A DNA stretch of 64,000 bases from Elusimicrobia bacterium GWA2_51_34 (GTDB taxonomy: Bacteria > Elusimicrobiota > Elusimicrobia > Elusimicrobiales > UBA9959), in contig MGTS01000018.1 in assembly GCA_001799565.1 (NCBI GenBank), positions 23,344 to 87,343 of the forward strand, given 5' to 3'. Below are positions 1 through 64,000 of this stretch, one piece after another; within the stretch, counting starts at the first letter, position 1; each line of letters opens with the position of its first letter. The notes beneath the pieces were generated by a model. It saw only the letters and a list, made by a program, of their open reading frames with translations. It was not told the DNA's origin and searched no databases. The translations under genes were made by a program, and so were the position numbers.

Positions 1-699
1 CAGGGTTTCAGGGTTCTGTTTCACGTAAAAAAATGTTTTATTGTCGTTCGCCCAGGCCATGTTGCCGGAAACGCTTGAGATATATTCATCATAAACTCTG
101 CCGGTTTCCAGATCTTTGAAATAAATGTTGTAAAACCGCCGCCCGCCAGTGTCCACGGCGAAAGCTATCATTTTATGGTCAGGCCTGATAGAGGGGAATT
201 GTATCTGAAAATAAGGTTTTCCCTTTCCCAGCTCATTGGCGTTAAGAATTATTTCCTCCGGCGCCTCAAGTGAACCCCTTTTGCGGGCATAGATGGGGTA
301 TTCAAAGCCCTGCTCATAGCGCTTATAGTAATAATAATTTTCATATTTGAACGGCACGGAAGAATCATCTTCCTTTATACGCGCCTTAATTTCGTTAAAA
401 AGCTTTTCCTTAAGAGGCCCTGTATGTTTTAAAACCGCTTCAGTATAGGCATTTTCAGCCTTGAGGTATTCAAGCACTTCGGGATTATTCCTTTCCTTAA
501 GCCAGTAATAGTCGTCTATTCTTACTCCGCCCGGGTTTTCAAGTTTATGAGGAATTTTTTTTGCCACAGGCGGCTGCTGGGCCAGGGCCTGGCTAGCCAT
601 GCAAGCCGCTATTCCTATCACGGAAAGCAAACCTAAATAGTTTGAGTGCTCAGTCACGGACAGGGCCATAGGCCCGTGACAGGTCAGTGTCTCAATCAT
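1..699 (-). CDS. Oligopeptidase B / prolyl oligopeptidase family protease, N-terminal part (gene continues beyond window start)
   Basis: Manual minus-strand translation is open from ATG (comp. 697-699) to the window edge. It contains PPVAKKIPHKLENPGGVRIDDYYWLKERNNPEVLEYLKAENAYTEAVL, typical of the S9A protease II N-terminus. The true start may be an internal Met, because the first codons overlap a REP-like hairpin. Confidence 0.85.
   Translation of the reverse strand, partial: MIETLTCHGPMALSVTEHSNYLGLLSVIGIAACMASQALAQQPPVAKKIPHKLENPGGVRIDDYYWLKERNNPEVLEYLKAENAYTEAVLKHTGPLKEKLFNEIKARIKEDDSSVPFKYENYYYYKRYEQGFEYPIYARKRGSLEAPEEIILNANELGKGKPYFQIQFPSIRPDHKMIAFAVDTGGRRFYNIYFKDLETGRVYDEYISSVSGNMAWANDNKTFFYVKQNPETL
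649..683. repeat. REP-like hairpin (inverted copy of 42460-42493)
   Basis: Reverse complement cctgtcacgggcctatggccctgtccgtgactgag against cctgtcgcgggcctctggcgctgtccgcgactgaa. This gives 30/35 identical, with a compensatory A-U to G-C change in the stem. Confidence 0.7.
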
Positions 700-810
700 G
701 TAATCTCCTTATCCAGTGTAGTGTGCTATGTTACATAAAAAAACGGGGCAGCCACAAAAAAAGCGTGGCGCCGCGCCGCTTTTGCGCCGACGCTTTAATT
801 TTGATACTTT

Positions 811-2079
811 ATGTGCATGCGCGCGCGTAAGACTGAAATAATCTGCACCGGTTCAGAACTGCTCAGCGGCAAACTGAATTTATATGTGCCGCTGTTCCAT
901 GAAAAACTTTTGCCGCTGGGTTTTGAAATTACGCGGGAACAATCTCCGGGCGATACCCTGCGGGAAATAGCCGATTGCATAAAAGGAGCCCTCACACGCG
1001 CCGACCTGGTTGTGGTCTGCGGAGGACTCGGCCCCACTTTTGACGATCTTACCCGCCAGGCGGCGGCCTCCGCTCTGAAAAAGAAACTGGTTTATTCCAA
1101 TGCCCAGGACTGCGCGCTTAAAGCTAAATACGGTCTTGCAAAACTGCCTCCTAACTTAGCCGACCAGTGCCTGAAACTTGCCGGGGCCAAAACCATAGAG
1201 AACCGCAACGGCACGGCCGCCGGGCAGGAAATAGCGTGTAAGAATAAACTGGTGGTATTACTGCCGGGGCCGAGGCATGAATGGGAGCCCATGTTCAAAG
1301 ATTGCCTGGAAGCGGACTTGAAAAGATTTTTTTCCGTCAGGGGCGGGGCTCCTGAAATGTTAAAACTTAAAATTTCCGGGCTGGGCGAAGTGACAGCCGA
1401 GAAGCTGCTGCGCCCGGTGATGAAGCGTTTTAAAGAAGCGCGCTATACCATTCTTGCCGGGCCGTGGACTGTGGAATTTATAATAACAGCGGGGGCAAAA
1501 GGCGAAATGCAAAGCGCGAAGTGCAAAACAGAAGAACGGAGTTCGACAATAGCAGAAATTGAAAAAGCCTGCCGTAAAATTCTGGGCAATAAGATATATG
1601 GGGTCAATGGCGACACGCTGGAAGCCGGGGCGGGCGCCCTGCTTTGCGGCGCGGGCCTTACGCTTTCATGCGCTGAGTCCTGCACAGGCGGACTACTCTC
1701 AAGCCTGATTACGGACAGTCCCGGCAGTTCGGCCTATTTTAAGGGCTCGGCGGTGGCCTATTCAAACGCTGCCAAAACACGCCTGCTGAAAGTCCGCCCT
1801 CAAACATTAAAAAAATATGGCGCGGTATCGGAACTCTGCGCGCGGGAAATGGCGCTGGGCGCGAAAAAACTTTTTTCATCTGACTACGCTCTGGCGATAA
1901 CAGGCATAGCCGGCCCTGAAGGCGGCACGCCAAAAAAGCCGGTAGGCACGGTGTGCTTCGCTCTTATGGGCCCCGGAAAAACAAATACTTTCACCAGACG
2001 TTTTCACGGCGAGAGGACATTTATTAAGCGCTGCGCCGCAAATTTCGCTTTGGATGAACTGCGAAAAGTAATAGAATAA
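811..2079 (+). CDS. cinA: CinA family protein (MoCF-like N-domain plus nicotinamide-nucleotide amidohydrolase PncC-like C-domain)
   Basis: 422-aa ORF. The N-terminus EIICTGSELLSGK and the C-terminal CAESCTGG...AITGIAGPEGG match the CinA architecture. Confidence 0.88.
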   Translation: MCMRARKTEIICTGSELLSGKLNLYVPLFHEKLLPLGFEITREQSPGDTLREIADCIKGALTRADLVVVCGGLGPTFDDLTRQAAASALKKKLVYSNAQDCALKAKYGLAKLPPNLADQCLKLAGAKTIENRNGTAAGQEIACKNKLVVLLPGPRHEWEPMFKDCLEADLKRFFSVRGGAPEMLKLKISGLGEVTAEKLLRPVMKRFKEARYTILAGPWTVEFIITAGAKGEMQSAKCKTEERSSTIAEIEKACRKILGNKIYGVNGDTLEAGAGALLCGAGLTLSCAESCTGGLLSSLITDSPGSSAYFKGSAVAYSNAAKTRLLKVRPQTLKKYGAVSELCAREMALGAKKLFSSDYALAITGIAGPEGGTPKKPVGTVCFALMGPGKTNTFTRRFHGERTFIKRCAANFALDELRKVIE

Positions 2080-2087
2080 TTAGGAGG

Positions 2088-2260
2088 TTGCAGGTTACAG
2101 GTGGCAGGTGGCAGGCTGAGAGACAACCGTTTCAAGAACCTTTCCGACGGAGGCGGCCCCGTATAGCTGTTTGGCGGGAAAGTCGAAAGGCCGCGCTCTG
2201 CCTGTAACCTGCTTCACTACCTTTTTTCCGCCTGTCACCCGTAACCTGAGACCTGATACC
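2088..2260. repeat. Word-repeat hairpin (GGTTACAGG/GGTGGCAGG words and their complements)
   Basis: Left arm gttgcaggttacaggtggcaggtggcaggc. The right side carries gcctgtaacctgc and cgcctgtcacccgtaacctg. Confidence 0.6.
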
Positions 2261-2277
2261 TTATTTAAGGAAAACCT

Positions 2278-2847
2278 ATGAAAAACACGGGATTTTTAAA
2301 CCTCATACTGATAGCGGCCGTTGCAGCCGGTTTAGCCTGCAAGAAGAAAGAGGCTGCGGTCACGGATGAACAAAAAGCCCCGGAGACTACGATAACCGCC
2401 ACCGTTAAAGCCGACAAAATTGACCCGGGGTACACGCGAAAATCCACCTATTTCAAGCTTCCCGACCTGAAAGGCGGCGAAATAGACCTGGCCGACTACG
2501 CGGGCAAGCCCGTGCTGCTGATGTTTTTCACCGAAAACTGCCCGTATTGCCGCCACGCCGCGCCGTTTATTGAAAAGATGCACCGGACTTACTCCCCAAA
2601 AGGCCTGAATGTAATCGGCATCTGCGTGGAGGAAAACGCGGACGCTGCGAAAGACTTCGCGCGCGGCCTGGGCCTGACCTTTCAGTTCGCCTACAAGGGC
2701 GGCGATCTTTCTATAAAATACAAAGCGCAGGGCGTGCCTTTTATTTATCTGCTTAACAGGAACCACGTGATTTACGAGATGTGGGGAGGCTATTCTCCGG
2801 ACTTTGACCCTGAAATAATAGAGAATATTGAGAAAGTTCTGAAGTAA
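2278..2847 (+). CDS. TlpA-like thiol:disulfide oxidoreductase lipoprotein (thioredoxin fold)
   Basis: Signal/lipobox-like N-terminus (AAGLAC), a CPYC redox motif in FFTENCPYCRH, and redoxin-like length. Confidence 0.8.
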   Translation: MKNTGFLNLILIAAVAAGLACKKKEAAVTDEQKAPETTITATVKADKIDPGYTRKSTYFKLPDLKGGEIDLADYAGKPVLLMFFTENCPYCRHAAPFIEKMHRTYSPKGLNVIGICVEENADAAKDFARGLGLTFQFAYKGGDLSIKYKAQGVPFIYLLNRNHVIYEMWGGYSPDFDPEIIENIEKVLK

Positions 2848-2868
2848 ATTCAGCGTAAAACAATTACA

Positions 2869-2956
2869 GCTTGTAGGCTAGTATGCCTGTAGGCTGGCAG
2901 GACAAAAAGAGATATTCCTTTTTTCTGTAAGCATACCGGCCTACCCGCATACCAGC
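2869..2956. repeat. Word-repeat hairpin, GTAGGCT/GTATGCC word family
   Basis: gcttgtaggctagtatgcctgtaggctggcagg ... gcataccggcctacccgcataccagc. The arms are imperfect complements built from the same words. Confidence 0.65.
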
Positions 2957-2986
2957 GAATCTATTTCTCCTGATACCCTTTATTTT

Positions 2987-4099
2987 ATGATCATACAGAA
3001 AGGCACTATCCTTATCTATCGCGTCTTTGACGTGGGCGGCGAGATTTTGCTTTCGGAGGCGGAAAAAATACTCAGCCAAAGCTCGCCCGGCTTCCGCCTT
3101 AAACTCGCCACCGACACCCGCAAAGCCATAATAATAAAGGATTCTCCGCTTAAAGCCGACCTGGGTGAAGACACCCTTAAACTTCCCGGGGGGGAATTCA
3201 AGGTGAGCGCGCGGGCCCGCCTGTGGAATTACGGCGCCATTTCCATAACGCTTGAACTTGACATACCCGCGGGCTGCGGCTGGGAAGAACTGGTTAAACT
3301 TGCGGCCGACATTGAAGCCTCCGAAAAAATAGAAGAAATGGCCAGACGCCACAACAGCAATATCAAAAAAAAGATCCTGCCCGCCATAAAAAATCCGGCT
3401 GAATGGGAAGTGTTTGAGGACTACATCACCTATATAATCGAAAAAGCCGACGGTTTGGACAACCCAGCTGAATTTATAAAAAAAGTGGATGTGGCCGCCC
3501 TCATCATGGCGGAGGACGAAGAATGTTTAAGCGAAGAATCAAAAGCTTTTATTACCGAAAACGCCATGCAGTACGCAAAAACAGACCTAGCGGTAATTGA
3601 CTGGAACTCGGCCCTTTTAATAGAACCTGACGGCCAGCGGGACGTGGCGGACGTGATAGAGTTTTCTCTTACGCATTTGCTCGAGTTCCGTTATTACGAC
3701 GAGATGTTGAACCGCAATCTGGACTATCTTTACGACACGATAGAGGAAAAACGCGAAAGCATAGTTAATATTTTCCGCAATTACTACGCCGATATAGCCG
3801 AAGATTCAAGCCGCAAGTATATGGAGTTTTCCGAATTTCTCGGCAGGGTTGAAAACTCGCTTAAAACCGTGGGCGACCCGTATCTGGCCATTATCTTCAA
3901 GGCCTCGGCGCACGAATTCCACTTTGACGACTGGCAAAAAAGCATTTCGCGCAAGATGGAAACACTGGCTCAGATAACGCAGATACTGCACGGCGAGGTG
4001 AACACCAGACGCAGCCATTGGCTTGAAATAATTATTATAGCGCTTATCGCGCTTGAGCTGGTGCCGCTGCTTTTAGATCTTTTGCGCTACCTGCGATAG
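2987..4099 (+). CDS. Hypothetical protein with C-terminal transmembrane helix
   Basis: 370-aa ORF with coding-like composition and a hydrophobic C-terminus WLEIIIIALIALELVPLLLDLL. No family assigned with confidence. Confidence 0.55.
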   Translation: MIIQKGTILIYRVFDVGGEILLSEAEKILSQSSPGFRLKLATDTRKAIIIKDSPLKADLGEDTLKLPGGEFKVSARARLWNYGAISITLELDIPAGCGWEELVKLAADIEASEKIEEMARRHNSNIKKKILPAIKNPAEWEVFEDYITYIIEKADGLDNPAEFIKKVDVAALIMAEDEECLSEESKAFITENAMQYAKTDLAVIDWNSALLIEPDGQRDVADVIEFSLTHLLEFRYYDEMLNRNLDYLYDTIEEKRESIVNIFRNYYADIAEDSSRKYMEFSEFLGRVENSLKTVGDPYLAIIFKASAHEFHFDDWQKSISRKMETLAQITQILHGEVNTRRSHWLEIIIIALIALELVPLLLDLLRYLR

Positions 4100-4104
4100 A
4101 TGGG

Positions 4105-4240
4105 AATAGATAGCAACGAAAAGCAAAAGAAGGCAACTGAACGCCATAGAAAGTAAGAAGGCCGGATAAAACAGTTTTCTCTCTTACTTTCAGTTGCTTT
4201 CCGTAGCGTTCCGTAGCCTTCACTGGCAAACGATGACAAC
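4105..4240. repeat. Dispersed hairpin repeat, GCAACTGAA...AGAAAGTAAGAAG / CTTACTTTCAGTTGCTTTCCGTAGC family
   Basis: Shares ggcaactgaa-N-agaaagtaagaag-N-agttttc-N-cttac-tt-cagttgctttccgtagc with the copies at 11255-11482 and 36232-36410. Confidence 0.7.
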
Positions 4241-4261
4241 AGCCCAGCCTTAACAGCCTCA

Positions 4262-5758
4262 TCAACAATACAGATACTCCGCCACCAGCTTTTTTATTTC
4301 CTCTTCTTTGCCGTAAAGCCGTTCGCTCAGGTTACGGTCGTCATAGCTTCTGAGTTTCTTTATAATTGCGTCCGTCACGGAGGAGGGGAAAACACCCAGC
4401 GCTTCGTAGGCCTGCCTGTCTTTTTCAAGTTCCTGCGCGGATTCGCGGCATGAGGCCGGTAGCTTTGGAAATCGCTCACTGAGATTTTTATTTTCAGCGT
4501 GGGAAACATTGCCTTCCACGAAGTGTCCGTCCGCGAACTTCACTGAGTCCTTCATTTCAAAACCCAGGCGGGCGGCGCAGCAAAGACCGGCCAAAAAAAG
4601 GTGCAAATTAGCCGAGCCGTCAGCCGAACGGAATTCCACGGTCTGGCCGGGCTTTATCCCGCAAAGTTCACGCGCCGAACGGGGGTTCGCGTCATTTATC
4701 ATAACGTCGGAGTTGTGCCAGCCAAGCGGCACACGCACAAGGGCCGAACGGTTGCGGTAGCCCCAGCAGACGCTGATAGGAGCTTCCTGGTGGGGAACCA
4801 GCCGGAAATAGGAAGTGGGCACGGTATTGCCGAAAGCGGTAAGCGACCGGGCAAGTTTTAAAAATCCGGCTATGGCTTTTTTGGCTTCAGGTGAAAGACC
4901 CCGGTCCGAGAGCATGATATTTTTACCGTTTTTAAGCAGGCAGGTGTGAAAATGAAGGCCAGAACCGGCATGGCCGATTGAGATTTTAGGCGCAAAAGTG
5001 ACGGCCACCCCGTGTTTACGGCCTATGCCTGAAACTATCCACTTCGCCACGGCAAGCTGGTCGGCCGCATCGGAGCAGTCAACCGGCAAAAATTCAATCT
5101 CCTGCTGGGTCATTTCCGCGTCCCCGGTACGGATAAACCCCACCTCAGAGTGGCCGTATTTTATCCGGCCTCCGGCTTCGGCTATGGCGTTCATGGCTTC
5201 ACAGCGCAAATTCTCCCACTTGGAAAAGGGGAAAGCTTCGTGATATCCCCTTTGCGCGGCGGTCGGGTAAAGCGGGTCTTTCCCGGAAATAACGTAGTAT
5301 TCAAGCTCTCCCAGGGCGTGAAAATCAAGGCCGGTTTTTTCTTGAAATCGCGCGTGGGCGCGTTTTAAAATATTCTCAGGAGCGCTGGAAAACGGCGAAC
5401 CGTCCGGATTATAAAAAGAGCAAAGCACATCCACCGCCGGCACCTCTGAAAAAGGGTTGACAAAAGCCGTGCGGTAGCGCGGCAGCACATAAAGATCGCT
5501 TGAGGAAGCGTCTATATTTTTAAACAGGTTTGAGCCGTCAACCCGCTCGCCGGCTGAAAGCACACGGTCAAGATATTTATCGTCGTTGATGACAAAATTA
5601 AGCGTTTTAAGGCGGCTGTCGCCCGCCACATAGCGGAAATTGAGCATACGCACTCCGGCCGAGCGGATGTAGCGCATAAGATCTTTTTTCGTGAAAGATA
5701 CAGGCTCTTTATTAAGGTAAGAAGCGATTTTGTTCCGCATTATCTTTTTAGGAGACAT
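4262..5758 (-). CDS. Glutamine synthetase family protein
   Basis: 498-aa ORF with GS catalytic-domain motifs: FAPKISIGHAGSGLHFHTCL, NRSALVRVP and GHSEVG. Confidence 0.8.
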   Translation of the reverse strand: MSPKKIMRNKIASYLNKEPVSFTKKDLMRYIRSAGVRMLNFRYVAGDSRLKTLNFVINDDKYLDRVLSAGERVDGSNLFKNIDASSSDLYVLPRYRTAFVNPFSEVPAVDVLCSFYNPDGSPFSSAPENILKRAHARFQEKTGLDFHALGELEYYVISGKDPLYPTAAQRGYHEAFPFSKWENLRCEAMNAIAEAGGRIKYGHSEVGFIRTGDAEMTQQEIEFLPVDCSDAADQLAVAKWIVSGIGRKHGVAVTFAPKISIGHAGSGLHFHTCLLKNGKNIMLSDRGLSPEAKKAIAGFLKLARSLTAFGNTVPTSYFRLVPHQEAPISVCWGYRNRSALVRVPLGWHNSDVMINDANPRSARELCGIKPGQTVEFRSADGSANLHLFLAGLCCAARLGFEMKDSVKFADGHFVEGNVSHAENKNLSERFPKLPASCRESAQELEKDRQAYEALGVFPSSVTDAIIKKLRSYDDRNLSERLYGKEEEIKKLVAEYLYC

Positions 5759-5847
5759 AAAACACCCCGCTAATTAAAGTAAATTCAAAAAATAATACCA
5801 TTTTATTGATAAAGACCCTCGCCTTTATTGCACGGGCGGCGTAAACC

Positions 5848-7548
5848 ATGTCCGTATTTTATATAGAATATCGTAGCATGAAGAAACCCTCCGGACCCAT
5901 CCTCATCTGGCGAAAAGCGGCCGTCCTCGGCAGCCTCTGGGCGGCTTCGGAAATAGTGCTGGGCAGCTTTCTGAAGAACGCGCGCGTGCCGTTTTCGGGC
6001 GAATTCCTGACCGCTATAGGCATAGCGATACTGATAGCCGGGCACAGGCTTTGGCCGGAGCGCGGGCTCTTGTGGCGCGCAGGCTTTGTCTGCGCCGCAA
6101 TGAAATCCGTCTCTCCCAGCGCAGTTATTTTCGGGCCTATGTTAGCTATTTCCATGGAAGGTCTGCTGGCCGAGGCGGGGGTGCGGCTGCTGGGCGCAAA
6201 CCCCGCAGGCTACCTGTTGGGCGGCGGCCTTGCTATGAGTTGGCCCCTGGCCCACAAAGTGACAAAACTGCTCATCCTTTACGGCCCGGACACGGTTAAT
6301 ATTTACCTGCGCGGGGTAGAGTGGCTGCGCTTACATAGCGGTTTCGGACCGGGAACCACATGGGCTCCATTGATATTATTGTTTATGGCCTATTTCCTGG
6401 CGGGCGCGGCCGCGGCGGCCGCCGGAATGCGCGCAGAAAAAGAAAAGGCGTTTATTCAGGAACCTGCCGCGGATCAAGCGGCGTTTAAACCCCGTGACAT
6501 CAATCAAACTCCCGCGCGCGCATATTCCGCTGTGTTGCTTGTCTTTCACATATTATTTGTTTCGGCTGTAATGGCTGCCGGGAGTAAAATACCGGCAGCG
6601 GGCCTGCTGGTAACTGCAGGCGTTTATGGTTATTTTTGCGCGCGTTTTTATCCGCGCGCCCGATCGCTCCTTAAGCGTACAGGTATCTGGGCGGGCGTGC
6701 TGGCCGCTTCACTATTTGCCGGGCTTATACTGGGCAGCGCGGAGTCCGGTTTACACATGGCATTACGGGCTTTCACGCTTACGCTGGCTTTTGCGGCCAT
6801 CGGCTGCGAACTTATGAACCCGGCCATTCACGCGCGTCTGGAACGGCTTGGCGGCGGCATTTTCTTTGAAACTCTGGAGTACGCTTTCAACGCGCTGCCA
6901 GGAATAATTGCCGGACTTCCTTCCGGGCGGATTTTTGCCGGACGGCCATTGGCAGTAATAGGCGGGGCCGTGGCGCGCGCGCCGTTCCTGCTTGACGCTA
7001 TCTCGCAGGCTGCTCCGGTCTTTATAATAACCGGCGGCCGCGGCAGCGGCAAAAGCGAACTTGTTATAGAACTGGCCAAATTCCTGCGCGCGGCCGGCAA
7101 AAAGCCCGGCGGAATATGCGCCGCCGGCCTTTGGCAGAACGGCACGCGGACGGGTTTTGACCTTATAGATCTGTCTTCAGGAACGCGTGTGCCGCTGTGC
7201 CGCCGCGGGGCTTCCGGCGGAACCGCGGCAGCCGCCGGTGAATTCCGGTTTTTTAAGGAAGGCCTGGAAACCGGAATAAAGGCCCTTTCGCCTGAGAGTT
7301 TAGCCGGCGCGGACGCGGTTTTCGTGGACGAAATAGGCCCTCTGGAACTTGACGGCGGCGGCTGGGCGGAACCGCTTGAAGTTTTGCTTGAGAATCAAAA
7401 AGCGCCGCTGGTCATTGTCGTGCGCAACAGCCTGCTGGACAGGGTCCGCGCCCGCTGGGGACTCCTGGGCCGCGCGGTTATCCTTGAAACCGGCCGGATA
7501 TCAGCCGGCGATTGTTTTATTAAATTAAGCCGGTATTTTATACGATAG
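5848..7548 (+). CDS. Fusion protein: polytopic membrane domain plus C-terminal P-loop NTPase (DUF2478/THEP1-like)
   Basis: The N-terminal ~370 aa are hydrophobic and multi-TM. The C-terminus has Walker A (ITGGRGSGKS) and Walker B-like (VFVDEIGPLE) motifs. Confidence 0.65.
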   Translation: MSVFYIEYRSMKKPSGPILIWRKAAVLGSLWAASEIVLGSFLKNARVPFSGEFLTAIGIAILIAGHRLWPERGLLWRAGFVCAAMKSVSPSAVIFGPMLAISMEGLLAEAGVRLLGANPAGYLLGGGLAMSWPLAHKVTKLLILYGPDTVNIYLRGVEWLRLHSGFGPGTTWAPLILLFMAYFLAGAAAAAAGMRAEKEKAFIQEPAADQAAFKPRDINQTPARAYSAVLLVFHILFVSAVMAAGSKIPAAGLLVTAGVYGYFCARFYPRARSLLKRTGIWAGVLAASLFAGLILGSAESGLHMALRAFTLTLAFAAIGCELMNPAIHARLERLGGGIFFETLEYAFNALPGIIAGLPSGRIFAGRPLAVIGGAVARAPFLLDAISQAAPVFIITGGRGSGKSELVIELAKFLRAAGKKPGGICAAGLWQNGTRTGFDLIDLSSGTRVPLCRRGASGGTAAAAGEFRFFKEGLETGIKALSPESLAGADAVFVDEIGPLELDGGGWAEPLEVLLENQKAPLVIVVRNSLLDRVRARWGLLGRAVILETGRISAGDCFIKLSRYFIR

Positions 7549-7678
7549 CGTTTTAAAATTTAGATCTGAAATTTAGAAGTGGAATTTACTGTTAATAATG
7601 GTGAAACTGATATAATAGTGCGAATTACCCATTACGGAATTTGAAACACGAAGAGAAACCCAAAACGTGAAATAAATT

Positions 7679-8194
7679 ATGAACATAAACGACAAAATAC
7701 GGTTCATGGAAAACAATCTGGCCCGCCAGCTGGACTGGATACGGGCCGCCGACTCAAAAATAGCGCCCGTGATATTTATCACCACCTCAATGCTCGGCGC
7801 AAGCGTGGCCTTCCTTTCCAAAACGAGTGACCCTTCCGGGTTTACCCTGGCGCTCGCCGCGATATGCATAGGGGCGCTCATTTACACGCTGTCCTGCATG
7901 GTAATGGTAAATTTCCCGCGCATTACCCGCTATGACGAATCCGCCATCTTCTTTGAGGGCATAAAGTTTTCCGGCTTTGCGGGTTTTGAAAAAAAAGCGG
8001 GGGAAATAACAGAGGAAGCCTATTTCAGGGACCTCACGCGCATGTGCTATAACAACGCCATCATAGCCAGCGCCAAATTCAGCTATGTAAAAAGGGCCAT
8101 GATCTCTCTTTTTATAGCCATACTCCCCTGGATGCTGTTGGTTTACAATGTATTCCACTATGTAAAAATTGACGCGTTTCTTCAGGGAAAATAA
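7679..8194 (+). CDS. Hypothetical small membrane protein (possibly DUF5706 / Pycsar-effector-like TM domain)
   Basis: 171-aa ORF. QLDWIRAADSKIAPVIFITTSMLG is followed by further TM segments, and an AT-rich tract lies upstream. The family assignment is from memory of that domain's signature and is not verified. Confidence 0.45.
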   Translation: MNINDKIRFMENNLARQLDWIRAADSKIAPVIFITTSMLGASVAFLSKTSDPSGFTLALAAICIGALIYTLSCMVMVNFPRITRYDESAIFFEGIKFSGFAGFEKKAGEITEEAYFRDLTRMCYNNAIIASAKFSYVKRAMISLFIAILPWMLLVYNVFHYVKIDAFLQGK

Positions 8195-8284
8195 TGGACC
8201 GGGAAGTCCGGCCCTGACTTAATACTGTAAAGTCACTGCTTTCCTTATACCACTACCGCCCGTCACCCGCAGCCTGCCTTCTCA

Positions 8285-8314
8285 TTGACTTGCCTCACGT
8301 TCAATTAATATAAT
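8285..8314 (+). promoter_or_regulatory. Sigma-70-like promoter upstream of rpsO
   Basis: TTGACT (8285-8290), 18-nt spacer, TATAAT (8309-8314), about 40 nt upstream of the rpsO start. Confidence 0.55.
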
Positions 8315-8352
8315 AAATGAAAGACCAAAATTAAACTAAAGAGAGCGTAAAA

Positions 8353-8622
8353 ATGCCATTAACCAAGACAAAAACCAAAGAAGTTGTGGATAAATTCTCC
8401 GCGAAACCCAATGATACCGGTTCAATTTCAGTGCAGATAGCTCTGCTCACCGAAAGGATCCAGTATCTTTCAAAGCATATAACCGCTAATCCGAAGGACC
8501 ATTCCTCCGCGCGCGGTCTTTCCGTGCTGGTAGTCCAAAGGAAGACCTCGCTGGCCTATCTGAGCAAACACAACAGGGAAGCATACAAAAGCCTCATTAA
8601 ACAACTAGGCTTAAGGAAATAA
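8353..8622 (+). CDS. rpsO: 30S ribosomal protein S15
   Basis: 89 aa with the S15 signature GSISVQIALLTERIQYLSKHI...HSSARGL. Conserved rpsO-pnp synteny. Confidence 0.97.
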   Translation: MPLTKTKTKEVVDKFSAKPNDTGSISVQIALLTERIQYLSKHITANPKDHSSARGLSVLVVQRKTSLAYLSKHNREAYKSLIKQLGLRK

Positions 8623-8627
8623 CGACC

Positions 8628-10739
8628 ATGACAAACAATAACACAACCCGCCTTGAAGAAAAGGTGGGGGACGATGTAATTTCATTTGAAACAGGGGAGC
8701 TCGCAAAACAGGCCGGCGGCGCCGTGCTTGTGCGCCTTGGCGATACCGTAGTACTTTCTACCTGCGTACAGGCGAAAAAGCCCAAAGATAATCCGCCCGA
8801 GTTCGTGCCGCTCAGCTGCGACTACAAGGAGAAAACTTACGCCGCGGGCAAAATACCCGGCGGCTTCTTCAAAAGGGAAGGCAAAGCCCGCGAGAAAGAA
8901 GTACTGGGCTCACGCCTTACCGACCGCTCAGTGCGGCCGCTGTTCCCTAAATATTTCAACACCGAAACGCAGGTAGTTTCGGCCGTAGTGTCAAGCGACT
9001 GCGCCAAAGACGCGGATGTGCTTTCCATCAACGGCGCTTCGGCCGCGCTGATGATCTCGAACGTTCCCTTCAACGGGCCGGTGGCTGCGGTGCGCGTGGG
9101 CAAAGTTGACGGTAAATTAGTAATGAACCCCACCTTTGAGCAGCGTGAAAAGATCGACATGGAACTGGTGATATCAGGCACACTTCATGGCATATTAATG
9201 GTGGAAGGCGGGGGAAAAGAAATATCGAGCGAAGAGCTTATTTCCGCCATGGAAGCTGCCAGACCGGAAATTGAGAAGCTCTGCAAACTTCAGGTGGAAC
9301 TTCAGAAAAAATGCGGCAAGGCCAAAACCGCGGTATTGGCCCCGGTGATAAAGCCGGAAATAAAAGCCGCTGTTGAGCAAAAAGGCCGCCCGGCAATAGA
9401 CAAGCTTCTTAATTCGCATCCCACCAAAGAAGTGCTGGAAGCCACTATGAGCGAAGTAAAAGACGCTCTGGTAAAAGAAATGACGGAGAAATACCCCGAA
9501 GAAAAGACCGCCGCCTACCAGGTTAAAACCCTGATGGAAGACGTAATATACGAAGTGTCGCGCAAGCTGGTACTGAGCACCAAAATACGCACTGACGGCC
9601 GCAAACCCGACGAGATCCGCGCCATTTCCATGCAGGCCGGTTTCCTGCCGCGCACTCACGGCTCGGCGGTGTTTACCAGGGGCCAGACGCAGACACTCGC
9701 CACCGTCACTCTTGGTACCTCCGACGACAAGCAGATACTTGATGATTTAGAGGGGAGGTTCCTGGACCGCTTCATGCTGCATTATAACTTCCCGAGCTTT
9801 TCTACCGGCGAGGTAAAGCCCGACAGAGGCCCCGGACGCCGCGAAATAGGCCACGGCCACCTGGCAAAACGCGCTCTTAAGCCCCTGCTGCCGAGCGAAG
9901 ACGTGTTCCCCTACACCATACGCGTGGTTTCAGATATACTGGAATCAAACGGCTCATCCTCCATGGCCACGGTCTGCGGCGGCTCACTGGCGCTTTTTGA
10001 CGCCGGCGTACCCATGAAAGCCGCCTGCTCCGGCATCGCCATGGGCCTTATCACCGACGGCTCAAGCCATGCCGTGCTTTCGGATATCGCCGGCCTTGAG
10101 GACCATTTCGGCGACATGGACTTTAAGGTGACCGGCACAAAAAATGGCGTTACCGCATTCCAGATGGATGTAAAGCTGGCCTCCGGTATACCCATGAATA
10201 TCCTTAAGGAAGCCATAGAGCAGGCCTCCAGGGGCAGACTTCATATACTCGGGCTTATGGAGCAGCATCTGCCGGCTCCCAGAACCGACATGTCGGAATA
10301 CGCGCCCAGGATAGTAAAGCTCCAACTGCCTAAGGACAAGATAGGCGCTTTCATAGGCCCCGGCGGAAAGAATATCCGCGCCATCATAGAAAAAACCGGC
10401 GCTGACATTGAGGTGGAGGATGACGGCTCGGTGTTCATCTCCTGTACCGACAAGAAAGGCCTTGAAGAGGCCAAAACCATGGTGCAGTACTACACCATGG
10501 ATGTGGAAGTCGGACAGGTTTATACCGGCAGGGTGGTTTCCATACTTAACTTCGGCGCTTTTGTGGAGATACTGCCGGGCAAGGAAGGCCTGCTGCATAT
10601 TTCCGAAGTGGACACAAAGCGCATAAACCGCGTGGAAGATGTTTTGAAAGTAGGCGAAGAAGTGGAGGTCAAAGTAGTGGATATGGATAATATGGGTAAG
10701 TTCCGGCTCTCAAGAAGAGTGCTGCTGCAGGGAAAATAA
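8628..10739 (+). CDS. pnp: Polyribonucleotide nucleotidyltransferase (PNPase)
   Basis: 703 aa with two RNase PH domains, KH and S1 (GQVYTGRVVSILNFGAFVEILPGKEGLLHISE). Confidence 0.98.
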   Translation: MTNNNTTRLEEKVGDDVISFETGELAKQAGGAVLVRLGDTVVLSTCVQAKKPKDNPPEFVPLSCDYKEKTYAAGKIPGGFFKREGKAREKEVLGSRLTDRSVRPLFPKYFNTETQVVSAVVSSDCAKDADVLSINGASAALMISNVPFNGPVAAVRVGKVDGKLVMNPTFEQREKIDMELVISGTLHGILMVEGGGKEISSEELISAMEAARPEIEKLCKLQVELQKKCGKAKTAVLAPVIKPEIKAAVEQKGRPAIDKLLNSHPTKEVLEATMSEVKDALVKEMTEKYPEEKTAAYQVKTLMEDVIYEVSRKLVLSTKIRTDGRKPDEIRAISMQAGFLPRTHGSAVFTRGQTQTLATVTLGTSDDKQILDDLEGRFLDRFMLHYNFPSFSTGEVKPDRGPGRREIGHGHLAKRALKPLLPSEDVFPYTIRVVSDILESNGSSSMATVCGGSLALFDAGVPMKAACSGIAMGLITDGSSHAVLSDIAGLEDHFGDMDFKVTGTKNGVTAFQMDVKLASGIPMNILKEAIEQASRGRLHILGLMEQHLPAPRTDMSEYAPRIVKLQLPKDKIGAFIGPGGKNIRAIIEKTGADIEVEDDGSVFISCTDKKGLEEAKTMVQYYTMDVEVGQVYTGRVVSILNFGAFVEILPGKEGLLHISEVDTKRINRVEDVLKVGEEVEVKVVDMDNMGKFRLSRRVLLQGK

Positions 10740-10748
10740 GGAGCTTCA

Positions 10749-11249
10749 ATGAAGAAAACGAAGCAGGCGACTAAAACGGGCGGCCTTGAAACCGCTTTTG
10801 ACCAGGTGCGTAAATTCTACCAGTTCATGAATATAAACAAGCTGGAAGCCATAGAATTCGCTAAAAACGCGACCTATATAAAGCTGGTCCGTAAGCATAC
10901 CCAGACGGTTCAGCCTATACCTGTATTCTCCACCGTCCACCCGGCCCAAACGGGGGGCACATCGCAGCCCGCGGCCGCCAAGCCGCACCAGGCCGCACCG
11001 GCGCAGGCACAGGGAGAAACCATAAAGGCCCCTATGTCCGGCATATTCTACAGGGCGCCTAGCCCCGCAAGCCCGCCCTACGCGCGGGAAGGGGATCATG
11101 TGAAAGAAGGACAGGTGCTAGGCATAATTGAAGCCATGAAGGTATTCAACGAAATAAAGGCCGAGTTCAGCTGCGTGATAAAAAAAGTGCTGGTAGAAAA
11201 CGGCAAGCCGCTGGAACCCAATCAGGATATTTTCCTGATAACCAGGTAA
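10749..11249 (+). CDS. accB: Biotin carboxyl carrier protein (BCCP-type biotinyl domain protein)
   Basis: 166 aa with a Pro/Ala-rich linker and the biotinylation motif EAMKVFNEI. Confidence 0.8.
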   Translation: MKKTKQATKTGGLETAFDQVRKFYQFMNINKLEAIEFAKNATYIKLVRKHTQTVQPIPVFSTVHPAQTGGTSQPAAAKPHQAAPAQAQGETIKAPMSGIFYRAPSPASPPYAREGDHVKEGQVLGIIEAMKVFNEIKAEFSCVIKKVLVENGKPLEPNQDIFLITR

Positions 11250-11254
11250 TTGTT

Positions 11255-11482
11255 CCAATAGCCACAGAAAGCAACAGAAGGCAAAAGGATGCAACAGAAA
11301 GAGAACAATAGAGCAAATAGTCTTACCTGCACTTGCTTTCCGTAGCATTCTGTGGCCTTCAGTGGCTCTCGCAGTGGCAATAAAAAGCAACCGAATGCAA
11401 CAGAAAGTAAGAGCATGAAACAGTTTTCTTTCTTTCTTACTTTCAGTTGCTTTCCATAGCGTTCCGTAGCTTTCGGTTGCCA
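11255..11482. repeat. Dispersed hairpin repeat, GCAAC(T/C)GAA / CTTTCCGTAGC family (probably two adjacent copies)
   Basis: gcaaccgaatgcaacagaaagtaagagc...cttactttcagttgctttccatagcgttccgtagctttcggttgc. Same family as 4105-4240 and 36232-36410. Confidence 0.7.
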
Positions 11483-11496
11483 TTTGGAGAACTTTT

Positions 11497-11709
11497 ATGG
11501 AAGATACCGCAAAATTCACCGATGCCGTGGCTCAGAACGCGGCTAAAATCCTGGAGCTGCTCAAAGCCGGAGAAAACACCTCGTGGGATCTGAAATTAAA
11601 ACTGCATCTTTCAAGCTCGGCGCTCTACCTGGCGCTCGGGTGGCTGGCAGCCCAGGGCAAGGTGGCCCTGTACCCGCAGGATTTGAATTTCAAGATAAGG
11701 GTTCTCTAA
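11497..11709 (+). CDS. Small hypothetical protein, possibly winged-helix (DUF2582-like)
   Basis: 70-aa ORF. The length and pattern are compatible with small wHTH proteins, but support is weak. Confidence 0.4.
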   Translation: MEDTAKFTDAVAQNAAKILELLKAGENTSWDLKLKLHLSSSALYLALGWLAAQGKVALYPQDLNFKIRVL

Positions 11710-11716
11710 CTCCGGA

Positions 11717-11824
11717 CAGGTAGACAGAAGTCAGTAGCCAGAATTCAGAATGGCCTGCAGACAGACATCTGACAGTTTAATAACTCCACATTCTGACTAC
11801 TGAATTCTGGCTTCTGACTACCTG
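11717..11824. repeat. Word-repeat hairpin, TCAGAAG/TCAGTAG/TCAGAAT word family
   Basis: caggtagacagaagtcagtagccagaattcagaatgg ... cattctgactactgaattctggcttctgactacctg. Confidence 0.7.
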
Positions 11825-11854
11825 CACAATTACAGTTCTTCCTGGAAACTTACA

Positions 11855-14161
11855 ATGCGGGAACCGATAAAGCATAAATTCGCCTCGGCGCAGGCGAAAA
11901 AAAAGACCTCCACCCTCTCCTACGCTATTTATTGGCTGATATCACTGGCCCTCAGTATATGGCTTATCTGGATAGCCTTCTCCGGATCGCGCGGCGGCAT
12001 AGTAGGCGGCAAGGTCCACGAAGGCCTCTACAATTTCTTCGGCTTCTCTTCCTATTTATTTCCTTTCCTGCTTTTATACGGGCTGGCGGCCATACTCATA
12101 AAAATAAACAAGCCTCATAAAGGCATCCTGACGCTGGCGCTGGGCATAGTATTGATACTGGGAGCTATTTCCGCGGAACTCGGCCTTATCTTCCCGGTAA
12201 GCGAGCACTCGGGATGGCTCGGCTATGCCCTGTCGGGGATGCTTTCAAAGATGTTCGGCGACGTAGGAGCGGCCCTCGGGGGCATAGTGCTGTTAATTGC
12301 CGGGGTGCAGCTGCTGTTTAAAATTTCCTGGCGCAAAGCGCTTAAAAAAATATCGTCGGCGCTCGCGGACGATTACCGTAACTGGACAGCGGCCAGAAAA
12401 GAGTTAAAAAGCAAATTAAACCTTGTTACGGAAAAAGAAAAAAGCGAGGGGCCTTCCTACGACGCCAAACCCATAGCTGAAACCCCGTTCCCGCCGGAGG
12501 GGGGGGCGCCGGAACGCGCGGAACCGCAAATAGTGCGGGCAAGCGCGGAACCGCCGGCCAAAACCCCCGCGGGAAAGAAGGCCAAAACGGAAGAAGATCC
12601 CGCCGGACCGGGCAGAACCGCCCTGGCTGGAAGCCTCAAAACGCCCTCAAACCCCAGGGATTCTTATTTCAAAGATTTCAAGCTCCCTCCGCTTGATCTT
12701 TTAGGCGCTCCCACGGAACAGGGCTTTATCGGGCCCACAAATGAAGAGATCAACGATTCCAAGGTCCTGCTGGAAAACACTTTCAAAAGTTTCGATATCG
12801 CGGCCCATGTCGCGGGAGTGTATCCGGGTCCCGTCATCACCCGCTACGAGATAACCCCGGATCCCGGAGTTAAAATAAGCTCTATCGTTTCACTTTCTAA
12901 CGATGTTGCGCTCGCCATGAAATCATCGGGAGGCATAAGGGTAATAGCGCCTATCCCCGGCAAATCGGCCATCGGCTTCGAGATCCCGAACGTGCGGCGC
13001 GCCAAGGTTTCGCTGAGAGAGATAATTGACAGCGCCTCTTTTAAAGCGAGGAAAGAACCGCTCGCCTTCGGCATAGGCCGCCACGCCGAAGGCTCGGTAG
13101 CCACCGCCAACCTTGAAACCATGCCGCACCTGCTGGTTGCCGGCGCGACCAATTCCGGCAAGAGCGTCTTTTTGCAATCCCTTATACTTTCTCTGATCTA
13201 CCGCAATACCCCAGACGAAGTGAAATTCCTTTTTATAGACCCCAAACGTCTTGAGCTGACTTTTTACGAGGACATCCCCTACCTCTACGACCCCACGGAA
13301 ACCCCCGACCGCGTGTCGGTGATCACCGACCCGAAAGACGCGGCCAAAGCGCTGGTGGCGTTAACGCGCGTGATGGAAAAACGCTATGTCAAATTCGAGC
13401 GGGCCAGGGTAAAGAACATCGCCTCCTACAATAAATGGGCTCTCACAAACGGCGAACCCACCGAGCACTATGTGGTGGTGGTTATAGACGAACTGGCCGA
13501 CCTTATACTGCAGATGAAAAATGTGGTGGAAGACGCGATACAGCGCCTGGCCCAGATGGCTCGCGCCGTGGGCATACATCTGGTGCTCGCCACTCAGCGC
13601 CCCTCCGTGGATATAATTACCGGGGTTATAAAGGCCAACCTTCCCACAAGGGTAGCTTTACAAGTGACCTCAAAAACCGACTCGCGCGTTATTCTAGACA
13701 CTCCGGGCGCCGAATCGCTTATCGGCTGCGGCGACCTGCTTTATCTCGCCATAGACGCGCAAAAGCCGGTCAGGATACAGGGCGCCTACGTTTCCGAAGA
13801 AGAAATAAAAAAAGTAGCCGACTTTATACGGGCGCAGGCGCGGCCGCATTATCAGCCGCTGGTTGAAGAAGAAACTAACGCGGCCTCCGGCAAGGGTGGC
13901 AGTTCTGAAGAGCTGCTTACGGCCCTTCGCCTGATACACGAGCGGAAGCGGGTGTCGCAGGATCTGCTTAAAGCCCATTTCGGCTCTTCGTCCCGGGCCA
14001 CTAATATTTTAAGCATACTTGAAGTGAACGGCTTTATTCACAAGCCGGAAGGCTCAAACCGCTGGGAGATATTTTTTGACAAGATAGAGAATCACCTGAA
14101 CGCCAACGCGGTCCCCGCGCAAACCCCGCAAGACCCTTCCGTAGACAAGGAAACAGCGTGA
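11855..14161 (+). CDS. ftsK: DNA translocase FtsK
   Basis: 768 aa with N-terminal TM segments, a Pro-rich linker, the motor domain GATNSGKS / VVVIDELADL / LATQRPS, and a C-terminal gamma-like domain. Confidence 0.95.
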   Translation: MREPIKHKFASAQAKKKTSTLSYAIYWLISLALSIWLIWIAFSGSRGGIVGGKVHEGLYNFFGFSSYLFPFLLLYGLAAILIKINKPHKGILTLALGIVLILGAISAELGLIFPVSEHSGWLGYALSGMLSKMFGDVGAALGGIVLLIAGVQLLFKISWRKALKKISSALADDYRNWTAARKELKSKLNLVTEKEKSEGPSYDAKPIAETPFPPEGGAPERAEPQIVRASAEPPAKTPAGKKAKTEEDPAGPGRTALAGSLKTPSNPRDSYFKDFKLPPLDLLGAPTEQGFIGPTNEEINDSKVLLENTFKSFDIAAHVAGVYPGPVITRYEITPDPGVKISSIVSLSNDVALAMKSSGGIRVIAPIPGKSAIGFEIPNVRRAKVSLREIIDSASFKARKEPLAFGIGRHAEGSVATANLETMPHLLVAGATNSGKSVFLQSLILSLIYRNTPDEVKFLFIDPKRLELTFYEDIPYLYDPTETPDRVSVITDPKDAAKALVALTRVMEKRYVKFERARVKNIASYNKWALTNGEPTEHYVVVVIDELADLILQMKNVVEDAIQRLAQMARAVGIHLVLATQRPSVDIITGVIKANLPTRVALQVTSKTDSRVILDTPGAESLIGCGDLLYLAIDAQKPVRIQGAYVSEEEIKKVADFIRAQARPHYQPLVEEETNAASGKGGSSEELLTALRLIHERKRVSQDLLKAHFGSSSRATNILSILEVNGFIHKPEGSNRWEIFFDKIENHLNANAVPAQTPQDPSVDKETA

Positions 14162-14916
14162 TTAAAATTATTTTAAGCGCGGCGCTCGCTCTAACTCTGT
14201 GTCCGGCGGCTTTCTCACAGCCAAAAAAGAAAACGGCTCCGGTTAAAAAAGAGGCGGCCGCCGTTGTTTCCACGGCCGCCGCGAAGTCCGTCTTTCACGC
14301 GCCGCCTGAAAATAAGCAAAACGGCCTGTCCGGCATGGCAATCGGCGGGCTTAAAAACTGGGACGCCAAACTTGAAACCTTAAGCGCCTCCTTCACGCAG
14401 GAAGTGAATTTTTCCGAAGCCGGGCTTAAGCAAAGCGTGGAAGGGGAACTGAAATACTCAAAGCCTAATTTTCTAAGAATTGAACATTTTAAGCCGGCAC
14501 GGCAGGTAGTGGTAACCGATAAACACGACATCTGGATCTACAAGCCCGAGGACACGCAGGTTATTAAAACTTCATGGGAAGCATGGCGCAAAACACAAAG
14601 CGATAACTTCTCAGGCATACTTGACTTCGGCAATTACTCCGCGCTCACTGAAAAAAACAACACTGTGGTTTCGGGCCGGACTCCCGCTCACCCCTGGATA
14701 ACGGTGGTTTTCACTCCCAAGGCGAGTCCGGGACAATACATTCTTTCACTTAAACTTTCGGCCACGGATTATTTTCCGCTGGAGGCCGAGCTTACTGTAG
14801 ACAAGACCTCCATTAAAACCAGGCTTTCCGGAGTAGAAATAAACAAGGCGCTCTCGCCTGAACTGTTCAAGTTCAGCCCGCCCAAAGGCACGCAGGTGCT
14901 GGAATTCAAAAATTAA
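14158..14916 (+). CDS. lolA: LolA-like outer-membrane lipoprotein carrier protein
   Basis: 252 aa with a signal peptide and LolA-like beta-rich sequence. The GTG start overlaps the ftsK stop. Confidence 0.65.
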   Translation: MIKIILSAALALTLCPAAFSQPKKKTAPVKKEAAAVVSTAAAKSVFHAPPENKQNGLSGMAIGGLKNWDAKLETLSASFTQEVNFSEAGLKQSVEGELKYSKPNFLRIEHFKPARQVVVTDKHDIWIYKPEDTQVIKTSWEAWRKTQSDNFSGILDFGNYSALTEKNNTVVSGRTPAHPWITVVFTPKASPGQYILSLKLSATDYFPLEAELTVDKTSIKTRLSGVEINKALSPELFKFSPPKGTQVLEFKN

Positions 14917-14945
14917 GGAGTAAAATCAGAAGAGATATGTGATCT

Positions 14946-14978
14946 CTTGCTTGTGACCTGTGACTTGCAGCTTGTGAC
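14946..14978. repeat. 33-nt dispersed repeat (copy 1)
   Basis: cttgcttgtgacctgtgacttgcagcttgtgac. Its reverse complement recurs at 43703-43735 with one mismatch (manual alignment). Confidence 0.85.
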
Positions 14979-14983
14979 ATGAT

Positions 14984-15616
14984 ATGACCCTATCCAACAA
15001 AATCACCATGAGCCGGGCCTTTTTGAGCCTGCTTATTTTTGTATTAATAGTTTACCGCACCCTCTGGTCGGAGCTGGCCGCTCTGGCGCTTCTTACCGCG
15101 GCCAGCATTTCAGATTATTATGACGGTGAGATAGCCCGCCGCACACGGACCATAACGCCATTTGGAGCCATAGCCGACCCTTTCGCAGACAAGATACTGG
15201 TGATGGGTGTTTTTCTGGCTTTCGCTTCGCTCCGGGAGCTTACCGTGCCGCTTTGGGCGGTATTCCTGATACTTCTTCGCGAACTCACCATCTCCACCCT
15301 TCGCGTAATTGCGGCACTGCGGGGGGAAGTGATGAAAGCGGAAATAGCCGGAAAGTTTAAAACCACCGTACAACTAACCTCCGCGTTCATTATACTTGTA
15401 GTGTTAATAATCAAAGTATGGGCCGAAACACACATCCTGCCGGCGGCTTTTTTATCGCTTACGGTCAGCCACGCCGGACAAACCGCTTACTGGCTTACGG
15501 TATTTACCGCTTTGGTAACGGTTATAAGCGGAGCCGTTTACCTGTATAAACACCGTGACCTGCTAATAAAATCCTGGAACGATAAAGGCCCGGGGGGAGA
15601 AGGGGCAAGGGAATAG
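14984..15616 (+). CDS. pgsA: CDP-diacylglycerol--glycerol-3-phosphate 3-phosphatidyltransferase
   Basis: CDP-alcohol phosphatidyltransferase motif DYYDGEIARR...GAIADPFADK, with multiple TM segments. Confidence 0.88.
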   Translation: MTLSNKITMSRAFLSLLIFVLIVYRTLWSELAALALLTAASISDYYDGEIARRTRTITPFGAIADPFADKILVMGVFLAFASLRELTVPLWAVFLILLRELTISTLRVIAALRGEVMKAEIAGKFKTTVQLTSAFIILVVLIIKVWAETHILPAAFLSLTVSHAGQTAYWLTVFTALVTVISGAVYLYKHRDLLIKSWNDKGPGGEGARE

Positions 15617-15661
15617 AGGAAAAAACGCTGAAATCTGAAGCGCTTCAGCTCCGGGAATGTC

Positions 15662-16156
15662 ATGACAGATTTCAAAAACACGGCCGCCAGATTTTTAGCC
15701 AGCGGATTTTACATAAGCTACATACCGGCGGCGCTCACCAGGTCTAAAAAATTCACCGGATCGGGCCTGTTCGGCACGGCCCTTGGCCTGTTGCTGGCGC
15801 CCCTGTTGCCGGCGGATCCCCTGTCTCTCCTGGTTTTCCTCATACTGTTTTTTTTCTTTGCCGTCTGGACGGCCGGGATCGCCGAAACCTCATACGGCGT
15901 GCACGACGACCCGCGCATAGTCATAGACGAAATTCTGGGATACTGGGTAGCCATCGCCTTCCTGGATAAAACTTTTTTTAACCTTGCGGCGGCTTTCGTT
16001 TTTTTCAGGACACTTGATACCCTGAAGCCCTGGCCCATAGGGAAGATAGACCGTATGGCAAGCGGGGGTTTTGGTATAATTGTAGACGATATCGCGGCCG
16101 CCGTTGCGGCTAATTTACTTGTAAGGGTTTTAACACTGATTGCTATCGCACTATGA
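15662..16156 (+). CDS. pgpA: Phosphatidylglycerophosphatase A
   Basis: 164 aa with the PgpA-type motif DDPRIVIDEILGYW...FRTLDTLKPWPI. Confidence 0.85.
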   Translation: MTDFKNTAARFLASGFYISYIPAALTRSKKFTGSGLFGTALGLLLAPLLPADPLSLLVFLILFFFFAVWTAGIAETSYGVHDDPRIVIDEILGYWVAIAFLDKTFFNLAAAFVFFRTLDTLKPWPIGKIDRMASGGFGIIVDDIAAAVAANLLVRVLTLIAIAL

Positions 16157-17067
16157 ATTTTTTGATTTTAATTTTCCTGGTCCTGCCGGCGGCTGCGCCG
16201 GCAGGAGCGCAAATGATGCAGGTGATACCGGCCGCAAGTACCGCCGCCTTCTCCGAAGGCGCCGCGCTCTCAAGCGCGACAGCCCTGGCGCCGGCTAAAG
16301 CGAAAGCGGGCCAGCCCTCAAAACCGGCCCAGTACGAGGAAACAAAAATGCCCCTGAGCGGCATAGTTCTTACGCCAACCGCCTACCGCGGGCGGGGGAA
16401 AAACTCCATCGGCCTGGGGTTGGATTTTAACGCCGCTTACTATATAGGCCGCCTTTACGGCAAAAACACATACGACTGGACCACCACTAAAACCAATTAT
16501 CTGGACCGCGTCGGCCTTTGGCTGCTCACCGCCGACGCCAAAATGCTCATTCAGACCGAGGGACGCTGGCGCCCGGCCGTGGCCTCCGGCGTACAGGGCA
16601 TTTTCCAGTTTCGCGATTCGCCGCAACCGACCCTCAACCAACCCACTGTTTCCGTGAAAGTGACCGGTAAAAACACCAATACCTACGCCAACGCTTATGT
16701 GGTTCTCACTAAGCGCCTGCACCCCAAATTCCTGTTAAACGCCGGCTACTCCGACGGCGATATGCCGAAAGTGCTCTACCAGATGTCGGAATTCCTCTCA
16801 AAAGAGGCGTTGAACCTGAACGGCCATACCAACCCCGCTATGGTGACCGGCACGCTTTTCGGCGGTTTTATGTGGCTGCCTAAAAAGGATTCCGCCATAG
16901 GGGCCGAGTTTATCATCCCGCAGGGTGCCGTCCAAAGCCCGAAACTTATAAATTTGCATCTTGGCACGCTTCTTAAACTGAATTTTGAAATATCGTACCT
17001 CTCCTTCAAGGGCGGCTGGGATCTTCTCGGCATGTTCCAGTTCCGCTATAACTACTTCCCGCGGTAA
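16153..17067 (+). CDS. Hypothetical secreted / outer-membrane protein
   Basis: 304 aa with a signal peptide (LPAAAPAGAQ), beta-rich composition and an aromatic-rich C-terminus. Confidence 0.5.
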   Translation: MNFLILIFLVLPAAAPAGAQMMQVIPAASTAAFSEGAALSSATALAPAKAKAGQPSKPAQYEETKMPLSGIVLTPTAYRGRGKNSIGLGLDFNAAYYIGRLYGKNTYDWTTTKTNYLDRVGLWLLTADAKMLIQTEGRWRPAVASGVQGIFQFRDSPQPTLNQPTVSVKVTGKNTNTYANAYVVLTKRLHPKFLLNAGYSDGDMPKVLYQMSEFLSKEALNLNGHTNPAMVTGTLFGGFMWLPKKDSAIGAEFIIPQGAVQSPKLINLHLGTLLKLNFEISYLSFKGGWDLLGMFQFRYNYFPR

Positions 17068-17070
17068 AGA

Positions 17071-17166
17071 CAGTAACCGGTAACCAGTATTCTGTGACCG
17101 GTAAAAAAATAATTTCCGCTCTCTGATTACCGGATACTGGATACCGACTACCGGTTACTGGTTACT
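17071..17166. repeat. Word-repeat hairpin (CCGGTAAC / CCGGTTACTGG words) between convergent genes
   Basis: cagtaaccggtaaccagtattctgtgaccggtaa ... ttaccggatactggataccgactaccggttactggttac. It overlaps the stop of the minus-strand gene. Confidence 0.65.
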
Positions 17167-19398
17167 CTTGGCTTCCTGCCTCATCCGCTTCAGGTAATAC
17201 GCGGCTTCTTTGTGGGAGGGGTCTATTTTCAGGGTTTCAACAAGCTCGGAGTAAACGCGCTTCGGGTCCTTATTCCAGTAAAGCACGGCCATATTGTAAT
17301 GCGCCTGGGCAAAACCGGGGTTGGCTTCCAACGCTTTGATGTAAGCTGCTTCAGCCTCCGTGGAACTGCCGGTTTTTTCAAGAGCCACGCCGTAGTTAAG
17401 CCAGGCGTAAGCGCTTGAAGCGGCAAGACCGCTTTTAAGCGAGTCAAGCGAATGGTACTCGGAACTTAACTCAAGCAGGCGGGCGTAAATTTCAGCCGAC
17501 GCCCTGAAATTTTCACCCGCGCGGCGCCAGTCGCCTTTTGAAGAATAATAAAAACCGGCGTATAGCCGCGCGTCCGGAATATCGGGGTCAAGCCGCGCGG
17601 AAAGTTCAAGGCCTTTTAAGGCCTCAGTGTCCTGCGAAGAAGAAGTGTTTAAAAACGCGGCCCTTGCCACCAAAGCCTGGGCGTATGAAGCGCCGAGATC
17701 CCTGTCAAAAAAATCATGGTAGGAACCGCCGAAAAAACGGAAATTATAAAACGGAAGCGGATAAAAAATATCGGCTGCCACGGCCGGGGCAGCTTCGCTT
17801 ACCGATAGCTTCACAGGACCATGTCCCTTCGAAGCTCCGTCCGCCTTAGGCGGAGGAGCGAAGAAGGATGTGTAAAGCGCGCTTACAAGCCCCGCCGGCA
17901 CGGCAGGCACTTTTGCCGGCAGCTCCGCGTCAAGCGTTGCGTAAAGCCCGCCGCTGTTCGCCGCGGCGAATGCGCGCCACTCGCTTTCGCCGCCTGAATG
18001 CAGGTTGTAAAGGGCGAGCCCCGGGCTGTAAAGACGTTTTGTATTACGGTACCAGGGCGAAGCGCTGAGTCCCTGCGCCACCACCGAAACATCCGGCCTT
18101 ATTTTTTCAACTGTCTGCGCGTACCACAAAGAAAAAAGCTGCACGTCTTTTTTTGCGACAAGCACTCCGCCCGGCGGCACGGAACGGAGCGCGTCAGAGG
18201 CGTAATCACCGGCCGCGAAAAGATCCCGCCTGTCGGCGCGCGGAAAATTAAGGTAAAAGGCCCAAAGGGCCGCCCCAGCGGCCGTCATAACGACCAGCGG
18301 CAAAAACCGCCTGAATCTTTCTCCCATATAAAACAACCCGGAAGCCGTCCAAAAGAGAACCGCCAGGTCCGGCAGCAGGTAATAGGGTTCCACTATGGCG
18401 AGCGCGTGGGGATTTGGCGGCATATTGCCCATAAAAAGGAAAACCGGCCCGGCTAAAACAAAAAGGGCGGCCACCGCTAAAAACCGCTTTTTATGAAAAT
18501 AAAATTCCACGCAAAGCCCTGCACAGGCGGCCAAAAGGGCCAGGTTGAAATTAGCCAGCAAATGGAGCGCGTAATACTTCAGATTCGGCAAAAACAGCTC
18601 GCCCATAAAATAATTTCTGGAGATTAAGTCCAGCGTTGAACCGTAACTTTTGCGCGTGACCACGGAAAAAAAGGAAGCAAGATCCGCCGGATGACTCCAG
18701 TCAAAAAGCGGGTTAGAGGCGGAGCGCACCGGCAGATAAAGATAAAGCGAGAAGCCGAGCGCGAATAGTCCGGAAACTTTAAGCAGATTAGCGGCCCAGG
18801 CTCCGCGCCAGGCGTTTTTAAGCGCCGGGAAAATTAAAATAGCGGCAGCCGGAAAAACAAAAACTATGTCCATGCGATTGGTCATGGAAAACCCGGCCAA
18901 AAAAGCGAGCAGAAAACACTTTTGTTTTGCATATTCCCTTTCAATATCAAAGGCCAGGTATAAGAGCAGACAGGCCAGCAGGGTATTCAGCGCGTACATT
19001 TCCGAAACGCCGGCGACGGTCCAGAAAGTAAAATTAAATCCCAGCAGAACTGAGGCCGCCACGGCGCTTAAAGGTGAAAATAAAGCGCTTAAAAACCCGT
19101 AAAAAACCATTATCGCGCCAAGGCCGGCGGCCGCGGAAAAAAGATTCATCGCCCAGGCGAAATTGCCGGGCGCGATCATTGTAAAAACGCGGGCGCTCAG
19201 GGCATAGAGCGGATACCCCGGCTGATGGGGCACGCCAAGACTGTACGCGTCACAAGCCATTTCTCCCGCGTCGCGGTAAGGGGCAAGGCCGGGAGGAAGA
19301 CAATAGATATAGAGCAGCGTAAAAAAAACGAACAAAAAGGCTCCGCAGGCAAATTTCAGGCGATATGAGGTTTGTTTTAAAGCGGGCGTGAATTCCAT
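17155..19398 (-). CDS. DUF2723/TMEM260-like polytopic membrane glycosyltransferase with C-terminal TPR repeats
   Basis: 747 aa. The N-terminal multi-TM region carries YRDAGEM, and the C-terminus has TPR-like repeats (AEAAYIKALEANPGFAQAHYNMAVLYW). Confidence 0.65.
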   Translation of the reverse strand: MEFTPALKQTSYRLKFACGAFLFVFFTLLYIYCLPPGLAPYRDAGEMACDAYSLGVPHQPGYPLYALSARVFTMIAPGNFAWAMNLFSAAAGLGAIMVFYGFLSALFSPLSAVAASVLLGFNFTFWTVAGVSEMYALNTLLACLLLYLAFDIEREYAKQKCFLLAFLAGFSMTNRMDIVFVFPAAAILIFPALKNAWRGAWAANLLKVSGLFALGFSLYLYLPVRSASNPLFDWSHPADLASFFSVVTRKSYGSTLDLISRNYFMGELFLPNLKYYALHLLANFNLALLAACAGLCVEFYFHKKRFLAVAALFVLAGPVFLFMGNMPPNPHALAIVEPYYLLPDLAVLFWTASGLFYMGERFRRFLPLVVMTAAGAALWAFYLNFPRADRRDLFAAGDYASDALRSVPPGGVLVAKKDVQLFSLWYAQTVEKIRPDVSVVAQGLSASPWYRNTKRLYSPGLALYNLHSGGESEWRAFAAANSGGLYATLDAELPAKVPAVPAGLVSALYTSFFAPPPKADGASKGHGPVKLSVSEAAPAVAADIFYPLPFYNFRFFGGSYHDFFDRDLGASYAQALVARAAFLNTSSSQDTEALKGLELSARLDPDIPDARLYAGFYYSSKGDWRRAGENFRASAEIYARLLELSSEYHSLDSLKSGLAASSAYAWLNYGVALEKTGSSTEAEAAYIKALEANPGFAQAHYNMAVLYWNKDPKRVYSELVETLKIDPSHKEAAYYLKRMRQEAKSNQ

Positions 19399-19456
19399 TG
19401 TTATAATTCTAGTAAATATCCGCAGTTGATAAGTAGCCGTGAACTCCCTGACAAAA

Positions 19457-19486
19457 TTGCATTAAACGCGCGTTATTATTTATAAT
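19457..19486 (+). promoter_or_regulatory. Sigma-70-like promoter upstream of the response-regulator/kinase operon
   Basis: TTGCAT (19457-19462), 18-nt spacer, TATAAT (19481-19486). It lies very close to the annotated GTG start, so the true start may be further downstream. Confidence 0.45.
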
Positions 19487-19495
19487 ACAAGTGCG

Positions 19496-20464
19496 GTGCG
19501 CGTTTCGCATCATTCCGACGCGGGGGATATCTTGCCTGATAAAACCATACTGGTTGTGGATGACGACCCCAATGTAGGGTTGCTGATCTCGGCGGTGCTT
19601 AAGAAATACGACTACACTGTGGTAACGCTTTACAGCGGTACCGAGGTGCTGGGTTTCCTGCAGACTAAAAAACCGGACCTTATACTGCTTGACCTGAAGA
19701 TGCCCGACCTTGACGGTTACGCCCTCTGCAAACGGGTCAGGGAAAACCCGGATACGAGGGATATCCCGATAATCATATTAAGCGGCGTAAGCGAGGTGGA
19801 CGCCAAGGTAAGCACCATAGAACTGGGCGCCGACGATTTTATAACCAAACCTTTTGACGTGCGAGAATTGCGCGCGCGCGTTAACCGCATCATAAAACGC
19901 AAGACCTCCGACACCGCCCTTAACCCCCTTACAAGCCTGCCCGGCAGCCCGGCCATTGAAGAGGAAGTGCACAAACGCCTTGCCGCGGGCGACAATTTCG
20001 CGTTTCTCTATGTTGACGCGGATAATTTCAAATCTTATAACGACGTATATGGCTACGCCAAAGGCGACGAGGTTATAAAACACATCTCCGCCCTGCTAGC
20101 GCGCGAAGCCCGGAAACACGCTCCGAAAAATTATTTTATCGGCCACATAGGCGGCGATGACTTCGTACTTATCCTGGGAGTTCAGGAAGCTGAAAAAACG
20201 GCTAAAGCCGTTACAGAAGAATTTGACCGCACTATCCCGTCTTTTTATACGGAAGCCGACAGAAAACGGGGTTTTATCACCACCGCGGACAGGAAAAATA
20301 AAACCACTGATTTCCAGATAATGTCGCTTACCGTCGGCATAATAATCCCAAAGGGGATCAGGCATTACGGAAAAATAGTGCAGACGGCGGCGGAACTGAA
20401 GCATTACGCCAAAACTCTTTCCGGCCGCCGCGGCAGTATTTACATAAGGGACAGAAGGCTATAA
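19496..20464 (+). CDS. Response regulator receiver domain fused to a GGDEF-like domain (motif GGDDF)
   Basis: REC motifs VVDDDP...DLILLDLKMPDLDG...TKP. The GGDEF-like domain has FLYVDADNFKSYND and HIGGDDFVL. Confidence 0.8.
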   Translation: MRVSHHSDAGDILPDKTILVVDDDPNVGLLISAVLKKYDYTVVTLYSGTEVLGFLQTKKPDLILLDLKMPDLDGYALCKRVRENPDTRDIPIIILSGVSEVDAKVSTIELGADDFITKPFDVRELRARVNRIIKRKTSDTALNPLTSLPGSPAIEEEVHKRLAAGDNFAFLYVDADNFKSYNDVYGYAKGDEVIKHISALLAREARKHAPKNYFIGHIGGDDFVLILGVQEAEKTAKAVTEEFDRTIPSFYTEADRKRGFITTADRKNKTTDFQIMSLTVGIIIPKGIRHYGKIVQTAAELKHYAKTLSGRRGSIYIRDRRL

Positions 20465-22497
20465 TGGACGCTACGGACGCCATAACCGGAACCATATTCG
20501 CGGGCTGCAAGGTAATGGGTAAAATAGGCCAGGGCGGCATGGGCAGTGTTTACAAAGCGCGCCATGAAGCCCTGGATAAGGTAGTCTGCATAAAACTCCT
20601 TTCACCGGAACTCGCCCGCGAACAGCGGAATATTGATTTTTTTCTGAGAGAGGCCCGCTCAGCCGCCAAGCTTGAACACCCGAACATCGTTCAGGTTTAT
20701 AATTTCGGCCAGGAGAACGGCTCTTATTTTATCGTAATGTCCCATGTGGAGGGCAAAACCCTTTCGGAACTGGTAGCTGAAAAAGGCCCTTTTGACGCGG
20801 CCCAGGCGACTGAAATGATAATAGGCGTTTTAGAGGGGCTCGCGCACGCCCACTCAAAAGGCATCGTTCACCGCGATATCAAGCCCGCGAACATATTGGT
20901 GGGCGCGGACAGGATACCCCGCATAGTGGACTTCGGTCTTGCCCGCAGCATAAGCGAAGAGAAACAGCTTACCCTGGCCGGCGAAATGGTGGGGACCGCC
21001 TATTTCATGTCGCCGGAGCAGGGGCTGGCGGGCAAGGTTGACGCCCGCTCCGACCTGTATTGCGCGGGGGCGACCTATTTTTATATCCTCTCCGGCCAAT
21101 ATCCTTTTGAAGGTAAAAATTCAATAGAGGTAATACACAAGCACATAAGCTCGCCATTCCCGAATATCATACTTCTGAAACCGGATGTGCCGCTTTGGGT
21201 GTCCAGCGTGCTGGAAAAATTAATGCGCAAGAAACCGGAAGACCGCTACCAGAGCGCGCGGGAATTAATTGACGACCTTAAAAAACGCCGGGACGGACAG
21301 GAAAGCTCGTCTTTGGAAAAGTCATTTGACATACCGGCAATAACAGCCCGTATAAACGCTCCGCCCCGGCCGGCCCCAATAGAGACAACAGCCCCCCTGG
21401 TTGATGACCTGAATGCCAAAACAACCGGCGCCGCGCCGGCGCCTGACGGCGCTTCCGCCGGAGTTCAGCCGGCCGCTTCGCTCAACTTGGCGCGTATATT
21501 GCTGCATGGCGCTCTCACTCTTACGGCCGCCGGCTGTTTTATAATTTCAGGCGCCTCGGGCGGGGCAACCGGCAGTCTGTCCGCCCCTTTCCTCCACAGC
21601 CCGCTGACCGCCGGCTTCTTTGCGGTTCTGGGAACGGCCGTTCTGGTATCGGCCTTAGTCCTGAAGCCGCTTAAATTCACGCTTCAACGCGCTTTATTCC
21701 TGGCGGCGGCGGCCGTTGCCGCCTACGCGGGCGGAGCCTGTATACCCGCGCCTGAAACCGCCGGATCAATGGCTAAAACTTTTCTCGCGCTCCAAATCGG
21801 TCTTAAAAACGCGTTCTCCTCCGCCAATCTGCTGATTTACGCCTTCTTCTTATACCTGGCGGCCTCAAAAATAGTATGCCGCGGAAATTGGATTTTCAAA
21901 ATCACAGCGGCCGCAGCCTACCTGCTCTCCCTGTTTTTCACCTACACCTACTTCAGGGGAGCCTTTGCACCGGAGCCTGAAAAAGCATATTTCGCCGCGG
22001 CCGGGATCCTTGCGTTTACCGGCATACTCTCGGCTGCCGCCGCTAAAGAGTTTTCTCTGTTTTTTAATCCGCCGCTGTTTTTTTTGGCGGCTAATCTCCT
22101 GGTATTCGCAATGTTTACAAATCCCGCTGTATCGGTTATAACCGATGAAAAAGAGCGCGTTGAAGCGCTTCGCGCGACGCAGGAAAACAGCCTGGCCATG
22201 GCCCAATACCGCGGCAGGGTGCGCGCGGCGGAAAGCGAACAGCAATACGACGTGGACGGCAATCCGCTTGAAAAAAAAATCCTGATCCCGCCGGAGGAAA
22301 TAAAGCCGGCCGCGCGGGGCGAGCTTGCCGGTAAAGCCAGGGCGCAATACTACACGCAGCTGGGTCTTAAAATAAGCCGCGATCTCGCGGATTCAGCCGG
22401 CGTCTTATTAATCGCGCTTTTTCTGTTATTAATGGCGAACTTCTGTTTTATTGACGAACTGTTCGCGGTTTGCAGAAAGGATGAGACATTTAGTTGA
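20464..22497 (+). CDS. Ser/Thr protein kinase with polytopic C-terminal membrane region
   Basis: Hanks kinase motifs GQGGMGSVYKA, HRDIKPANIL and DFGLA, followed by several hydrophobic helices. Its ATG overlaps the upstream stop. Confidence 0.88.
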   Translation: MDATDAITGTIFAGCKVMGKIGQGGMGSVYKARHEALDKVVCIKLLSPELAREQRNIDFFLREARSAAKLEHPNIVQVYNFGQENGSYFIVMSHVEGKTLSELVAEKGPFDAAQATEMIIGVLEGLAHAHSKGIVHRDIKPANILVGADRIPRIVDFGLARSISEEKQLTLAGEMVGTAYFMSPEQGLAGKVDARSDLYCAGATYFYILSGQYPFEGKNSIEVIHKHISSPFPNIILLKPDVPLWVSSVLEKLMRKKPEDRYQSARELIDDLKKRRDGQESSSLEKSFDIPAITARINAPPRPAPIETTAPLVDDLNAKTTGAAPAPDGASAGVQPAASLNLARILLHGALTLTAAGCFIISGASGGATGSLSAPFLHSPLTAGFFAVLGTAVLVSALVLKPLKFTLQRALFLAAAAVAAYAGGACIPAPETAGSMAKTFLALQIGLKNAFSSANLLIYAFFLYLAASKIVCRGNWIFKITAAAAYLLSLFFTYTYFRGAFAPEPEKAYFAAAGILAFTGILSAAAAKEFSLFFNPPLFFLAANLLVFAMFTNPAVSVITDEKERVEALRATQENSLAMAQYRGRVRAAESEQQYDVDGNPLEKKILIPPEEIKPAARGELAGKARAQYYTQLGLKISRDLADSAGVLLIALFLLLMANFCFIDELFAVCRKDETFS

Positions 22498-25400
22498 ATT
22501 TACTACGGAGGACTCAAGTGAAAAAATTTTTCTTCTCAAATCTGCTGTGGGGTTCGGCGCTCTTGCTGGTGACGCTGCTTTTTTATTTCACCTCCACCGG
22601 CCTTGAAACGGCGGAACTTAAATTTTACGATTTCCGCGCCAGAATGAGCGCCGCCTCCTCCGCCAAAAACGAAGTTGCGATCATAGAGATAAACGACGAC
22701 AGTATTTCAAAAATAGGGCGCTGGCCGTGGCCGCGCTCAAAAGTGGCCGAGATGCTTCTGCTGCTTTCAAGCTCCACGGCACGGCCCTCGGTAATAGGCC
22801 TGAATATACTTTTCTCGGAACCGGAAAAAAACTCCGGAGTGGAACTCGGCGACTACCTGAAAACCAGGTACCGCGCGCTTGTGGCCGAAAAAAAGATAAA
22901 GGAAACCGCCAAAGAATCCGACTTTTTAAAGATCATAGACGAAGCCCGCGCCGGCCTTGATAACGACACAAAGCTTGCGGCCGCCGTGGCCGCCGCCGGA
23001 AATGTGGTGCTTCCCATGTACATAAAAACCGGCGAGGCGGACTTAAAAGCGGAGCCTGAACCCGAATGGCTGAAAAAATTCGCGCCGGCTATCGCGCATT
23101 CGGCCGCGCCCGCGGATATCCAGAATGAGGGCACGCAGATCACCGTTCCGCTGGAAATTTTAAGCTCAAGCGCGGCGGGAGTGGGCCATGTCAATGTTTT
23201 CGCGGACTCAGACGGCACAGTGCGCAGGGAATATCCGTTCATCCCCTATAACCGGAGTTTTTACCCTTCTTTCGCCGCCGAAATAGTGCGGACGCGCCTG
23301 AAGCTGACCCCGCAGGAAGTGGCGCTTTCGCCCGGTTCGCAGGCGACCTTCGGACGCAATAAAATACCGCTTGACCTGGCCTCCTCGGTGCTGGTCGCTT
23401 TCAATAAAAGCAGGACATCTTTCAAATACTACTCCTTTTACGACGTGATAAACGGAAAAATAGTGCCGGAAGCTTTTAAGGACAAAATAGTTCTTATCGG
23501 CCTTACCGCGCAGGGAGTGGGCACGCCTTACGTAACCCCGGTGGAAAGCAATTTGCAGGCGGTGGAATTTACGGCCAATGTCATAGGCGACATCTTAGAG
23601 GGGCGTTTTATTTCAAGACCCGAATGGGCATTTCAGACGGAGCTTGGCCTTATAATTTTTACCGGCCTTTTTATAATATTCCTGCTGCCCCGCCTGAAGG
23701 CGGGCCTGGGCGCCGGTCTTACGGCTCTTATGCTGGGCTCTTTGGTGGGCGCCGGGGTTTTTTTGTTCACCTCAAAAAGCATGTGGCTTAAAACGCTTTA
23801 TCCGGCTTTTCTGCTTGTGGCTGGCTATATTTTTATCGTCAGCAAACGCTTCTTCAGCACGGAGAAGAAAAAAGAGCTTATAGAGGTTTCCGCCATAGAA
23901 ACGAACAAAATGCTCGGCCTCTCTTTTCAGGGCCAGGGCATGCTCGATCTGGCCTTTGAAAAATTCCGCCTTTGCCCCGTTGACGGGACCATGAAAGATC
24001 TTCTTTATAACCTGGCGCTGGATTTTGAGCGCAAGCGCCAGTTCAATAAAGCAGTGGCGGTTTACGGCCATATTTCGGTTAAAGATCCCGCTTACAAGGA
24101 CATAAAAGACAAGATGGAAATGCTCACCAAGGCTTCCAACGGAGCCGTTTTCGGCGGCCAGCTGGGCGGAAAATCCGGCGGGGGGGGGGATGCCACCATG
24201 CTGGTTGCGGGCTCCTCTACCATCCCCACGCTTGGACGTTATGAAATAACAAAGGAGCTCGGCAAGGGCGCCATGGGCATAGTTTACCTGGGCAGGGATC
24301 CTAAAATAAACAGGATCGTGGCCATAAAAACCATGCGCTTTGAGGAAGGAATAGAAGAAAAAGCCCTGAAAGAGCTTAAAGACCGCTTCTTCCGCGAAGC
24401 GCAGGCGGCAGGCAATCTTTCCCACCCGAACATTGTAAAGATCTTTGACGCCGGGGAAGAGCAGGAGATCGCCTACATAGCCATGGAGCTGCTGAAAGGC
24501 GACGACCTTAAAAAGTGGACGCCCAAGGGCTCGCTTTTGCCGGTGGAAAAAGTCCTTGAGTATATGGAGAAGTCGGCCGAGGCGCTTGACTACGCGCATA
24601 AAAACGGCGTAATACACCGCGATATCAAGCCCGCCAATATAATGCTCCTTGAAGACGGCTCGGTGCGCGTGGCTGACTTCGGCATAGCCCGTATACAGGA
24701 GTCTTCCAAAACCGCCACCGGCACCGTTATGGGCACGCCCTACTACATGAGCCCGGAGCAGATAGCCGGCAAGAAAGTGGACGGCCGGGCGGATATTTTT
24801 TCGCTTGGCGTTACCATGTTTGAACTGCTTACCGGCGAGCGCCCCTGGAAGGGCGGCGACGCCGTGGGCACGCTTTTCTTCCAGATAGCCTCCGACCCCT
24901 ACCCCGACCCCGTAGCCTGCAACCCCGCCGTTACGAGAGATATTGTTACTGTTATAGATAAGGCCCTTAAAAAGAATCCGGAGGAAAGGTACCAGACAGC
25001 GGGCCAGATGGCGGAAGATATAAAGAACCTGCTTCACAAAAAACCGCTTTCGGCGGAGGCCCCTAAAACACCGCCGGCTCCCGGCGCCCCGGCGCAGCAA
25101 AAAACCACGGCTCCTCCGCAGATAAACTCCGCCGCGGCTCCGGCCGCCCATACCATGAAGGCCGCTCCACAAGCGGCGCAGGCCGCGGCCGTAAAACAAC
25201 CGTCTCAGGCCGCCGGGCAGACGCCTAAGGCGCAGAGCCCCGCTCCGGCAGTCGCGCAGCCCCGGCCGGCGCCCGCGCCGGCCGTTCCGCCGGCTAAACC
25301 GCAGCCGCAAATTTCGCCTGCGCTTGAACTCGCGCCCAGAGAAGGCCTTGAACTGACCATGAAAACAACCCCACCGCCCGCTTCGGGCAGAATGCCCGTT

Positions 25401-25607
25401 TCCGGGCAAGCAGGTGGTGGGGCAAAGCCTCCCGCCGCCCCTGCCCCCAAACCGCCGCCAAAACCTGAACCAGCGGTGCAGGAACCCGCAAAACCCGCTC
25501 CGGCGGCCGTCAACAAGCCGGCGGCGGATTTTACAACGCCCGCGGCGAGCGGGGGGGATTTTGAAAAATCCCTGCCGCTTATTTACCCTGAAGAGGAAAA
25601 AACATGA
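22494..25607 (+). CDS. CHASE2-like sensor / TPR / Ser/Thr protein kinase with Pro/Ala-rich C-terminal tail
   Basis: 1037 aa. The N-terminal extracytoplasmic region is followed by TM helices (CHASE2-like layout). The kinase core has GKGAMGIVYLG, HRDIKPANIM and DFGIA, and the tail is long and P/A-rich. Confidence 0.8.
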   Translation: MNLLRRTQVKKFFFSNLLWGSALLLVTLLFYFTSTGLETAELKFYDFRARMSAASSAKNEVAIIEINDDSISKIGRWPWPRSKVAEMLLLLSSSTARPSVIGLNILFSEPEKNSGVELGDYLKTRYRALVAEKKIKETAKESDFLKIIDEARAGLDNDTKLAAAVAAAGNVVLPMYIKTGEADLKAEPEPEWLKKFAPAIAHSAAPADIQNEGTQITVPLEILSSSAAGVGHVNVFADSDGTVRREYPFIPYNRSFYPSFAAEIVRTRLKLTPQEVALSPGSQATFGRNKIPLDLASSVLVAFNKSRTSFKYYSFYDVINGKIVPEAFKDKIVLIGLTAQGVGTPYVTPVESNLQAVEFTANVIGDILEGRFISRPEWAFQTELGLIIFTGLFIIFLLPRLKAGLGAGLTALMLGSLVGAGVFLFTSKSMWLKTLYPAFLLVAGYIFIVSKRFFSTEKKKELIEVSAIETNKMLGLSFQGQGMLDLAFEKFRLCPVDGTMKDLLYNLALDFERKRQFNKAVAVYGHISVKDPAYKDIKDKMEMLTKASNGAVFGGQLGGKSGGGGDATMLVAGSSTIPTLGRYEITKELGKGAMGIVYLGRDPKINRIVAIKTMRFEEGIEEKALKELKDRFFREAQAAGNLSHPNIVKIFDAGEEQEIAYIAMELLKGDDLKKWTPKGSLLPVEKVLEYMEKSAEALDYAHKNGVIHRDIKPANIMLLEDGSVRVADFGIARIQESSKTATGTVMGTPYYMSPEQIAGKKVDGRADIFSLGVTMFELLTGERPWKGGDAVGTLFFQIASDPYPDPVACNPAVTRDIVTVIDKALKKNPEERYQTAGQMAEDIKNLLHKKPLSAEAPKTPPAPGAPAQQKTTAPPQINSAAAPAAHTMKAAPQAAQAAAVKQPSQAAGQTPKAQSPAPAVAQPRPAPAPAVPPAKPQPQISPALELAPREGLELTMKTTPPPASGRMPVSGQAGGGAKPPAAPAPKPPPKPEPAVQEPAKPAPAAVNKPAADFTTPAASGGDFEKSLPLIYPEEEKT

Positions 25608-25757
25608 TCCCATCACCCGCCCATTCGCCACTGGCGAATAATAGTTTCGCTTTTAGAACCGGTTACGGAAGCAGGTTCCGCTACTTCCGGCTGTCAACCA
25701 TGTGCTCAAGCAATTTAAAATTCAAGGCGGCCTTTTTGGCCGCGGGCAGGTGATGGG

Positions 25758-26567
25758 ATGAGCTTTAAAATAGAATTCGCCTGGCTCTCCGACACCGGTA
25801 AGGTCAGGACAAATAATGAAGACAGCGCGCTTGTGGACGAAACCCTGGAACTTGCCATAGTCGCCGACGGAATGGGCGGCCACAGCTCCGGCGAGCTGGC
25901 AAGTTCCATGGCGGTTAAAGTTACCCGCGACAAGTATGATTCCATGCGGCGCACAAATATGAAACCCTCTCCTTATAACAGTAAATTTATGCTTGAAACC
26001 AACCAGTTGGGCTTCGCTGTGCAGCTGTCAAATTCAGTGATCTACGAGGCGGGCAATTCCACCCCCAATAACAAAGGCATGGGCACAACGCTTACGGCCG
26101 CGCTTTTAAACGGCAACCGCCTTTGCACCGCCCATATAGGCGACTCGCGTCTTTATATTTTCCGCTCCGGCTCCCTGGAACAGGTGACCGAGGACCATTC
26201 GCTTGTAATGGACCATGTGCGCAAGGGCCTGCTTACCAAAGAGCAGGCGGAAAAATCTCCGATGCAAAATATACTTACACGCGCCCTGGGCTCGCAAAAA
26301 AGCCCGCTTGTTGACCTTTATGAGACCGATCTTCATGAAGGCGACCGCCTGTTGATGTGCACCGACGGGCTTTTTAAGGCTGTTTCTGAAGAGAAAACCG
26401 CGGAAATTATGAAAGCCAACGCAGCGGACCGCAAGGCTTGCGAACTGCTGGTGGAAACCGCGAACATTAACGGCGGCCCGGACAACGTGACCGTAATCCT
26501 GGGCACCGTAAGCAAAAAAACATTAAAGGAAACATTAAAGGACGTGTTTAAAAAATCATATGCCTAA
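25758..26567 (+). CDS. PP2C-family Ser/Thr protein phosphatase
   Basis: Motifs NEDS, VADGMGGH, GTTL and TDGL...DNVTV. Confidence 0.9.
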   Translation: MSFKIEFAWLSDTGKVRTNNEDSALVDETLELAIVADGMGGHSSGELASSMAVKVTRDKYDSMRRTNMKPSPYNSKFMLETNQLGFAVQLSNSVIYEAGNSTPNNKGMGTTLTAALLNGNRLCTAHIGDSRLYIFRSGSLEQVTEDHSLVMDHVRKGLLTKEQAEKSPMQNILTRALGSQKSPLVDLYETDLHEGDRLLMCTDGLFKAVSEEKTAEIMKANAADRKACELLVETANINGGPDNVTVILGTVSKKTLKETLKDVFKKSYA

Positions 26568-27240
26568 ACTACTTCTTAAATTTGAGGCGGCCGTAATAAA
26601 AGAGATAAAGCTGGATAAGCCGGCTTTTACCGTGGGAAGAAAACCTGACAATGACATAGTTATCGACCATCCCACCGTTTCAGGCCATCACTGCAAAATT
26701 TATTCGGCCGGCGGTTCCTGGTTCGTAGAGGACTTAAACTCCACCAACGGCACCTCCGTTAACGGCAAGCGCGTGCTTAAGGCCGGCCTGCGCGCCAACG
26801 ACGCCGTGATGCTGGTAAAATATTCTCTGATTTTTTCGGACGACGCCGCCCCCGCGGCGGAAAGCGCCCCAAAGGCCGAAAAGGCGGGGCAAAAACCAGG
26901 GCCGGAACTTCCCCCGCAGAAGATCATACCTAAAGCATGCCTGGAAGTTCTTGAAAATCCGGCAGGAACCGTAAAAGAATTTGAGCTTACCGCCCTTTCC
27001 ACCTATATAGGAAAATCCTCACAGGCCAATATCCCTTACAAGGCGGGGGGGCTTTTCGGCACCGGCCCCGACATGGCCGCGGTTATCACCATGCGCCCTG
27101 AAGGCTACTACCTCACTCCCGTAAAGGAAGGCTATGCCAGGCACAACGGCGACCCCCTGGCCGCCAAGCAGCTCCTTAAGGACGACGATATCGTTGAAGT
27201 GGGCTCCACCAAGTTCAGATTTTTCATTAAAAAAACTTAG
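26560..27240 (+). CDS. FHA domain-containing protein
   Basis: N-terminal FHA signature FTVGRKPDNDIVIDHPTVSGHHCKI...STNGTSVNGKRV. The C-terminal half also looks FHA-like. Confidence 0.85.
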   Translation: MPKLLLKFEAAVIKEIKLDKPAFTVGRKPDNDIVIDHPTVSGHHCKIYSAGGSWFVEDLNSTNGTSVNGKRVLKAGLRANDAVMLVKYSLIFSDDAAPAAESAPKAEKAGQKPGPELPPQKIIPKACLEVLENPAGTVKEFELTALSTYIGKSSQANIPYKAGGLFGTGPDMAAVITMRPEGYYLTPVKEGYARHNGDPLAAKQLLKDDDIVEVGSTKFRFFIKKT

Positions 27241-27250
27241 CAGTTTTTTT

Positions 27251-27340
27251 GCTAGTAGGCTTGTAGGCTGGTATGCCAGTATGCTTTTAAGGAGTTCCTT
27301 AATAAGGCCTACCAGCCTACAAGCGTACCCGCCTACCAGC
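27251..27340. repeat. Word-repeat hairpin, GTAGGCT/GTATGCC word family
   Basis: gctagtaggcttgtaggctggtatgccagtatgc - ttttaaggagttccttaataagg - cctaccagcctacaagcgtacccgcctaccagc. Confidence 0.7.
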
Positions 27341-27359
27341 TTTCCCATCTGCTCCTTTA

Positions 27360-27386
27360 TTAGCAGTCAAACACAAAGAGTGCTAT
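27360..27386 (+). promoter_or_regulatory. CIRCE-like operator 1 (HrcA box)
   Basis: TTAGCAGTC-N9-GAGTGCTAT against the consensus TTAGCACTC-N9-GAGTGCTAA. It abuts the -35 element. Confidence 0.7.
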
Positions 27387-27414
27387 TGACATTCAAAATC
27401 GCTTTTGCTAAAAT
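27386..27414 (+). promoter_or_regulatory. Sigma-70-like promoter of groES-groEL
   Basis: TTGACA (27386-27391), 17-nt spacer, TAAAAT (27409-27414). Confidence 0.7.
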
Positions 27415-27440
27415 TAGCAATTGAAGGGTTTAAGTGCTAA
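27414..27440 (+). promoter_or_regulatory. CIRCE-like operator 2 (HrcA box)
   Basis: TTAGCAATT-N9-AAGTGCTAA, overlapping the -10 and transcription-start region. Confidence 0.75.
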
Positions 27441-27486
27441 AAATCATTTTTCAAAAAACCAGGCACTTTAAAAAGGAGACAGCAAT

Positions 27487-27795
<309 letters not shown>

Positions 27796-27824
27796 TATAA
27801 TATAAGGAAAGGAGAAACATTAAC

Positions 27825-29468
27825 ATGGCAAAGCAGATAATTTATTCGGAAGAGGGGCGCATGCTCCTGAAAGCCGGCGTGGACAAGCTGGTCAACGCCG
27901 TAAAAGTAACCCTTGGCCCCAAGGGCAAAACGGTCATACTCTCAAAGAAATACGGCTCACCCACCATCATTGACGACGGCGTAACCATCGCCAAGGAAAT
28001 AGAGCTGGAAAACAGCTTTGAGGATATGGGCGCGCAGTTAGCGCGTGAGGCCGCTTCAAAAACCAACGACATAGCGGGTGACGGCACCACCACAGCGGCC
28101 GTGCTCACCCAGGCTATTTTCGGCGAGGGTCTTAAGAACATCACAGCCGGCGCCGACGGCAGGCATGTCAAACGCGGCATAGATAAGGCCGTGCAGGCCC
28201 TGGTGGAAGACCTCAAAAAAATGTCCAAGCCCGTAAAAACGAAGGAAGAGAAGGCGCAGATAGCCACCATATCCGCCAACGACAAAGTTATAGGCGACCT
28301 CATCGCCCAGGCTATGGAAAAAGTCGGACATGAAGGCGTTATCACCGTTGAAGAGGGCAAATCCTCCGAAACAGAACTGGACGTGGTTGAAGGCATGCAG
28401 TTTGACCGCGGCTATGTGTCGCCCTACTTCGTCACCGATCCGGAAAGGATGGAATGCGTTCTTGAGGACGTTTTGATCCTTCTCACCGACAAGAAAATCT
28501 CCGCCATGAGCGACCTGCTGCCTACCCTGGAAAAAATAGTTCAGACCGGCAAACAGTTCCTTATAATAGCGGAAGACATTGACGGCGAAGCCCTGGCCAC
28601 CTTAGTGGTCAACAAACTGCGCGGCACGCTTAAAGGCTGCGCCGTGAAAGCCCCCGGGTTCGGCGACAGACGCAAAGAAATGCTTGAAGACATCGGCATC
28701 CTCACCGGCGGCGAAGTTGTAAGCGAAGACCGCGGAATGAAACTTGACAAAACCACCATTGAGCAGCTGGGCAAAGCCAAGCGCGTGGTTATAGACAAAG
28801 AGAATGCCACCATAATTGACGGCGCGGGCGACAAAGCGGTGATAAAGAAACGCACCGGCCAGATCCGCAAGCAGATAGAAGACACCACCTCCGACTACGA
28901 CAAGGAAAAACTTGAGGAAAGGCTTGCCAAGCTTTCCGGCGGAGTAGCCGTGATACGCGTGGGAGCGGCAACCGAAACCGAGATGAAGGCCAAGAAATCC
29001 AAAATAGAAGACGCCAAAAACGCCACCAAGGCGGGCGTGGAAGAAGGCATCGTCCCCGGCGGCGGAGTGGCTCTTATACGCGCGGCAAAAGCGCTTGACA
29101 GGGTGAAGCCCGACAACGAAGACGAGAAAACCGGCGTCAACATTGTGCGCAAGGCTATATACGCGCCTTTGAGGATAATCGCCGAGAACGCGGGCATGGA
29201 CGGCTCCATCGTCATTGAGAAAATAAAGAACTCTTCCAATGAGATAGGCTTTGACGCCGACTCGCTGACATACGTTGATGTGATGAAAGCCGGCATCGTG
29301 GACCCGTTAAAGGTGACACGCACCGCGCTTGAAAACGCGGCTTCAATAGCGAGCACACTGCTTACCACCGAGTGCCTGGTTGCGGACCTCCCCGAGAAGA
29401 AAGACAAGATGCCCGCGATGGGCGGCGGGGGAATGGGCGGAATGGGCGGCGGCGGAGATATGTATTAA
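27825..29468 (+). CDS. groEL: Chaperonin GroEL
   Basis: 547 aa. AGDGTTTA, canonical GroEL sequence and a GGM-rich C-terminus. Confidence 0.99.
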
Positions 29469-29503
29469 GTAACAACGCCATAGGCCATAAGCCTTAGGCT
29501 AAC

Positions 29504-29542
29504 AAAAAACCCCGGGCCCGAAAAGCCCGGGGTTTTTATTTT
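29504..29542 (+). terminator. Intrinsic terminator after groEL
   Basis: A-run, stem ccccgggc/gcccgggg (29510-29517 / 29525-29532), then tttttatttt. Confidence 0.85.
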
Positions 29543-29550
29543 ACCTACTG

Positions 29551-29680
29551 ATGGGGGCCAGTCATGGGATTGCCCTTCCGCCGCGTAGGAAACCCTCCCG
29601 TGGTTTCCCTCCAACCCGGATTATGGGTTGGAGCCTCCCATCCGCTATGCGGCTCCAGAGCAAACCCATGCCTGTCCCCT
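29551..29680. ncRNA. Candidate structured RNA module (irregular closing helix enclosing at least two adjacent hairpins); class unknown
   Basis: catggg (29563-29568) pairs with cccatg (29665-29670), with G-rich/C-rich extensions. Internal hairpins are ggaaacc-ctcccgt-ggtttcc and ctccaaccc-ggattat-gggttggag. Confidence 0.35.
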
Positions 29681-29714
29681 GATTCCCTCTTCGCCTTGAA
29701 TAAATATTATAGGT

Positions 29715-29925
29715 GTCCCCACCCATCGTTAACTTGAATGCCCCACCCTCTTATTTCACTGCGAATCGCTTACGGAAACACCCAAATGAATTTAGTAAGT
29801 TGAAAGCTAGGACTAAGTTTTTAGAAGGTCAGACTTGCTTTAGGAAAATCGGGTCAGACACCAGACATTCAGAAAGTGGTTTTTAGGGTGGGTAATTCGG
29901 ATGTATCATAATTTGGGCGGGGAAC
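29715..29925. other. AT-rich ORF-free module bounded by nested CCCCACCC / GGGTGGG-type complementary segments
   Basis: gtccccaccc (29715-29724) with gggcggggaac (29915-29925), and gccccaccct (29740-29749) with agggtgggta (29885-29894). The interior has ggtcagac twice. Confidence 0.3.
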
Positions 29926-29990
29926 CTATATATAAAAATCACTTGCACCAAAAACATAAGGTGTGAAATACAATTTAGGAAAGGACACAA

Positions 29991-30190
29991 GAGGAGAGAG
30001 AGGATTCCCTGTACGCTCCTTTTAGGGTTTTAAGCGCGGGGGCTGGAGCGAATCCTTATCATTCAAGGACGGAGAGGACCGTTCAAGCCGGGCCGCTGTG
30101 CGGGCCGGCGCGTTCCGGAGCCGGCGGAAGACCTCGCGCTTATCCGCCAAAACCCGGTCTTGGAGCGCACAGGGAACCCTATCTCTCCTC
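29991..30190 (-). ncRNA. Candidate ~200-nt rod-like structured RNA (or MITE-like element with 29-nt inverted termini); class unknown
   Basis: 29-nt arms (29991-30019 / 30162-30190) are complementary except at 3 positions. Two of these become G-U only on the minus strand. Second-tier helices are gggtttt/aaaaccc and aagcgcg/cgcgctt, and the apex has GC hairpins. Confidence 0.4.
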
Positions 30191-30239
30191 TATAACAGAA
30201 ACCGCGTTTAATTGTCTTATAGTCCCTATATAAAATAAC

Positions 30240-31490
30240 CTACACAGTTTCGGGGGATTCTATGGGGGAGGCGGGGGCTTCGGGGTTGCGCAGGCCGTCC
30301 TGCTCGGGGGATAGTTTGCGGCCGAGGCTGCGGAACCCCAAGGAAGAAACAACCGCTACAAAAGCCACAATAAACCATGGGCCCTGCTGGAAAAACGGGC
30401 TTATATCGCCTATGGCGTTTGAGCCCACAAGAATTCCCGCCGAACTGCCCACCTGCTGGAATACGCCCTGCACTCCAAGATAACGCCCCTTTTCACCGCG
30501 CGGCGCCATATTGGCCCCCAACGCCTGCAGGCCCGGCGAAACTGCCATCTCACCCAGCGTCACCACCGCTATGGCCGCCGCGGCCGCGTAAAAAACCGTG
30601 GTAAAACCAAAAGCAAGATAACCAGCGCCGTAAAAAATAGCCCCCGCGGCAAGCCCAGCGGTCAGGCGGCGCGTTTGAAGCACACGCGTCACAAAATACT
30701 GCAGCGCCACCACCATCAGGCCGTTTATGGAAAAAAGCAGACCGATTTCCGTCTCGGAGAAACCAAGATACTTTTTTGAGTAAAGCGAAGTTGAAACCAC
30801 AAGCTGGCTCATTACGGCGCACATGGTGAAAGTAAAAACGCAGAAGCGCAGGAACCGGGTGTTTTTCAAAGTCGCGGCGCCGTCGCTAAAACGCGGGGGG
30901 GAGAATTTTCCGCTGGCGGCGCCCGGGGCGTCCTTAATTGAGAGCGCCACAATAACCGTGCAAACCGAGTAAACACCGGCCGTCACAAAAAACATAAGCG
31001 CGTAGGAGCCTTCCGCCAGAAACCCGCCCAGCGCCGGCCCAAGCGCCCATCCCGCGTTGTTGCCCATGCGCAGAAAACCGTAGGCCTTCAGCCTGCGCGC
31101 CGGGCCCACAAAATCCGCCACCCATGACCTGGCAGCGGGATGAAAAAAAGAACCGATAAACATTCCCAGCGGATGAAAAACAAAAATAGCCCACAAGCCC
31201 GCTCCGCTGTAAACTATCCAGGCGATAACCGCGATAAGGACCGAGCGCAGAGCCAGTGAAAAAACCATAACTTTCCGCCGCCCTATGGCGTCGGAAACTT
31301 CGCCGCCTATAAACTGGGCCGCCGAAGCAACCAGCATTGAAACAGCAAGGAACACTCCCACCCAGGCCATGGGCACGCCCCGGTGAGTACTGAGATATAT
31401 CGCCAAAAAGGGGAAAGAAACCGCGTACCCGGCTGTCATAACGCCTTCCGCCGCCACCAGAAGCCAAAACCCGGCAGGATGCTTTTCCAT
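30240..31490 (-). CDS. MFS transporter
   Basis: About 12 predicted TM segments with MFS-like loops (GEVSDAIGRRK). Start set at the internal Met (MEKHPAGFWLL). The long ORF extends to 31556. Confidence 0.8.
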   Translation of the reverse strand: MEKHPAGFWLLVAAEGVMTAGYAVSFPFLAIYLSTHRGVPMAWVGVFLAVSMLVASAAQFIGGEVSDAIGRRKVMVFSLALRSVLIAVIAWIVYSGAGLWAIFVFHPLGMFIGSFFHPAARSWVADFVGPARRLKAYGFLRMGNNAGWALGPALGGFLAEGSYALMFFVTAGVYSVCTVIVALSIKDAPGAASGKFSPPRFSDGAATLKNTRFLRFCVFTFTMCAVMSQLVVSTSLYSKKYLGFSETEIGLLFSINGLMVVALQYFVTRVLQTRRLTAGLAAGAIFYGAGYLAFGFTTVFYAAAAAIAVVTLGEMAVSPGLQALGANMAPRGEKGRYLGVQGVFQQVGSSAGILVGSNAIGDISPFFQQGPWFIVAFVAVVSSLGFRSLGRKLSPEQDGLRNPEAPASPIESPETV

Positions 31491-31676
31491 AGATTCAATA
31501 ATAGCATTTAGCAGAAAAGGGCAGCAGAAACAGCGGTATTTAGCAGACAAAAACAAGCCATGTAGTCCAGTTAGAGCCTGTAGAACATCCCCTTGCTCAG
31601 CAATTCCGCGGCTGTTTGCGGAATTGCTGATTTCCCTATGAAAACGGCTTTTTTTTTGGTAAAATGATAATACGAC

Positions 31677-32402
31677 ATGTTACCCACGGAAACCGCAAGA
31701 AAAGAAAAACTGCTGGAAAATTTTTCAAACATAACACAACGGATAAAATCAGCCTGCGAAGCCGCCTCAAAAAACCCGGCGGAGGTGGAACTTCTGGCGG
31801 TAACTAAATACGCCGCGGTTGAAGACACCCGCCTGCTTGTGGAAGCCGGCAAAATAAAGTTTGCCGGTGAAAGCAGGGTGCAGGACGCCGAGAGCAAGTG
31901 GGTGAACGGCCCGCTTTCCGGCCTGCGTCCCGCGGTTGAACTGCACTTCATAGGCCACCTGCAAACCAACAAGGCCGCCATGGCCGTTGAAATTTTTGAC
32001 AGCGTGGACTGCGTGGACAGCCTGAAGCTCGCCCTTGAATTGAATAAGCATGCCGCCAAAACCGGCAGGCGCCTGAGCGTTCTTCTCCAGTTGAAACTTA
32101 CTAACTCGCCCTCGCAGCACGGGATCCCGCCTGAAGACGCGCCGGGCCTGCTTGCGGAAATAAAAAAACTTTCAAACCTGAGCCCTGAAGGCTACATGGC
32201 CATAGCGCCCCTGGCGCGCGAACCGGAAACATTAAAACCGCTTTTCGCTTCGGTAAAAAAAATTTTTGACAGGGACTTTCCTGAGCGGGCAAATAAAGAT
32301 GGGCGCAGGAATCGGCTGTCACTCGGCATGAGCGGGGATTTTGAGCAGGCTGTGGCCGAGGGAGCCACTCTTCCGCGCCTGGGCAGCATGCTGTTTGCGT
32401 AG
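31677..32402 (+). CDS. yggS: YggS-family pyridoxal phosphate homeostasis protein
   Basis: 241 aa. LLAVTKY..., HFIGHLQTNK and LSLGMSGDFEQAVAEGAT are typical of YggS/PROSC. Confidence 0.88.
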   Translation: MLPTETARKEKLLENFSNITQRIKSACEAASKNPAEVELLAVTKYAAVEDTRLLVEAGKIKFAGESRVQDAESKWVNGPLSGLRPAVELHFIGHLQTNKAAMAVEIFDSVDCVDSLKLALELNKHAAKTGRRLSVLLQLKLTNSPSQHGIPPEDAPGLLAEIKKLSNLSPEGYMAIAPLAREPETLKPLFASVKKIFDRDFPERANKDGRRNRLSLGMSGDFEQAVAEGATLPRLGSMLFA

Positions 32403-32418
32403 AACAGACTATTACTAA

Positions 32419-32522
32419 AGTAGACAGAATTCAGAAGTCAGAAGTCAGAATTCAGAATGGCGGAAACTTTCTTATGATTGGCGTCCCCATTCTGACTACT
32501 GAATTCCGACTTCTGGCTACCG
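32419..32522. repeat. Word-repeat hairpin, TCAGAAG/TCAGAAT word family
   Basis: agtagacagaattcagaagtcagaagtcagaattcagaatgg ... ccattctgactactgaattccgacttctggctacc. Confidence 0.7.
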
Positions 32523-32665
32523 GACTGGAGGTGTGACGGAGAATCCTGTTTTAAACGGTAAGCGCAGTTTAGGCCGTTTAACTACCGGCGTTGAAGAACT
32601 GCCCGCCAAACAAACCGGCGGGTCCGCCTCCGGCGGAAAGTTATGAAGCTGAAAGAGGTAAAACT

Positions 32666-32929
32666 ATGATCGTTAAAGTCAGAGTCATACCGGATTGCGA
32701 AGACAACGAAGTAGTTTCAAGAATAGGCAGTGTTCTGCGCGTAAAAATTTGCGCGCCTTCGGCCGACTTGCAGATAAATCCCCTGCTTAAGGATTATCTT
32801 TCGGAATTTTTTGAAGTTCCGCTTAAGATGGTCAATATAATACGCGGCGCCAAGGGCAGAGAAAAAACCGTGGAAATAACGGGTAAAACAGAAGAAGAAC
32901 TGAAAAACGCTTTAGATTCAATTCCGTGA
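32666..32929 (+). CDS. DUF167 (YggU-like) protein
   Basis: MIVKVRVIPDCEDNEVV...LRVKICAPSADLQINPLLKDYLSEFF...VNIIRGAKGREKTVEI. Start chosen at the ATG preceded by gaaagagg, while the ORF track starts at 32591. Confidence 0.78.
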   Translation: MIVKVRVIPDCEDNEVVSRIGSVLRVKICAPSADLQINPLLKDYLSEFFEVPLKMVNIIRGAKGREKTVEITGKTEEELKNALDSIP

Positions 32930-32931
32930 AT

Positions 32932-33024
32932 AGCTGGTAGGCTAGTAAGCGGGTAGGCTAGTAAGCTTTTTTAAGGATTCCATCCTTTAAGCCTACTAGC
33001 TTACCAGCCTACCGGCATACAAGC
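32932..33024. repeat. Word-repeat hairpin, GTAGGCTA/GTAAGC word family
   Basis: agctggtaggctagtaagcgggtaggctagtaagc - ttttttaaggattccatcctttaa - gcctactagcttaccagcctaccggcatacaagc. Confidence 0.7.
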
Positions 33025-33032
33025 AATTTTTC

Positions 33033-34136
33033 ATGATCCCACCACGTCTCATTTACAAACCGGGCCGGCTGAAAATACTTGATCAGCGGCTTCTCCCTCA
33101 TAAAATAGCCTATACAACCGCGCGAGACGCGGCTGAAACCGCCGCCGCGATAAAAGACATGGTGCTTCGGGGCGCGCCCCTTATTGGCTGCGCGGCCGCC
33201 TATGGCATGGTACTTGAACTTGAACAACAGGGGTCAGGAGCCAGTGGCCAGTGGTCAGTGGTCGGAGGCCGAAAGTTAGATTCTGCGACCGCGGCCAGGA
33301 AAACACTTGTGGCCGCGGGCATAACGCTGAAGGCCGCCCGTCCTACCGCCGTTGCGCTCTTCTACGCCGTGGACCGGATGCTGGAGAAAGCGGACTTGTG
33401 GCTTAAAGCGCATCCCTTTGATTACATGCGCTTTTTGGCGGCGCTGCGCCGGGAAGCCGGCCTGATAACCCGCGAAGACAAAGCCGCCTGCGCCCGCATG
33501 GGTGATTTCGGCGCCGGCCTTTTAAAGAAAAACTCTATAGTCCTCACCCATTGCAACGCCGGCGCTTTGGCTACCATGGGTATAGGCACTGCTGTCGGCG
33601 TAATTACCAAAGCCCACTCGCTTAAAAAGATAAAGCACGCTTATTCTTCGGAAACCCGGCCTTACCTGCAGGGAGCGCGCCTGACCATTTGGGAACTTGC
33701 GCGAAGCGGGGTGCCCTCTTCACTGATCACCGACAATATGGCCGCCCACATAATGAAAACCTGCGGCGTGAACGCCGTGATAGTGGGAGCCGACCGCATA
33801 GCCGCTAACGGAGATACGGCAAATAAAATAGGCACCTATGGTCTTGCGGTGCTGGCCCGTTACCACGGAATTCCGTTCTACGTGGCGGCGCCCGCGCCTA
33901 CCATTGACCTGAAATTAAAAAACGGCTCCCTGATAAAAATAGAAGAGCGCTCTTCCGATGAAGTCACTTTTATAAACGGCCGCCTGTGCGCCCCAAAAGG
34001 CGTAAACGCGCGACATCCGGCCTTTGATGTAACCCCCGCCGGCCTTATAACCGCCCTGGTCACAGAAAAAGGCGTAATAAGCCCCGTAAACAAGAAAAAT
34101 ATAGTTAAACAATTAAGTAAGCGAATAGCGAAATAG
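33033..34136 (+). CDS. mtnA: S-methyl-5-thioribose-1-phosphate isomerase (eIF-2B alpha/beta/delta-like family)
   Basis: LKILDQRLLPHK...AIKDMVLRGAPLIG...THCNAGALAT...VGADRIAANGDTANKIGTY. Confidence 0.88.
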   Translation: MIPPRLIYKPGRLKILDQRLLPHKIAYTTARDAAETAAAIKDMVLRGAPLIGCAAAYGMVLELEQQGSGASGQWSVVGGRKLDSATAARKTLVAAGITLKAARPTAVALFYAVDRMLEKADLWLKAHPFDYMRFLAALRREAGLITREDKAACARMGDFGAGLLKKNSIVLTHCNAGALATMGIGTAVGVITKAHSLKKIKHAYSSETRPYLQGARLTIWELARSGVPSSLITDNMAAHIMKTCGVNAVIVGADRIAANGDTANKIGTYGLAVLARYHGIPFYVAAPAPTIDLKLKNGSLIKIEERSSDEVTFINGRLCAPKGVNARHPAFDVTPAGLITALVTEKGVISPVNKKNIVKQLSKRIAK

Positions 34137-34210
34137 GGCATAGCGAATTAGGGAAGGAGTTCTTTACAAACCATACCGCCGCTATTCGCTATTTCGCTAT
34201 TCGCTATCCT
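34119..34210. repeat. Word-repeat hairpin, GCGAATAG/CGCTATT word family (overlaps the mtnA 3' end)
   Basis: aagcgaatagcgaaatagggcatagcgaattaggg - aaggagttc... - gccgctattcgctatttcgctattcgctatcc. Confidence 0.65.
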
Positions 34211-34369
34211 CATTCCTGTAATCAGTTTGTAACACCCGTTTACTATCATTTAAGAGACTTCAGCGATAACAAATGATGATTTCGGCGATACTGCACAAAA
34301 AGAAATCCCTGTTTATATCACTGTAATCCTTCAGTTAATCGCTGCCATCTCTTCCAGGAGTTACAGCTT

Positions 34370-35404
34370 ATGCCGGAAATTCCATCACGCTACTACGCCT
34401 ACACAAAAAAAAGTATACGCGGCCCTTTTACGCCGCGCGACATCACCCAGCTTCCCGGGTTCTCAAAAAACACTTTGGTCTGTCCCGAAAATGCCATCGG
34501 CCAATGGCGCGAGGCGGCGCTGGAAAATGTTTTCCATAACTATTTAGACGCTTTGCCGGGCCCTGGCGCGCAGACAAAGCCGAAACCGCCTCTTAACGCC
34601 GCGCAGGCTGAAGGCGCCGCCTTGCGCTCCCTTCTTGAAAAAGGCATAACTAAAAATGCCGTTCTTGAAAATGAAGTAAGGGCTTTGCGGCGTGAACACG
34701 ATCACGAGAAAAAACGCTTTGAAGAAGAGTCGCGTAAAAAAGATTCGGAGATAAAAAACCTGGTGGAAAAACTCAAGCGTTCAAATGAAGCCGCGCGCGG
34801 CATACTACCGGAGCATCCTTCCTGGGAGACGCTTTATAAAACGCTTAAAAAACGCTCAGAGGAAAAACTGTTTGAAGCCACACAGGCGCTGTCCGAAAGA
34901 ACAGGCGAAATCATCCGCCTTAAAAACCAGATGCAGTCCATAGCAGACAGTTACGGAACCTATAAGCGGAAAAATTCCGAAGATGAAGCAAAAAAAATAT
35001 CCGCGATCGAGACTCAGATCAACGAACTGAAAAGCCAGCTGGAAGAAAAAGAAATGATCGTGCTGACCTTGAACGACAATATGAGCTCCCTTTTGTGCAA
35101 GAACGAAGAATTCCAGCGCATCATGCTGGACGAAAGGCATGACTACGAGGAACAAAGTAAAAAATTTTGCGGGGAAATAGGCGCGCTAAGAAGCGAACTG
35201 AACTGGAAGAACCAGGAAACCATAAAGATCCGCGAAGAGCTGGCCGAAACACTGAACCGCCTGAAAGAATTTGAGGCGGTTGAACATATTAAAACCCGCG
35301 AACAAGAAGAGCTCTACGGCGTCCTCCATTCAAAAATACAAATTCTGACCGGCTACTTTGAGAACCTGGAATCCCGCGTTAAATACATCTTTAAAAAAGC
35401 GTAA
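34370..35404 (+). CDS. Coiled-coil protein of unknown function (possible N-terminal GYF-like domain)
   Basis: 344 aa. The N-terminal ~60 aa look globular, and the remainder is heptad-rich and charged. Confidence 0.5.
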   Translation: MPEIPSRYYAYTKKSIRGPFTPRDITQLPGFSKNTLVCPENAIGQWREAALENVFHNYLDALPGPGAQTKPKPPLNAAQAEGAALRSLLEKGITKNAVLENEVRALRREHDHEKKRFEEESRKKDSEIKNLVEKLKRSNEAARGILPEHPSWETLYKTLKKRSEEKLFEATQALSERTGEIIRLKNQMQSIADSYGTYKRKNSEDEAKKISAIETQINELKSQLEEKEMIVLTLNDNMSSLLCKNEEFQRIMLDERHDYEEQSKKFCGEIGALRSELNWKNQETIKIREELAETLNRLKEFEAVEHIKTREQEELYGVLHSKIQILTGYFENLESRVKYIFKKA

Positions 35405-35412
35405 TACAGGGA

Positions 35413-35506
35413 GCTTGCAGGCAAGTATGCGAGTAGGCTGGTAGGTCCCATAATAGGAACCTCTTACATAAAGCATACTAGCTTACCCGCATACCAGCCT
35501 ACACGC
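35413..35506. repeat. Word-repeat hairpin, GTAGGCT/GTATGC word family
   Basis: gcttgcaggcaagtatgcgagtaggctggtagg ... agcatactagcttacccgcataccagcctacacgc. Confidence 0.65.
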
Positions 35507-35595
35507 AAACTTCCCGCCAAACTTCCCGCCCCACCTCTAATACTGCGCCAAATTGCTATAATTAGGGAAATATAATACGGCAACGGAGTTCCACC

Positions 35596-36225
35596 ATGAC
35601 AATAACTTTTAAACAGCTTATTTCCGCCGGCGGACCCATACTTTTCTTCCTCCTGGGGCTTTCTATTTACTCCATAGCCCTCATCTGGGAACGCTGGTCA
35701 ACTTATAAAAAAACTCTCCAGGGAATGAACGATCTCCTGCGCAAAGTCCACGCCCTTCTTAAAACCGGCGAGATAAAACAGATAACGGACCTGTGCGCCC
35801 ACGCAAAAACTCCGGCAGGCGACATCATCTATAAGGTTATCACGCATTACGGCGGCCCGGTTGAAAAACGGGAAATGGCAGAAAAAGCAGTGGAATGGCA
35901 AGCATCGCGCCTTAATAAAAGCCTGACGGCGCTGGCCACCATAGGCAGCATCAGCCCGTTCATAGGTCTTTTCGGCACGGTACTGGGCGTTATACGGGCT
36001 TTCCGGGACCTGTCAATGTACGCAGGCGCCGGCCCCTCGGTGGTGGCCAACGGCATAGCCGAAGCGCTTGTGAACACGGCGGCGGGGCTTTTTGTAGCCA
36101 TACCCGCTATAGTGGCTTATAACTATTTCGTGCATAAATCAAACGACTTCGCCAGCGAACTTAACTGGGCCACGGAGCAGATAATAGACAAAACCGCTTC
36201 CAAGGATTTCAGCGGCATACTGTAG
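35596..36225 (+). CDS. MotA/TolQ/ExbB family proton channel protein
   Basis: 209 aa with 3 TM segments and the motif LATIGSISPFIGLFGTVLGVIRAF. Confidence 0.88.
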   Translation: MTITFKQLISAGGPILFFLLGLSIYSIALIWERWSTYKKTLQGMNDLLRKVHALLKTGEIKQITDLCAHAKTPAGDIIYKVITHYGGPVEKREMAEKAVEWQASRLNKSLTALATIGSISPFIGLFGTVLGVIRAFRDLSMYAGAGPSVVANGIAEALVNTAAGLFVAIPAIVAYNYFVHKSNDFASELNWATEQIIDKTASKDFSGIL

Positions 36226-36231
36226 ATGATA

Positions 36232-36410
36232 CTTGATAGCGACGGAAAGCAACATAAGGCAACTGAATGCGACAGAAAGTAAGAAGACCGTATAAAATAG
36301 TTTTCCTTCTTACCTTCCGTAGCTTTCCGTAGCTTTCCGTAGCTTTCCGTAGCTTTCCGTAGCTTTCCGTAGCTTTCCGTAGCTTTCCGTAGCTTTCAGT
36401 TGCTATCATG
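36232..36410. repeat. Dispersed hairpin repeat (GCAACTGAA / CTTTCCGTAGC family) containing a 10-nt tandem array
   Basis: gatagcgacggaaagcaacataaggcaactgaatgcgacagaaagtaagaag...cttaccttccgtagc(tttccgtagc)n...tttcagttgctatc. Confidence 0.8.
36313..36400. repeat. Tandem repeat, 10-nt unit AGCTTTCCGT, 7 perfect copies plus degenerate flanking copies
   Basis: Read directly: agctttccgt repeated from 36321 to 36390, with related partial units on both sides. Confidence 0.95.
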
Positions 36411-36431
36411 AACTGACAGCTTAAACAACAT

Positions 36432-36845
36432 ATGCGAATACATAGCCATAAAAGAGCCGTAATGGCGGACATCAACATGATCCCGCTTATAGATGTTTCC
36501 CTTATTCTGCTGATTATTTTCATGGTAATCACGCCCTTCCTGGTACAGTCGCAAATACAGGTAAATCTACCGAAGGCTTCCTCCGCGATAAAGGGCGGCG
36601 ACGACAATACGCTTAAAGTTCAGCTGACGGCCGATGGCGCTGTGACAGTTGAAGGTAAGCAGATAAAATTCCAGCGCCTGGAAAAAGAGCTTATTTTGCG
36701 CCTTTCTAAATCCTACAAGAAGACCGTGCTGGTGGAGGCGGACAAAACCGTGTCGGTGGAAAAAGTCGTATTCGTGCTGGACACCGCTAAAAAACTGGGC
36801 GCCGGCAAAATAGGAATAGCCGTAAAGCCAGATGACGGAAAGTAA
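36432..36845 (+). CDS. ExbD/TolR family protein
   Basis: 137 aa. INMIPLIDVSLILLIIFMV TM segment plus a periplasmic domain. Confidence 0.88.
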   Translation: MRIHSHKRAVMADINMIPLIDVSLILLIIFMVITPFLVQSQIQVNLPKASSAIKGGDDNTLKVQLTADGAVTVEGKQIKFQRLEKELILRLSKSYKKTVLVEADKTVSVEKVVFVLDTAKKLGAGKIGIAVKPDDGK

Positions 36846-36871
36846 CGCGGATAAAACGCCATAGGCGCAAT

Positions 36872-37024
36872 GACTGCCATAGGCCGTAAGCCGTATGCCA
36901 TAAGCTTTTAAGGAGTTCCCTTAAAAAACATATGGCCTACAAAACATATGGCGGGCGCTGCGCCCATATGGCAATAGCCTTATCTAAGAACTTACGGCTT
37001 ATGGCGCGGCTGGAACAGCCGCAT
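36872..37024. repeat. ~150-nt dispersed element, copy A (CCATAGGC/CGTAAGCC words plus a CATATGG-rich palindrome)
   Basis: 36929-37024 is the reverse complement of 45170-45265 with 2 mismatches in 96 nt (manual alignment). A further 39-nt block (36872-36910) matches 45268-45306 inverted. Confidence 0.9.
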
Positions 37025-37028
37025 AGTT

Positions 37029-37670
37029 ATGCGTCACTACCTGCTTTATTCATCATACTCGCACTTCGTGCTGCTGGCCGGCATACTTTTTTTTACCCGC
37101 AATTCATTTTCACTTAAAAAAACCGAACCCTACTACATTGATTTCATCGGAGGTTCGCAGGTGGTAACCATGGAAAAAACCGCTTTAAAAGAAGGCGCGG
37201 ACATTAAAACCGCGCAAAAAATCTCCGTTCAGGCGCGGGGAAAAAACGAACCGGGGGACACCGAGGATTTTGCAACCTCGTCTGGCCTGCCGAAACCCAG
37301 TGTTTTAAACAGCGGAGCCAGGCTTTTTGAAGAAGCCAGAAAGCCGGAGCAGGAGGGGGAAAACGGTTCCCCGCTGATTACCGACACCGCCAATTTTCCT
37401 TACCCCTGGTATATAACGCAGGTGCGCGAAGCTCTTTGGAACGCATGGACAGCAAGAATGCCGTCCGGCGGCGCCCTTAAATGCACCGTGAAATTTGACA
37501 TAACGCGCGACGGCGCGGCAAAAAACGTTACGGTAGAAACGTCATCGGGCAACCGCCTTTTTGACTACGCCGCGCAAAGCTCTTTGGAAAGCGCGGCCCC
37601 GTTCCCCGCTCTGCCGGAGGATTTTTACGAGGACCGCCTTACCGTGCATGTGGAATTCAAGGCCCGCTGA
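37029..37670 (+). CDS. TonB C-terminal domain protein (TonB/TolA-like energy transducer)
   Basis: 213 aa with an N-terminal TM segment and a C-terminal TonB_C-like sequence (YPWYITQVREALWNAW...FDITRDGAAKNVTVETSSGNRLFDYAA). The start is uncertain because it abuts a repeat. Confidence 0.7.
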   Translation: MRHYLLYSSYSHFVLLAGILFFTRNSFSLKKTEPYYIDFIGGSQVVTMEKTALKEGADIKTAQKISVQARGKNEPGDTEDFATSSGLPKPSVLNSGARLFEEARKPEQEGENGSPLITDTANFPYPWYITQVREALWNAWTARMPSGGALKCTVKFDITRDGAAKNVTVETSSGNRLFDYAAQSSLESAAPFPALPEDFYEDRLTVHVEFKAR

Positions 37671-38080
37671 TGATCACAAAAATATTTTTCGTCCTGCTCA
37701 TTCATCTCATTGTTTTAGTGGCTTACCCGCACACGGGGCCCATGGGCACTCCTTATTTATGGATTTCAGCTTTGGTTTGGTGCGGTGTTCTGTTTTTTCT
37801 CAGCGTGAATATAATTTCAGCCGTTTTCCTGGGCAAATTTTTCGGAGAACTGATAACAATCGCTTTTTTCACAGCGCTTATTGCGACCCTTGTCTCAACC
37901 ATGCCGCAAAAAGATAAGGTCTCGGTGCTGGGTAAGCTGGGAAAGGGAATTTATCCCACACAGGATTCTGTTTATTATGGCCTGCTGCGCGTGGGAATAC
38001 CATGCGACTCCCTGCGAAAACAAAGCCTGGACGATATTAATACGGGCGTTAAAAAAGCCATTAAAGAAATGAAAAGATGA
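37670..38080 (+). CDS. Hypothetical membrane protein
   Basis: 136 aa with 3-4 hydrophobic segments, start/stop-coupled to its neighbours. Confidence 0.5.
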   Translation: MITKIFFVLLIHLIVLVAYPHTGPMGTPYLWISALVWCGVLFFLSVNIISAVFLGKFFGELITIAFFTALIATLVSTMPQKDKVSVLGKLGKGIYPTQDSVYYGLLRVGIPCDSLRKQSLDDINTGVKKAIKEMKR

Positions 38081-39030
38081 AAATACTGGCGATAACCGGG
38101 GGAACAGGGTTTGTGGGCGGTTCGCTGGCAAAAGCCGCTCTCGCGAGCGGTTACACCCCGCGTATCCTTACCCGGCGCGCTCAGCGGCAAGGGCTTCTTG
38201 AGGGAGCGCAATACCGCATAGTTGATTTCAGTGACACTAAAACTCTGGAGACTGCGCTTGAAGGCGCGCACTGCGCGGTTCACCTTGCGGCGGCGCTGTT
38301 TGGCCGCTCAAAAGAAGAATTTGAGCGGGCCAACACTTTGGGCACGGCTAATCTGGTTTCGGCCTGCGCAAAAACGCCGGCGCTGAAAAAGTTTGTTTAT
38401 ATCTCAAGCCTGGCCGCCGGCGGGCCCTCAAAAGACCCCGCGCGGTCCCGCACGGAGTCCGACGGAGAAGCTCCCGTTTCCTTTTACGGCAAAAGCAAAC
38501 TGGGGGGGGAAATTGCCGTTAAAAAACTGCGAAATATCCACTGCGTCACACTGCGCCCGCCCATAGTTTACGGCAGGAACGACTCGGGCGTTTCGCAGAT
38601 AGCCGCCTGGGTAAAAAAAGGGCTGATGATAAACGCCGGTTCAGGGGAAGCTTTATTCAGCTTTATTCACATTGATGATCTGGTAAACGCGATTTTAAAG
38701 GCTCTTGAAACTGAAACATTAAATGGAAAAACTTATTATGTCTGCGAGAACAAAACTTATCCCTGGAAAGAATTTATAGCCCTGCTTGCCAAAGCCATGG
38801 GAGTTAAAATGCCTTTAATGCTTACCCTGCCGCCGAAAGCCATCTATGGCGCCGGCTGGCTTTACGAGGTTATTTCAAAATTAACCGGCGGAGAACCGGT
38901 TTTAAACCGCGACAAAGCGCGCGAAAGTGCGGCGCCCAATTGGACCGCCTCAAGCGCCGCCTGGGAAAAAGACGCAGCCTGGCTGGGCTGGACCTCCCTT
39001 GAAGAAGGAATAAAAAAGACATTCAGTTAA
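38077..39030 (+). CDS. NAD-dependent epimerase/dehydratase family (extended SDR) protein
   Basis: Rossmann motif ITGGTGFVGGSL and catalytic YGKSK. Confidence 0.85.
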   Translation: MKILAITGGTGFVGGSLAKAALASGYTPRILTRRAQRQGLLEGAQYRIVDFSDTKTLETALEGAHCAVHLAAALFGRSKEEFERANTLGTANLVSACAKTPALKKFVYISSLAAGGPSKDPARSRTESDGEAPVSFYGKSKLGGEIAVKKLRNIHCVTLRPPIVYGRNDSGVSQIAAWVKKGLMINAGSGEALFSFIHIDDLVNAILKALETETLNGKTYYVCENKTYPWKEFIALLAKAMGVKMPLMLTLPPKAIYGAGWLYEVISKLTGGEPVLNRDKARESAAPNWTASSAAWEKDAAWLGWTSLEEGIKKTFS

Positions 39031-39044
39031 AGGGGGCTGTTTTA

Positions 39045-39578
39045 ATGGCTGCTACAATTTCACCCCAGGCGCTCGCCCGGATGCGCGCAACCGGCGTACG
39101 TTTTGATCTGATAGACGTCCGCACGCCGGCCGAATTTGACGAGGTGCATATAGAATTCGCGAAGAACATTCCGCTTGACCGCCTTGATCCCCCGGCGCTG
39201 CTTGCCGCTCACCCTTCTGGTTCCGGGCTGCTGTACGTTATCTGCCAGTCTGGTACGCGCGCGGGCCTGGCATGCAGGCAGCTGGCGGAAACCGGACTTG
39301 AAACAATAAACATTGAAGGAGGCACGGCCGCGTGGTTGTCGGCCGGGCTGCCTGTTATACGCGGGCGCAGGAAGGTAATATCGCTTGAACGGCAGGTGCG
39401 AATTACCGCGGGCAGCCTTGTGGCGGTTGGAGCGGCGCTCGGTTATTTTGCGAACCCCGCGTGGATCGCACTGGCCGGATTCATAGGAGCGGGCCTGGTG
39501 TTCGCGGGCATAACCGACACCTGCGCAATGGCGATGATACTCTCTAAAATGCCGTGGAATCAGCGGCATCAGGGTTAA
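39045..39578 (+). CDS. Rhodanese domain protein with C-terminal membrane (DUF2892/YgaP-like) segment
   Basis: Rhodanese active-site loop CQSGTRA, followed by a hydrophobic C-terminal domain. Confidence 0.8.
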   Translation: MAATISPQALARMRATGVRFDLIDVRTPAEFDEVHIEFAKNIPLDRLDPPALLAAHPSGSGLLYVICQSGTRAGLACRQLAETGLETINIEGGTAAWLSAGLPVIRGRRKVISLERQVRITAGSLVAVGAALGYFANPAWIALAGFIGAGLVFAGITDTCAMAMILSKMPWNQRHQG

Positions 39579-39583
39579 GGTGG

Positions 39584-39657
39584 GTTAAGGTGACACACAA
39601 CTTAATTCCTTTGTTCTAAGCTTAGAGACTGGACGCTGGCTAGCCAGCCGATCAGTG
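39584..39657. repeat. 74-nt direct repeat R1 (copy of the left part of the 41689-41853 unit)
   Basis: Identical to 41689-41762 except for one base (manual alignment). It starts 6 nt after the rhodanese gene stop and is preceded by the tandem gggttaaggt gggttaaggt. Confidence 0.92.
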
Positions 39658-40020
39658 CGCAGGCTCCGGCACGGTGCCCCGCGCCGTCGTTCTGCTCCCA
39701 AGGTATGGGGAAGCTTATTTTTTATCATAAGCATCACCCCCTTTCCGGCCGCCAGTGGCGGCCGGGTTTCGGCTTCGCCGTACACCGCAGAAAATAATTT
39801 CCCGCGCGCACTGCAAAGAGTTGATGCCGGTGGCCCCGGTTAATAAAACACCACCCCGGCGTCCGCTGCTGCGGCCGCCCGGGTGGTATTTCCTGTTAAT
39901 GAAGCGTCGCCACCGGCGGGGAGCAGAAACTGCAAAGAGAGTATGGAAAGGCCAGGCCGGTCGCGGCTTGCCGCGTGATGGCCGCCGCCCCCGGCCTGGC
40001 CCGGCTAATCTTAATCTCAC
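39658..40020. other. GC-rich, hairpin-dense ORF-free tract (candidate structured RNA or degenerate repeat cluster)
   Basis: Strong local stems: ccggccgcc-agt-ggcggccgg, and ggccaggccgg...ccggcctggcc enclosing cgcgg-cttg-ccgcg. The motif actgcaaagag occurs twice. The only ORFs are R/P/G-rich and look spurious. Confidence 0.4.
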
Positions 40021-40158
40021 TCTGTCATACTTAAGTCAAGGCAGTTTGCCTAGGTCTTTTTGTTTGGTATAGTTGATTGCTGCACCTGGGTCCGGGAAAA
40101 AAGGCATGGCAAGTGAATAGACGATTTCAGAATGTTTGGTTTTGAATAACGCATCTGT

Positions 40159-41559
40159 ATGATAAGTCCAAGTATCAATATTAAAAAGAACAGTGTCCCC
40201 AAAGTTCTTACGGTTCTTGTTCTGACCATCGCGCTTGGGGGTATCTGGCAAGTATTTTTCGCTAATCCTCTGGGGAAGAGGCTTGTTGCAGTCACTTCAA
40301 TTGTCCGAGAAGCAGCGCTTAAAGAGCTGAATTCATCCTCGCCGCCAGTTAAGAAAAGAATAGCTGAGGCCCTGATAAACACTTTAAAACACCCGCCATT
40401 AAGGATATTTACCTTCGATTTTGACGACGACTACGGTAGAAGTCTTCATTATTGGGTAGAAGACGCTTTCGCAAAAGTTGGAAAGCCGGGTGTACCGATT
40501 CTGATAAAAGCTTTGAGAGAAGAAGATAACTACATCCGCTCCAGCGTCGTTATTGGTTTGGCTCAAATAGGCCCTGAAGCGCGAGTAGCGATTCCGGATC
40601 TATTCTGCATTTACAAAAACCCGGGCAAAGGGGAATACACATACGAAGCCCTCCAGGGCGCACTAACAGCTCTTACCAAGATAGCTCCAGGAGACCCTGC
40701 GGTTGATGCCTTTTTACTCGAAGCACTTAAAGATAATGACTTTGGTACTTGGCGCACGGTATCTGGGTACGCGGTAGAATCCAGTACTATGATTATCGGG
40801 GGTATGTTTCAGGTAATGCTCAAGTCAATCATCAGTGGTTCAATCAATCGGGAAAGGTCCTCCGCGTGCTTCGGGGTAAATTCAAAAGCTGCTCTCCCTC
40901 ATCTCATTACGGCTCTTCGGCACAAAAATATTCAGGTGCGGATGTGGGCATGTAATGCACTCGGAAATATGGAATCGGCGGCAATAGGGGCTGTGCCCGA
41001 GCTTGCAAAGCGGATTTGGGACAGCGATCCTAGTGTGCGCATTAGTGCGGTGAACGCTTTGTCCAGGTTAAAGACAAACGCTGCAACTGCTATTCCTGAG
41101 ATTACTCGCGCTTTAGTCCGCAGCGAAGATCGAAGCGTTCGGAGCATGTCAGCGTTTGTATTAGGTGGAATTGGGCCAGCAGCTAAATCCTCAGTTCCCA
41201 TGCTGCTGACAGCTCTCAACGACCGAGATAGCCGTGTGCGATGCTCGGTCGCTTATGCTTTGGTTGAGTTCGGGATAGAACCGGAGCATGTTTTGCCTAC
41301 GCTCATTCAGTGTATTCTTAAAGAAAGCACAGAATATAACATTGCAACATCCGCTATTGCCAAAATCGGACCAAAGGCTGCCCCTGCAATTCCTTATCTA
41401 ATTCGCAATCTTAAGAAAGAGTCTCCGGAGTACAAGCGTCACGGGGCAATCAGTGCACTTGCCGGAATAGGACCGGCCGCCACAGCGGCATTGAGGCAGA
41501 TAGGGACCCATGACGCGATACAAACTGCAAACGCCCTAGAGGATAAGGTGCCCAAGTAG
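40159..41559 (+). CDS. HEAT-repeat protein with N-terminal membrane anchor
   Basis: 466 aa with repeated PBS-lyase/HEAT-like units (D..VR..A..ALG.IG..A..A.P.L...L). Composition is visibly more AT-rich than the flanking genes. Confidence 0.75.
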   Translation: MISPSINIKKNSVPKVLTVLVLTIALGGIWQVFFANPLGKRLVAVTSIVREAALKELNSSSPPVKKRIAEALINTLKHPPLRIFTFDFDDDYGRSLHYWVEDAFAKVGKPGVPILIKALREEDNYIRSSVVIGLAQIGPEARVAIPDLFCIYKNPGKGEYTYEALQGALTALTKIAPGDPAVDAFLLEALKDNDFGTWRTVSGYAVESSTMIIGGMFQVMLKSIISGSINRERSSACFGVNSKAALPHLITALRHKNIQVRMWACNALGNMESAAIGAVPELAKRIWDSDPSVRISAVNALSRLKTNAATAIPEITRALVRSEDRSVRSMSAFVLGGIGPAAKSSVPMLLTALNDRDSRVRCSVAYALVEFGIEPEHVLPTLIQCILKESTEYNIATSAIAKIGPKAAPAIPYLIRNLKKESPEYKRHGAISALAGIGPAATAALRQIGTHDAIQTANALEDKVPK

Positions 41560-41688
41560 CTCAATTGCGCACAGTTGACCGTGCAAAGGATGGGCGGAAT
41601 AACAGCTAATCACAAGGGACCACATGAACCAGCCTTTTCTTCCTAGCGGCTTGCCGTTACAATCTGTGTCGGATAAGGGACGTTGTTG

Positions 41689-41853
41689 TTAAGGTGACAC
41701 ACAACTTAATTCCTTTGTTCTACGCTTAGAGACTGGACGCTGGCTAGCCAGCCGATCAGTGCCCCGGCAAGGAACTGTCGGCTTGTTGCATACTTCTTTG
41801 AATTTTAAGAGGAACTGCTTAGCATGGCGGGAATTAAGTTCTGTGTCACTTAA
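41689..41853. mobile_element. MITE-like unit / candidate sRNA with 20-nt inverted termini
   Basis: gtgacacacaacttaattcc (41694-41713) against ggaattaagttctgtgtcac (30-49 of line 41821, i.e. 41830-41849), with one mismatch. Internal hairpin actg-gac-gctggc-ta-gccagc-cgat-cagt. A terminator follows. Confidence 0.5.
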
Positions 41854-41862
41854 TCTGAAAGC

Positions 41863-41890
41863 AAAAAACCCGCAAAAGCGGGTTTTTTTC
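41863..41890. terminator. Bidirectional intrinsic-terminator-like hairpin
   Basis: aaaaaa-cccgc-aaaa-gcggg-ttttttt, with A/T runs on both sides. Confidence 0.75.
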
Positions 41891-41897
41891 AAAGCTT

Positions 41898-42045
41898 CGG
41901 AGAGGAAGGGATTCGGGCACAGCTCTTCGGTTCGCCGTCGCTCACCTCAGGCCGCGACCCCGGCTCGCGGTTTCACCTGTTGGTTCAACAACGCTCCGCC
42001 TTTCGAATCCCTACGCGAAGCAAGCAGTTGCTTCGCTTCCTCTCC
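41898..42045 (-). ncRNA. tRNA-Ser-framed structured RNA-like element (148 nt). Acceptor and T-stem arms copy the adjacent tRNA-Ser and enclose a conserved core.
   Basis: The 3' 18 nt are identical to the tRNA-Ser 3' end (C56 to G73). The 5' GGAGAGG equals the tRNA-Ser acceptor 5' strand. Hairpin gcgaagc-aactgctt-gcttcgc. The ~90-nt core aligns without gaps to 63166-63313. Confidence 0.6.
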
Positions 42046-42059
42046 TCAGCTTTAAAAGC

Positions 42060-42085
42060 AAAAACCCCGTTTTCACGGGGTTTTT
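42060..42085 (-). terminator. Intrinsic-terminator-like hairpin downstream of tRNA-Ser (bidirectional shape)
   Basis: aaaaa-ccccg-ttttca-cgggg-ttttt. Read on the minus strand it is followed by tttttgctttt. Confidence 0.7.
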
Positions 42086-42094
42086 AAAAAGCTT

Positions 42095-42184
42095 CGGAGA
42101 GGAAGGGATTCGAACCCTTGATACGAGTTTACCTCGTATGCCGGTTTAGCAAACCGGTGCCTTCAACCACTCGGCCACCTCTCC
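42095..42184 (-). tRNA. tRNA-Ser (anticodon GCU), class II with long variable arm
   Basis: Manual cloverleaf: GGAGAGG acceptor, D-arm GCC/GGC, anticodon loop UUGCUAA, variable arm CAUACGAGGUAAACUCGUAUC, T-arm AAGGG-UUCGAAU-CCCUU, discriminator G. CCA is not encoded. Confidence 0.93.
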
Positions 42185-42211
42185 ACTTTAAATCGTTATC
42201 CAATTTGAAGA

Positions 42212-42314
42212 CGAACCCTTGATACGGGTTTAGCAAACCGGTGCCTTTCCGCCACTACGACTTTGGCGGACCCGCCACCGCTGTAATGGCGGGCAACCAC
42301 TCGGCCACCTCTCC
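42212..42314 (-). pseudogene. Truncated tRNA-Ser(GCU) copy with a 47-nt twin-hairpin insertion in the D-loop. It lacks most of the variable arm and the 3' T-stem/acceptor strand.
   Basis: Matches tRNA-Ser from G1 through the D-arm, anticodon arm (same GCU loop) and AAGGGUUCG. The insertion at 42248-42294 folds as tccgcca-N9-tggcgga and cccgcca-N9-tggcggg. Confidence 0.75.
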
Positions 42315-42560
42315 CTTGGTCGCACCCTTCGTGCTACGCACTCCGGGCGATTAACGCCGGGCCTCAATAGGAAACCGGCCCGGTGCTCTACGAGGGGAGC
42401 TATGCTCCCCTTCGTCGTTCGCTCCGCCGCCTTTGGCGGCCCGCTCACTGTGACTCTGGCCTGTCGCGGGCCTCTGGCGCTGTCCGCGACTGAACCCTTT
42501 CTATATGGTACCCGCGCTCACTAACGAAGGTAATCGCGCGGGCTTATCTCTCACAGCCAC
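42315..42560. other. GC-rich tract made of serial 7-bp-stem hairpins (candidate structured RNA / repeat cluster)
   Basis: Read on the minus strand: cccgcgc...gcgcggg, gtcgcgg...ccgcgac, gccgcc-aaa-ggcggc, ggggagc-ata-gctcccc (extended), ccgggcc...ggcccgg. It includes the REP-like copy at 42460-42493. Confidence 0.4.
42460..42493. repeat. REP-like hairpin
   Basis: cctgtcgcgggcctctggcgctgtccgcgactga, with stem gtcgcgg/ccgcgac. Confidence 0.7.
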
Positions 42561-42715
42561 TTTAGGCGGAACTTGCCGGATACTTCTATAAGAGTATATC
42601 AAAAAATAAAAAAGGCTGCCTGAACTTGAAAGGAAATAAGCGATTGAGCCGGAGGCCGCCAAAGTAATAGAATTTATGCGGAACCGGCTGCGGCCGGTAT
42701 TGCGGCGCTCATGTA

Positions 42716-43672
42716 ATGAAAATTGTAAAAGCCACGCCGGTAAATATTAAAAAAGCCGCCGCCTCTATACGGCGCGGCGGAGTTGTGGCTTTTCCCACGG
42801 AAACCGTTTACGGCCTGGGGGCCGACGGCTTTAACCCCGAAGCCTGCGCGCGGATTTTTGAAATTAAAAAAAGGCCTCGCTTTGACCCGCTTATTCTGCA
42901 CGCCGCATCGCTTGGTCAGGCTAAAAAACTTTTTTCGAAAATACCTAAACCGGCGCTTAAACTGATGAAAAAATTCTGGCCGGGGCCGCTTACTCTGGTT
43001 TTAGCAAAGACAAAAGCCGTGCCCGGCATTGTTACAGCCGGCCTTGACACCGTGGCTGTGCGCGTGCCGGCTCACCCTATGGCGTTAAAGCTTATAAAAC
43101 TCTCCGGCCGGCCCATAGCGGCGCCCAGCGCCAACCTTTTCGGACGGCTCAGCCCCACAACCGCCCGTCATGTAAAAAACCAGCTTGGAAACGGCCCGGA
43201 CATTATTCTTGACGGGGGAAAAGCCGGCGTGGGAGTGGAGTCCACCATAATAGCTTTCATAGGCGCGAAACCCGTGCTGCTGCGGCCGGGGGGGCTTGCC
43301 GTTGAAAAGATAGAAAAAATAGTAGGAAAATTATTTACCCCGGCCCGCGGCGCGAAAAAACCAATCGCGCCCGGCGGCTTGAAAAAGCATTACTCCCCTG
43401 CCGTAAAACTGAAACTGGTGAATAATGAAAGCAGCGCCCGGCCCGGCCCGCGCTCGGCTTACCTGGCCTTCTCAAAACTGCCGCCCGGAAAATATAAAAA
43501 AACGGAATTACTTTCCGCCAAAGGAGACCTGCGCGAGGCGGCGGCCAACCTGTTTAAATGCCTTCACTCTCTGGAAAGAAAGGGAGTTGGAGTTATTTAC
43601 GCGGAACGTGTACCCCGCCATGGCCTCGGCCTGGCCATAATGGACAGGCTCAAGAGGGGGGCACAGCATTAG
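42716..43672 (+). CDS. tsaC: L-threonylcarbamoyladenylate synthase (TsaC/Sua5 family, long form with Sua5 C-domain)
   Basis: VVAFPTETVYGLGADG...KKRPRFDPLILH...AAPSANLFGRLSPT, 318 aa. Confidence 0.88.
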   Translation: MKIVKATPVNIKKAAASIRRGGVVAFPTETVYGLGADGFNPEACARIFEIKKRPRFDPLILHAASLGQAKKLFSKIPKPALKLMKKFWPGPLTLVLAKTKAVPGIVTAGLDTVAVRVPAHPMALKLIKLSGRPIAAPSANLFGRLSPTTARHVKNQLGNGPDIILDGGKAGVGVESTIIAFIGAKPVLLRPGGLAVEKIEKIVGKLFTPARGAKKPIAPGGLKKHYSPAVKLKLVNNESSARPGPRSAYLAFSKLPPGKYKKTELLSAKGDLREAAANLFKCLHSLERKGVGVIYAERVPRHGLGLAIMDRLKRGAQH

Positions 43673-43701
43673 CCCGAAAAATTTAATTTAATTTTTCGGG
43701 C
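43672..43701 (+). terminator. AT-rich hairpin immediately after tsaC (possible terminator)
   Basis: gcccgaaaaatt-taattt-aatttttcgggc. There is no clear downstream T-run. Confidence 0.4.
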
Positions 43702-43702
43702 T

Positions 43703-43735
43703 AGTCACAAGTTGCAAGTCACAGGTCACAAGCAA
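43703..43735. repeat. 33-nt dispersed repeat (copy 2, inverted)
   Basis: gtcacaagttgcaagtcacaggtcacaagcaag is the reverse complement of 14946-14978 with one mismatch. Confidence 0.85.
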
Positions 43736-43837
43736 GATACAGGAGCGTAAAAACGTAGGTTTTGTGGAAGCGAAGCGAAAGAAATCAGACACGACATTCC
43801 ACCTCTACTTCGCTATTTCGCTATTTCGCTATCTTTT

Positions 43838-45145
43838 ATGAAAAAAATTGAAGCGGCTTTGACGGTAATACGGCATTTTATACAAACAGAACCCGCCCGT
43901 GCCGCGGAGGCTTTGGAAACTTTGGCGCCGGTAGACGCCGTGCGCATACTCGGGCTTTTACCTGAAGCCGCGGCGGCGGCTTTACTGGAAAGCCAGCAGC
44001 CGCAGAAAGCCGCGCGCCTGCTGGCCCGCCTGCAGGTTCAACGCGCAGCTTCTTTAACGCAGCGCCTGAGCCCCAGGCACGCCGGCGCCGTGCTGGGCCG
44101 TATGCCGGAAAAGGCCGCGCGGCGCGTAATAGCCATCCTCCCCAAAGAGCTGACATCCGGCATAAGCGAGACGCTTGCTTATCCGGCTCAAAGCGCGGGC
44201 CGTCTGATGCACGGAGATTTTCTTTCTTTCAGAACGGGACTTAAAGTTGAAGAAGTTATAGGCCGCCTGCGCCAGCTTGCGCACACCCAGGTGCCGCTAA
44301 GTTACTGTTATGTGGTAGACGAAAGCGCCCGCCTGGTAGGAGTTCTGAATATGCGCGATCTGCTGCTGGCAGATGGCGCGGCCGCGGTGGAAACCGTAAT
44401 GCTCACCAAAGTCATCAAGGTTTCGCCTTTTACCGACAGGGAAGAACTGGTGGCGCTGTTCGCTAAAAAACATTATCTGACCATACCGGTAACCGACACC
44501 GACGGCAGACTTTTGGGCGTGGTGCCCACAGCAAACATAATTGAAAGCACCGAAGAAGAAGCCAGCGAAGACCTGCAGATACTCTTCGGCGCCAGCGCCG
44601 AAGAACGCGCGTTTTCACCCGCATGGTTCAAAATAACCCACCGTCTGCCCTGGCTTACCATAAACCTTTTCACGGGTTTCCTGGCGGGCGCGGTGGTGGC
44701 TATTTTTGAAGATTTAATCGCCAGGGCGGCGGTGCTGGCGATTTTTCTGCCCATTATAGCGGGGCAGGGCGGAAACGCCGGCACGCAGACGCTGGCGGTG
44801 GTAATACGCGGGATGCTGATGCGCGAAGTTTCGCCGCTGAACGCCTGGCGCCTTGTTAAAACCGAGGTATTCGCAGGGGTTGTAAACGGTTTTGCCACCG
44901 GCGCGCTTATGGCGCTGGCGGCCTGGTTATGGAAGGGAAGCCCGTTTATAGGAGTTATCTCGGGTATTGCCATGGTAGTGACTATGGCGGCCGCGGGCTT
45001 ATCCGGCGCGCTTATTCCGCTTACCATGAAACGCTTCGGCTACGATCCCGCGCATTCTTCCGGCATTTTCGTCACCACCGTAACGGATATAACGGGTTTT
45101 TTCTCTTTCCTGGGTCTGGCCTGGCTTTTCCGTGGTTGGCTGTGA
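43838..45145 (+). CDS. mgtE: Magnesium transporter MgtE
   Basis: 435 aa with an N-domain, CBS pair and TM domain carrying PIIAGQGGNAGTQT and TTVTDITGF. Confidence 0.92.
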   Translation: MKKIEAALTVIRHFIQTEPARAAEALETLAPVDAVRILGLLPEAAAAALLESQQPQKAARLLARLQVQRAASLTQRLSPRHAGAVLGRMPEKAARRVIAILPKELTSGISETLAYPAQSAGRLMHGDFLSFRTGLKVEEVIGRLRQLAHTQVPLSYCYVVDESARLVGVLNMRDLLLADGAAAVETVMLTKVIKVSPFTDREELVALFAKKHYLTIPVTDTDGRLLGVVPTANIIESTEEEASEDLQILFGASAEERAFSPAWFKITHRLPWLTINLFTGFLAGAVVAIFEDLIARAAVLAIFLPIIAGQGGNAGTQTLAVVIRGMLMREVSPLNAWRLVKTEVFAGVVNGFATGALMALAAWLWKGSPFIGVISGIAMVVTMAAAGLSGALIPLTMKRFGYDPAHSSGIFVTTVTDITGFFSFLGLAWLFRGWL

Positions 45146-45169
45146 AAAATTAAAAAATTGCCATAAAAC

Positions 45170-45306
45170 ATGCGGCTGTTCCAGCCGCGCCATAAGCCGT
45201 AAGTTCTTAGATAAGGCTATTGCCATATGGGCGCTGCGCCCGCCATATGCTTTGTAGGCCATATGGTTAAAAGCTTATGGCATACGGCTTACGGCCTATG
45301 GCAGTC
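45170..45306. repeat. ~150-nt dispersed element, copy B (inverted relative to copy A)
   Basis: See 36872-37024. It shows 96 nt with 2 mismatches, a 39-nt identical block, and one ~17-nt indel between the blocks. Confidence 0.9.
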
Positions 45307-45347
45307 TTTCTGCCTATGGCTTATGGCCGAAAGCTTACGGCTATTTG

Positions 45348-47318
45348 TTAACACTTATAGTATTTAAACACTTCCGCCATGAACAGGAACTGCGCCGCGT
45401 GGGCGGCGGCCGGTTTTGGCAGTGAAATCTTAACCCTTGAGCGGTATTCGTTCAGGCGCTGGCTGAAAGCGGCGGCCGCTTCTTTTTCCGTAACCTTAAG
45501 TTTTTCAAAATCCAGTATCAGTTTAACTTTTGTTTCCTTCAGATAAACCCTTAATTCTTCGGCCAGTTTCTCTCCCTGGTACCGGTCAAGCGCGCCCTCA
45601 AGGCGCACCCGCAACTGGTTCTTGCGGCCGTCGTACTGCTCTATCAGTATGGTCAGTTTTTGCGGCACGTTGTAAGCGGCTACGCGGCCCGCCAGCCATT
45701 CGCGGCTGAACTGCGGCGGCGGCATGCGCCAGGTCAGGCGCGTAAGCCCGGGGTTCTGAAACAGGTTGAAGCGCAGCTTGAAAGAAGTCCAGAGCGCCGC
45801 GCCTACCGCGCCCCAGGCCAGAGCCTTATCCGCGAAAGACGGCCGCCCCAGGGCGGCGTAAACCTTTTTCTTAAGGCGGTGCACTATGGCGCGCGCGCGC
45901 AGCGAGGGGCCGAACAATTCTCCCGCCAGGAAAACGGGATAGCCTTTGCGCACTTCGGCGGCGTAACGCTCGGCCTTCATCCTCAGGAAAGGGTTCGGGG
46001 AATCCTTGTGTTTAAGGTAGCCGGTAAGCAGCGAGTCGGCCACGCGGTAAATGGAGGGGCCCAGCTCGCGGAAGTCGGTCTTAAAACAGTACTGCTGGGA
46101 ATTTTCTATTTCCGCCGCGGTCATGCGGGGATGTTCCAGCAGCGACTTAAAACCGCTGGCCGCTTTCCAGTATTTGGCGGGATTCTCGGCGTATTCCTGC
46201 CGCAAAAGGCCGCCCATGCGCACCTTTTCATAAAGCGGAGTGCCGGGATTCGGATTATAGATCATGAACTGGCAGAGGTCCGGCTTCATAGCCAGCAGTT
46301 TCTTAAGCTCGCCCCGGATTATGCCGGTAGTCTGATAATCAAAACCCACTATCATGGAGGCCAGTATCATTACGCCGTTTTCCTTAAGGTCCTTAAAGAT
46401 CTCCTCGGCGGTCCTGCCGGCGCGCTTATCATAACCCGAGCGTTCACCCTCGTAGCCTATCCATACGCCGTCCACGCCCATTTCAAGCAGTTCTTCGCTC
46501 CGGTAAAGGCTTAGCGCCTTAATGCTCGCGAACGCGAAAATTGAAAGCGGTTTGCCGCCCGCAACCACGCAGTCGCGAAACTCAAGCGCGCGCTTGCGGT
46601 CCAGCAGAAACTCTTCGTCCAATATGGTGAACTGCGCGTCCGGGTTTATTTTCAAATGCTTTTTCACCACTTCGTAAACCTGCGCGCCGGTGGCAAGCAG
46701 GCGCAGATGCTGACGCTTGAAAAAATGGGAGGTGGAGCAGAAGTCGCAGCCGTTAGGGCAGCCGAGGCCGGCGAAGATCATGCCCGTGCGGGAAATTGTT
46801 TTTGAAAAGATCTGCATGCGGCTTTCTATCAGCGGATGCTTGTGCTCAGTTAGCGGAGGCTGCCCCAGCAGCTCGCGCGTGAAAGCCACGCCCTCGCCCC
46901 GGCATATATGATCGCCGAAAGGCGCAAGGGCTTCATCGGGCAGCACGGTCCCATAGCCGCCAAGGATTATTTTGCTGTTAGGGGAATACTTGCGCACCAG
47001 AACCGAAAGTTCCTTCATGCGGTGATAGGTAACCACTATAAAAGAAATCCCCACGTAATCATAACCCTTTTTAAGTTCGTTTATCAATTCCCGCCTGGAA
47101 GGGTAATGAAGCACGACGGTGGGATTATCCAGGTTTTCGGCTATATAATCCAGAGAAAACTGGCGGTGTACCGCCCTGGGGCTGAACATCCCCTGCGCCC
47201 TGGTAACCTGGGCGTGCAAAAGCTCATAACCCACGCTTTCGGCGTCGCCATAAGCCGGGCCTATGGGGCGCATAACGCTGGTCATTAAAAGTTTAGGCGC
47301 TTTGTTGTTCGCGGTCAC
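45348..47318 (-). CDS. B12-binding-domain radical SAM protein with C-terminal STAS-like extension
   Basis: 656 aa with an N-terminal B12-binding-like region, the CxxxCxxC cluster (GCPNGCDFCS) and a C-terminal ~110 aa resembling STAS (LRVRLEGALD...KLILDFEKLKV). Confidence 0.75.
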   Translation of the reverse strand: MTANNKAPKLLMTSVMRPIGPAYGDAESVGYELLHAQVTRAQGMFSPRAVHRQFSLDYIAENLDNPTVVLHYPSRRELINELKKGYDYVGISFIVVTYHRMKELSVLVRKYSPNSKIILGGYGTVLPDEALAPFGDHICRGEGVAFTRELLGQPPLTEHKHPLIESRMQIFSKTISRTGMIFAGLGCPNGCDFCSTSHFFKRQHLRLLATGAQVYEVVKKHLKINPDAQFTILDEEFLLDRKRALEFRDCVVAGGKPLSIFAFASIKALSLYRSEELLEMGVDGVWIGYEGERSGYDKRAGRTAEEIFKDLKENGVMILASMIVGFDYQTTGIIRGELKKLLAMKPDLCQFMIYNPNPGTPLYEKVRMGGLLRQEYAENPAKYWKAASGFKSLLEHPRMTAAEIENSQQYCFKTDFRELGPSIYRVADSLLTGYLKHKDSPNPFLRMKAERYAAEVRKGYPVFLAGELFGPSLRARAIVHRLKKKVYAALGRPSFADKALAWGAVGAALWTSFKLRFNLFQNPGLTRLTWRMPPPQFSREWLAGRVAAYNVPQKLTILIEQYDGRKNQLRVRLEGALDRYQGEKLAEELRVYLKETKVKLILDFEKLKVTEKEAAAAFSQRLNEYRSRVKISLPKPAAAHAAQFLFMAEVFKYYKC

Positions 47319-47415
47319 TTAGATCTCCGGATTCCCCCAGGTCCATTATATAAAATTACACAGGGTGCTTGGTATAAGCTTAAGCCCGGGCTTGATTGAA
47401 GTGCGATACGATAAA

Positions 47416-47554
47416 ATCAGCGAATAGCGAATGGTGAATAGTAAATAGTAAGATTAGAATAGCGAATGGCAAACAGCGAAGAATTGGAAAGAAGTAATTA
47501 GTTAAGTTTTTCCGGTTCCCGCTATTCGCCATTCGCTATTTACTATTCGCTGAT
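47416..47554. repeat. Word-repeat hairpin, GCGAATAG/GTAAATAG word family
   Basis: atcagcgaatagcgaatggtgaatagtaaatag ... cgctattcgccattcgctatttactattcgctgat. Confidence 0.7.
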
Positions 47555-47581
47555 TGATTCACCAACAATAAGGAGTTTTAA

Positions 47582-48745
47582 ATGAAAAATTTCACTTTTT
47601 ACAACCCTGTAAAAATAATTTTTGGAAAAGGGACGATTGAAAAGATCGGAGCTGAAGCCGCCGTGCACGGCAAAACCGCCCTGCTTGTTTATGGGAAGGG
47701 CAGCATAAAAAAGAACGGTGTTTACGCCGCAGTAACCCAAAGCCTGAAGGCCTCGGGCTTGGCTTTTGTGGAACATGAAGGCGTAAAATCCAACCCCGTG
47801 CTTGCCCACACCCGTGAAGGCATAAAGAAAGCCAGGGAGAATAAATGCGATCTCGTCATCGCGGCGGGCGGCGGCAGCGTGATAGACGAATCAAAAGCCA
47901 TAGCGGCGGGCTTTAAATACAGCGGCGACGTATGGGACTTTTTCAGCGGAAAAACCGCGATAAAAGACGCCATGCCGCTGCTCACGGTGCTGACCATCCC
48001 GGCCACCGGCTCGGAGATGAATTGCGGTTTCGTAATAACTAACGAAGAAACCAGCCAGAAATTCAACGCGGCCTCGCCATGTTCTTTCCCGAAGGTCTCA
48101 ATAATGGACCCGCTTGTCACCATTACCCTGCCTAAAACGCAAACGGCCAATGGCGCGGTAGACGCTCTGGCTCATATCGTTGAAGGCTATTTCACCACCA
48201 AAGATAAAGACGCGGCAATAACCGACGAGCTGGTGCACGCCATAGCCCGCTCGGTAATAGCGGGCACGGACCGTATACTGGCAAACCCCGAAGATTACAA
48301 CGCCCGCGCCTCTATGATGTGGTCGGCCACGCTCGCCCTGAACGGCCTGCAGGCCCTGGGTTATGGCGGGGGAAGTTTTATTAACCACGCCATAGAACAT
48401 TCGCTTAGCGCGTTATACGACATAGCGCACGGCGCGGGGTTGGCCATAGTGATGCCAGCCTGGTTTAAATATGACCTGAAAATTTCGGGACCGGAGCGCC
48501 TTGCCAAATTCGGCAGGTCGGTATTCGGCGTTGCCGCGGCTTCAGACAAAGAAGCGGCGGAAAGAACTATAGCCTCTTTTGAGAAGTGGTTTTCCAAAAT
48601 AGGCGCTCCGCTGAAGCTTTCGGAGGTAAAAATACCGGCGGCGGACATCCCGAAAATAGCGGAAAACGCCATGGGACTTATAACCAAATGGGGTATAGAC
48701 TGCGACCGTACATCGGTTGAGGACATACTCCGCAAAGCGGTATAG
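47582..48745 (+). CDS. Iron-containing (group III) alcohol dehydrogenase
   Basis: 387 aa. AAGGGSVIDESKAIA and the His-rich metal site HAIEHSLSALYDIAHG. Confidence 0.9.
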   Translation: MKNFTFYNPVKIIFGKGTIEKIGAEAAVHGKTALLVYGKGSIKKNGVYAAVTQSLKASGLAFVEHEGVKSNPVLAHTREGIKKARENKCDLVIAAGGGSVIDESKAIAAGFKYSGDVWDFFSGKTAIKDAMPLLTVLTIPATGSEMNCGFVITNEETSQKFNAASPCSFPKVSIMDPLVTITLPKTQTANGAVDALAHIVEGYFTTKDKDAAITDELVHAIARSVIAGTDRILANPEDYNARASMMWSATLALNGLQALGYGGGSFINHAIEHSLSALYDIAHGAGLAIVMPAWFKYDLKISGPERLAKFGRSVFGVAAASDKEAAERTIASFEKWFSKIGAPLKLSEVKIPAADIPKIAENAMGLITKWGIDCDRTSVEDILRKAV

Positions 48746-48755
48746 TAATAAAAAC

Positions 48756-48829
48756 AGTAGACAGAAGTCAGAATTTCGGTTTTTAACTCCTGACTACTGG
48801 CTTCTGACTACTGACTTCTTTATCAACAC
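48756..48829. repeat. Word-repeat hairpin, TCAGAAG/TCAGTAG word family
   Basis: agtagacagaagtcagaatttcgg ... ctcctgactactggcttctgactactgacttc. Confidence 0.65.
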
Positions 48830-48883
48830 AATATTTTCATGAACAAAATTACCCCGCCCGTCCGCTGGTTTCCAGCCGGACTT

Positions 48884-51151
48884 TCAGAAATTCTGCACGT
48901 ATTCCAGATATTTCCGGTAAACTTTCACGGCGCGGTCGGCTGAGCGGAACACCGGCAGGCCGAGCGCCAGCGCGTGATCGCAGTACGGGTCGTAAAGCCG
49001 GCCCGAGGCCACGCAAAAAACCAAAGGTTTCTTCAAACTTTTAGCCGCGGCCGCCGCTTCCTTCAGGAAAGAGCGTTCCAAATCGTCTGGCCGACCTTCG
49101 CCCTTCGGCAGGGTATCCATGGCGGCCGTAAGCGGTATCATAGCCACAACCGCCCCGCCGAACTCTGGGGACAAAAGCGCTTTTCTTATTATTTCCCCTA
49201 TCGCCCCATCCGAAGCCATGGGGGTGATATCCATCGGATTTTTTACATCCACTATTGAGTCCAGTTTAAAATCCACAAGAACTTTTTTAAGAGCCGCTTT
49301 CAGCCCCTCATCGTCCAGATTAGCGCAAAGCCCGCCCTTAACACCGTCGGCCATGCCGGCCGCCTCAAACCCGGCGTTGCTTATAAAAAACGTGTTCCGG
49401 TTTTTTATTTCAAGACCCGCGAAATGGCAGGCCAGCAGGGCGTAATCGTTAAAATCGTCAAAGCTCTCGGCCACCAGGGCGCCTGCCGCTTCAAGAATAA
49501 TTTTTGTAACCAGATAATCGCCCGCTATTGAGGCCGTATGGCCCATCACGGCCTTCCGGCCCACAACGGTACGCCCGGCCTTGTAAAGCACCACTTGCTT
49601 TCCATTCTTGCGGGCCCTCTTTATAATGTCAGCCAAAGCCAGGCCATCGCCGTATTTAAAACCCTCAATGTAAACTAAAAGCACCTTAAGGCCTTCCTCG
49701 TCCGCGAGCGTATCCAGATAATCCGCCACGGTTATATCCTGCTGGTTGCCCACGGTTATGCTGTACGCCGGTTTAAGCCAGGGCATGCGGCTTTCCGCGG
49801 AAATTACGAACGCGCCGCTCTGGCTGACAAAGGCGGTTTTTACCATGTTAGCGTTCACGCCAAGCGGATGCGCCATTTTATACTCGGGAATAAAAAGTGT
49901 GTTTATCCTGGCTTCGTTCAAAACTATGCCCAGCGAATTGCCGCCGGAAAGAACAAAATCGGGGTTCTTCTGCCTGGCCAGCTCAACCGCCGCCGTTACG
50001 CCGCGGCCCAGGTCCTCGGACCCTTCCTTTTCGCCCATGCCGCCTGAAATAAGCACCACGCCGTTTACCTTGCCGCAGTCGCCCGCCTCGGCAAGCACCC
50101 GCGGCACCTCCGGCGAAGGAACTGCCACCACATACATATCCACGGTTTCAGGCAAAAGGGAGGGGGAAGCGAAACATTTTACTCCGTCTATCTCCCCTGC
50201 ACCGGCTTTTATAATGTAGGTATGCTCTTTGGGGAACCCGGCTTTCGCGATATTGTTAAGGATAATGCGGGCCATGTTCATTTTCTTTTCGCTCACGCCC
50301 ACCACAGCCGCGCTTGAAGGTTTTAAAAGCCCGGCTATGCCCTTTTTTGAGGGAAGGCGGCGTGAGTTGTTTTTCGCGGCGCGGAAACGAAGCACCCCGT
50401 CCAACGCCACCAGAGCGCCGTTGGAAACGGCAAGCGGGTTAACCTCAAATTCCGTTACGGCCCATTTTGACACGCCCCCGTCGCTGAAATGCTTCATAAT
50501 AAGGGTGAAAGTTTCAAGCCATTTAAAGATCTCCCCGTCCTCAGCCAGCCGTCTGCCGCCGCGCACCGAGCCGGAACAGTAACGCCACACCCAGGAACCG
50601 GAAAGGAATTTCTGCCAGCTTTTGCGGTTACAGGCAAGCTCCGCCGGCATTATGGAGGGAGAAAGCCCCTCTTTAAGCGCACGGGTAAGGTCTTCGGCGT
50701 TGGTGCCGCCCACCCCAAGGGTGATAACCGGACCGAAGGCGTCGTCCGAGCGCGCGCCCAGCATCAGCTCCTCGCCCAGCGAGAACGCGGAATGTTCGGC
50801 AAATTCAGCCGCCATAAAACCTTCGGCGTCGGGGAACGCGGCTTTCATGGCGCGCAGAGCCTGCGCCACCGCTGGAGTATCCTTTAAAATTATTTTCACG
50901 CCCCCGGACTCGGTTTTATGGAGAGTTTTAGAAGAAACCAGTTTAATCACCAGTTTGCAGCCGGAAAGCCGGGACACCGCGTCCTGCGCCGCAGTGTCAG
51001 GGTTAAAGCCCGCCGCCGGGTAGAGAATATATTCGGGAACGTTCAGATCCGCTGCTTTCAGAACCTCGTAAACTTCCGTTTCACTGAGGGAAAAACGGCC
51101 TTCAAAACCCGCCCTGTCAAATATTTTTCCTATCGCTGAAAAATCTTCCAT
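48884..51151 (-). CDS. ADP-forming acyl/acetyl-CoA synthetase family protein (ATP-grasp plus CoA-binding/ligase domains)
   Basis: 755 aa with an N-terminal ATP-grasp-like domain followed by CoA-binding and succinyl-CoA-synthetase-like flavodoxin domains (AVVGVSEK..., SGGMGE, SNAGFE). Confidence 0.75.
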   Translation of the reverse strand: MEDFSAIGKIFDRAGFEGRFSLSETEVYEVLKAADLNVPEYILYPAAGFNPDTAAQDAVSRLSGCKLVIKLVSSKTLHKTESGGVKIILKDTPAVAQALRAMKAAFPDAEGFMAAEFAEHSAFSLGEELMLGARSDDAFGPVITLGVGGTNAEDLTRALKEGLSPSIMPAELACNRKSWQKFLSGSWVWRYCSGSVRGGRRLAEDGEIFKWLETFTLIMKHFSDGGVSKWAVTEFEVNPLAVSNGALVALDGVLRFRAAKNNSRRLPSKKGIAGLLKPSSAAVVGVSEKKMNMARIILNNIAKAGFPKEHTYIIKAGAGEIDGVKCFASPSLLPETVDMYVVAVPSPEVPRVLAEAGDCGKVNGVVLISGGMGEKEGSEDLGRGVTAAVELARQKNPDFVLSGGNSLGIVLNEARINTLFIPEYKMAHPLGVNANMVKTAFVSQSGAFVISAESRMPWLKPAYSITVGNQQDITVADYLDTLADEEGLKVLLVYIEGFKYGDGLALADIIKRARKNGKQVVLYKAGRTVVGRKAVMGHTASIAGDYLVTKIILEAAGALVAESFDDFNDYALLACHFAGLEIKNRNTFFISNAGFEAAGMADGVKGGLCANLDDEGLKAALKKVLVDFKLDSIVDVKNPMDITPMASDGAIGEIIRKALLSPEFGGAVVAMIPLTAAMDTLPKGEGRPDDLERSFLKEAAAAAKSLKKPLVFCVASGRLYDPYCDHALALGLPVFRSADRAVKVYRKYLEYVQNF

Positions 51152-51197
51152 ATAAGCTCCAATAAGAAGTTAGAAGTTAAAAGTTAGAACTCAAAAC

Positions 51198-52133
51198 TCA
51201 CAACTTATCAACCTTTGCCTTTTCGGCAAAGGCAAGAACCTGCCCCCTGTTTATCACACCGGCTCCCAGGCTAAGGCAATCTGAAGCCGCAAAACCCGCG
51301 GCAAGTTTAAGCGTCTTTTTAAAATCAAAACCATTCAGGAACCCGGCTATAAAACCCGCCATGAAAGAATCACCCGCGCCTACCGGACTTGCAAGCCGCG
51401 TAAGTTTTGGCGGAATTATACGCCACAGGCCGAAACGGGAAATAGCGAAAGCGGAGTTCGCTCGGTCGGTGACAATAAGCGTTTTAAGCCCGTGTTTGGC
51501 GGCTGACTTTTCAAAAAAAGCCGCCAGGCCGCTCGCGGAAAACCCGCGGCCCGACAGCTCCTCAAATTCATACCTGTTTATTTTCACCGCGTCGGCTCCG
51601 GCGGCAAGTCCCTCTTTCAGCGCCCAGCCGCCTGCGTCAAAAACGGTAAAACAGCCTCGGGCTTTGCCCACTCGCACCATTTTTTCGTAAAAGCCTTTTT
51701 TAAGCCCGGCTGAAACCCTGCCGCATACAGCCATCACCTCAAAACCGCCAGCCATAGCGGCCAAACGCCGCAGAAAATGCTTCTGCGCCCGGATCGGCAC
51801 AACCGGCCCTTCCTCATTGAAGTCCGTGGAAAGCCCCGCGCGGTCAACAACTGAAAGGCAAACGCGCGACTCCCCATTTTTGTGCCTTACAAGGAAGGCG
51901 TCAAGCCCTTCGGCTTTAAGCGCCCGCTCTATCCATAAACCGTTAAGGCCGCTTATAAAACCCGCCACTTTCGGGCGCAAGCCCCAGGTCAGAAGCGCCC
52001 TTACCGCGTTCACGCCTTTGCCGCCCGGCGCGGTAAGCGTTTCGGAAAAGCGGTAAATACGGCCCTTCTCAAGACGCTCGGTAAGAACAGTTTTGTCAAC
52101 GGCAAGGTTAAGGTTAACTATAAGCGCTTTCAT
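51198..52133 (-). CDS. PfkB-family sugar kinase (1-phosphofructokinase / tagatose-6-phosphate kinase-like)
   Basis: 311 aa. GGKGVN near the N-terminus and the C-terminal GAGDSFMAG motif. Confidence 0.85.
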   Translation of the reverse strand: MKALIVNLNLAVDKTVLTERLEKGRIYRFSETLTAPGGKGVNAVRALLTWGLRPKVAGFISGLNGLWIERALKAEGLDAFLVRHKNGESRVCLSVVDRAGLSTDFNEEGPVVPIRAQKHFLRRLAAMAGGFEVMAVCGRVSAGLKKGFYEKMVRVGKARGCFTVFDAGGWALKEGLAAGADAVKINRYEFEELSGRGFSASGLAAFFEKSAAKHGLKTLIVTDRANSAFAISRFGLWRIIPPKLTRLASPVGAGDSFMAGFIAGFLNGFDFKKTLKLAAGFAASDCLSLGAGVINRGQVLAFAEKAKVDKL

Positions 52134-52223
52134 AATCAGTAATTACTAATTTAGCATTTTTTGCAACTGCTCAGTGAATAGGCTGCCCCGCCAAACAGCC
52201 GCCGGGTCCGCCGGTGACTCTGG

Positions 52224-52257
52224 CCTGTTCCGCTTAGGCGGACTGTCCACTACTGAG
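52224..52257. repeat. REP-like hairpin, variant with a TCCGC-TTAG-GCGGA core
   Basis: cctgttccgcttaggcggactgtccactactgag. The upstream gtgactctggc is shared with 42450-42459. Confidence 0.6.
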
Positions 52258-52435
52258 GCGGCTAGGCAGTTATAGGCTGCAGGCAAGAAGTATAAATGCA
52301 GGCTAACCCCGCACTTTGGCCCTTTTAGGAAAAAGTGCGGGGCTAACAGACTAATAGCCTGCAGCCTTCGCCATTCAGCCGACAGCCCAAACCTGAACTG
52401 ACCCGCCCTTGCTGAGTTTTGTATAATTAAAAAAT

Positions 52436-54688
52436 ATGAAGAAACTTATTAAAATTTCACTTTACACTGTTGGAATTCTGGCGGCGCTTGCTCTTGCCGG
52501 GGGGCTCGCCCTCAAATTGTATTTTACGCCCGTCCGCGTTAAGCGCCTGGCGCTTGAGTACGCCTCTTCAAACCTTAAACGGGAGGTTGATTTTAAAAGC
52601 GCGGCCTTAAGTTTATCCGGCTTCTCCATAACCGGCCTCAGAGTTTCGGAATATCCGGATTTTTCAAAAGGGGAATTTTTAAGCGCCGAAACGATTTCGG
52701 TGCGTCCGGAGCTGCGGGAACTGATCTTCAACAGGAAGATAAAAATAAATTCAGTTTCAGCCGACGGCTTGAAACTAAAAGTCCTTGAAGCGAAAAAAGG
52801 CACATACAACTTCTCGGATATGCTTGCCGTAAAAGCGCCCGCCGCTAATTCCGCGATCCCAAAAGCCACCGCCGCGCCGGCCCCGCTGGGAATTTCAAGG
52901 CTGAGCGTGACAAATTCTCAATTCTCGTATAAAAACGCCGCCGGCGACCTTGCCTGCGCCATTAAAAAAATAAACCTGGACGCCGAAAATATCTCTTCAG
53001 ACGGGCTGTTTCCGCTTGAGGGGGATTTTACCCTTAATATCGCCATGCCGCAATTCAAAGCGTCCATGCCTGTTTACCTTAAAGGCAAAGCGGCCCTTGG
53101 GGGCTGGAATCCGCAAAAAGGCCGCGCGGAAATTGAGAAAGCGCGGATAGCGCTCGGAGCCATAAAACTTGAGTTACAAGGCAGCCTCTCCAATTTAATA
53201 GAACCCGACGCCGAGCTTAAGCTCTCGGTAAAACCTTTTTCCAGTTCGGACTTAAAACCGTTTTTCCCGGCCATGCCGGCAAAAATACTTTTGCCCGCCA
53301 TTGACGCCGGAGCAGCTTTCAAGCTGACCTCAAACAACCTGCGCCTTAACCGCCTGTCGTTCAAGGCCGGGCCCGCCTCGGGCGCCCTGAAAGGAGCCAT
53401 GGCCTGGAACCCGCGCTTAGACTACTTCTTTGAAGCGGATATTAGAGCGCAGATACCGGAAATGGATTCAGCCATCATTTCAAAAAAATTTAAAATGATC
53501 CCTTCGGGTTTTAATATTCCGCTTACCGAGATAAAAGCCGTTGCCATTATAACTCCTTCCGCGGTTAAAGCGAAGTCTTTTGAGGTCAGCGCCCAGGGCA
53601 TGGGGCTTTCGGGTTCGGCTGTCATTAAACTCGCTCCCGCCATGCGCGCCGACGTAAAACTTAAAGCGGATATAACCGATCTCTCGCGGCTGGCAAAACT
53701 GGCAAAAACGCTTGAGCCCTACGCTTTAAGCGGCCGCGCCTCGGCGGCGCTGTCCTGCTCATGGTCTAATTCCCTGTTATTTTCCGGCAAGGCCGACTTC
53801 AGCGGCTTGGGCGCCGCTTTTATGGAACGGAAACTTTCCGGCCTCAAAGGCTCGCTTAATTTCTCAAAAGACGCCGTGACCTCAGGGCCGCTTGCGGGCA
53901 AGCTTGACGGCGAGAACTTTACGGGCTCTTTCAGCGTTAAGAACTACGCCGCCCATCCCAAAACCGTCTTTGATTTCAAACTGGCTAAACTCGTCATTAA
54001 AACACAGCCGCCGGCCGCGGCGGGGAAAGACGCCGCCGCTGAAAAACCGGCAAAAAAACCGGTTCAACCGGTTTTTTATATGGACCTGGCCGGAGCGGCC
54101 GAACTGGGGGCGATTGAACACCCCAATTTTTCCGCAAAAACCGCGGTTTTTAAATGCGACCTGAAAAATATTTCGGACGACCTCAAAGCGCTGTCGGGAA
54201 ACGCCTCGTTCAACACAGGAACCGGTAAATTGTCCGACCTTTACGAACTGGCAAAAAGCAACAAGGCCGCCAAGGTGGCCCTCTTCCCGCTTTTGGCGCT
54301 TCAGAAGGCCTCTAAACTCGCCAAAGGCGCGCGGTTGCCTGATTTCAACAACATCGCTTTTGACAAAATTGAGGGGGATTATCTTTTTGACAAGGGCCTG
54401 ATGAAAATAAATAAATCGTCCCTGAACGCGGCAATAGCGGACGCCTCCTCTTCCGGCAGCATAAACCTGAGCGGAGAAACGCTGGACATGAAAATTAATA
54501 CCACGCTGAAAGAAGGCAGCGGCATAAAGATGTCGGCTCCTTTAACGCTTCTGGTTACCGGCACTATGAGCTCTCCCTCCGTAAAGCTGGATATAAAATC
54601 AGTCATGGCACAGCCCGCCGTTAAAAAGAACGTTAACAAGGCCGTGCAGGAAGGCACGAAACTGCTTAAGAATCTATTTAAAAAATGA
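52436..54688 (+). CDS. AsmA-family outer-membrane biogenesis protein
   Basis: 750 aa with an N-terminal TM anchor and a long beta-rich repetitive body typical of AsmA/TamB-like proteins. Confidence 0.7.
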   Translation: MKKLIKISLYTVGILAALALAGGLALKLYFTPVRVKRLALEYASSNLKREVDFKSAALSLSGFSITGLRVSEYPDFSKGEFLSAETISVRPELRELIFNRKIKINSVSADGLKLKVLEAKKGTYNFSDMLAVKAPAANSAIPKATAAPAPLGISRLSVTNSQFSYKNAAGDLACAIKKINLDAENISSDGLFPLEGDFTLNIAMPQFKASMPVYLKGKAALGGWNPQKGRAEIEKARIALGAIKLELQGSLSNLIEPDAELKLSVKPFSSSDLKPFFPAMPAKILLPAIDAGAAFKLTSNNLRLNRLSFKAGPASGALKGAMAWNPRLDYFFEADIRAQIPEMDSAIISKKFKMIPSGFNIPLTEIKAVAIITPSAVKAKSFEVSAQGMGLSGSAVIKLAPAMRADVKLKADITDLSRLAKLAKTLEPYALSGRASAALSCSWSNSLLFSGKADFSGLGAAFMERKLSGLKGSLNFSKDAVTSGPLAGKLDGENFTGSFSVKNYAAHPKTVFDFKLAKLVIKTQPPAAAGKDAAAEKPAKKPVQPVFYMDLAGAAELGAIEHPNFSAKTAVFKCDLKNISDDLKALSGNASFNTGTGKLSDLYELAKSNKAAKVALFPLLALQKASKLAKGARLPDFNNIAFDKIEGDYLFDKGLMKINKSSLNAAIADASSSGSINLSGETLDMKINTTLKEGSGIKMSAPLTLLVTGTMSSPSVKLDIKSVMAQPAVKKNVNKAVQEGTKLLKNLFKK

Positions 54689-55572
54689 AAACGCGCGCTC
54701 TGTTAGCGGTTATTGCGCTTGCCGCGGCCTGTGCCGGGCCGCAAAAAAAGGAGATCAGCCTTACGGGCGAACCGTCCATAGAACGCGCCCTTGACACGCT
54801 TGCGAGCGTTTCCGAGGGCAGAAAGCTGGTGGATTTCCTTTATAAAAACCCCGTGCGCTTTGAATACTTAAACACCTCCCGCCTCTGCACCAGGTTTTCG
54901 CTTAAAACGGGAAAGATCCTTCTGCCGGCGGAGTTCCGGGGTTCCGACACGTTTCTGGCGCTCACCCTTGGCCGGGCGGCCTACATTTACCGCCTTCACG
55001 CGGAATCTGGCTTTGAAGAAATAATAGCGGAAGAAGAAGAGGCCGCCGCCCTTTTCCAGGCCAGGATGGGACTTGAATTAAATTTGCTGAACTCTGATTT
55101 TGCGGGCAAAAAATTTGCCGGCGGGATAAAAACGGATTTCTGTATTTATATCCTTGACGGCTCGCGCCACGCCGCGCAGGCCGCAAGAGCTTTGGCGCTT
55201 TCCCCGGACGCGGACTGCCAGCGCCCGCTTGAAACGCTGCGGGATCAGCGCGTGTGGCTTGAAAAAACAAGACAGGCCATAAACGATGAGACATTCTTCC
55301 AGCTGCTCCACGACCGCGACCAGCAGAAGATCCGCAAGGGCTTAATAAGCCAGTTTGAGGCCATGAAGAATGACGCCAATATCCGGGCGCTTCCGACAGC
55401 TGAAATATACCGCTTCCAGCGCGCATTATACTCCGCGCAAAGCGATATCTTCTCTAGGTTTGAAAAAGCCTACCGGGAAGCTACGCAGGACGACGATGCA
55501 TGGCGCGCGGCTAATGCCGGCGCGATACAGAGGGCAAGGGAAGAATTTTCAACTTGCAATATGAAGGAATAG
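54685..55572 (+). CDS. Hypothetical lipoprotein
   Basis: 295 aa with a lipobox-like LAAAC, start-coupled to the asmA-like gene. Confidence 0.5.
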   Translation: MKTRALLAVIALAAACAGPQKKEISLTGEPSIERALDTLASVSEGRKLVDFLYKNPVRFEYLNTSRLCTRFSLKTGKILLPAEFRGSDTFLALTLGRAAYIYRLHAESGFEEIIAEEEEAAALFQARMGLELNLLNSDFAGKKFAGGIKTDFCIYILDGSRHAAQAARALALSPDADCQRPLETLRDQRVWLEKTRQAINDETFFQLLHDRDQQKIRKGLISQFEAMKNDANIRALPTAEIYRFQRALYSAQSDIFSRFEKAYREATQDDDAWRAANAGAIQRAREEFSTCNMKE

Positions 55573-55680
55573 CAGTTGGTAGGTAGTAGGTGGCATGTAG
55601 TAGGTAGGAAAAGAGTCTGAAGGTATTCGCCATTCACTATTCGTACTGTTTCTACCTACCACCTACTACCTACTGCCTAC
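55572..55680. repeat. Word-repeat hairpin (GGTAGGTAGTAGGTGG words)
   Basis: gcagttggtaggtagtaggtggcatgtagtaggtagg ... ctacctaccacctactacctactgcctac. Confidence 0.7.
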
Positions 55681-55732
55681 TTTCCCAAAGCCCAATTTGA
55701 CTTGTCCGGTCTCTATTTATATCATCTAGCTT

Positions 55733-56098
55733 ATGCCGACTCCGTACAACATCTGTCTTGTGACCGTGGGCGATAAAAAAACCGCCTCCGCCATAACTGA
55801 CGCGCTTTTAAAAGAAAAGCTTGCCGCCTGTGTTTCAGCCGTGCCGGGGCTTGTCTCCACCTACCGCTGGAAGGGAAAAATAGAGCGCAGTTCGGAAATA
55901 CTCCTGATAATAAAAACGCGCAAAGCCCTGCGCGAGGACGTAATGCAGGCGGTGCGCGGCAAGCACCCATACAGCGTGCCTGAAATGCTTTTTTTTGACA
56001 TTGAAAATGGCGGCAAGGATTATCTGAACTGGCTGGGGGCCAACACTCTTTTTACCACAAACATTCCAAAAGACCGGCCGGGGAACAACGGATTATGA
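55733..56098 (+). CDS. cutA: Divalent-cation tolerance protein CutA
   Basis: 121 aa. LAACVSAVPGLVSTYRWKGKIE...HPYSVPEM. Confidence 0.88.
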   Translation: MPTPYNICLVTVGDKKTASAITDALLKEKLAACVSAVPGLVSTYRWKGKIERSSEILLIIKTRKALREDVMQAVRGKHPYSVPEMLFFDIENGGKDYLNWLGANTLFTTNIPKDRPGNNGL

Positions 56099-56358
56099 AA
56101 AATACGCTTAATGTGGCGGTGGTGATAGTGATCGGCTCGCTGCTGGGCACTGTCATCAGTAAACTGTGTAATGTCTGGTTCCCTATAGGCCAGATAAACA
56201 CCCTGATAAATACCGGTATAAACACGGGGCTTCAGCCCACAACGCTTGACCTTAACCTGATTGAATTTACCGTGGGACTGGTTTTCAAATTCAATATAGC
56301 AAGCATTGCCGGTATTTTTATCGCGGCGGTGATCTACAAACAGCTAATTAAGCCATGA
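56095..56358 (+). CDS. DUF4321-like small membrane protein
   Basis: 87 aa with two hydrophobic segments. Its position upstream of maf is compatible with the DUF4321 family. Confidence 0.55.
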   Translation: MKNTLNVAVVIVIGSLLGTVISKLCNVWFPIGQINTLINTGINTGLQPTTLDLNLIEFTVGLVFKFNIASIAGIFIAAVIYKQLIKP

Positions 56359-56416
56359 CCCCACCACCCGCTTGCAAATCGGAGATTTGCCTTCGGCAAA
56401 TAAGCGGGTGGTGGGG
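56359..56416 (+). other. 58-nt perfect-stem hairpin with mutually exclusive inner helices
   Basis: The outer 15-bp stem is ccccaccacccgctt / aagcgggtggtgggg. Inside, atttgc(c) can pair with either the upstream gcaaat or the downstream ggcaaat. Confidence 0.6.
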
Positions 56417-56461
56417 TGCCCCCGCTACCCGCTTATTCCACCACCGGCCGCAGGTGGCAAA

Positions 56462-57055
56462 GTGACACCGAGGCTTATACTCGCGTCCGCGTCGCCAAGG
56501 CGAAAACAATTGCTTACCGAAGCGGGAATTCCCTTCAAGGCCATCCCCAGCCGGGTCACAGAAGTTTCCGCCTTCAAACGCCCCGATCTTATCGTTAAAG
56601 AGCTGGCTTATAAAAAAGCCCTCAGTGTGGCCGTTAAGCATCCAAAAAGACCGGTGCTGGGCGCGGACACGCTGGTTTACTGCAAGGGCCGGGTGCTTGG
56701 CAAGCCCAAAACCGCAAAAGACGCCATGCGCCTGCTTAATCTGCAAAACGGCTCCTGGCAGACCGTGCACACCGGCGCGGCCCTCATCTGGCTTGAAAAG
56801 AATATCTTCCTGGCCGGGGGAGAACGCACCCGCTGCAAGGCGCGCAAACTTCCGCTAAAAACGCTGCGCAGCATGGCTGAAAAGCACCTGGATAAAGCCG
56901 GCGCTTACGCCGTGCAGGACGCGGACGATATTTTTATAGCTAAAATGGACGGCCGCTTTGACACGGTGGTGGGACTCTCCATGAATGTAGTGCGCAAATT
57001 TATGAAGCAGGCCGGGCTTAGCATAAAAAAGAAGTCAGAAGTCAGTAGTCAGTAG
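56462..57055 (+). CDS. maf: Maf-like nucleoside triphosphate pyrophosphatase
   Basis: LILASASPRRKQLL...VLGADT...GAYAVQ. Start placed at the in-frame GTG just before the conserved N-terminus. The ORF track start at 56372 lies inside the hairpin. Confidence 0.85.
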   Translation: MTPRLILASASPRRKQLLTEAGIPFKAIPSRVTEVSAFKRPDLIVKELAYKKALSVAVKHPKRPVLGADTLVYCKGRVLGKPKTAKDAMRLLNLQNGSWQTVHTGAALIWLEKNIFLAGGERTRCKARKLPLKTLRSMAEKHLDKAGAYAVQDADDIFIAKMDGRFDTVVGLSMNVVRKFMKQAGLSIKKKSEVSSQ

Positions 57056-57132
57056 TCAGTAGTCAGAATAGTGGGACCTTTCTTATTGCTGGCATCCTCA
57101 TTCTGTCTTCTGAATTCTGACTACTGTCTACT
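57031..57132. repeat. Word-repeat hairpin, TCAGAAG/TCAGTAG word family (overlaps the maf 3' end)
   Basis: gaagtcagaagtcagtagtcagtagtcagtagtcagaatag ... cattctgtcttctgaattctgactactgtctac. Confidence 0.7.
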
Positions 57133-57151
57133 TAAGCTGTAACAAAAACTT

Positions 57152-57553
57152 ATGTATAAAGTGAGCAAAACCGCATCTTTCGCCTACAGCCACAGGCTGC
57201 TTGATTACAAAGGCAAGTGCAAAAATCTGCACGGCCATAACGGCAGGGTGGAATTAATACTTGAAACCAAAACGCTCAACGGCGCGGCGATGGCCGCGGA
57301 CTTCACGGAGTTCGGCGCGGCGCTACGGAGCTGGGTGGATTTAAACCTTGACCATAAAACCATACTCTGCGCGCGCGATCCGCTTCTTAAAAAGCTGAAA
57401 GAGGCCGGCCAGTCCTGTTTTGAAACCGCCGGCAACCCGACGGCGGAAACCCTGGCCGAACTCATTTTTACTGAAATGAAAAAGCTGAGTCTCCCGGTGT
57501 CGGAAGTTAAATTCTGGGAAACCGACAATTCAATGGCCTCTTTCAGCAAATAA
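57152..57553 (+). CDS. queD: 6-carboxy-5,6,7,8-tetrahydropterin synthase (QueD / PTPS family)
   Basis: 133 aa. FAYSHRL...CKNLHGHN...LDHK. Confidence 0.88.
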   Translation: MYKVSKTASFAYSHRLLDYKGKCKNLHGHNGRVELILETKTLNGAAMAADFTEFGAALRSWVDLNLDHKTILCARDPLLKKLKEAGQSCFETAGNPTAETLAELIFTEMKKLSLPVSEVKFWETDNSMASFSK

Positions 57554-57564
57554 ATTAATATGAC

Positions 57565-57658
57565 GCGGGTATGCTGGTAGGCTAGTAGGCTGGTATGCTT
57601 ACCGACAAGAGTTTTTAAGTGCCTCTGCGGGCTTACTAGCCTACTCGCCTACCAGCAT
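57565..57658. repeat. Word-repeat hairpin, GTAGGCT/GTATGCT word family
   Basis: gcgggtatgctggtaggctagtaggctggtatgc ... gcgggcttactagcctactcgcctaccagcat. Confidence 0.7.
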
Positions 57659-57684
57659 TATTTTAAAACTCAAGGAGATTTACC

Positions 57685-58620
57685 ATGAGCGGCAGTTCAA
57701 ATCATTTTGACCTTTTAATTATCGGCTCGGGCCCCGCCGGTTTTACGGCGGCCATTTATGGCACGCGCGGAGGCCTTAAAACAGGCCTACTAGGCGGCGC
57801 GGCCCCCGGCGGACAGCTGCTGAACACCACGGAAATAGAAAATTTCCCGGGTTTTGAGACGCCTGTAAACGGCCCAGATCTTATGATCCATATGCTTAAC
57901 CAGGCTAAAAGGCTGGGAACGGAGGTCTTTCAGGAAGACGCCGTAAAAGTAGATTTCAAGGCGTCTCCATTCGCCGTAACCGGCTCAAGCGCCAGGATAT
58001 ATACCGCCCGCGCGGTAATAGCCGCCACCGGCGCCAGGGCCAGGTGGCTTGGCCTGCCCTCCGAGAAAAAATACCTGGGCAAGGGTGTTTCGGGCTGCGC
58101 TACCTGTGACGGATTTTTTTACCGCGGAAAAGAAGTATGCGTGGTGGGAGGGGGGGACACAGCCGCGGAGGACGCGCTTTTTTTAACAAAATTCGCCTCG
58201 CGCGTTTATCTGGTGCACCGCAGAGACCAGTTACGGGCCAACTTCCGCCTTCAGGAAAAACTGAAGGCGCACCCCAAAATAGAAATTATCTACGACAGCA
58301 CGCCGGAGGAAATGCTCGGCGACGCAAGACTGACATCCGTAAAGATTAAAAATGTGAAAACCGGCGCGGCGCGTGAACTAATAGTAACCGGCGCGTTTAT
58401 AGCCATAGGCCATACGCCTGAAACAGCTATTTTTGAAGGCCGGCTTAAGCTTGACGAAGCCGGATATATTTTAACCGACGGACACACAAAAACTTCTCTG
58501 CCGGGAGTTTTCGCGGCCGGCGATGTAATGGACCGCTATTACAAACAGGCGGTGGTAGCCGCCGGTTCGGGCTGCATGGCCGCCATGGAAGCGGAAAAAT
58601 ACCTGGAAAATAGTAAGTGA
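57685..58620 (+). CDS. trxB: Thioredoxin-disulfide reductase
   Basis: 311 aa. GSGPAG, the redox-active CATCDG and GGGDTA. Confidence 0.95.
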   Translation: MSGSSNHFDLLIIGSGPAGFTAAIYGTRGGLKTGLLGGAAPGGQLLNTTEIENFPGFETPVNGPDLMIHMLNQAKRLGTEVFQEDAVKVDFKASPFAVTGSSARIYTARAVIAATGARARWLGLPSEKKYLGKGVSGCATCDGFFYRGKEVCVVGGGDTAAEDALFLTKFASRVYLVHRRDQLRANFRLQEKLKAHPKIEIIYDSTPEEMLGDARLTSVKIKNVKTGAARELIVTGAFIAIGHTPETAIFEGRLKLDEAGYILTDGHTKTSLPGVFAAGDVMDRYYKQAVVAAGSGCMAAMEAEKYLENSK

Positions 58621-58786
58621 GTAAGTGATTGAGTGATTCAGCAATTAAGTTTAGAAGAAATAATCGGTTTGGTTAAACCTGCATTACTCATCTTCCGACT
58701 TCCGCTTTCCCGCCAGAGTCAAAGAGCCAGGGCTCTAATCTACTAAATTGCCACGCATCTAAATTGCTTTGCCTCTATCCATCTAA

Positions 58787-60361
58787 CTATCCGTGCGGAA
58801 GCGCGCCCAGGCGGCGCAGGACCAGGCTGGTTTTTCGGGCGGCCTTAACAAACGCGCGCCAGCTTTTAAGAAGTTTTTTACGCTCTTCCTCCGCCAGACG
58901 CGGCAGAAATTCTTCGGAGGAAGTTCTTACCTTCCAGGAAAGCTCAAGGCCGATAGAGCGCGCGGCCGCAAGCGCCGCGCCGGCGGCGGTAGCCTCGGCT
59001 TCTTCCAGACGCAGCACTTTGACGCCCGTAATATCGGCCTGAAACTGCAGCAGCCAGTTTATTTTTGACAGGCCGCCCGAAACCTTAAGCTCCTCTATTT
59101 TAAAACCCCTGCGTTTTATAAGGTCAAGCGAATCCGCCACCATAAAAGCCACACCCTCAAGCACACCGCGCACCAGATCGTTCTTATCCGAAGCGGCTGA
59201 AAACCCGGTGAAGGTGGTAAACGCGGAAAAATCCCAATAAGGCGAGCCGATGCCGCCTATTGCCGGCAGGCAGAAAAGGCGGTTTTTGGACTTGCGGCAC
59301 ATGCCGTCAACGTCCCCTATATCCTCAAACAGGCCGAATTTCACTTTAAGCCATTCAAGGGCCGTGCCGGCGGAATTTACGGTGCTTTCGGTAAAATAAC
59401 AAAGCGATTTTTTCCCCTGTCCCGCTCTTTGGCCGCTTCGGAAAAAGGGCGGGGCCTGTCCCGCCTCCGCCTTAGGCGGATACGGGGGCCAACCCACGGA
59501 ATTAAGCAGGCCGCGTATTTTTACGGGCCTGGTCCCGGTGTTTACAAGCAAAAAAGCGCCGGTGCCGTAATTGAGGGCGGCGGCGTTTTCACCTTCAACA
59601 CCCAGGCCCAGCATGGCGGCCTGCTGATCGCCCATCATGGCGCGCACCGGCAGGGTGAAACCATCCGCGTCAAAGCTCCCATAGTCTCCGAAACTCGGGC
59701 GCACTTCCGGCAGGCTCCCGGGGGGCACGCCAAAAGCCTCAAGCAGGCGCTTGTCCCACCCGAGCCGCCTTATGTTAAAGAGCAGAGTGCGCTGGGCCTG
59801 GCCGGGGTCAAGCGCAAACACCGCGCCCTTTGAAAATTTCCACAGCAGAAACCCAGCCACCGGGGCGACAAGCAGATTTTTTTCTTCGGCGGCTTTTTTA
59901 ACCCCGGGATAGTTTTTCAGGCACCAGGCTATTTTTGAAGCGCTGTAATACGGCGTCTTGTAAAGGCCGGTGACATCGTGAATTATGCGGTTTGAAAGGG
60001 AAATTTCCGACAGCAGCTCCAGCGCGCGCCCGTCCTGCCAGCTTAGCGCGGGACAAAGGGGAGCGCCGGTGCGCTTATCCCAAAGCACCACGGTTGAACG
60101 CTGGGCCGCCACGGCGAGAGCAAGAACCTTTGACCCGGGGGGAAGTTTGGAAAGCGCCTCACTCAGGCTTTCTTTCTGCGTTTTAAAAATTTCTTCCGCA
60201 TCGTACTCCGCCCGGCCCGGGGAGGGGTAAACCGCTTCAAGCTTGCGCCGGGCCTTAAAGCGCACTGTTCCCTTAAGGTCAAAAGCCAGCGCCCTGGAGC
60301 TGGAACTGCCCTGGTCAAGCACCAGAATAAACTCTTCACCCGCAGCCGGCATGTCCATCAT
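58787..60361 (-). CDS. FGGY-family carbohydrate kinase (glycerol kinase-like)
   Basis: 524 aa. LVLDQGSSSSRA...YPSPGRAEYDAEEI. The protein carries a Pro-rich internal insertion. Confidence 0.8.
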   Translation of the reverse strand: MMDMPAAGEEFILVLDQGSSSSRALAFDLKGTVRFKARRKLEAVYPSPGRAEYDAEEIFKTQKESLSEALSKLPPGSKVLALAVAAQRSTVVLWDKRTGAPLCPALSWQDGRALELLSEISLSNRIIHDVTGLYKTPYYSASKIAWCLKNYPGVKKAAEEKNLLVAPVAGFLLWKFSKGAVFALDPGQAQRTLLFNIRRLGWDKRLLEAFGVPPGSLPEVRPSFGDYGSFDADGFTLPVRAMMGDQQAAMLGLGVEGENAAALNYGTGAFLLVNTGTRPVKIRGLLNSVGWPPYPPKAEAGQAPPFFRSGQRAGQGKKSLCYFTESTVNSAGTALEWLKVKFGLFEDIGDVDGMCRKSKNRLFCLPAIGGIGSPYWDFSAFTTFTGFSAASDKNDLVRGVLEGVAFMVADSLDLIKRRGFKIEELKVSGGLSKINWLLQFQADITGVKVLRLEEAEATAAGAALAAARSIGLELSWKVRTSSEEFLPRLAEEERKKLLKSWRAFVKAARKTSLVLRRLGALPHG

Positions 60362-60461
60362 TCATCCCTTAACAACCAGTGGTCAGTGGTTAGTGATTAG
60401 TGGTGAGTGGTTAGCAGTAAACTGTCCACTACTCACTTCCTTTACTCTCAACTCTAAACTC

Positions 60462-61796
60462 TCAACTCTCAATTTTCTTTTTAAGATTTATTTCAAGGCG
60501 GGTAGAACGCGCTCCGTGGCGCTTAAGCTTATTTTTTGCCGCCTCCGGCACCGCGGGGTCGCTAAGCATAGCCACAATTTTAGGCAGCGTAAGGCCAAGA
60601 GCTTTCTGGTAAAGGTCAAACTCATTCAGCACGCCTATAACAGCCTCGCGGTCGCCGAATTTCCAGTTTTCACCTCGGCTGAGTTCCAGGCTGTATTTTT
60701 CGCCGGAAAGTTCTTTTTTACCTTCGCCTGTATGCATACCGCCAAGTTCCCGCGCCACCTCATCAAGCTGGGCGTTAAGCTTATCCATTTCTTCTTTCAG
60801 ATGTCCGTAGCGGTCCACCAGCGCCTCAACTTTTGCGGCGGAGCCGCGCGGAACCTCCCCGCCGTCCGTTTGTCCGCCTAAGGCGGACGGTTGTTTCTTC
60901 TGATGCGCGGGGAGCACAGCCGAAGAGGCAGGCGGCCTGCTTGAATCCGCGTGCACGGGGCACAAATTTTTAAAGTCGCAGAAATGGCACTGAAATTCGC
61001 CGGGATTAGGCTCAAACTTCATGCCCCGTATATTTTCAGCCGCGCCAAGGACCCGGTCCCAGAAAACGCCTATTTCTTTATCGCCGGCCCGTTCAAAGTG
61101 GTACTGTTTAAGCGTAGGCACATGGTAATAAAGCATCTGCTTTATTTTTACCGAACTTACTTTTTGCCCGTAACGCTCGGCTATTTTTTCTTTAAGCCGC
61201 GGGTCCAGTTCGCTTATTTTCTGATACATGTAAAGCTGATCCGGCTGGCGTTTTACATCTTTGCCGGTCTTGTAATCTATCAGCTCAACTTCGCCTCCGC
61301 CCGCATACTCAATACGGTCGGCTATTATACGCACCTTAAGGCCGTCCACTTCCACATCGGTGGAATACTCAAGCAAAAAAGGAGGCTTCAGGGAGTCCTT
61401 ATTAGCGGCGTAATAGGCTTTAAGCATTTCAACGCCTTTGCGAAAATCTGTTTCCTCTTTGGCGGGGTCTTTATAACCTTTTTCAAGCCAGGATTTAAGG
61501 CCCCATTGTTTTTTGAAAGATTCAAGCACTTCTTCAATTGAAGGGAAAGGCGGATTGCTGACGGCGTGCAGGAACTCCAGGGCCTTATGTATGCTGTTGC
61601 CGAAAGCAAAATACGACTTTGGCTCTTCTTTTATCTTGTCAAGATATTTGAATTTATATTTGAGCGGGCACTCCGTATACATGGAAAGCTTTGAGTAGGA
61701 GAAGGCAAGGGGACTGGCCCCGCCCTTTTGCCCGATGCTTTTAAAAGCAGTTGGAAAAAGAGCGGGGGTTTTTTCCTCATTTTGTTTTTTCTTCAT
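60462..61796 (-). CDS. PD-(D/E)XK nuclease family protein (Cas4/AddB-like Cys pattern) with C-terminal coiled-coil extension
   Basis: YSKLSMYTECPLKYKFKYL, ADRIE...IDYKTGK, and C-x2-C-x5-C (CHFCDFKNLC). The ~150-aa C-terminal region is of unknown function. Confidence 0.7.
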   Translation of the reverse strand: MKKKQNEEKTPALFPTAFKSIGQKGGASPLAFSYSKLSMYTECPLKYKFKYLDKIKEEPKSYFAFGNSIHKALEFLHAVSNPPFPSIEEVLESFKKQWGLKSWLEKGYKDPAKEETDFRKGVEMLKAYYAANKDSLKPPFLLEYSTDVEVDGLKVRIIADRIEYAGGGEVELIDYKTGKDVKRQPDQLYMYQKISELDPRLKEKIAERYGQKVSSVKIKQMLYYHVPTLKQYHFERAGDKEIGVFWDRVLGAAENIRGMKFEPNPGEFQCHFCDFKNLCPVHADSSRPPASSAVLPAHQKKQPSALGGQTDGGEVPRGSAAKVEALVDRYGHLKEEMDKLNAQLDEVARELGGMHTGEGKKELSGEKYSLELSRGENWKFGDREAVIGVLNEFDLYQKALGLTLPKIVAMLSDPAVPEAAKNKLKRHGARSTRLEINLKKKIES

Positions 61797-62583
61797 ACGA
61801 TATCAGCTCCATTACCCTGTGCTCAAAACCCGGCCCGCCCACCGAGGTAAGCACCCTGCCTTTCCAGGGCGCGTAATATTCATAAATCCAGGATGGCATA
61901 CCAGCCATGCGGCGGCTTACTTTAATACAATTACCAAACTCGCCGGCGCGCGTTTTAATTTTCAGGCCCTCGGCCTCAACCTTGAAAGATACGCGCCCGC
62001 CCCGATCATGTGAAGTCCAGCTAAGGCCCAAACGCGGCGGGTTCCTGAGGATAATTGTATCAAAACCGCCCTGCTTTTCTATCAAGTCTCCGCCGGAAAG
62101 ATAATAGGCGCGTTTTTGCCGTATTACCAGCTGACGGCCGGCGTAAATACAATTTTCCGCGGTGGTTTTATCAGGGGCTACCGCGGTAATTGAAAATTCA
62201 TATCTGGCGTTTTTGCCGCCGGTCTGTGAGTCGCCGTACAACCAGCTGCCTGCCGCGTTAACAGGAAAATAATCGGGGCATAAGAACAGCCCGCGAAGCG
62301 CCTCGCTCCTGAGCGGCGTGGCGGGATAATTTCTAAGGAGTCTTTCAAAAAGCGGACCTGATTTTGAACAGAGGCTGAATTCTTTTGAATAAATACCGGC
62401 AGCCTTAAAAAGCGCCTGCTGGGCCCTGGGATCCGAGGGGCTTTTTTCCGCAAAAAGAGCATAGTGCTCCGCAGCCCCCAGCATCAGCCCCTGGGAGCGG
62501 AGTTTTTCCGCTTCTTCGTAATGGTAATTTCCGCAAGCCGTAAGGAACGCCGCGGCAAACGAAAGTAAAAATATTTTTCTCAT
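61777..62583 (-). CDS. Hypothetical lipoprotein
   Basis: 268 aa with a lipobox FLTAC. It overlaps the downstream nuclease gene by 20 nt. Confidence 0.5.
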   Translation of the reverse strand: MRKIFLLSFAAAFLTACGNYHYEEAEKLRSQGLMLGAAEHYALFAEKSPSDPRAQQALFKAAGIYSKEFSLCSKSGPLFERLLRNYPATPLRSEALRGLFLCPDYFPVNAAGSWLYGDSQTGGKNARYEFSITAVAPDKTTAENCIYAGRQLVIRQKRAYYLSGGDLIEKQGGFDTIILRNPPRLGLSWTSHDRGGRVSFKVEAEGLKIKTRAGEFGNCIKVSRRMAGMPSWIYEYYAPWKGRVLTSVGGPGFEHRVMELISYEEKTK

Positions 62584-62678
62584 TATAAAGAAGAGATTAC
62601 GGTGATAGAGAAGCGATTACAGCGATAATAAGAAACTGCTCAGTCCCGCTTTGTCATTGCGAGCGGTAGCGAAGCAAT

Positions 62679-62713
62679 CTCAGTCGCGGACAGTCCGCCT
62701 AAGGCGGACTCGC
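62679..62713. repeat. REP-like hairpin, TCCGCC-TAA-GGCGGA variant (inverted relative to 52224-52257)
   Basis: ctcagtcgcggacagtccgcctaaggcggactcgc, preceded by gtcattgcgagcggtagcgaagcaatc. Confidence 0.6.
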
Positions 62714-62835
62714 AATAACACCCTGGGCAGTTACGATAATAAACAACCGAATCGACCAACCCGAACTTGTCACCCACGTCTATTCCTTAATCACTGTAAC
62801 CTACGCAGACTTTTTCAGTGCCCCTTTAAAATCTA

Positions 62836-63154
62836 TACCCCCATCAGGAATCGGCCACAGGTTCTCGGGCCGCCGTCGCGGCCCTCGCCCTTCGGCCACA
62901 GCTCGCGGTTTCGCCTGCTGGCCTGATTGCCTGAATTGTGTCCATAGCAGTCCTCTGGAAGCCCAGTCCACCCAACACCGCTCCGCTTTTCGATTCCTGA
63001 CGTGAAGACCGGCTTTAGAGCGAAACATAATTATGTTTCGCGTCCGGTCCGCAAGGGCGGAGGCGTCCACATCAGGCGAACGCCGAGCCGGGGTCGCGGA
63101 AAACCGCTATGCGGTTTATCCGTGACAGCCAAGCAGTTGGCTCGCTATGGGGCC
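62836..63154 (-). ncRNA. tRNA-Arg-framed structured RNA-like element, expanded and partly degenerate copy (319 nt)
   Basis: Has the same arm layout as 63166-63313. The core has a ~50-nt expansion, and ~120 extra nt lie between the T-stem 5' strand and the conserved hairpin. The acceptor 3' strand carries one substitution. Confidence 0.55.
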
Positions 63155-63165
63155 ATGAAAATTCA

Positions 63166-63313
63166 TGCCCCCATCAGGAATCGGTCACGGGTTCCCGGTT
63201 CGCCGACGCTCACCAGGCCCCGCGACCCCGCCTCGCGGTTTCGTCTGCTGACTCAACATCGCTCCGGCTTTCGATTCCTGACGCGAGACAAGCAGTTGTC
63301 TCGCTATGGGGCC
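63166..63313 (-). ncRNA. tRNA-Arg-framed structured RNA-like element (148 nt)
   Basis: The 3' 18 nt are identical to the tRNA-Arg 3' end (C56 to A73). The 5' GGCCCCA resembles the tRNA-Arg acceptor 5' strand. Hairpin gcgagac-aactgctt-gtctcgc. The core aligns without gaps to 41898-42045, and an 11-nt spacer atgaaaattca separates it from the tRNA. Confidence 0.6.
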
Positions 63314-63324
63314 ATGAAAATTCA

Positions 63325-63396
63325 TGCCCCCATCAGGAATCGAACCTGAATTACCTGCTTAGAAGGCAGGTGCTCTATCCATTGAGCTATGGGGGC
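63325..63396 (-). tRNA. tRNA-Arg (anticodon UCU)
   Basis: Manual cloverleaf: GCCCCCA acceptor, D-arm GCUC/GAGC, anticodon arm CCUGC-CUUCUAA-GCAGG, T-arm UCAGG-UUCGAUU-CCUGA, discriminator A. CCA is not encoded. Confidence 0.93.
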
Positions 63397-63408
63397 GAAT
63401 CCATTGGT

Positions 63409-63414
63409 ATTATA
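63409..63414 (-). promoter_or_regulatory. Candidate -10 box for the tRNA-Arg transcription unit
   Basis: The minus strand reads TATAAT, 12 nt upstream of the tRNA 5' end. No convincing -35 element. Confidence 0.35.
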
Positions 63415-63557
63415 GAATTTTTTAGCGGCGTTGTTTTATCGCAGGATGACATCGGGGAAGTGCACGCCAGCGTCTGACCGGATGATATGCGCGCAAAATG
63501 CTAATAAGCGGAATTAAATTCATATAAAACAAAACGGCCGGGAACACCATGCCGGGA

Positions 63558-64000
63558 TCAAGCCGCCGCCGACTGGCCGGCCAGATAGCCGGTGGAAAAA
63601 GCCTCCTGTAAATTATAGCCGCCGGTAATTCCGTCAAGATCCATCACCTCGCCGCAAAAATAGAGTCCGCGTACAATACGCGACTCCATTGTCAGCGGAT
63701 TTATTTCGGTTAAATTCACGCCCCCGCGCGTGACGGTAGCCTCCTGTATGGGGCGCGGCCTGGTTATATGTATTCTAAAATCGCCGAACATCTCCGCTAT
63801 TTTAGCGCGTTCCGCGCCGGTAATGGACGCGCACTGCCTGGCGTGGTCAATGCCGCAGCGGCGCTCAAACACGGGAGCAAGCGAATTAGGCAAAGCCGCT
63901 TTGAGATAACTTGAAAACAGCCTGGCGCCGTTAGCGGCAAAATAATCCTGTATAGCCCCGGTTAATTTTCCGGCCGCGCGCTCCGGTTCCAGATTTAAAG
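63558..64000 (-). CDS. HI0933/BaiN-like FAD-dependent oxidoreductase, C-terminal part (gene continues beyond window end)
   Basis: The C-terminus RGGVNLTEINPLTMESRIVRGLYFCGEVMDLDGITGGYNLQEAFSTGYLAG is typical of this flavoprotein family. The frame stays open to the window edge. Confidence 0.8.
   Translation of the reverse strand, partial: LNLEPERAAGKLTGAIQDYFAANGARLFSSYLKAALPNSLAPVFERRCGIDHARQCASITGAERAKIAEMFGDFRIHITRPRPIQEATVTRGGVNLTEINPLTMESRIVRGLYFCGEVMDLDGITGGYNLQEAFSTGYLAGQSAAA

Follow-up and report, generated by a model that had tools for sequence, protein, structure and literature searches.

The tRNA-Ser(GCU) locus and its downstream element

The window, i.e., the whole 64-kb stretch of DNA analyzed here, contains housekeeping genes (those encoding PNPase, FtsK, GroEL, glutamine synthetase, Sua5, MgtE, and others), and the homologues of Sua5 identify it as an ordinary Elusimicrobiales chromosome. 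A tRNA-Ser(GCU) gene is located on the minus strand at positions 42095 to 42185 and was recovered by ARAGORN, by the Rfam tRNA model (63.1 bits), and in the repeat search, with ends that vary by 1 nt between callers (42094/5 to 42184/5). Nucleotides (nt) 56 to 73 of this tRNA occupy positions 42112 to 42095 and are repeated at the end of a 148-nt unit on the same strand (41898 to 42045), referred to here as the Ser unit. Its coordinates agree with the original prediction, which placed it 49 nt downstream of the tRNA gene, since the discriminator G is at 42095 and the Ser unit begins at 42045. The 49-nt spacer (42046 to 42094, minus strand), as delimited by its sequence and the direct repeat, consists of AAGCUUUUU, a CCCCG/CGGGG hairpin, a U-run, and then AAAGCUGA.

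Read along the minus strand, the Ser unit starts with the acceptor-type strand GGAGAGG (42039 to 42045), the same 7 nt as the acceptor 5' strand of the tRNA, as had been noted; by sequence and fold, it is complementary to nt 66 to 72 of both the repeat and the tRNA. After AA follows hairpin H (GCGAAGC AACUGCUU GCUUCGC, 42015 to 42036), for which RNAalifold gives 9 bp and a CUGC loop and which is indeed the single hairpin described as standing in place of the D, anticodon, and variable arms. After GU comes the 5' strand of an extended T stem, AGGGAUUCG (42004 to 42012), which the pairing count identifies as the reverse complement of tRNA nt 56 to 64. This stem has 9 bp and opens into a conserved core (41916 to 42003), which had been put at about 90 nt and is exactly 88 nt long; the core begins with AAAG and was delimited by alignment and by covariation in helices 4, 7, and 8. 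The unit ends with repeat R, CGAAUCCCUUCCUCUCCG (41898 to 41915), which the repeat search found to be identical to nt 56 to 73 of tRNA-Ser and which provides the 3' strands of the T and acceptor stems. The description of the flanking arms as copies of the tRNA thus holds for repeat R and for GGAGAGG, but not for the 5' strand of the T stem, which is a reverse complement.

Beyond the Ser unit lies a distal flank (41855 to 41897, minus strand) consisting of AAGCUUUG, an A-run, a CCCG/CGGG hairpin, and a U-run, which is a diverged copy of the spacer. Exact identity between the tRNA and the Ser unit spans 25 nt, including AAGCTTT, with 0 such matches expected by chance, and the repeat goes on at 83% identity over 58 nt, through the hairpin and T-run after both, so that the spacer after tRNA-Ser and the flank beyond the element are 83% homologous. 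The 3' flank therefore mimics that of the tRNA as predicted. The hairpin in it, which had been taken for a terminator of the unit's own, reads by eye as CCCG-CUUUUG-CGGG followed by UUUUUU, but the consensus terminator scan of positions 41600 to 42700 called no terminator, a miss that is likely due to the flanking A/T runs lengthening the stem.

Distribution of the family and identity of its arms

The Ser unit belongs to an uncatalogued family of structured RNA elements that is widely distributed and whose members lie just 3' of tRNA genes, in the tRNA orientation. Pattern scans with two core patterns yielded approximately 25 copies beyond the window, in Elusimicrobia, Saccharibacteria, Paceibacterota, and metagenomes. 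When one genome per species was scanned, the whole architecture was present in 4 of 35 matches to TCGAAANNCGGAGCGNTGTTG (two in Elusimicrobiaceae and one each in Saccharibacteria and Paceibacterota), most of the others being chance matches, and the metagenome scan added about 15 true loci. A covariance model (R1), built on an alignment (A1) of 14 canonical copies, recovered 28 copies among the collected loci and the window. Each copy inspected sits immediately 3' of a tRNA gene or tRNA remnant and in the same orientation, a set that excludes the first L034 copy, around which the available sequence contains no tRNA, and the two small variants; remnants rather than intact genes precede the L080 copy and the second L054 copy. 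The host tRNAs carry at least 13 anticodons and comprise Ser(GCU, GGA), Arg(UCU, UCG, CCG), Val(UAC, CAC), Met, Tyr, Leu(CAG), Thr(GGU), and Glu(UUC). The copies at these loci have cognate arms.

The arms follow a simple rule. In all 18 copies measured, the repeat begins exactly at C56 of the tRNA, and the sequence at the boundary is GTT|C in the tRNA and mostly GAC|C in the element. The repeat is 18 to 61 nt long in these copies and often extends into the flank beyond the tRNA. The 5' region as a whole is the reverse complement of tRNA nt 56 to 72, with a hairpin, usually present and 9 to 11 bp long in the family, inserted at the boundary between the acceptor and T portions; one Paceibacterota unit has a 16-nt inverted repeat without any hairpin. 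Loop AACUGCUU of hairpin H is conserved only within Elusimicrobia, and other tetraloops occur in L053, L067, L075, and L018. Its interpretation as an anticodon relic was rejected, as the loop is the same beside Ser, Arg, Val, Met, and Tyr tRNAs and is replaced by other tetraloops in other lineages. A 4-nt target duplication (CGAA) in the T loop was likewise rejected, as, beside tRNAs whose loops read TTCGATT and TTCAAAT, the 5' strand complements the tRNA and does not copy it directly.

Pairing of the 5' segment with the 3' end of the mature tRNA, another of the readings first put forward, is compatible with the sequences and reaches U54-U55 through an invariant AA. The element might serve its host as a regulatory or quality-control RNA directed at the cognate tRNA, an explanation that we consider rather unlikely. 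Its 5' strand, antisense to nt 54 to 72, would be held closed by the element's own repeat until cleavage, or a signal that the core senses, opened it, and would then bind the 3' half of the cognate tRNA or pre-tRNA. Several features of the arms speak for this. The 5' strand of the T stem pairs with tRNA nt 56 to 64 at 9 of 9 positions in 18 of 18 copies; the AA after it extends the complementarity to U54-U55 of the tRNA and not to the GAC|C context of the element itself; and in L018, L053, L054, and L066 the element's own repeat has acquired one or two mutations while the 5' strand still matches the tRNA. The long vertical association and the strongly conserved core also fit. On the other hand, many copies show degeneration in the 5' acceptor portion of the antisense, and a folded, modified tRNA is a poor antisense target.

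Structure of the core and assignment of the strand

The cores of the canonical copies are 75 to 93% identical to one another and are 88 nt long in 13 of the 14 (86 nt in L067). The whole-unit alignment A1 has 42 invariant columns, mostly in the core. RNAalifold predicts an acceptor helix, hairpin H, the T stem, a GNC/GN'C contact, and hairpins A and B. In each copy, a conserved three-way-junction core of about 88 nt caps a long stem. The middle pair of the three-pair GNC/GN'C contact covaries (GC 10, CG 3, AU 1). Hairpin A (GNC-GGA-GC..GUUGA-GCC-AGCA-GGC-GAAAC..GAG-N'C) holds a tandem G-A motif. Hairpin B starts with GGUCGCG.., continues through a covarying stem to loop GAGCGACGGCGAG, and closes with ..GUGAC, the invariant end of the core; in this hairpin (GGUCGCG.../...GUGACC), an invariant G-U pair and a 2-nt AA bulge lie below a freely covarying upper stem.

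Pairs were counted on a MAFFT alignment and compared with shuffled and slid-partner controls. Paired cells amounted to 94.1%, compared with 76.8% in shuffles and 34 to 41% with slid partners, and the covariation score was 0.502, compared with 0.176 and about 0.1, respectively. Both sides had changed in a compensatory manner in 34 of 51 pairs, and 0 of 500 shuffles reached the observed value on any of five measures. Hairpin H (helix 2) showed double changes in 9 of 9 pairs, and helices 4, 7, and 8 in the core also covaried. The proposal of a structured element with a recurrent, covarying core is therefore borne out across genomes.

The fold was assigned to the tRNA-sense strand because of its G-U pairs, which would be C-A on the other strand, and because the antisense fold is weaker. 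A G-U pair is invariant at columns 95:131 and frequent at 97:129, and the predicted fold of the Ser unit has a free energy of -79.4 kcal/mol (z = -6.8) in the sense direction and of -66.7 kcal/mol (z = -4.8), 13 kcal/mol weaker, in the antisense direction. The active form of this strand would be RNA or, less likely, single-stranded DNA. The family shows compensatory changes on one strand above controls, which is the generic mark of a structured functional RNA. More distant copies have the first half of the core followed by a replaced or expanded remainder, copies from the candidate phyla radiation (CPR) carry an added domain with GGUGUACUGCUCCUGUAGGGAGG, and peripheral domains appear and vanish among copies; large functional RNAs usually combine a conserved center with a variable periphery in this way.

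Several further resemblances were recorded in the core. The motifs GUGAC, GGCGAAC, and GAGCGAC recall ZTP, and hairpin B recalls group II domain V in its CGC triad with a G-U wobble and its 2-nt bulge; both likenesses serve as leads only. An alternative hairpin, CGCGA/UCGCG, competes with GGUCGCG/GUGACC, both being invariant with approximately equal numbers of exceptions, and as far as the sequences go the two may form a conformational switch. Comparison of the core by hand with hammerhead, twister, pistol, hatchet, HDV-like, ZTP, RNase P, SRP, and tmRNA motifs gave no consistent match. A kissing interaction between hairpin H (CUGCU) and hairpin A (AGCAG), whose loops are complementary in many Elusimicrobia copies, was rejected because covariation is absent where the loops differ.

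The helices are not maintained equally. The T stem (helix 3) is 99.1% paired, and the acceptor helix (helix 1), at 80.7%, is the least maintained; its 5' strand has indels in Arg1 (see below), L022, and L044 and is absent in L075. These values weaken the proposal that the unit is a minihelix processed by tRNA enzymes. In that explanation, which we hold to be improbable, the stacked acceptor and T stems only mimic a tRNA and let RNase P, RNase Z, or the CCA-adding enzyme cut a functional core RNA out of the tRNA transcript and stabilize it. It accords with the seven-pair acceptor stem, discriminator, and coaxial T stem of the Ser unit (winSer), L053, L054, and L018, and with a position that is always close behind the tRNA and co-oriented with it. 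However, RNase P and the CCA-adding enzyme use the elbow formed by the T and D loops, and the element has neither loop and hence no elbow. The arms taken from the neighboring tRNA and the duplicated 3' flank would also be left without an explanation.

When the tRNA and element are folded together as a cotranscript, the predicted lowest-energy structure at both loci of the window is a strand swap: the distal repeat takes up pairing with the body of the tRNA, whose own 3' half is paired with the element's 5' strand. The latter pairing counts in favor of a host RNA acting on its tRNA, but the swapped fold is expected from the repeats alone, and the prediction ignores cotranscriptional folding, with three strands in competition. 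The same fold would suit an intron-like or strand-swapping element, in which the tRNA body pairs with the distal repeat, the segment from U55 to the distal C56 is removed or tolerated, and insertion into the T loop is harmless. The boundary fixed at 55|56 and the invariant GUGAC at the end of the core are in keeping with this view, which is nevertheless highly improbable. With the proximal repeat in place, the tRNA is already whole and needs no splicing; known self-splicing introns are far larger than the core, which matches no intron family; and the tRNA is often separated from the element by a terminator-like hairpin.

Tandem and nested copies at the tRNA-Arg locus

The second locus of the window is hosted by a tRNA-Arg(UCU) gene (63325 to 63396, minus strand) called by both ARAGORN and Rfam. 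Element Arg1 (63166 to 63313, minus strand) has the architecture of the Ser unit with arms of tRNA-Arg, as first described, and is recognized by its fold (z = -7.1) and by the covariance model (168 bits). It comprises a 5' strand (63312 to 63306), a hairpin (63304 to 63283), a T-stem strand (63280 to 63272), an 88-nt core (63271 to 63184), and a repeat of tRNA-Arg nt 56 to 73 (63183 to 63166), all on the minus strand. Farther from the tRNA on the same strand lies Arg2 (62836 to 63153), an older copy identified by direct repeats and by the covariance model (76.9 bits). This distal copy is degraded and expanded relative to Arg1: its 5' strand and hairpin lie at 63153 to 63125, and its T-stem strand, 138-nt expanded core, and repeat lie at approximately 63000 to 62836. 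Arg2 and the L065 Ser(GGA) copy have an inserted module in common.

Arg2 is interrupted by a nested insertion, a small variant of the family on the plus strand (63010 to 63142; 40.2 bits; z = -6.1), which sits between the hairpin and the T-stem strand of Arg2 with CGTGA at both junctions. A homologue of the small variant occupies a comparable position in L058, so that a small variant is nested in reverse behind a canonical copy in two lineages and at different tRNAs. The nested small variant is the only clear insertion event.

History of the element in relatives

In a syntenic relative (L083/L084; Sua5 86% identical), tRNA-Ser(GCU) is followed by the same terminator-like hairpin and then by ggaggagaggaag|gcgg|tctataa. 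This remnant is a scar: the 5' strand persists together with the start of the core, and the rest has been deleted. A second relative (L079, 82%) has a degenerate copy, and a third (L080, 81%) has no element after tRNA-Ser(GCU) and elsewhere carries a decayed copy next to a tRNA that has lost nt 1 to 53, the 3' arm of the copy being gone. Between the close relatives L055 and L058, deletions and rearrangements have occurred just behind a common Val element. The history of the element is thus one of frequent loss and local duplication, as is expected from direct repeats 150 to 200 nt apart. That copies decay, vanish, and duplicate freely in close relatives counts against a host regulatory RNA.

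At the same time, copies at one tRNA type resemble each other across genomes, which indicates that the association with the tRNA is old and mostly vertical; Ser-linked copies of different genomes, for example, have stem features in common. No near-identical copies at different tRNAs were found among the copies compared, and recent transposition was rejected on this ground. Together with the divergence of the cores and the Ser-linked stem features, this points to old vertical descent and not to recent movement. The long conservation of the core in an element so easily deleted suggests either a benefit to the host or active reinsertion.

Searches against known families and genetic context

Rfam 15, which includes known self-cleaving ribozymes, riboswitches, YrlA, HEARO, and introns, identified no family at gathering scores besides the tRNAs, and permissive searches agreed: at E values up to 10, the Ser locus gave weak, chance-level matches to terminator-like parts only, and at E values up to 0.1, five related loci gave no family matches. 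The initial failure to recognize a named RNA family is therefore upheld. ARAGORN called only the two genuine tRNAs in the window and neither a tRNA nor a tmRNA within the elements. A tmRNA was called by neither ARAGORN nor Rfam, and the arms follow the neighboring tRNA and not tRNA-Ala. Viral contigs, phage records, and plasmid records contain nothing similar to the element, and a phage, plasmid, or viral origin was rejected accordingly; searches of the open-access literature found no description of it. Pfam and NCBIfam scans, which covered 46 of the 53 candidate open reading frames, found no integrase, reverse transcriptase, transposase, or TnpB genes in the window. None of these genes is present among ten genes flanking the copies in L018, L054, L067, L075, and L076, which were scanned likewise; these are of the housekeeping type, apart from one islet with a Fic gene in L054. 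A linked protein partner was rejected for the window and the flanking genes scanned.

The element resembles islands, phages, and cis-mobilizable elements (CIMEs) that integrate at the T loop in its direct repeat, which reaches from the T loop to the 3' end and leaves the tRNA intact, in accreting in tandem with the older copies distal, and in leaving scars in relatives. The repeat from the tRNA 3' end expected of a tRNA-integrating island is present in 18 of 18 copies (18 to 61 nt), but no integrase is encoded in the 150- to 200-nt insert or in the adjoining genes scanned. Unlike such islands, the element is only 150 to 200 nt long, its repeat also takes in a variable flank outside the tRNA, and the repeats enclose an antisense copy of the same tRNA segment together with a strand-specific RNA core that is conserved and covaries. 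Integration at the T loop, one of the first readings, is thus favored by the C56 start in 18 of 18 copies, the tandems, and the scars, and is opposed by the lack of a nearby recombinase and of recent copies and by the old vertical association.

Inert debris of integrase-mediated islands, i.e., att repeats around a remnant that folds without function, would readily yield the tRNA 3'-end repeats and tandem accretion that are classic for tRNA-integrating islands, and the Fic-gene islet of L054, lying between two tRNA-Met/element units, would fit as well. Yet debris would not be expected to have a mostly invariant 88-nt core with compensatory changes across phyla, a strand-specific fold, or a cognate antisense strand in 18 of 18 copies. 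The covariation disfavors this explanation, the alignment does not consist of recent copies of one sequence, and the chance that debris is the answer appears very slight.

Likeness to guide RNAs that arise where an element meets its flank, namely TnpB and IscB omega RNAs and the IS110 bridge RNA, lies in a structured scaffold that continues into a segment matching, or complementary to, the DNA beside the element. In contrast to these RNAs, the guide-like parts of the element pair with each other, no such protein gene is found in the window or in the neighboring loci, and the HEARO and IS605-type motifs of Rfam gave no match. Miniature IS200/IS605 elements (PATE) and TnpB omega RNA would be marked by a nearby TnpA or TnpB gene, subterminal hairpins, and an unduplicated target; no such gene lies within the window, and the duplicated target of the element does not fit. 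The element could still be the guide RNA of an unlinked effector, directed for instance at the attP of phages or islands that carry a tRNA 3'-end fragment, or a recombination guide similar to bridge or omega RNA. There is one RNA per tRNA, with parts both identical and complementary to nt 56 to 73, and the core is conserved like a protein-binding scaffold. Elements that integrate at the T loop are reported to carry the block of tRNA nt 56 to 73 in their attP. Against this explanation, which is likewise highly improbable, none of the loci examined has a linked gene for a candidate effector, the putative guide is base paired inside the RNA, and the chromosomal tRNA gene would itself be a target.

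With tmRNA, bacterial Y RNA (YrlA), viral tRNA-like structures, and mascRNA the element shares an acceptor-type stem on a T-type stem with a non-tRNA module attached. Those RNAs, however, have a genuine T loop and a fixed identity, whereas in the element the core stands in place of the T loop, the arms vary with the tRNA gene upstream, and neither Rfam nor ARAGORN finds a match. With group I and II introns and other homing ribozymes that carry internal guide sequences, it shares a highly conserved site in or at an essential RNA gene, internal segments that pair with the flanking "exon," a conserved core with a variable periphery, and an old, patchy distribution. Unlike them, it has a far smaller core (88 nt) without an intron family match, shows no evidence of splicing, and follows a tRNA that is complete without it. 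The folded single-stranded attP of CTX-type phages (IMEX) offers a further parallel, as inverted target copies separated by about 90 nt form a stem like the target duplex of the chromosome; but the target here is the tRNA 3' end and not dif, a phage context is lacking, and the intervening 88 nt are the most conserved part and covary with RNA-type G-U pairs. The element therefore mixes features of islands, tRNA-like RNAs, and guide ribozymes or RNPs and lacks the defining features of each, as far as Rfam 15 and the open-access literature are concerned.

Proposed nature of the element and its significance

The explanation that we tentatively prefer, with somewhat less than even confidence, is that the element is an ancient inhabitant of tRNA genes, with a structured RNA as its active form. 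It takes as its starting point the direct repeat, the antisense 5' strand, the fixed C56 boundary, the covariation, the strand assignment, and the lack of nearby mobility genes, all of which are observed. Such an element, selfish or domesticated, would occupy the T-loop/3'-end portion of the tRNA gene and would keep the gene intact by duplicating nt 56 to 73 and a variable stretch of the 3' flank; because of this duplication, it would be harmless to the tRNA. Its active form would be RNA of the tRNA-sense strand, produced by read-through from the tRNA promoter, and the core might be a catalytic or protein-binding module for the maintenance or propagation of the element. Unequal recombination between the direct repeats would give rise to the tandem copies and losses. 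Transcription, RNA rather than single-stranded DNA as the active form, catalysis, and the origin of cognate arms at a new tRNA are parts of this proposal that we infer. TAnAAT boxes are seen by eye 10 to 25 nt upstream of the tRNAs in several loci, and a terminator-like hairpin between the tRNA and the element in several loci makes expression of the element uncertain.

Element-like behavior counts in favor of this preferred explanation: the tandem of Arg1 and Arg2, the nested variant, the scar, the decayed copies, the variable periphery, and the spread across distant phyla. Against it stand the lack of a mobility gene nearby, of a phage or plasmid match, and of recent movement, and simple insertion leaves the origin of the cognate antisense 5' strand at each tRNA unexplained. 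Because neither the origin of the arms nor the persistence of a deletable element is explained by it, the host-function explanation and the other alternatives stay alive. A bolder proposal, which is possible but doubtful, is that the family represents either a new class of tRNA-homing RNA elements or a guide system with one RNA per tRNA. The conserved 88-nt core would be a ribozyme or effector scaffold with either the 55|56 bond or the 3' half of the cognate tRNA (or of its gene) as its site of action, and an as yet undescribed templated process would copy the arms from the target.

The repeats also bear on annotation, as tRNA 3'-end repeats are routinely taken as att sites of islands, which they are not here. 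If the interpretation as a structured RNA family is true, many tRNA genes of Elusimicrobia and of the candidate phyla radiation carry a companion RNA with a stem made from their own 3' end and a core conserved as tightly as ribozymes or riboswitch aptamers usually are, and the family would be a new, widespread class of structured RNA. Depending on the mechanism, it would represent a new type of mobile element that, with no protein linked to it, targets the site most conserved in tRNA genes, an additional level of control over individual tRNAs, or a programmable RNA whose specificity is set by 17 to 19 nt of base pairing.

Sequences around the tRNA-Ser gene

A second, decayed tRNA-Ser copy lies directly upstream of the functional tRNA-Ser gene (window 42212-42314, minus strand). 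The 21 nt at its 5' end are identical to those of the functional gene, its D loop holds a 44-nt GC-rich insertion, the variable arm is absent, and the copy breaks off within the T loop, just past GGGUUCG; the syntenic relative, locus L083, lacks a counterpart. Farther upstream, at about 42315-42400 on the minus strand, is a GC-rich leader of 100 to 170 nt that is conserved upstream of tRNA-Ser genes in several Elusimicrobia, including the loci L080 (8940-9100 and 3850-4010), L083 (5670-5960), and L065 (8870-9080). The leader contains internal hairpins and ends in GGGUGCGAC(C/A)AAGG immediately before the tRNA; L083 and L065 carry partial repeats of it. The window copy matched no Rfam family.

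On the other side of the tRNA, a 72-nt direct repeat (GGTGACACACAACTTAATTCC...GATCAGTGC) at 39588-39660 and 41692-41849 brackets a 2.1-kb segment with a HEAT-repeat gene (40159-41559), which is not present at the corresponding place in L083. The second copy of the repeat is a complete, MITE-like unit of 158 nt with inverted ends of 20 nt and is positioned just after the tRNA-linked element of the serine locus. Its plus strand contains AACTGCTT, the octamer of the element's hairpin loop. Upstream of the HEAT-repeat gene, the long intergenic stretch at 39660-40020 (plus strand) is GC-rich and has many hairpins and no sizeable ORF.

The tRNA-Arg array and related loci

An inserted module is common to the expanded core of Arg2 (window 62854-62991, minus strand), the older and distal element of the tRNA-Arg array, and to that of the L065 copy at Ser(GGA) (8600-8720, minus strand), GUGGACUGGGC...AGAGGAC(U/A)GCUA(U/C)GGACAC. 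The motif ACUGCU occurs repeatedly, in the element hairpin loop, in this module, and in the extra domain of the CPR copies (GUACUGCUCC).

Immediately downstream of the array, on the same strand, is a two-gene unit (60462-62583, minus strand). One protein (268 aa) has only weak TPR/lipoprotein-like matches and no Pfam family, and the other is a 444-aa PD-(D/E)XK nuclease (PF12705). No link between this unit and the tRNA-linked element was established.

In another locus, L054 (10544-12850, minus strand), two tRNA-Met/element units spaced by about 2 kb flank a Fic/DOC gene (DUF4172), and the second tRNA-Met is cut at the anticodon loop. The region looks like a conventional islet that integrated at the anticodon-loop sublocation and carried both the 3' half of a tRNA and the element belonging to it.

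Follow-up and report, generated by a model that had tools for sequence, protein, structure and literature searches.

In the stretch of DNA analysed here (64,000 nt, referred to below as the window), a tRNA-Arg(TCT) gene is followed on the minus strand by an 11-nt spacer, a repeat unit of 148 nt (unit 1), an identical copy of the spacer and a second unit of 319 nt (unit 2), the latter being the segment in question (Table 1). Direct reading of the minus strand places a TATAAT box 12–17 nt 5′ of the start of the tRNA gene. The first spacer is palindromic and forms the centre of an inverted repeat built from the tRNA 3′ end and the 5′ arm of the unit; furthermore, unit 1 gives rise to a 43-nt exact direct repeat with the tRNA end, the spacer and the 5′ arm. 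The 3′ terminus of unit 1, CGATTCCTGATGGGGGCA, is the final 18 nt of tRNA-Arg (18/18), and the corresponding part of unit 2 matches at 17 of the 18 positions. The segment is best read as the second unit of a two-unit array belonging to a family of tRNA-linked structured repeats that has previously been uncatalogued. An earlier reading, made from the sequence only, had already described the tRNA-Arg gene with two head-to-tail units and a shared 11-nt spacer, and all its coordinates and strings were verified; every conserved string that it had quoted as retained in unit 2 is indeed present there. Within the window the conserved blocks are confined to three units, i.e. the two Arg units and a third one at a tRNA-Ser locus.

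Table 1. Positions, in the window, of the features of the tRNA-Arg array and the tRNA-Ser locus
Feature	Position	Strand	Basis and remarks
tRNA-Arg(TCT), head of the array	63325–63396	minus	ARAGORN; Rfam tRNA, 75.3 bits
11-nt spacer, first copy	63314–63324	minus	direct reading; tgaattttcat on minus, atgaaaattca on plus
Unit 1, canonical type A	63166–63313	minus	R1, 138.4 bits, E 2e-28
Unit 1, 5′ arm	63306–63313	minus	
Unit 1, H1 hairpin	63283–63304	minus	loop CAACTGCTTG
Unit 1, T′ arm	63272–63281	minus	
Unit 1, core	to 63184	minus	
Unit 1, 3′ arm	63166–63183	minus	
11-nt spacer, second copy	63155–63165	minus	direct reading
Unit 2, type A frame with two insertions	62836–63154	minus	R1, 64.5 bits, E 2e-12 over 62844–63016; H1 pattern match
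Unit 2, 5′ arm	63147–63154	minus	
Unit 2, H1 hairpin	63124–63145	minus	end of the H1 3′ strand replaced
Complete type B element (GTGAAGACCGG...CCGTGAC)	63002–63126	plus	inverted, between H1 and T′ arm of unit 2
Unit 2, T′ arm	62991–63000	minus	
49-nt P3b expansion in the type A core of unit 2	62921–62969	minus	three-unit alignment
Unit 2, 3′ arm	62836–62853	minus	one C>T change
Ser-armed type A unit	41906–42043	minus	R1, 129.1 bits; 25-nt exact repeat starting at T-loop C56
tRNA-Ser(GCT)	42094–42185		
Pseudo-tRNA-Ser	42212–42314	minus	alignment and blastn-short; tRNA 5′ part with indels, upstream of the intact tRNA-Ser

The third unit lies 3′ of the tRNA-Ser(GCT) gene and its terminator hairpin, and is itself followed by a second, similar terminator hairpin. 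Its 3′ arm consists of the final 19 nt of tRNA-Ser together with 6 nt of the trailer. The pseudo-tRNA-Ser on the other side of the intact gene carries a D-loop insertion and a deletion within the variable arm, and its similarity to the tRNA ends exactly after T-loop G57. Since the pseudo-tRNA stops at G57 and the arm of the Ser unit begins at C56, the locus reads as a copy of tRNA-Ser split in the T-loop, between the putative halves of which lie a leader, the intact tRNA-Ser, the terminator and the element.

Fold of the units and the inverted element in unit 2

A type A unit is composed of a conserved core of ~135 nt, with helices H1, P3/P3b and P4/P4b, and of a locus-specific stem that closes it. 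On its 3′ strand this stem repeats the upstream tRNA exactly, beginning at T-loop C56 and reaching the tRNA end or, often, the trailer, and the 5′ strand is the antisense of the tRNA-tail copy, interrupted by the H1 hairpin with its invariant loop; the antisense sequence at the 5′ end and the tRNA tail at the 3′ end thus close a long stem around the conserved core. Folded as single sequences, the three units of the window are much more stable than their shuffles, with z = −7.1, −5.1 and −4.9, the first value being that of unit 1 (MFE −84.8 kcal/mol). The hand-drawn structure (H1, P2, P3/P3b and P4/P4b) was evaluated on a 23-sequence alignment against 500 shuffles and slid controls. Paired cells amounted to 85% as compared with 68% in the shuffles and 34–40% in the slid controls, and cells with double changes to 200 as compared with 68.5 and 26–75, respectively; on four of the five measures none of the 500 shuffles matched the observed value. 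One pair, formed by columns 43 and 81, is seen in all four Watson-Crick forms, and the unpaired blocks CAACUGCUUG, CGGAGCG and GAAACCGCGAG are invariant. Unit 2 as compared with unit 1 keeps an otherwise invariant P3 pair through a change from G-C to A-U, and a P4 pair through a change from U-A to C-G. Strong covariation together with these compensatory changes in the helices of unit 2 indicates that the fold is under selection and that the units are not mere debris. Judged by its sequence, unit 2 is not decaying, its type A core scoring 64.5 bits despite the 49-nt expansion and both P3 and P4 still being paired.

When aligned with unit 1, unit 2 has the same frame plus 49 nt in hairpin P3b and ~122–125 nt after H1, which agrees well with the additions of ~50 and ~120 nt estimated earlier (49 and ~122 nt in the three-unit alignment). 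The 49-nt expansion was considered as another repeat and rejected as such, as no further copy exists in any fetched sequence; a blastn search against all fetched loci matched only this organism's own copies. The longer addition is of a different nature. The model R2, which was built from independent metagenomic relatives, matches positions 62996–63131 of the plus strand over the full length of the model (135.9 bits, E 3e-36), and the type A covariance model R1 matches positions 63017–63136 of the same strand (37 bits, E 2e-6). What has entered unit 2, in the gap separating H1 from the T′ arm, is an entire member of a sister subfamily (type B), which lies on the opposite strand. The sequence-only reading, which had described an inverted fragment of the element's own core, was therefore right as to the orientation and the family of the insert, but the full-length R2 match means that it is a complete sister element turned upside-down rather than a piece of the core. 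The perfect palindromic hairpin gcgaaacataattatgtttcgc (63020–63041), recognized in the same reading, is the H1-equivalent hairpin of this type B element.

The 16-mer CGAGCCGGGGTCGCGG, by which the inverted segment had originally been noticed, has three matches in the 64 kb at up to two mismatches, all inside the units, as compared with a mean of 0.14 in shuffles; it is exact in the Ser unit (minus strand) and at 63084–63099 (plus strand), and has one mismatch in unit 1 (minus strand). Given these numbers it is not a common genome-wide GC hairpin, an explanation that had been put forward as a possible refutation of the link between insert and element. Nor is it a "central hairpin", as it had been called, for covariation puts it across the junction of helices P3 and P4. 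The hairpin proposed at that point (CCGCGA...TCGCGG) was rejected as part of the conserved fold, because the GGTGGCCAG variants do not retain it and pair 43–81, which covaries, falls inside its supposed loop. A hammerhead-like reading of GCGAUG...GAAAC was ruled out as well, those blocks being missing from type B.

Distribution of the family and variation of the array

A pattern scan of 185,579 species genomes, based on two core blocks outside the arms, yielded 34 loci, ~22 of them clear homologues. Their hosts are Paceibacterota, Moraniibacteriota, Gribaldobacteria, Saccharibacteria, Elusimicrobia and two 'Bdellovibrionales' assemblies, that is, Patescibacteria (CPR) and other metagenome-assembled genomes; at least five copies are found at different tRNAs in the single genome of Paceibacterota STD1_112. 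Where a tRNA is nearby, the type A unit is located downstream of it and on the same strand in 20 of 21 cases, at a distance of 5–54 nt. The tRNAs served are those for Leu, Val, Arg, Ser, Tyr, Ala, Glu and Asp, about ten different tRNAs in all. In 15 of the 19 scorable units the longest exact repeat shared by tRNA and unit begins 18–20 nt before the tRNA end, at T-loop C56/G57, and it reaches the end of the tRNA or up to 25 nt past it. The arms differ wholly among the Arg, Ser, Val, Leu and Tyr copies, each fitting its local tRNA, and it is in the centre that the copies are conserved.

A metagenome scan with a pattern drawn from the insert in the window retrieved 39 type B loci, which represent a subfamily of ~125 nt (GTGAGGCCCGG...CCGTGAC). 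RNAalifold applied to type B alone yields the helices of type A, and the homologous pair covaries (G-C, C-G, A-U). The helices contain 66 G-U pairs versus 5 A-C pairs, so that the type B fold belongs to one strand only. The models of A and B match each other's sequences at 30–60 bits, by which both may be placed in a single superfamily. Type B is antisense to the tRNA in all ten tRNA-linked loci, that of the window included, and the other 29 of the 39 loci do not adjoin tRNAs. The segment inserted in unit 2 is, taken alone, matched at ~90% identity by contigs from unrelated soil, sediment, ice and wetland samples, and contigs ~92% identical to it occur in four metatranscriptomes; family sequences in general are present in metatranscriptome assemblies, as unstranded contigs from RNA runs of other organisms.

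Nested and tandem forms were found in other organisms too, the lack of which had been named as a point against the earlier reading. Locus L042 consists of tRNA-Val, an A unit and a B unit, each unit ending in a tRNA tail with CCA plus GATTT, and locus L065 of tRNA-Val, a 5′ arm, an intact H1, a T′ arm, an inverted B and a 3′ arm, without an A core. The position of B within the type A frame differs among the window, L042 and L065, pointing to independent events. In L066 a direct repeat of 45 nt, made up of the tRNA-Leu trailer and terminator, lies on either side of the B element. Several of the B loci away from tRNAs sit in a larger conserved scaffold rich in hairpins, where B occupies one hairpin loop in L052 and another in L046, the L052-type hairpin being 'empty' in the latter. 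The arrays L029 and L015 terminate in partial units.

As to the array of the window itself, a 977-bp region across it is 100% identical, with both units present, in seven independent assemblies. A contig of 710 nt from one groundwater sample (runs X5/X6) connects position 63140 with position 63300 and so skips exactly 159 nt, i.e. one period of the array; the depth over the body of unit 1 is zero there and nothing at ≥97% identity covers it, while in runs X1, X2 and X4 the unit-1 unitig is found at the depth of the flanks. The shorter form is a one-unit allele composed of tRNA-Arg and unit 2, seen in a single low-coverage sample (4.8x). It could be the state before entry of unit 1, but is equally explained by a deletion between the 43-nt repeats. 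Variation in array length, on which the sequence-only reading had made its case depend, thus amounts to one sample at 4.8x without unit 1 against seven assemblies with the same two-unit array.

Searches for known families and comparison with known systems

With Rfam 15 (gathering threshold and E up to 10), only tRNA was detected in the window, in ten type B loci and in L046, there being no match to curated families such as group I and group II introns, tmRNA, T-box and small ribozymes; ARAGORN likewise reported no tmRNA in the window. Pattern scans of IMG/VR and blastn searches against PLSDB and INPHARED revealed no copy on viral contigs, phage records or plasmids. The full-text literature, searched also with the invariant sequence blocks, gave no description of the family, although this is not proof that none exists.

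The units (148–319 nt) lack an ORF of their own. All-against-all clustering of the ORFs in the surroundings of 24 type A and 39 type B loci showed no conserved neighbour protein; the clusters found were spurious ORFs overlapping the elements and unrelated housekeeping genes (ABC transporters, AlaRS, PBP and TPR proteins). The ORFs of the window were covered by Pfam scans (42 ORFs) and by precomputed hits for the remainder. Their functions are housekeeping only, e.g. PNPase, FtsK, GroEL, glutamine synthetase, Ser/Thr kinases, TonB/ExbBD, LolA and Sua5. Integrase, transposase, HUH and reverse transcriptase domains were detected in none of the ORFs tested, six of which are without a Pfam hit, and it is with this scope that the earlier statement holds that the window has no recombinase, transposase or reverse transcriptase gene. 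Type B was also considered as a 5′ leader or riboswitch and rejected, because the downstream genes and their orientation are inconsistent and the genes show no relation to one another. The presence of a GlnRS gene downstream of the copy in L046 is apparently coincidental. Targeting of the IS91 type, suggested by a CTTG in the H1 loop and a GTTC in the T-loop, was rejected too, for the junctions lie 2–3 nt off and are absent in L066.

The closest likeness is to rtT/RttR (RF00391) of the E. coli tyrT operon region, reported as an RNA linked to the processing of the tyrT transcript (10.1101/2024.07.17.603846). Both consist of non-coding units arranged head-to-tail directly behind a tRNA and on the same strand. 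The rtT units are ~178 nt long; the array holds about 3.1 of them, and a further one lies between tyrT and tyrV. They end in the last ~19 nt of tRNA-Tyr (AATCCTTCCCCCACCACCA), as the units studied here end in ~18–19 nt of theirs, an upstream antisense arm (GGGGAAGGAT) closes a multi-hairpin core, and the array ends in a partial copy. Despite this resemblance the Rfam RtT model has no match in the window (E up to 10), and on the E. coli locus R1 reaches no more than 6.6 bits (E 0.25). Membership in the rtT family was rejected for want of significant homology, and the relation is one of analogy. Furthermore, the E. coli repeat starts 2–3 nt later in the T-loop, is known only from enterobacteria, and has neither an invariant loop of the H1 type nor an antisense sister subfamily, whereas the present family, beyond the common architecture, is far more widely distributed, has a well-supported fold and an invariant hairpin loop, includes an antisense sister subfamily and shows nesting.

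Genomic islands and prophages that use tyrosine integrases share with the present repeats the displaced 3′ fragment of the tRNA, a breakpoint in the T-loop and tandem stacking at one tRNA. The arrangement of an intact tRNA, an element and a displaced tRNA 3′ copy at the far end is described for tRNA-targeting islands in the Islander paper (PMC4383910), and an attB site in the T-loop is given for Ms6 (PMC1762012). The islands are, however, of kilobase size, as compared with 130–320 nt here, and the present element has no integrase within or beside it and no cargo, but has an antisense copy of the target, a covarying core and a single family for about ten tRNAs. With MITEs and REPINs the repeats have in common that they are short, non-coding, multi-copy, intergenic, hairpin-forming, gene-less and able to nest. 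In those elements the termini or stems are conserved and the middle varies, whereas in the present repeats it is the centre that is conserved, the stem being a copy of the adjacent tRNA sequence; membership was rejected, as shared terminal inverted repeats are absent and the arms are locus-specific. Finally, a conserved folded RNA with a replaceable segment complementary to the target is known from the EBS/IBS interaction of group II introns and from the bridge RNA of IS110, the likeness being in a possible mechanism and not in membership. The present family differs from both in that it matches nothing in Rfam, lacks intron domains and has no recombinase or reverse transcriptase gene beside it, and in that its arms pair with each other when integrated.

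Origin of the tRNA-linked repeats

The explanation preferred here, to which roughly an even chance may be assigned, is that of a non-autonomous element for which the T-loop serves as the point of entry into tRNA genes. Such an element would carry no gene of its own, and its entry would take place by a recombination or copying step depending on a factor encoded elsewhere. The antisense arm may supply the pairing with the target, and the folded strand, which for type A is the strand transcribed with the tRNA, is presumably what is recognised. Entry would leave an intact tRNA, the element and a displaced 3′ fragment of the tRNA, just as kilobase-scale genomic islands targeting tRNAs do, and an array could gain or lose units through repeated entry or through recombination between the 43-nt repeats. 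Insertion-like behaviour speaks for this explanation, as seen in the varied positions of B in the A frames, the alternative loops occupied in the scaffold and the flanking repeat in L066, and so does the T-loop breakpoint that is visible from both sides at the Ser locus. The covarying fold, maintained in unit 2 by compensatory changes, the spread of the family, its linkage to tRNAs, the shorter allele and the want of an encoded or linked enzyme point the same way. Against it count the fact that no enzyme, no excised form and no unambiguous empty site were seen, and the lack of copies in viral contigs, phage records and plasmids. A classical integrase, moreover, would leave unexplained the antisense arm and the match of the arms to about ten tRNAs, and the arrays ending in partial units (L029, L015) fit plain tandem duplication as well. 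The identity of the array in seven assemblies, with the shorter allele coming from one sample at a depth of 4.8, also weighs on this side. The sequence-only reading had regarded self-nesting and tandem amplification as the leftovers of a mobile or recombinogenic element. The array, the nesting, the presence of many copies at many tRNAs, the similar cores across phyla and the shorter allele agree with it; on the other hand, the fold is under selection and the units are not just debris, the seven arrays are identical, and mobility is something that we infer.

Strong purifying selection on the fold would likewise be compatible with an RNA that serves the cell in its own right. According to this explanation, which is rather unlikely, a non-coding RNA rides on the transcription of the tRNA, the arrays are simple gene duplications and the B insert is an accident; the closing stem, mimicking an acceptor and T-stem, would let the tRNA-processing enzymes excise each unit, and the released core would bind a protein or another RNA. 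The location of type A on the tRNA strand at a short distance, the Arg array without a terminator, the strong covariation and the invariant unpaired blocks are all as expected from such an RNA, as are the family sequences in the (unstranded) metatranscriptome contigs and the tie of its E. coli analogue rtT to tyrT transcript processing. Type B, in contrast, although a clear homologue, is always antisense to the tRNA when linked to one and is therefore not made from the tRNA transcript. At the Ser locus, furthermore, tRNA and unit are kept apart by a strong terminator hairpin, and the closing stem extends 6 bp past the acceptor into the trailer, which would make it a poor substrate for RNase P or RNase Z. 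The five or more copies at different tRNAs of the Paceibacterota genome are likewise difficult to reconcile with a cellular RNA, and a housekeeping RNA does not need arms that are retailored for each tRNA.

A further reading, which is quite unlikely, sees the core as an RNA acting on nucleic acid, either ribozyme-like or as the guide of an enzyme acting in trans, and the whole as a programmable, gene-less mobile RNA targeting tRNAs. The replaceable 5′ antisense arm would then find its pairing partner in the final ~18 nt of a tRNA gene or of its transcript, so that the 3′ end of the core (GUGAC) would come to lie at T-loop position 55/56, where the element would copy or insert itself.

The geometry of three segments, i.e. 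tRNA tail, antisense arm and second tail, would also suit a cis-acting switch on tRNA maturation, in which the antisense arm pairs either with the 3′ part of the tRNA, causing it to misfold, or with its own 3′ arm, and the conserved core senses a ligand or a protein that decides which pairing wins. The tRNA tail, the spacer and the antisense arm do form a near-perfect hairpin (in Arg ATGGGGGCATGAA-TT-TTCATGGCCCCAT; the corresponding stem in Ser encloses the terminator), the arms always match the neighbouring tRNA, and the closing-helix design resembles that of riboswitch aptamers. Such a switch is nevertheless improbable, because it leaves unexplained the tandem copies, the antisense orientation of B, the B loci away from tRNAs (29/39) and the sharp boundary at C56, and because no association with a ligand or gene function was found, the genes downstream of B being mutually unrelated.

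Highly improbable, and already contradicted by the conservation across phyla, is the idea that the units are inert by-products, without function or mobility, of local tandem or inverted duplication at palindromic trailers through template switching during replication: partial units at array ends and a direct-inverted-direct order of tRNA tails with junctions at palindromes (spacer, terminators), which resembles tandem-inversion duplications, would suit it, but neither the same ~135-nt core with its invariant blocks and compensatory changes beside different tRNAs in several phyla nor the full-length sister element inside unit 2 would be explained.

Repeats linked to tRNA genes have for decades been an unexplained curiosity of the E. 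coli tyrT locus, and an unrelated and much wider family with the same architecture is now at hand. It provides a well-supported fold and dozens of natural variants, which differ in their tRNA and orientation and include nested as well as partial copies, and the bracketing of a folded element by sense and antisense tRNA tails is thereby opened to comparative genomics and simple RNA biochemistry. Being missing from Rfam, the family currently goes without annotation, or is predicted as spurious ORFs, in thousands of genome assemblies. If the element is mobile, it would represent a new route to tRNA genes without an enzyme of its own, and its naturally retargeted arms would be of interest for programmable insertion; if its core were an RNA acting on nucleic acid, such an agent would be spread over uncultured lineages that include Patescibacteria and Elusimicrobia, and rtT would be its functional analogue in E. 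coli. Should the element prove to be a cellular RNA instead, it would be a conserved, abundant and unannotated RNA of the genome-reduced Patescibacteria (CPR).

Type B elements with and without the H1 hairpin

Two copies of type B, the sister subfamily of the type A elements, do not have the H1 hairpin, and H1 is therefore dispensable in this subfamily; in both copies (L045 and L067) the P2 stem ends in a tetraloop, GGCCCGG-CAGU-GCCGGGCC. At one Paceibacterota locus (L018) a hairpin located 3' of the unit carries the loop CAAGCAGUUG, the exact complement of CAACUGCUUG, which is the invariant loop of H1. This hairpin could be a kissing-loop partner of H1 or an inverted H1.

Type B elements that are not linked to tRNAs were found inside a larger conserved scaffold, for which no match was obtained in Rfam. 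The scaffold contains …CAAACCCUCACGGAA…UGAGUGRRGAGUG…CACGUGUUUGCG… and is closed by long, locus-specific inverted repeats of 19–29 bp, and the hairpin loop that holds the type B element differs between its copies.

Features in the window and at the fetched loci (L numbers)
Feature	Location	Strand	Remark
Type B without H1	L045:3536-3646	-	
Type B without H1	L067:1555-1667	-	
Hairpin 3' of unit	L018:96-130	-	Paceibacterota copy
Type B scaffold	L046:1960-2230	-	
Type B scaffold	L052:2800-3080	+	
Type B scaffold	L041, L047, L049, L064		
Partial unit	L029:5000-5060	-	after complete unit
Partial unit	L015:3090-3170	-	after complete unit
Pseudo-tRNA-Ser	window 42212-42314	-	immediately upstream of intact tRNA-Ser
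Short hairpin-like sequence	window 62648-62684		immediately downstream of Arg array
ORF, 171 aa	window 7679-8194	+	match to Pycsar effector transmembrane domain (PycTM), E 8.5e-10

Array ends and neighbouring features

The partial units of L029 and L015 consist of the tRNA tail, the spacer, the 5' arm and an incomplete H1, beyond which the array does not continue; in L029 a terminator hairpin adjoins the partial unit. In the pseudo-tRNA-Ser, 45 nt are inserted in the D-loop, part of the variable arm is deleted, and the sequence breaks off exactly after G57 of the T-loop. The short sequence beside the Arg array, gctttgtcattgcgagcggtagcgaagcaatctcag, reached an enormous contig depth of 5,500–19,000 in groundwater and sediment metagenomes and lower peaks of about 85–165 in two further runs; it is apparently a short, ubiquitous repeat common to many organisms. 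The PycTM ORF is a possible anti-phage system fragment.

Closing stem of the E. coli repeats

In E. coli K-12 (NC_000913.3, 1286200-1287800), each of the rtT/tpr repeats behind tyrV contains GGGGAAGGRTGAG…AATCCTTCCCCCACCACCA, as does the tyrT-tyrV spacer. The classical tRNA-linked repeats of E. coli therefore also possess a closing stem formed by an antisense arm and a tRNA tail.

Type B in RNA libraries

Sequences about 90–95% identical to type B were present in metatranscriptome contigs from sediment, ice, wetland, soil and wastewater (runs X22, X23, X25, X26 and X30-X43). Since these contigs were assembled from RNA libraries, their presence suggests that type B is transcribed across many habitats.

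Follow-up and report, generated by a model that had tools for sequence, protein, structure and literature searches.

The tRNA-trailer three-way-junction element, an undescribed family in Elusimicrobia and Patescibacteria (CPR)

Integrases that target tRNA genes use as attB the part of the gene that begins in the T loop and extends to the 3′ end. The units described here were analysed in a 64,000-nucleotide stretch of DNA from Elusimicrobia bacterium GWA2_51_34 (the window; contig MGTS01000018.1, positions 23,344 to 87,343) and in other genomes. They resemble attL/attR and CIME-type insertions in their site at the 3′ end of a tRNA, in the intact state of that tRNA, and in a direct repeat of its 3′ part, starting at the T loop, beyond the insert. 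As in tRNA-targeting islands, copies accrete in tandem, and the tRNAs concerned (Ser, Arg, Leu, Val, Met and others) are typical targets. Unlike attL/attR and CIME-type insertions, the insert is gene-less and measures 110–190 nt, its interior is a covarying, strand-specific structure shared across phyla, and the att segment is present not only as a repeat but also as its complement. The flanking direct repeat expected of a tRNA-targeting integrative element is present (19 loci), but the internal integrase is not.

Folded recombination sites of the integron attC and CTX-phage attP kind are a second point of comparison, since they too are hairpins of ~100–150 nt formed by one strand, occur in arrays and, as at one locus of the present family (L121), can have a gene between copies. 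The units differ from attC in having no R and L boxes (R″/L″...L′/R′, GTTRRRY) and no integron integrase among the protein families listed for their surroundings. Their stems are locus-specific and equal to the target, and it is the loop that is conserved.

Among structured RNAs, the tRNA-like domain of tmRNA, the bacterial Y RNA YrlA and the stable RNAs C and D from the tRNA cluster of phage T4 are comparable in their acceptor/T-arm-like ends and in being encoded with tRNAs; the units, too, could plausibly make use of tRNA-processing enzymes. However, each of those RNAs has a fixed sequence in its genome and none copies the arms of a neighbouring tRNA, whereas the units lack a T loop, a D arm and an anticodon arm, and Rfam and ARAGORN are blind to them. 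The IS110 bridge RNA and the EBS/IBS pairing of group II introns likewise combine a conserved scaffold with a short, target-varying complement beside the insertion point; the units, in contrast, have no intron domains and no recombinase gene, and the partner of their ‘guide’ is a target copy in cis. The adjacent gene expected of a retron ncRNA, an IS110 bridge RNA or a TnpB/IscB guide RNA (reverse transcriptase, IS110 recombinase or TnpB/IscB) is not among the protein families listed for the neighbouring ORFs or the window.

Finally, the units are short, protein-less, multicopy and hairpin-forming, as are SINEs, MITEs and REPINs, and would share with these a dependence on factors supplied in trans. 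SINEs keep a tRNA-derived head and retrotranspose, and MITEs and REPINs have conserved termini and variable interiors. The units, by contrast, have inverted termini that are locus-specific and an interior that is conserved, and their insertion is confined to tRNA 3′ ends (19 of 21 loci).

Units at the tRNA-Arg(UCU) and tRNA-Ser(GCU) genes

A search with the covariation model R1 found three unit copies in the window, every one at a tRNA. Two stand in tandem downstream of tRNA-Arg(UCU) (63325–63396, minus strand, as for all features below unless stated; ARAGORN, and Rfam tRNA with 75.3 bits), and the final 18 nt of this tRNA (C56–A73) recur at the 3′ end of both. An A/U-rich spacer of 11 nt, UGAAUUUUCAU (63314–63324), separates the tRNA from the first unit, A1, and the same 11 nt form a second spacer between A1 and the next unit, A2 (63155–63165); both spacers had been noted in a preliminary description of this DNA.

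Unit A1 is 148 nt long (63166–63313; R1 score 111.6 bits). Its 5′ arm, GGCCCCAUAGC (63303–63313), agrees with tRNA positions 1–11 at 10 of 11 sites and pairs with the 3′ acceptor strand of A1. It is followed by the hairpin P2, GCGAGACAA/UUGUCUCGC, with the invariant loop region AACUGCUU (63283–63304; supported by pair counts), and by the 5′ strand of the closing helix PT, UCAGGAAUCG (63272–63281), which is the complement of tRNA-Arg 56–65 and, together with the following AA, of tRNA-Arg 54–65 (inverted repeat I3, 12/12). The conserved three-way-junction core (63184–63271), supported by RNAalifold, pair counts and R1, runs from J1 (GAAAG) through arm A, GG and arm B to a terminal GUGAC; arm A consists of P3–P6 with the purine loops GGA/GA and GA/GA, and arm B of four short helices. 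The unit closes with the 3′ arm, CGAUUCCUGAUGGGGGCA (63166–63183), an 18/18 direct repeat of tRNA-Arg C56–A73 that supplies the 3′ strand of both PT and the acceptor-like helix.

Unit A2, the third copy of the preliminary description, occupies 62836–63154 (~319 nt; R1 score 72.5 bits over 62849–62995). It retains the frame of A1, namely 5′ arm, P2, PT, core and 3′ arm, the last with one substitution (GGGGGUA), and adds two insertions, the first of which holds a partial unit in inverted orientation (R1 match at 63049–63131, plus strand).

The remaining copy, unit S (41898–42045; 148 nt, R1 score 103.1 bits), has an A1-like architecture with tRNA-Ser arms. It lies behind tRNA-Ser(GCU) (42095–42184; ARAGORN and Rfam), from which it is separated by a spacer (42046–42094) in which an intrinsic-terminator-like hairpin, AAAAACCCCGUGAAAACGGGGUUUUU, can be read. 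A diverged homologue of this spacer is found behind unit S at ~41855–41897 (a 25-nt direct repeat and 25/40 identities beyond it). The window also contains a pseudo-tRNA-Ser with its break point in the T loop, and there are pseudo-tRNA fragments nearby.

Units A1 and S align without gaps over 148 nt, as the preliminary description had stated, with 104/148 identities overall, and its count of 70 identical positions among the 90 of the core was obtained again (unit positions 41–130). Each 3′ arm matches the end of its own tRNA (C56 to the discriminator) at 18/18 positions and that of the other tRNA at 7/18, in keeping with the earlier observation that identity to the tRNA is bounded at C56 in both loci. 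The claim that the arms are swapped according to the tRNA holds for these 3′ arms and for the 5′ arms (10/11 for Arg and 9/11 for Ser, each against its own tRNA positions 1–11), but the segment that had been called the T-stem 5′ strand is more accurately seen as complementary to tRNA 54–65; for Arg it is UCAGGAAUCGAA (12/12).

The spacer UGAAUUUUCAU is palindromic and therefore lengthens a possible hairpin between the acceptor 3′ strand of the tRNA and the 5′ arm of A1. Such a near-perfect local hairpin (tRNA 3′ end, spacer and 5′ arm) is what one might expect if the unit had a cis effect on the precursor of its tRNA: the 5′ strand, antisense to tRNA 54–72, could pair with either the upstream tRNA or the unit's own 3′ arm, and would serve as a switch of maturation or stability or as a sponge for 3′ fragments. 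In line with this, the unit is always close by in cis, and its 5′ strand is equally complementary to both partners, or, at locus L128, complements the tRNA better than its own 3′ arm. We nevertheless regard a cis function as improbable, because the arms at L107 and L120 match each other and no adjacent tRNA, sister species keep the same tRNA without a unit, and the conservation of the three-way-junction core would be left unexplained.

Searches of both loci against Rfam 15 (gathering thresholds and E ≤ 10) returned tRNAs and terminator-driven noise only. The units are not tRNAs (RF00005), as cmscan and ARAGORN call just the two real ones; compared with a tRNA, P2 takes the place of the D and anticodon arms and an insert of ~90 nt that of the T loop. 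No tmRNA was detected by ARAGORN, permuted forms included, or with the Rfam tmRNA families, and at E ≤ 10 there was no Rfam match to self-cleaving ribozymes (hammerhead, twister, twister-sister, pistol, hatchet, HDV-like or hairpin). Rfam also gave no match to Y RNA (YrlA), with no Ro/TROVE protein among the neighbour families listed, and none to HEARO or other Rfam guide-RNA families. Phage and plasmid sequences yielded no match with blastn, and pattern scans of IMG/VR gave chance matches only. A literature search found no description of such an element. The tRNA-trailer three-way-junction element is an undescribed family of Elusimicrobia and CPR bacteria.

Structure, strand and transcription context

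The structure of the unit is under selection. In the core, 95.9% of cells are paired, compared to 80.3% in shuffled alignments, and 15 of the 26 pairs carry double changes; the covariation score is 0.452 versus 0.157 in shuffles, a value reached by 0/500, and slid controls remained at or below 0.145. The covariation put forward in the preliminary description is therefore upheld by pair counting far above both kinds of control. RNAalifold detected compensatory changes in 18/30 pairs, and G-U pairs outnumber A-C pairs by 19 to 6.

The closing helix is 100% paired with covariation, and so is P2, for which GCGAGAC/GUCUCGC and GCGAAGC/GCUUCGC around the loop AACUGCUU had been reported; this hairpin is present in 9/9 Elusimicrobia-type units with three compensatory pairs. 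The 3-bp mini-hairpin ahead of GAAAC was likewise found in three copies as GUC/GAC, ACC/GGU and GCC/GGC. A further proposed hairpin, CCGCGA-N7-UCGCGG, had to be given up as a helix of the family: it shows 0 compensatory changes, is 75.8% paired, is disrupted in CPR-type units, and is in competition with two covarying helices. The acceptor helix is 79% paired, and its terminal pair 1-72 is disrupted in 6/9 Elusimicrobia-type units, which weakens the idea of tRNA-like end processing.

Three other candidate features were rejected. A kissing interaction of the P2 loop (CUGCU) with the tip of arm A (AGCAG) is unsupported, even though the two are complementary in most Elusimicrobia-type units, because L124, L145 and L121b alter one partner with no compensation. 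The sequence UGUUGA...GAAAC resembles the flanks of stem II of a hammerhead, but C3 and A6 are missing; these flanks form a continuous helix (GUU/AAC paired in 17/17 units), and the motif is gone in divergent members. The 5′ arm, as a general rule, is not a plain copy of the tRNA 5′ end: L072 has not the GGGCCUA of its tRNA but GGUCCA, which complements the 3′ strand and shows a wobble pattern of its own. The presence of the T-loop complement (AUUUG for CAAAU) also shows that the 5′ arm is not a sense copy.

The unit is predicted to fold on the tRNA-sense strand, where the computed structure is more stable than that of the antisense strand in 17/17 units, by a mean of 10.3 kcal/mol, and the folding z-scores are -7. 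From its position, the unit appears to lie within the transcription unit of the tRNA. Two units, at L126 (Tyr-unit-Ser) and L120 (Arg-unit-Lys), have a tRNA gene on either side, and terminator-like hairpins occur 3′ of at least nine units. The strand asymmetry and this context suggest that the unit is made as RNA. Against this, at five loci (the tRNA-Ser locus of the window, L124, L121, L072 and L107), a terminator-like hairpin lies between tRNA and unit with no space for a promoter, so that expression there would need read-through.

Distribution of the family, and its gain and loss

Pattern scans and the covariation model identified 24 copies of the element at 21 distinct loci, in Elusimicrobia and Patescibacteria (CPR). 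One genome-scan pattern was too loose, and ~105 of its 112 loci were chance matches; strict patterns, which caught only the subfamily with a conserved arm A, served for the public scans. At 19 of the 21 loci the unit comes immediately after a tRNA and has the same orientation. The relation between arms and adjacent tRNA that the preliminary description had set as a test for related genomes was found at these 19, in related and unrelated genomes, with 14 tRNA species represented (Arg UCU, CCG and UCG; Ser GCU, GGA, UGA and CGA; Val UAC and CAC; Met; Leu UAG and CAA; Tyr; Trp). At 19 loci the unit terminates in an exact repeat of 10–43 nt of its tRNA's 3′ end, which starts in the T loop.

A typical element is 130–150 nt long and whole inserts are ~110–190 nt, up to ~320 nt, with no ORF inside. 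In the closing helix, the 3′ strand directly repeats the tRNA, beginning in the T loop (C56 to U60) and continuing through the 3′ end, and the 5′ strand is the complement of this segment. The core of ~90 nt has the invariant junction strands GAA(A/C)G, GGAGC, GCGAG and GG(G/U)G, and variable arm tips. In the Elusimicrobia type, P2 interrupts the 5′ strand and the ends resemble an acceptor/T-arm rod. The 5′ strand is only partly complementary at L123. The repeat mostly ends 0–3 nt beyond the tRNA end and at several loci 7–50 nt beyond it, terminators included, and at L039 and L037 a CCA is present in the unit copy and absent from the tRNA gene copy. An unrelated ‘Y’ leader element was observed directly 5′ of the same tRNAs.

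We propose to define the family by its junction strands, by a closing-helix 3′ strand that repeats the upstream tRNA, and by a location on the same strand within ~90 nt downstream of that tRNA. Unit A1 shows all of these, with 111.6 bits in the R1 search, an 18/18 3′ arm, the same orientation as the tRNA and a gap of 11 nt to it.

Across the two phyla the cores are 64–99% identical, compensatory changes included. Cores that are 88–94% identical stand beside different tRNAs with wholly different acceptor arms, e.g. L069 (Val) and L121 (Met), which indicates that the arms turn over faster than the cargo. The occurrence of one architecture at 19 independent tRNA loci excludes chance, and covariation and recurrence support the earlier view of a modular cargo with locus-specific tRNA arms and either a selected structure or a tRNA-directed origin, rather than a random duplication. 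It would be extremely surprising if the units were functionless, as decayed tRNA duplicates or integration scars. Direct repeats of a tRNA 3′ end are indeed the usual scars of integration, and pseudo-tRNA fragments lie nearby, but a core conserved to 64–99% over two phyla with compensatory changes, and an architecture that is identical at 19 loci, are at odds with decay, which covariation and recurrence contradict.

The module has been gained, lost, tandemly duplicated, truncated and nested as a discrete piece. In three sister lineages, the orthologues of tRNA-Arg(UCU) have no unit and the same downstream gene lies ~55 nt away. At tRNA-Ser(GCU), the window has the full unit, L145 a divergent one and L144 a remnant of the 5′ arm, whereas the locus is empty in L146. 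Besides the tandem array in the window, there is a truncated extra copy in L069 and the inverted nested fragment in A2, and in L121, the sole locus with a gene between units, unit 1 is separated by a Fic/DOC gene from a tRNA-Met 3′ half with unit 2. One sister genome has integrase and excisionase genes beside the same tRNA-Arg. Excision was not seen at the Arg locus, which is identical in eight same-population assemblies, or at the Ser locus, where the spacing is constant across every assembly spanning it. The gene context in the window is housekeeping.

These data also bear on the possibility that the unit is an immobile chromosomal ncRNA gene for an ancient tRNA-like RNA, inherited vertically, with arms matched to the tRNA by local gene conversion and a patchy distribution due to loss. 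Strong purifying selection on the core in two phyla, the identical arrays in all eight assemblies of the species and the housekeeping context are consistent with such a gene, as is a 3′ arm that is 100% identical while the flanks past the tRNA diverge. However, a single core follows 14 tRNA species and its similarity does not follow tRNA identity, the unit is missing at orthologous tRNAs of close relatives with the flanking synteny intact, and tandem, truncated, inverted and orphan copies occur; moreover, gene conversion could not produce the complementary 5′ strand. We consider vertical descent of an ncRNA gene to be quite unlikely, and place it after the recombination-site explanation discussed below.

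Possible mechanism and significance

The reading that we favour, tentatively and at a likelihood approaching even, is that the units represent a new class of non-autonomous, protein-less structured RNA element specific for tRNA 3′ ends. Read-through from the tRNA promoter would make the unit RNA, and the tRNA-like closing helix would allow it to persist as, or be processed into, a stable RNA. As DNA, the element would insert non-autonomously by recombination over the T-loop-to-3′-end segment of the tRNA gene, with the moving enzyme acting in trans; such an insertion would leave the tRNA intact, and the displaced copy of its 3′ end would become the 3′ arm of the unit. The complementary 5′ strand, we propose, would be retained or rebuilt because the helix is required. 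A point against this mechanism is that a double-stranded circle of ~160 bp is an awkward recombination substrate. It is possible, though unlikely, that the units are a mobile entity of a new kind, a structured RNA without protein genes, putatively catalytic or a cofactor of an enzyme acting in trans, that is addressed to tRNA 3′ ends and rebuilds its closing helix at each insertion.

The units might instead be folded single-strand DNA recombination sites in the style of integron attC or the CTX-phage hairpin, i.e. gene-less cassettes, some with cargo, whose closing helix mimics the T-arm/acceptor duplex of the tRNA so that a tyrosine recombinase from elsewhere exchanges one strand. The stem sequence is that of the target duplex, folding is strand-specific, and the left end of the repeat is always in the T loop, reportedly a crossover sublocation of tRNA-targeting integrases, where the pseudo-tRNA-Ser of the window also breaks. 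Arrays and truncated copies, the cassette-like Fic/DOC arrangement at L121, and the integrase and excisionase beside the same tRNA-Arg in a sister genome would fit as well. On the other side, attC sites have a variable loop and conserved stem boxes, and here the situation is reversed, with the 90-nt ‘loop’ best conserved. This loop has covarying helices, G-U pairs and invariant purine-rich junctions, which are typical of RNA, and the repeat (18–43 nt) far exceeds the 6–8-nt overlap of a tyrosine recombinase.

The gene neighbourhood also speaks against this explanation. In a Pfam analysis of 81 neighbouring ORFs no family occurred in more than two, and the 25 commonest of the 83 matched families comprise neither an integrase nor a reverse transcriptase or transposase. 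The families listed for the 43 ORFs of the window likewise include no recurrent integrase, reverse transcriptase or transposase, and neither an IS110 recombinase nor TnpB/IscB was among those listed for neighbours and window. Taken with the structural evidence, a DNA recombination site appears distinctly unlikely.

The same survey is relevant to a retro-element or rolling-circle origin, in which a small, possibly circular RNA would be copied by a reverse transcriptase primed from the tRNA 3′ end and the resulting concatemers (tRNA-spacer-unit, with further spacer-unit repeats), ending at arbitrary points, would be fixed at the tRNA gene. Retroviral primer-binding sites use the last 18–21 nt of mature tRNA. 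The repeated segment corresponds to just this part, ends 0–3 nt past the tRNA in most loci and includes, at L039 and L037, a CCA that the tRNA gene lacks; in addition, the arrays of the window Arg locus, L069 and L144 can be read as n copies, and a fraction of another, of a circularly permuted unit. However, no reverse transcriptase is among the 25 commonest of the 83 neighbour families or among the window families listed, and several repeats run 7–50 nt past the tRNA with terminators, which is DNA or primary-transcript sequence. Since insertion between the discriminator and an encoded CCA would explain the CCA cases equally well, we give a retro-type origin little credence, as little as a cis function.

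Our preferred reading, a tRNA-3′-end-specific structured RNA element, has consequences for both annotation and biology. The family accounts for puzzling tRNA 3′-end repeats and long GC-rich trailers in metagenome-assembled genomes, and a covariance model is supplied for detecting the elements. If the units are RNA, they would constitute a new conserved structured class in the poorly understood and mostly uncultured CPR/Patescibacteria and Elusimicrobia, and a constant core framed by ends that copy the adjacent tRNA would be a design not seen before. If they are mobile, they would be the smallest tRNA-targeted insertion module known, and the question would be how a target-matched helix is regenerated without an element-borne gene, whether by recombinase targeting, RNA-guided insertion or tRNA-primed copying. 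A tRNA-addressed mobile RNA, if this is what the units are, would be a naturally reprogrammable tRNA-directed insertion module common to Elusimicrobia and CPR, and, given the ‘Y’ leader on the other side, the tRNA genes of these lineages would have dedicated RNA modules at both ends.

Layout and fold of the unit

The tRNA-Arg(UCU) gene (63325–63396, minus strand) is followed directly on its 3′ side by an 11-nt spacer, UGAAUUUUCAU, and then by unit A1 (148 nt, 63313 down to 63166). An identical copy of this spacer separates A1 from unit A2 (~319 nt, 63154 down to 62836), which has the frame of A1 plus two insertions. At the second locus, also on the minus strand, tRNA-Ser(GCU) (42095–42184) is followed by a terminator-like hairpin, unit S (148 nt, 42045 down to 41898) and a diverged second copy of the tRNA-Ser terminator. 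A1 and S align without gaps over their equal length of 148 nt, with 104 of 148 positions identical, and the core identity counted in the preliminary description, 70 of 90, was reproduced exactly (unit positions 41–130). The arms are cognate, as it had proposed: the final 18 nt of A1 and S match C56–N73 of their own tRNA at 18/18 positions, and of the other tRNA at 7/18.

From 5′ to 3′, the unit opens with an arm resembling the acceptor 5′ strand, followed by hairpin P2, with a 9-bp stem and an invariant loop region, AACUGCUU. Next come a block of 10–12 nt, the reverse complement of tRNA positions 54–65 (12/12 at the Arg locus), and the junction strand GAAAG. Arm A comprises helices P3 to P6, with a GGA/GA loop between P3 and P4, a 2-nt bulge between P4 and P5, a tandem GA/GA loop between P5 and P6, and a tetraloop capping P6. 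GG separates it from arm B, which has four short helices, and GUGAC leads to the final 18 nt, which repeat the tRNA 3′ end. As the reverse complement of positions 54–65, the block previously read as a T-stem 5′ strand belongs to a longer antisense block, which pairs with the T-loop and T-stem portion of the 3′ arm and lengthens the T stem by 5 bp.

Minus-strand RNA of the two 148-nt window units folds at –84.8 and –79.4 kcal/mol (z about –7), and plus-strand folds of the window units are ~13–18 kcal/mol worse. In 17/17 units the sense strand gives the more stable fold, by a mean of 10.3 kcal/mol. A three-way junction was predicted by RNAalifold, with compensatory changes at 18 of 30 pairs. In the core alignment, 95.9% of cells are paired compared to 80.3% in shuffles, double changes occur in 15 of 26 core pairs, and the covariation score is 0.452 compared to 0.157 when shuffled (0/500 shuffles reach it; slid-partner controls, ≤0.145). 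G-U pairs outnumber A-C pairs by 19 to 6. The nine units of the Elusimicrobia type, the form with hairpin P2, are 100% paired in the 9-bp closing helix and in P2, whose compensatory changes, noted earlier from the window, extend to three pairs. The acceptor-like helix is weaker (79% paired), its terminal pair being broken in 6 of the 9. The hairpin CCGCGA-N7-UCGCGG, earlier listed among the covarying elements, shows no covariation and is broken in units of the CPR (Patescibacteria) type. Comparison of all 24 members showed that the junction strands GAA(A/C)G, GGAGC, GCGAG and GG(G/U)G are invariant, and that both arm tips, including the UGUUGA...GAAAC motif, are swapped out in divergent members. 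The element is conserved, strand-specific and structured, with tRNA-specific closing arms. Selection acts on its structure as formed by the tRNA strand, which leaves the reading of the unit as a functionless scar with almost no probability.

Within 63010–63135, inside A2, the first insertion contains an inverted partial unit that weakly matches R1, the covariance model of the unit (18.4 bits); on the plus strand it reads GAGCCGGGGUCGCGG...CCGUGAC (63049–63131) and abuts the palindromic P2. The second insertion (~50 nt) interrupts arm A. Between A2 and a 268-aa gene lie ~250 nt (62590–62830, minus strand) with no counterpart in sister genomes, containing GC-rich hairpins such as GAGUCCGCCUUAGGCGGACU and GUCAUUGCGAGCGG...CCGCUCGCAAUGAC; neither R1 nor Rfam matched this stretch.

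Hosts and tRNA partners

A scan of the genome collection with the core pattern gave seven true matches and ~105 by chance, and a stricter metagenome scan gave 13 loci, 13/13 of them true. R1, built from 17 units, then picked up more divergent copies in the fetched DNA, bringing the family to 24 matches at 21 distinct loci. The hosts are Elusimicrobia, including the window organism, and the CPR groups Nomura-, Yanofsky-, Yonath- and Saccharibacteria. At 19 of the 21 loci the unit immediately follows the 3′ end of a same-strand tRNA, and these anchors are tRNA-Arg (UCU, CCG, UCG), Ser (GCU, GGA, UGA, CGA), Val (UAC, CAC), Met, Leu (UAG, CAA), Tyr and Trp. All 19 units close with an exact repeat, 10–43 nt long, of the 3′ end of their own tRNA. 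Elusimicrobia-type repeats start at C56 and CPR-type repeats at positions 57–61; at most loci the repeat ends 0–3 nt beyond the tRNA, and at some it extends through the spacer or a terminator. As exceptions, L120 (L-numbers denote loci from other genomes or metagenomes) carries an orphan unit with tRNA-like arms and no adjoining tRNA, and the two arms at L107 agree better with each other than with the neighbouring tRNA-Ser. The preliminary claim of a modular cargo with locus-specific tRNA arms, rather than a random duplication, is supported by this recurrence at 19 tRNA loci.

At L039 and L037, CCA follows the 3′ arm of the unit, and the upstream functional tRNA gene copy has none; either insertion separated the discriminator base from an encoded CCA, or a mature tRNA was the source of the arm. 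A LigT/2H-phosphoesterase gene (2′-5′ RNA ligase superfamily) adjoins a divergent unit at tRNA-Leu(CAA) on a Yonathbacteria contig (L122, 9739–10454), a single case that may be coincidence.

Directly adjoining the 5′ ends of tRNA genes is a second structured element, Y, likewise conserved and rich in GC (window 42320–42600, minus strand; L134 5440–5880; L144 2534–2800; L146 1943–2400; L124 ~1600–1771). It ends in ...GGAGCACCGG-hairpin-GGCGGyUAAUC-hairpin-GUGCGAC, followed by 4–5 nt and tRNA position 1, and has no Rfam match; in sister Elusimicrobia, two to three tandem copies precede tRNA-Arg and tRNA-Ser. Y, tRNA and unit occur together in the window, L124 and L144.

Gain, loss and rearrangement

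In the window, ~750 nt separate tRNA-Arg from the 268-aa gene downstream. Its orthologues in three sister Elusimicrobia (76%, 68% and 56% identity) lie ~55 nt downstream of the same tRNA-Arg(UCU), with no unit. At the Ser locus, around Sua5, the window has a full unit, L145 a divergent unit with both arm tips replaced (38.6 bits), L144 only the spacer and a 10-nt 5′ arm, and L146 no unit; in a relative with 93% Sua5 identity the entire tRNA cluster is absent from that position. The window species itself is fixed at the Arg locus, where eight assemblies share one sequence, and Ser-locus spacing is equal in all assemblies. The unit is confined to tRNA 3′ ends and is present or absent as a whole. 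Arrays terminate in a fraction of a further unit, as at L069 (3′ arm, spacer, 5′ arm and half of P2), and a degenerate spacer and arm start lie 3′ of A2. L121 (10540–12850) has a cassette-like order: tRNA-Met, terminator, unit 1, a Fic/DOC (DUF4172) gene with a small ORF, the tRNA-Met 3′ half from the anticodon loop, terminator and a divergent unit 2. A C/U variant at tRNA position 65 is swapped crosswise there between the two tRNA copies and the two unit arms.

Core similarity is independent of tRNA identity (Val and Met units, 94%; Arg and Val, 88%), so that exchange of the arms outpaces divergence of the core. A non-mobile non-coding RNA whose copies undergo concerted evolution would be an unlikely account of this pattern of exchange and whole-unit presence or absence.

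The region upstream of tRNA-Arg(UCU) differs in every relative, with DnaB_C/Lactamase_B_2 in L130 and an ADP-ribosyl-toxin-like gene in L134, and with this variability it resembles a hotspot for islands. One sister genome has genes for a tyrosine recombinase (Phage_integrase, 214 aa) and an HTH_17 excisionase-like protein immediately upstream of its unit-less tRNA-Arg(UCU) (L132 4319–5829; L133 3545–4189). In the window, a pseudo-tRNA-Ser (42210–42314, minus strand) fused to Y lies 24 nt (42186–42209) upstream of the real tRNA-Ser. It comprises tRNA-Ser positions 1–57 with a 45-nt D-loop insertion and the variable arm deleted, and ends in the T loop (GGGUUCG|), the breakpoint at which the 3′ arm of the unit begins. 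This breakpoint supports T-loop recombination activity in this lineage.

Origin and classification

The unit would be transcribed with its tRNA, because it lies on the same strand, two units occur between tRNA genes (L126, L120) and terminators stand 3′ of the unit; it probably functions as an RNA. A terminator separates tRNA and unit at five loci, which, together with the poorly conserved acceptor-helix end, counts against a simple model of processing like a tRNA. A cis-acting switch on the tRNA precursor seems very unlikely.

The repeats have a left edge fixed in the T loop, match perfectly over the tRNA part, and give way to flanks that are diverged but homologous. We infer that this is what recombination across the tRNA-gene 3′ segment would leave: a small element carrying its own copy of that segment would generate the observed repeats. 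Integrative elements that target tRNA genes produce such 3′-segment repeats. The best explanation, a tentative one, is composite: in it, the unit would be a tRNA-read-through RNA that has spread as a non-autonomous tRNA 3′-end insertion module. In Pfam scans, 81 ORFs flanking 15 loci and 43 ORFs of the window corresponded to housekeeping genes, with no family common to more than two of the 81, and no integrase, reverse transcriptase or transposase was found among the 25 commonest of the 83 Pfam families matched in each ORF scan. An origin by tRNA-primed retrotransposition or rolling-circle replication is given little credence.

Like integrative elements and CIMEs, the unit repeats the tRNA 3′ end and accretes in tandem; like attC and CTX attP sites, it has a hairpin formed by one folded strand. 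Its tRNA-like ends are also seen in tmRNA, Y RNA and the T4 stable RNAs, and it resembles MITEs, REPINs and SINEs in being small and dependent on trans factors. In each case, however, a defining feature is missing. A single-strand DNA recombination site, to which the likeness to attC and attP would point, is rated a rather unlikely alternative to the read-through module. Rfam 15 gave nothing over the units even at E ≤ 10, ARAGORN did not call them, phage and plasmid records and IMG/VR held no match, and literature searches turned up no account of such an element. None of the families tested combines a conserved junction core with locus-specific helix arms that equal the adjacent tRNA, and no other family is known to do so. 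The unit is best filed as a new class.
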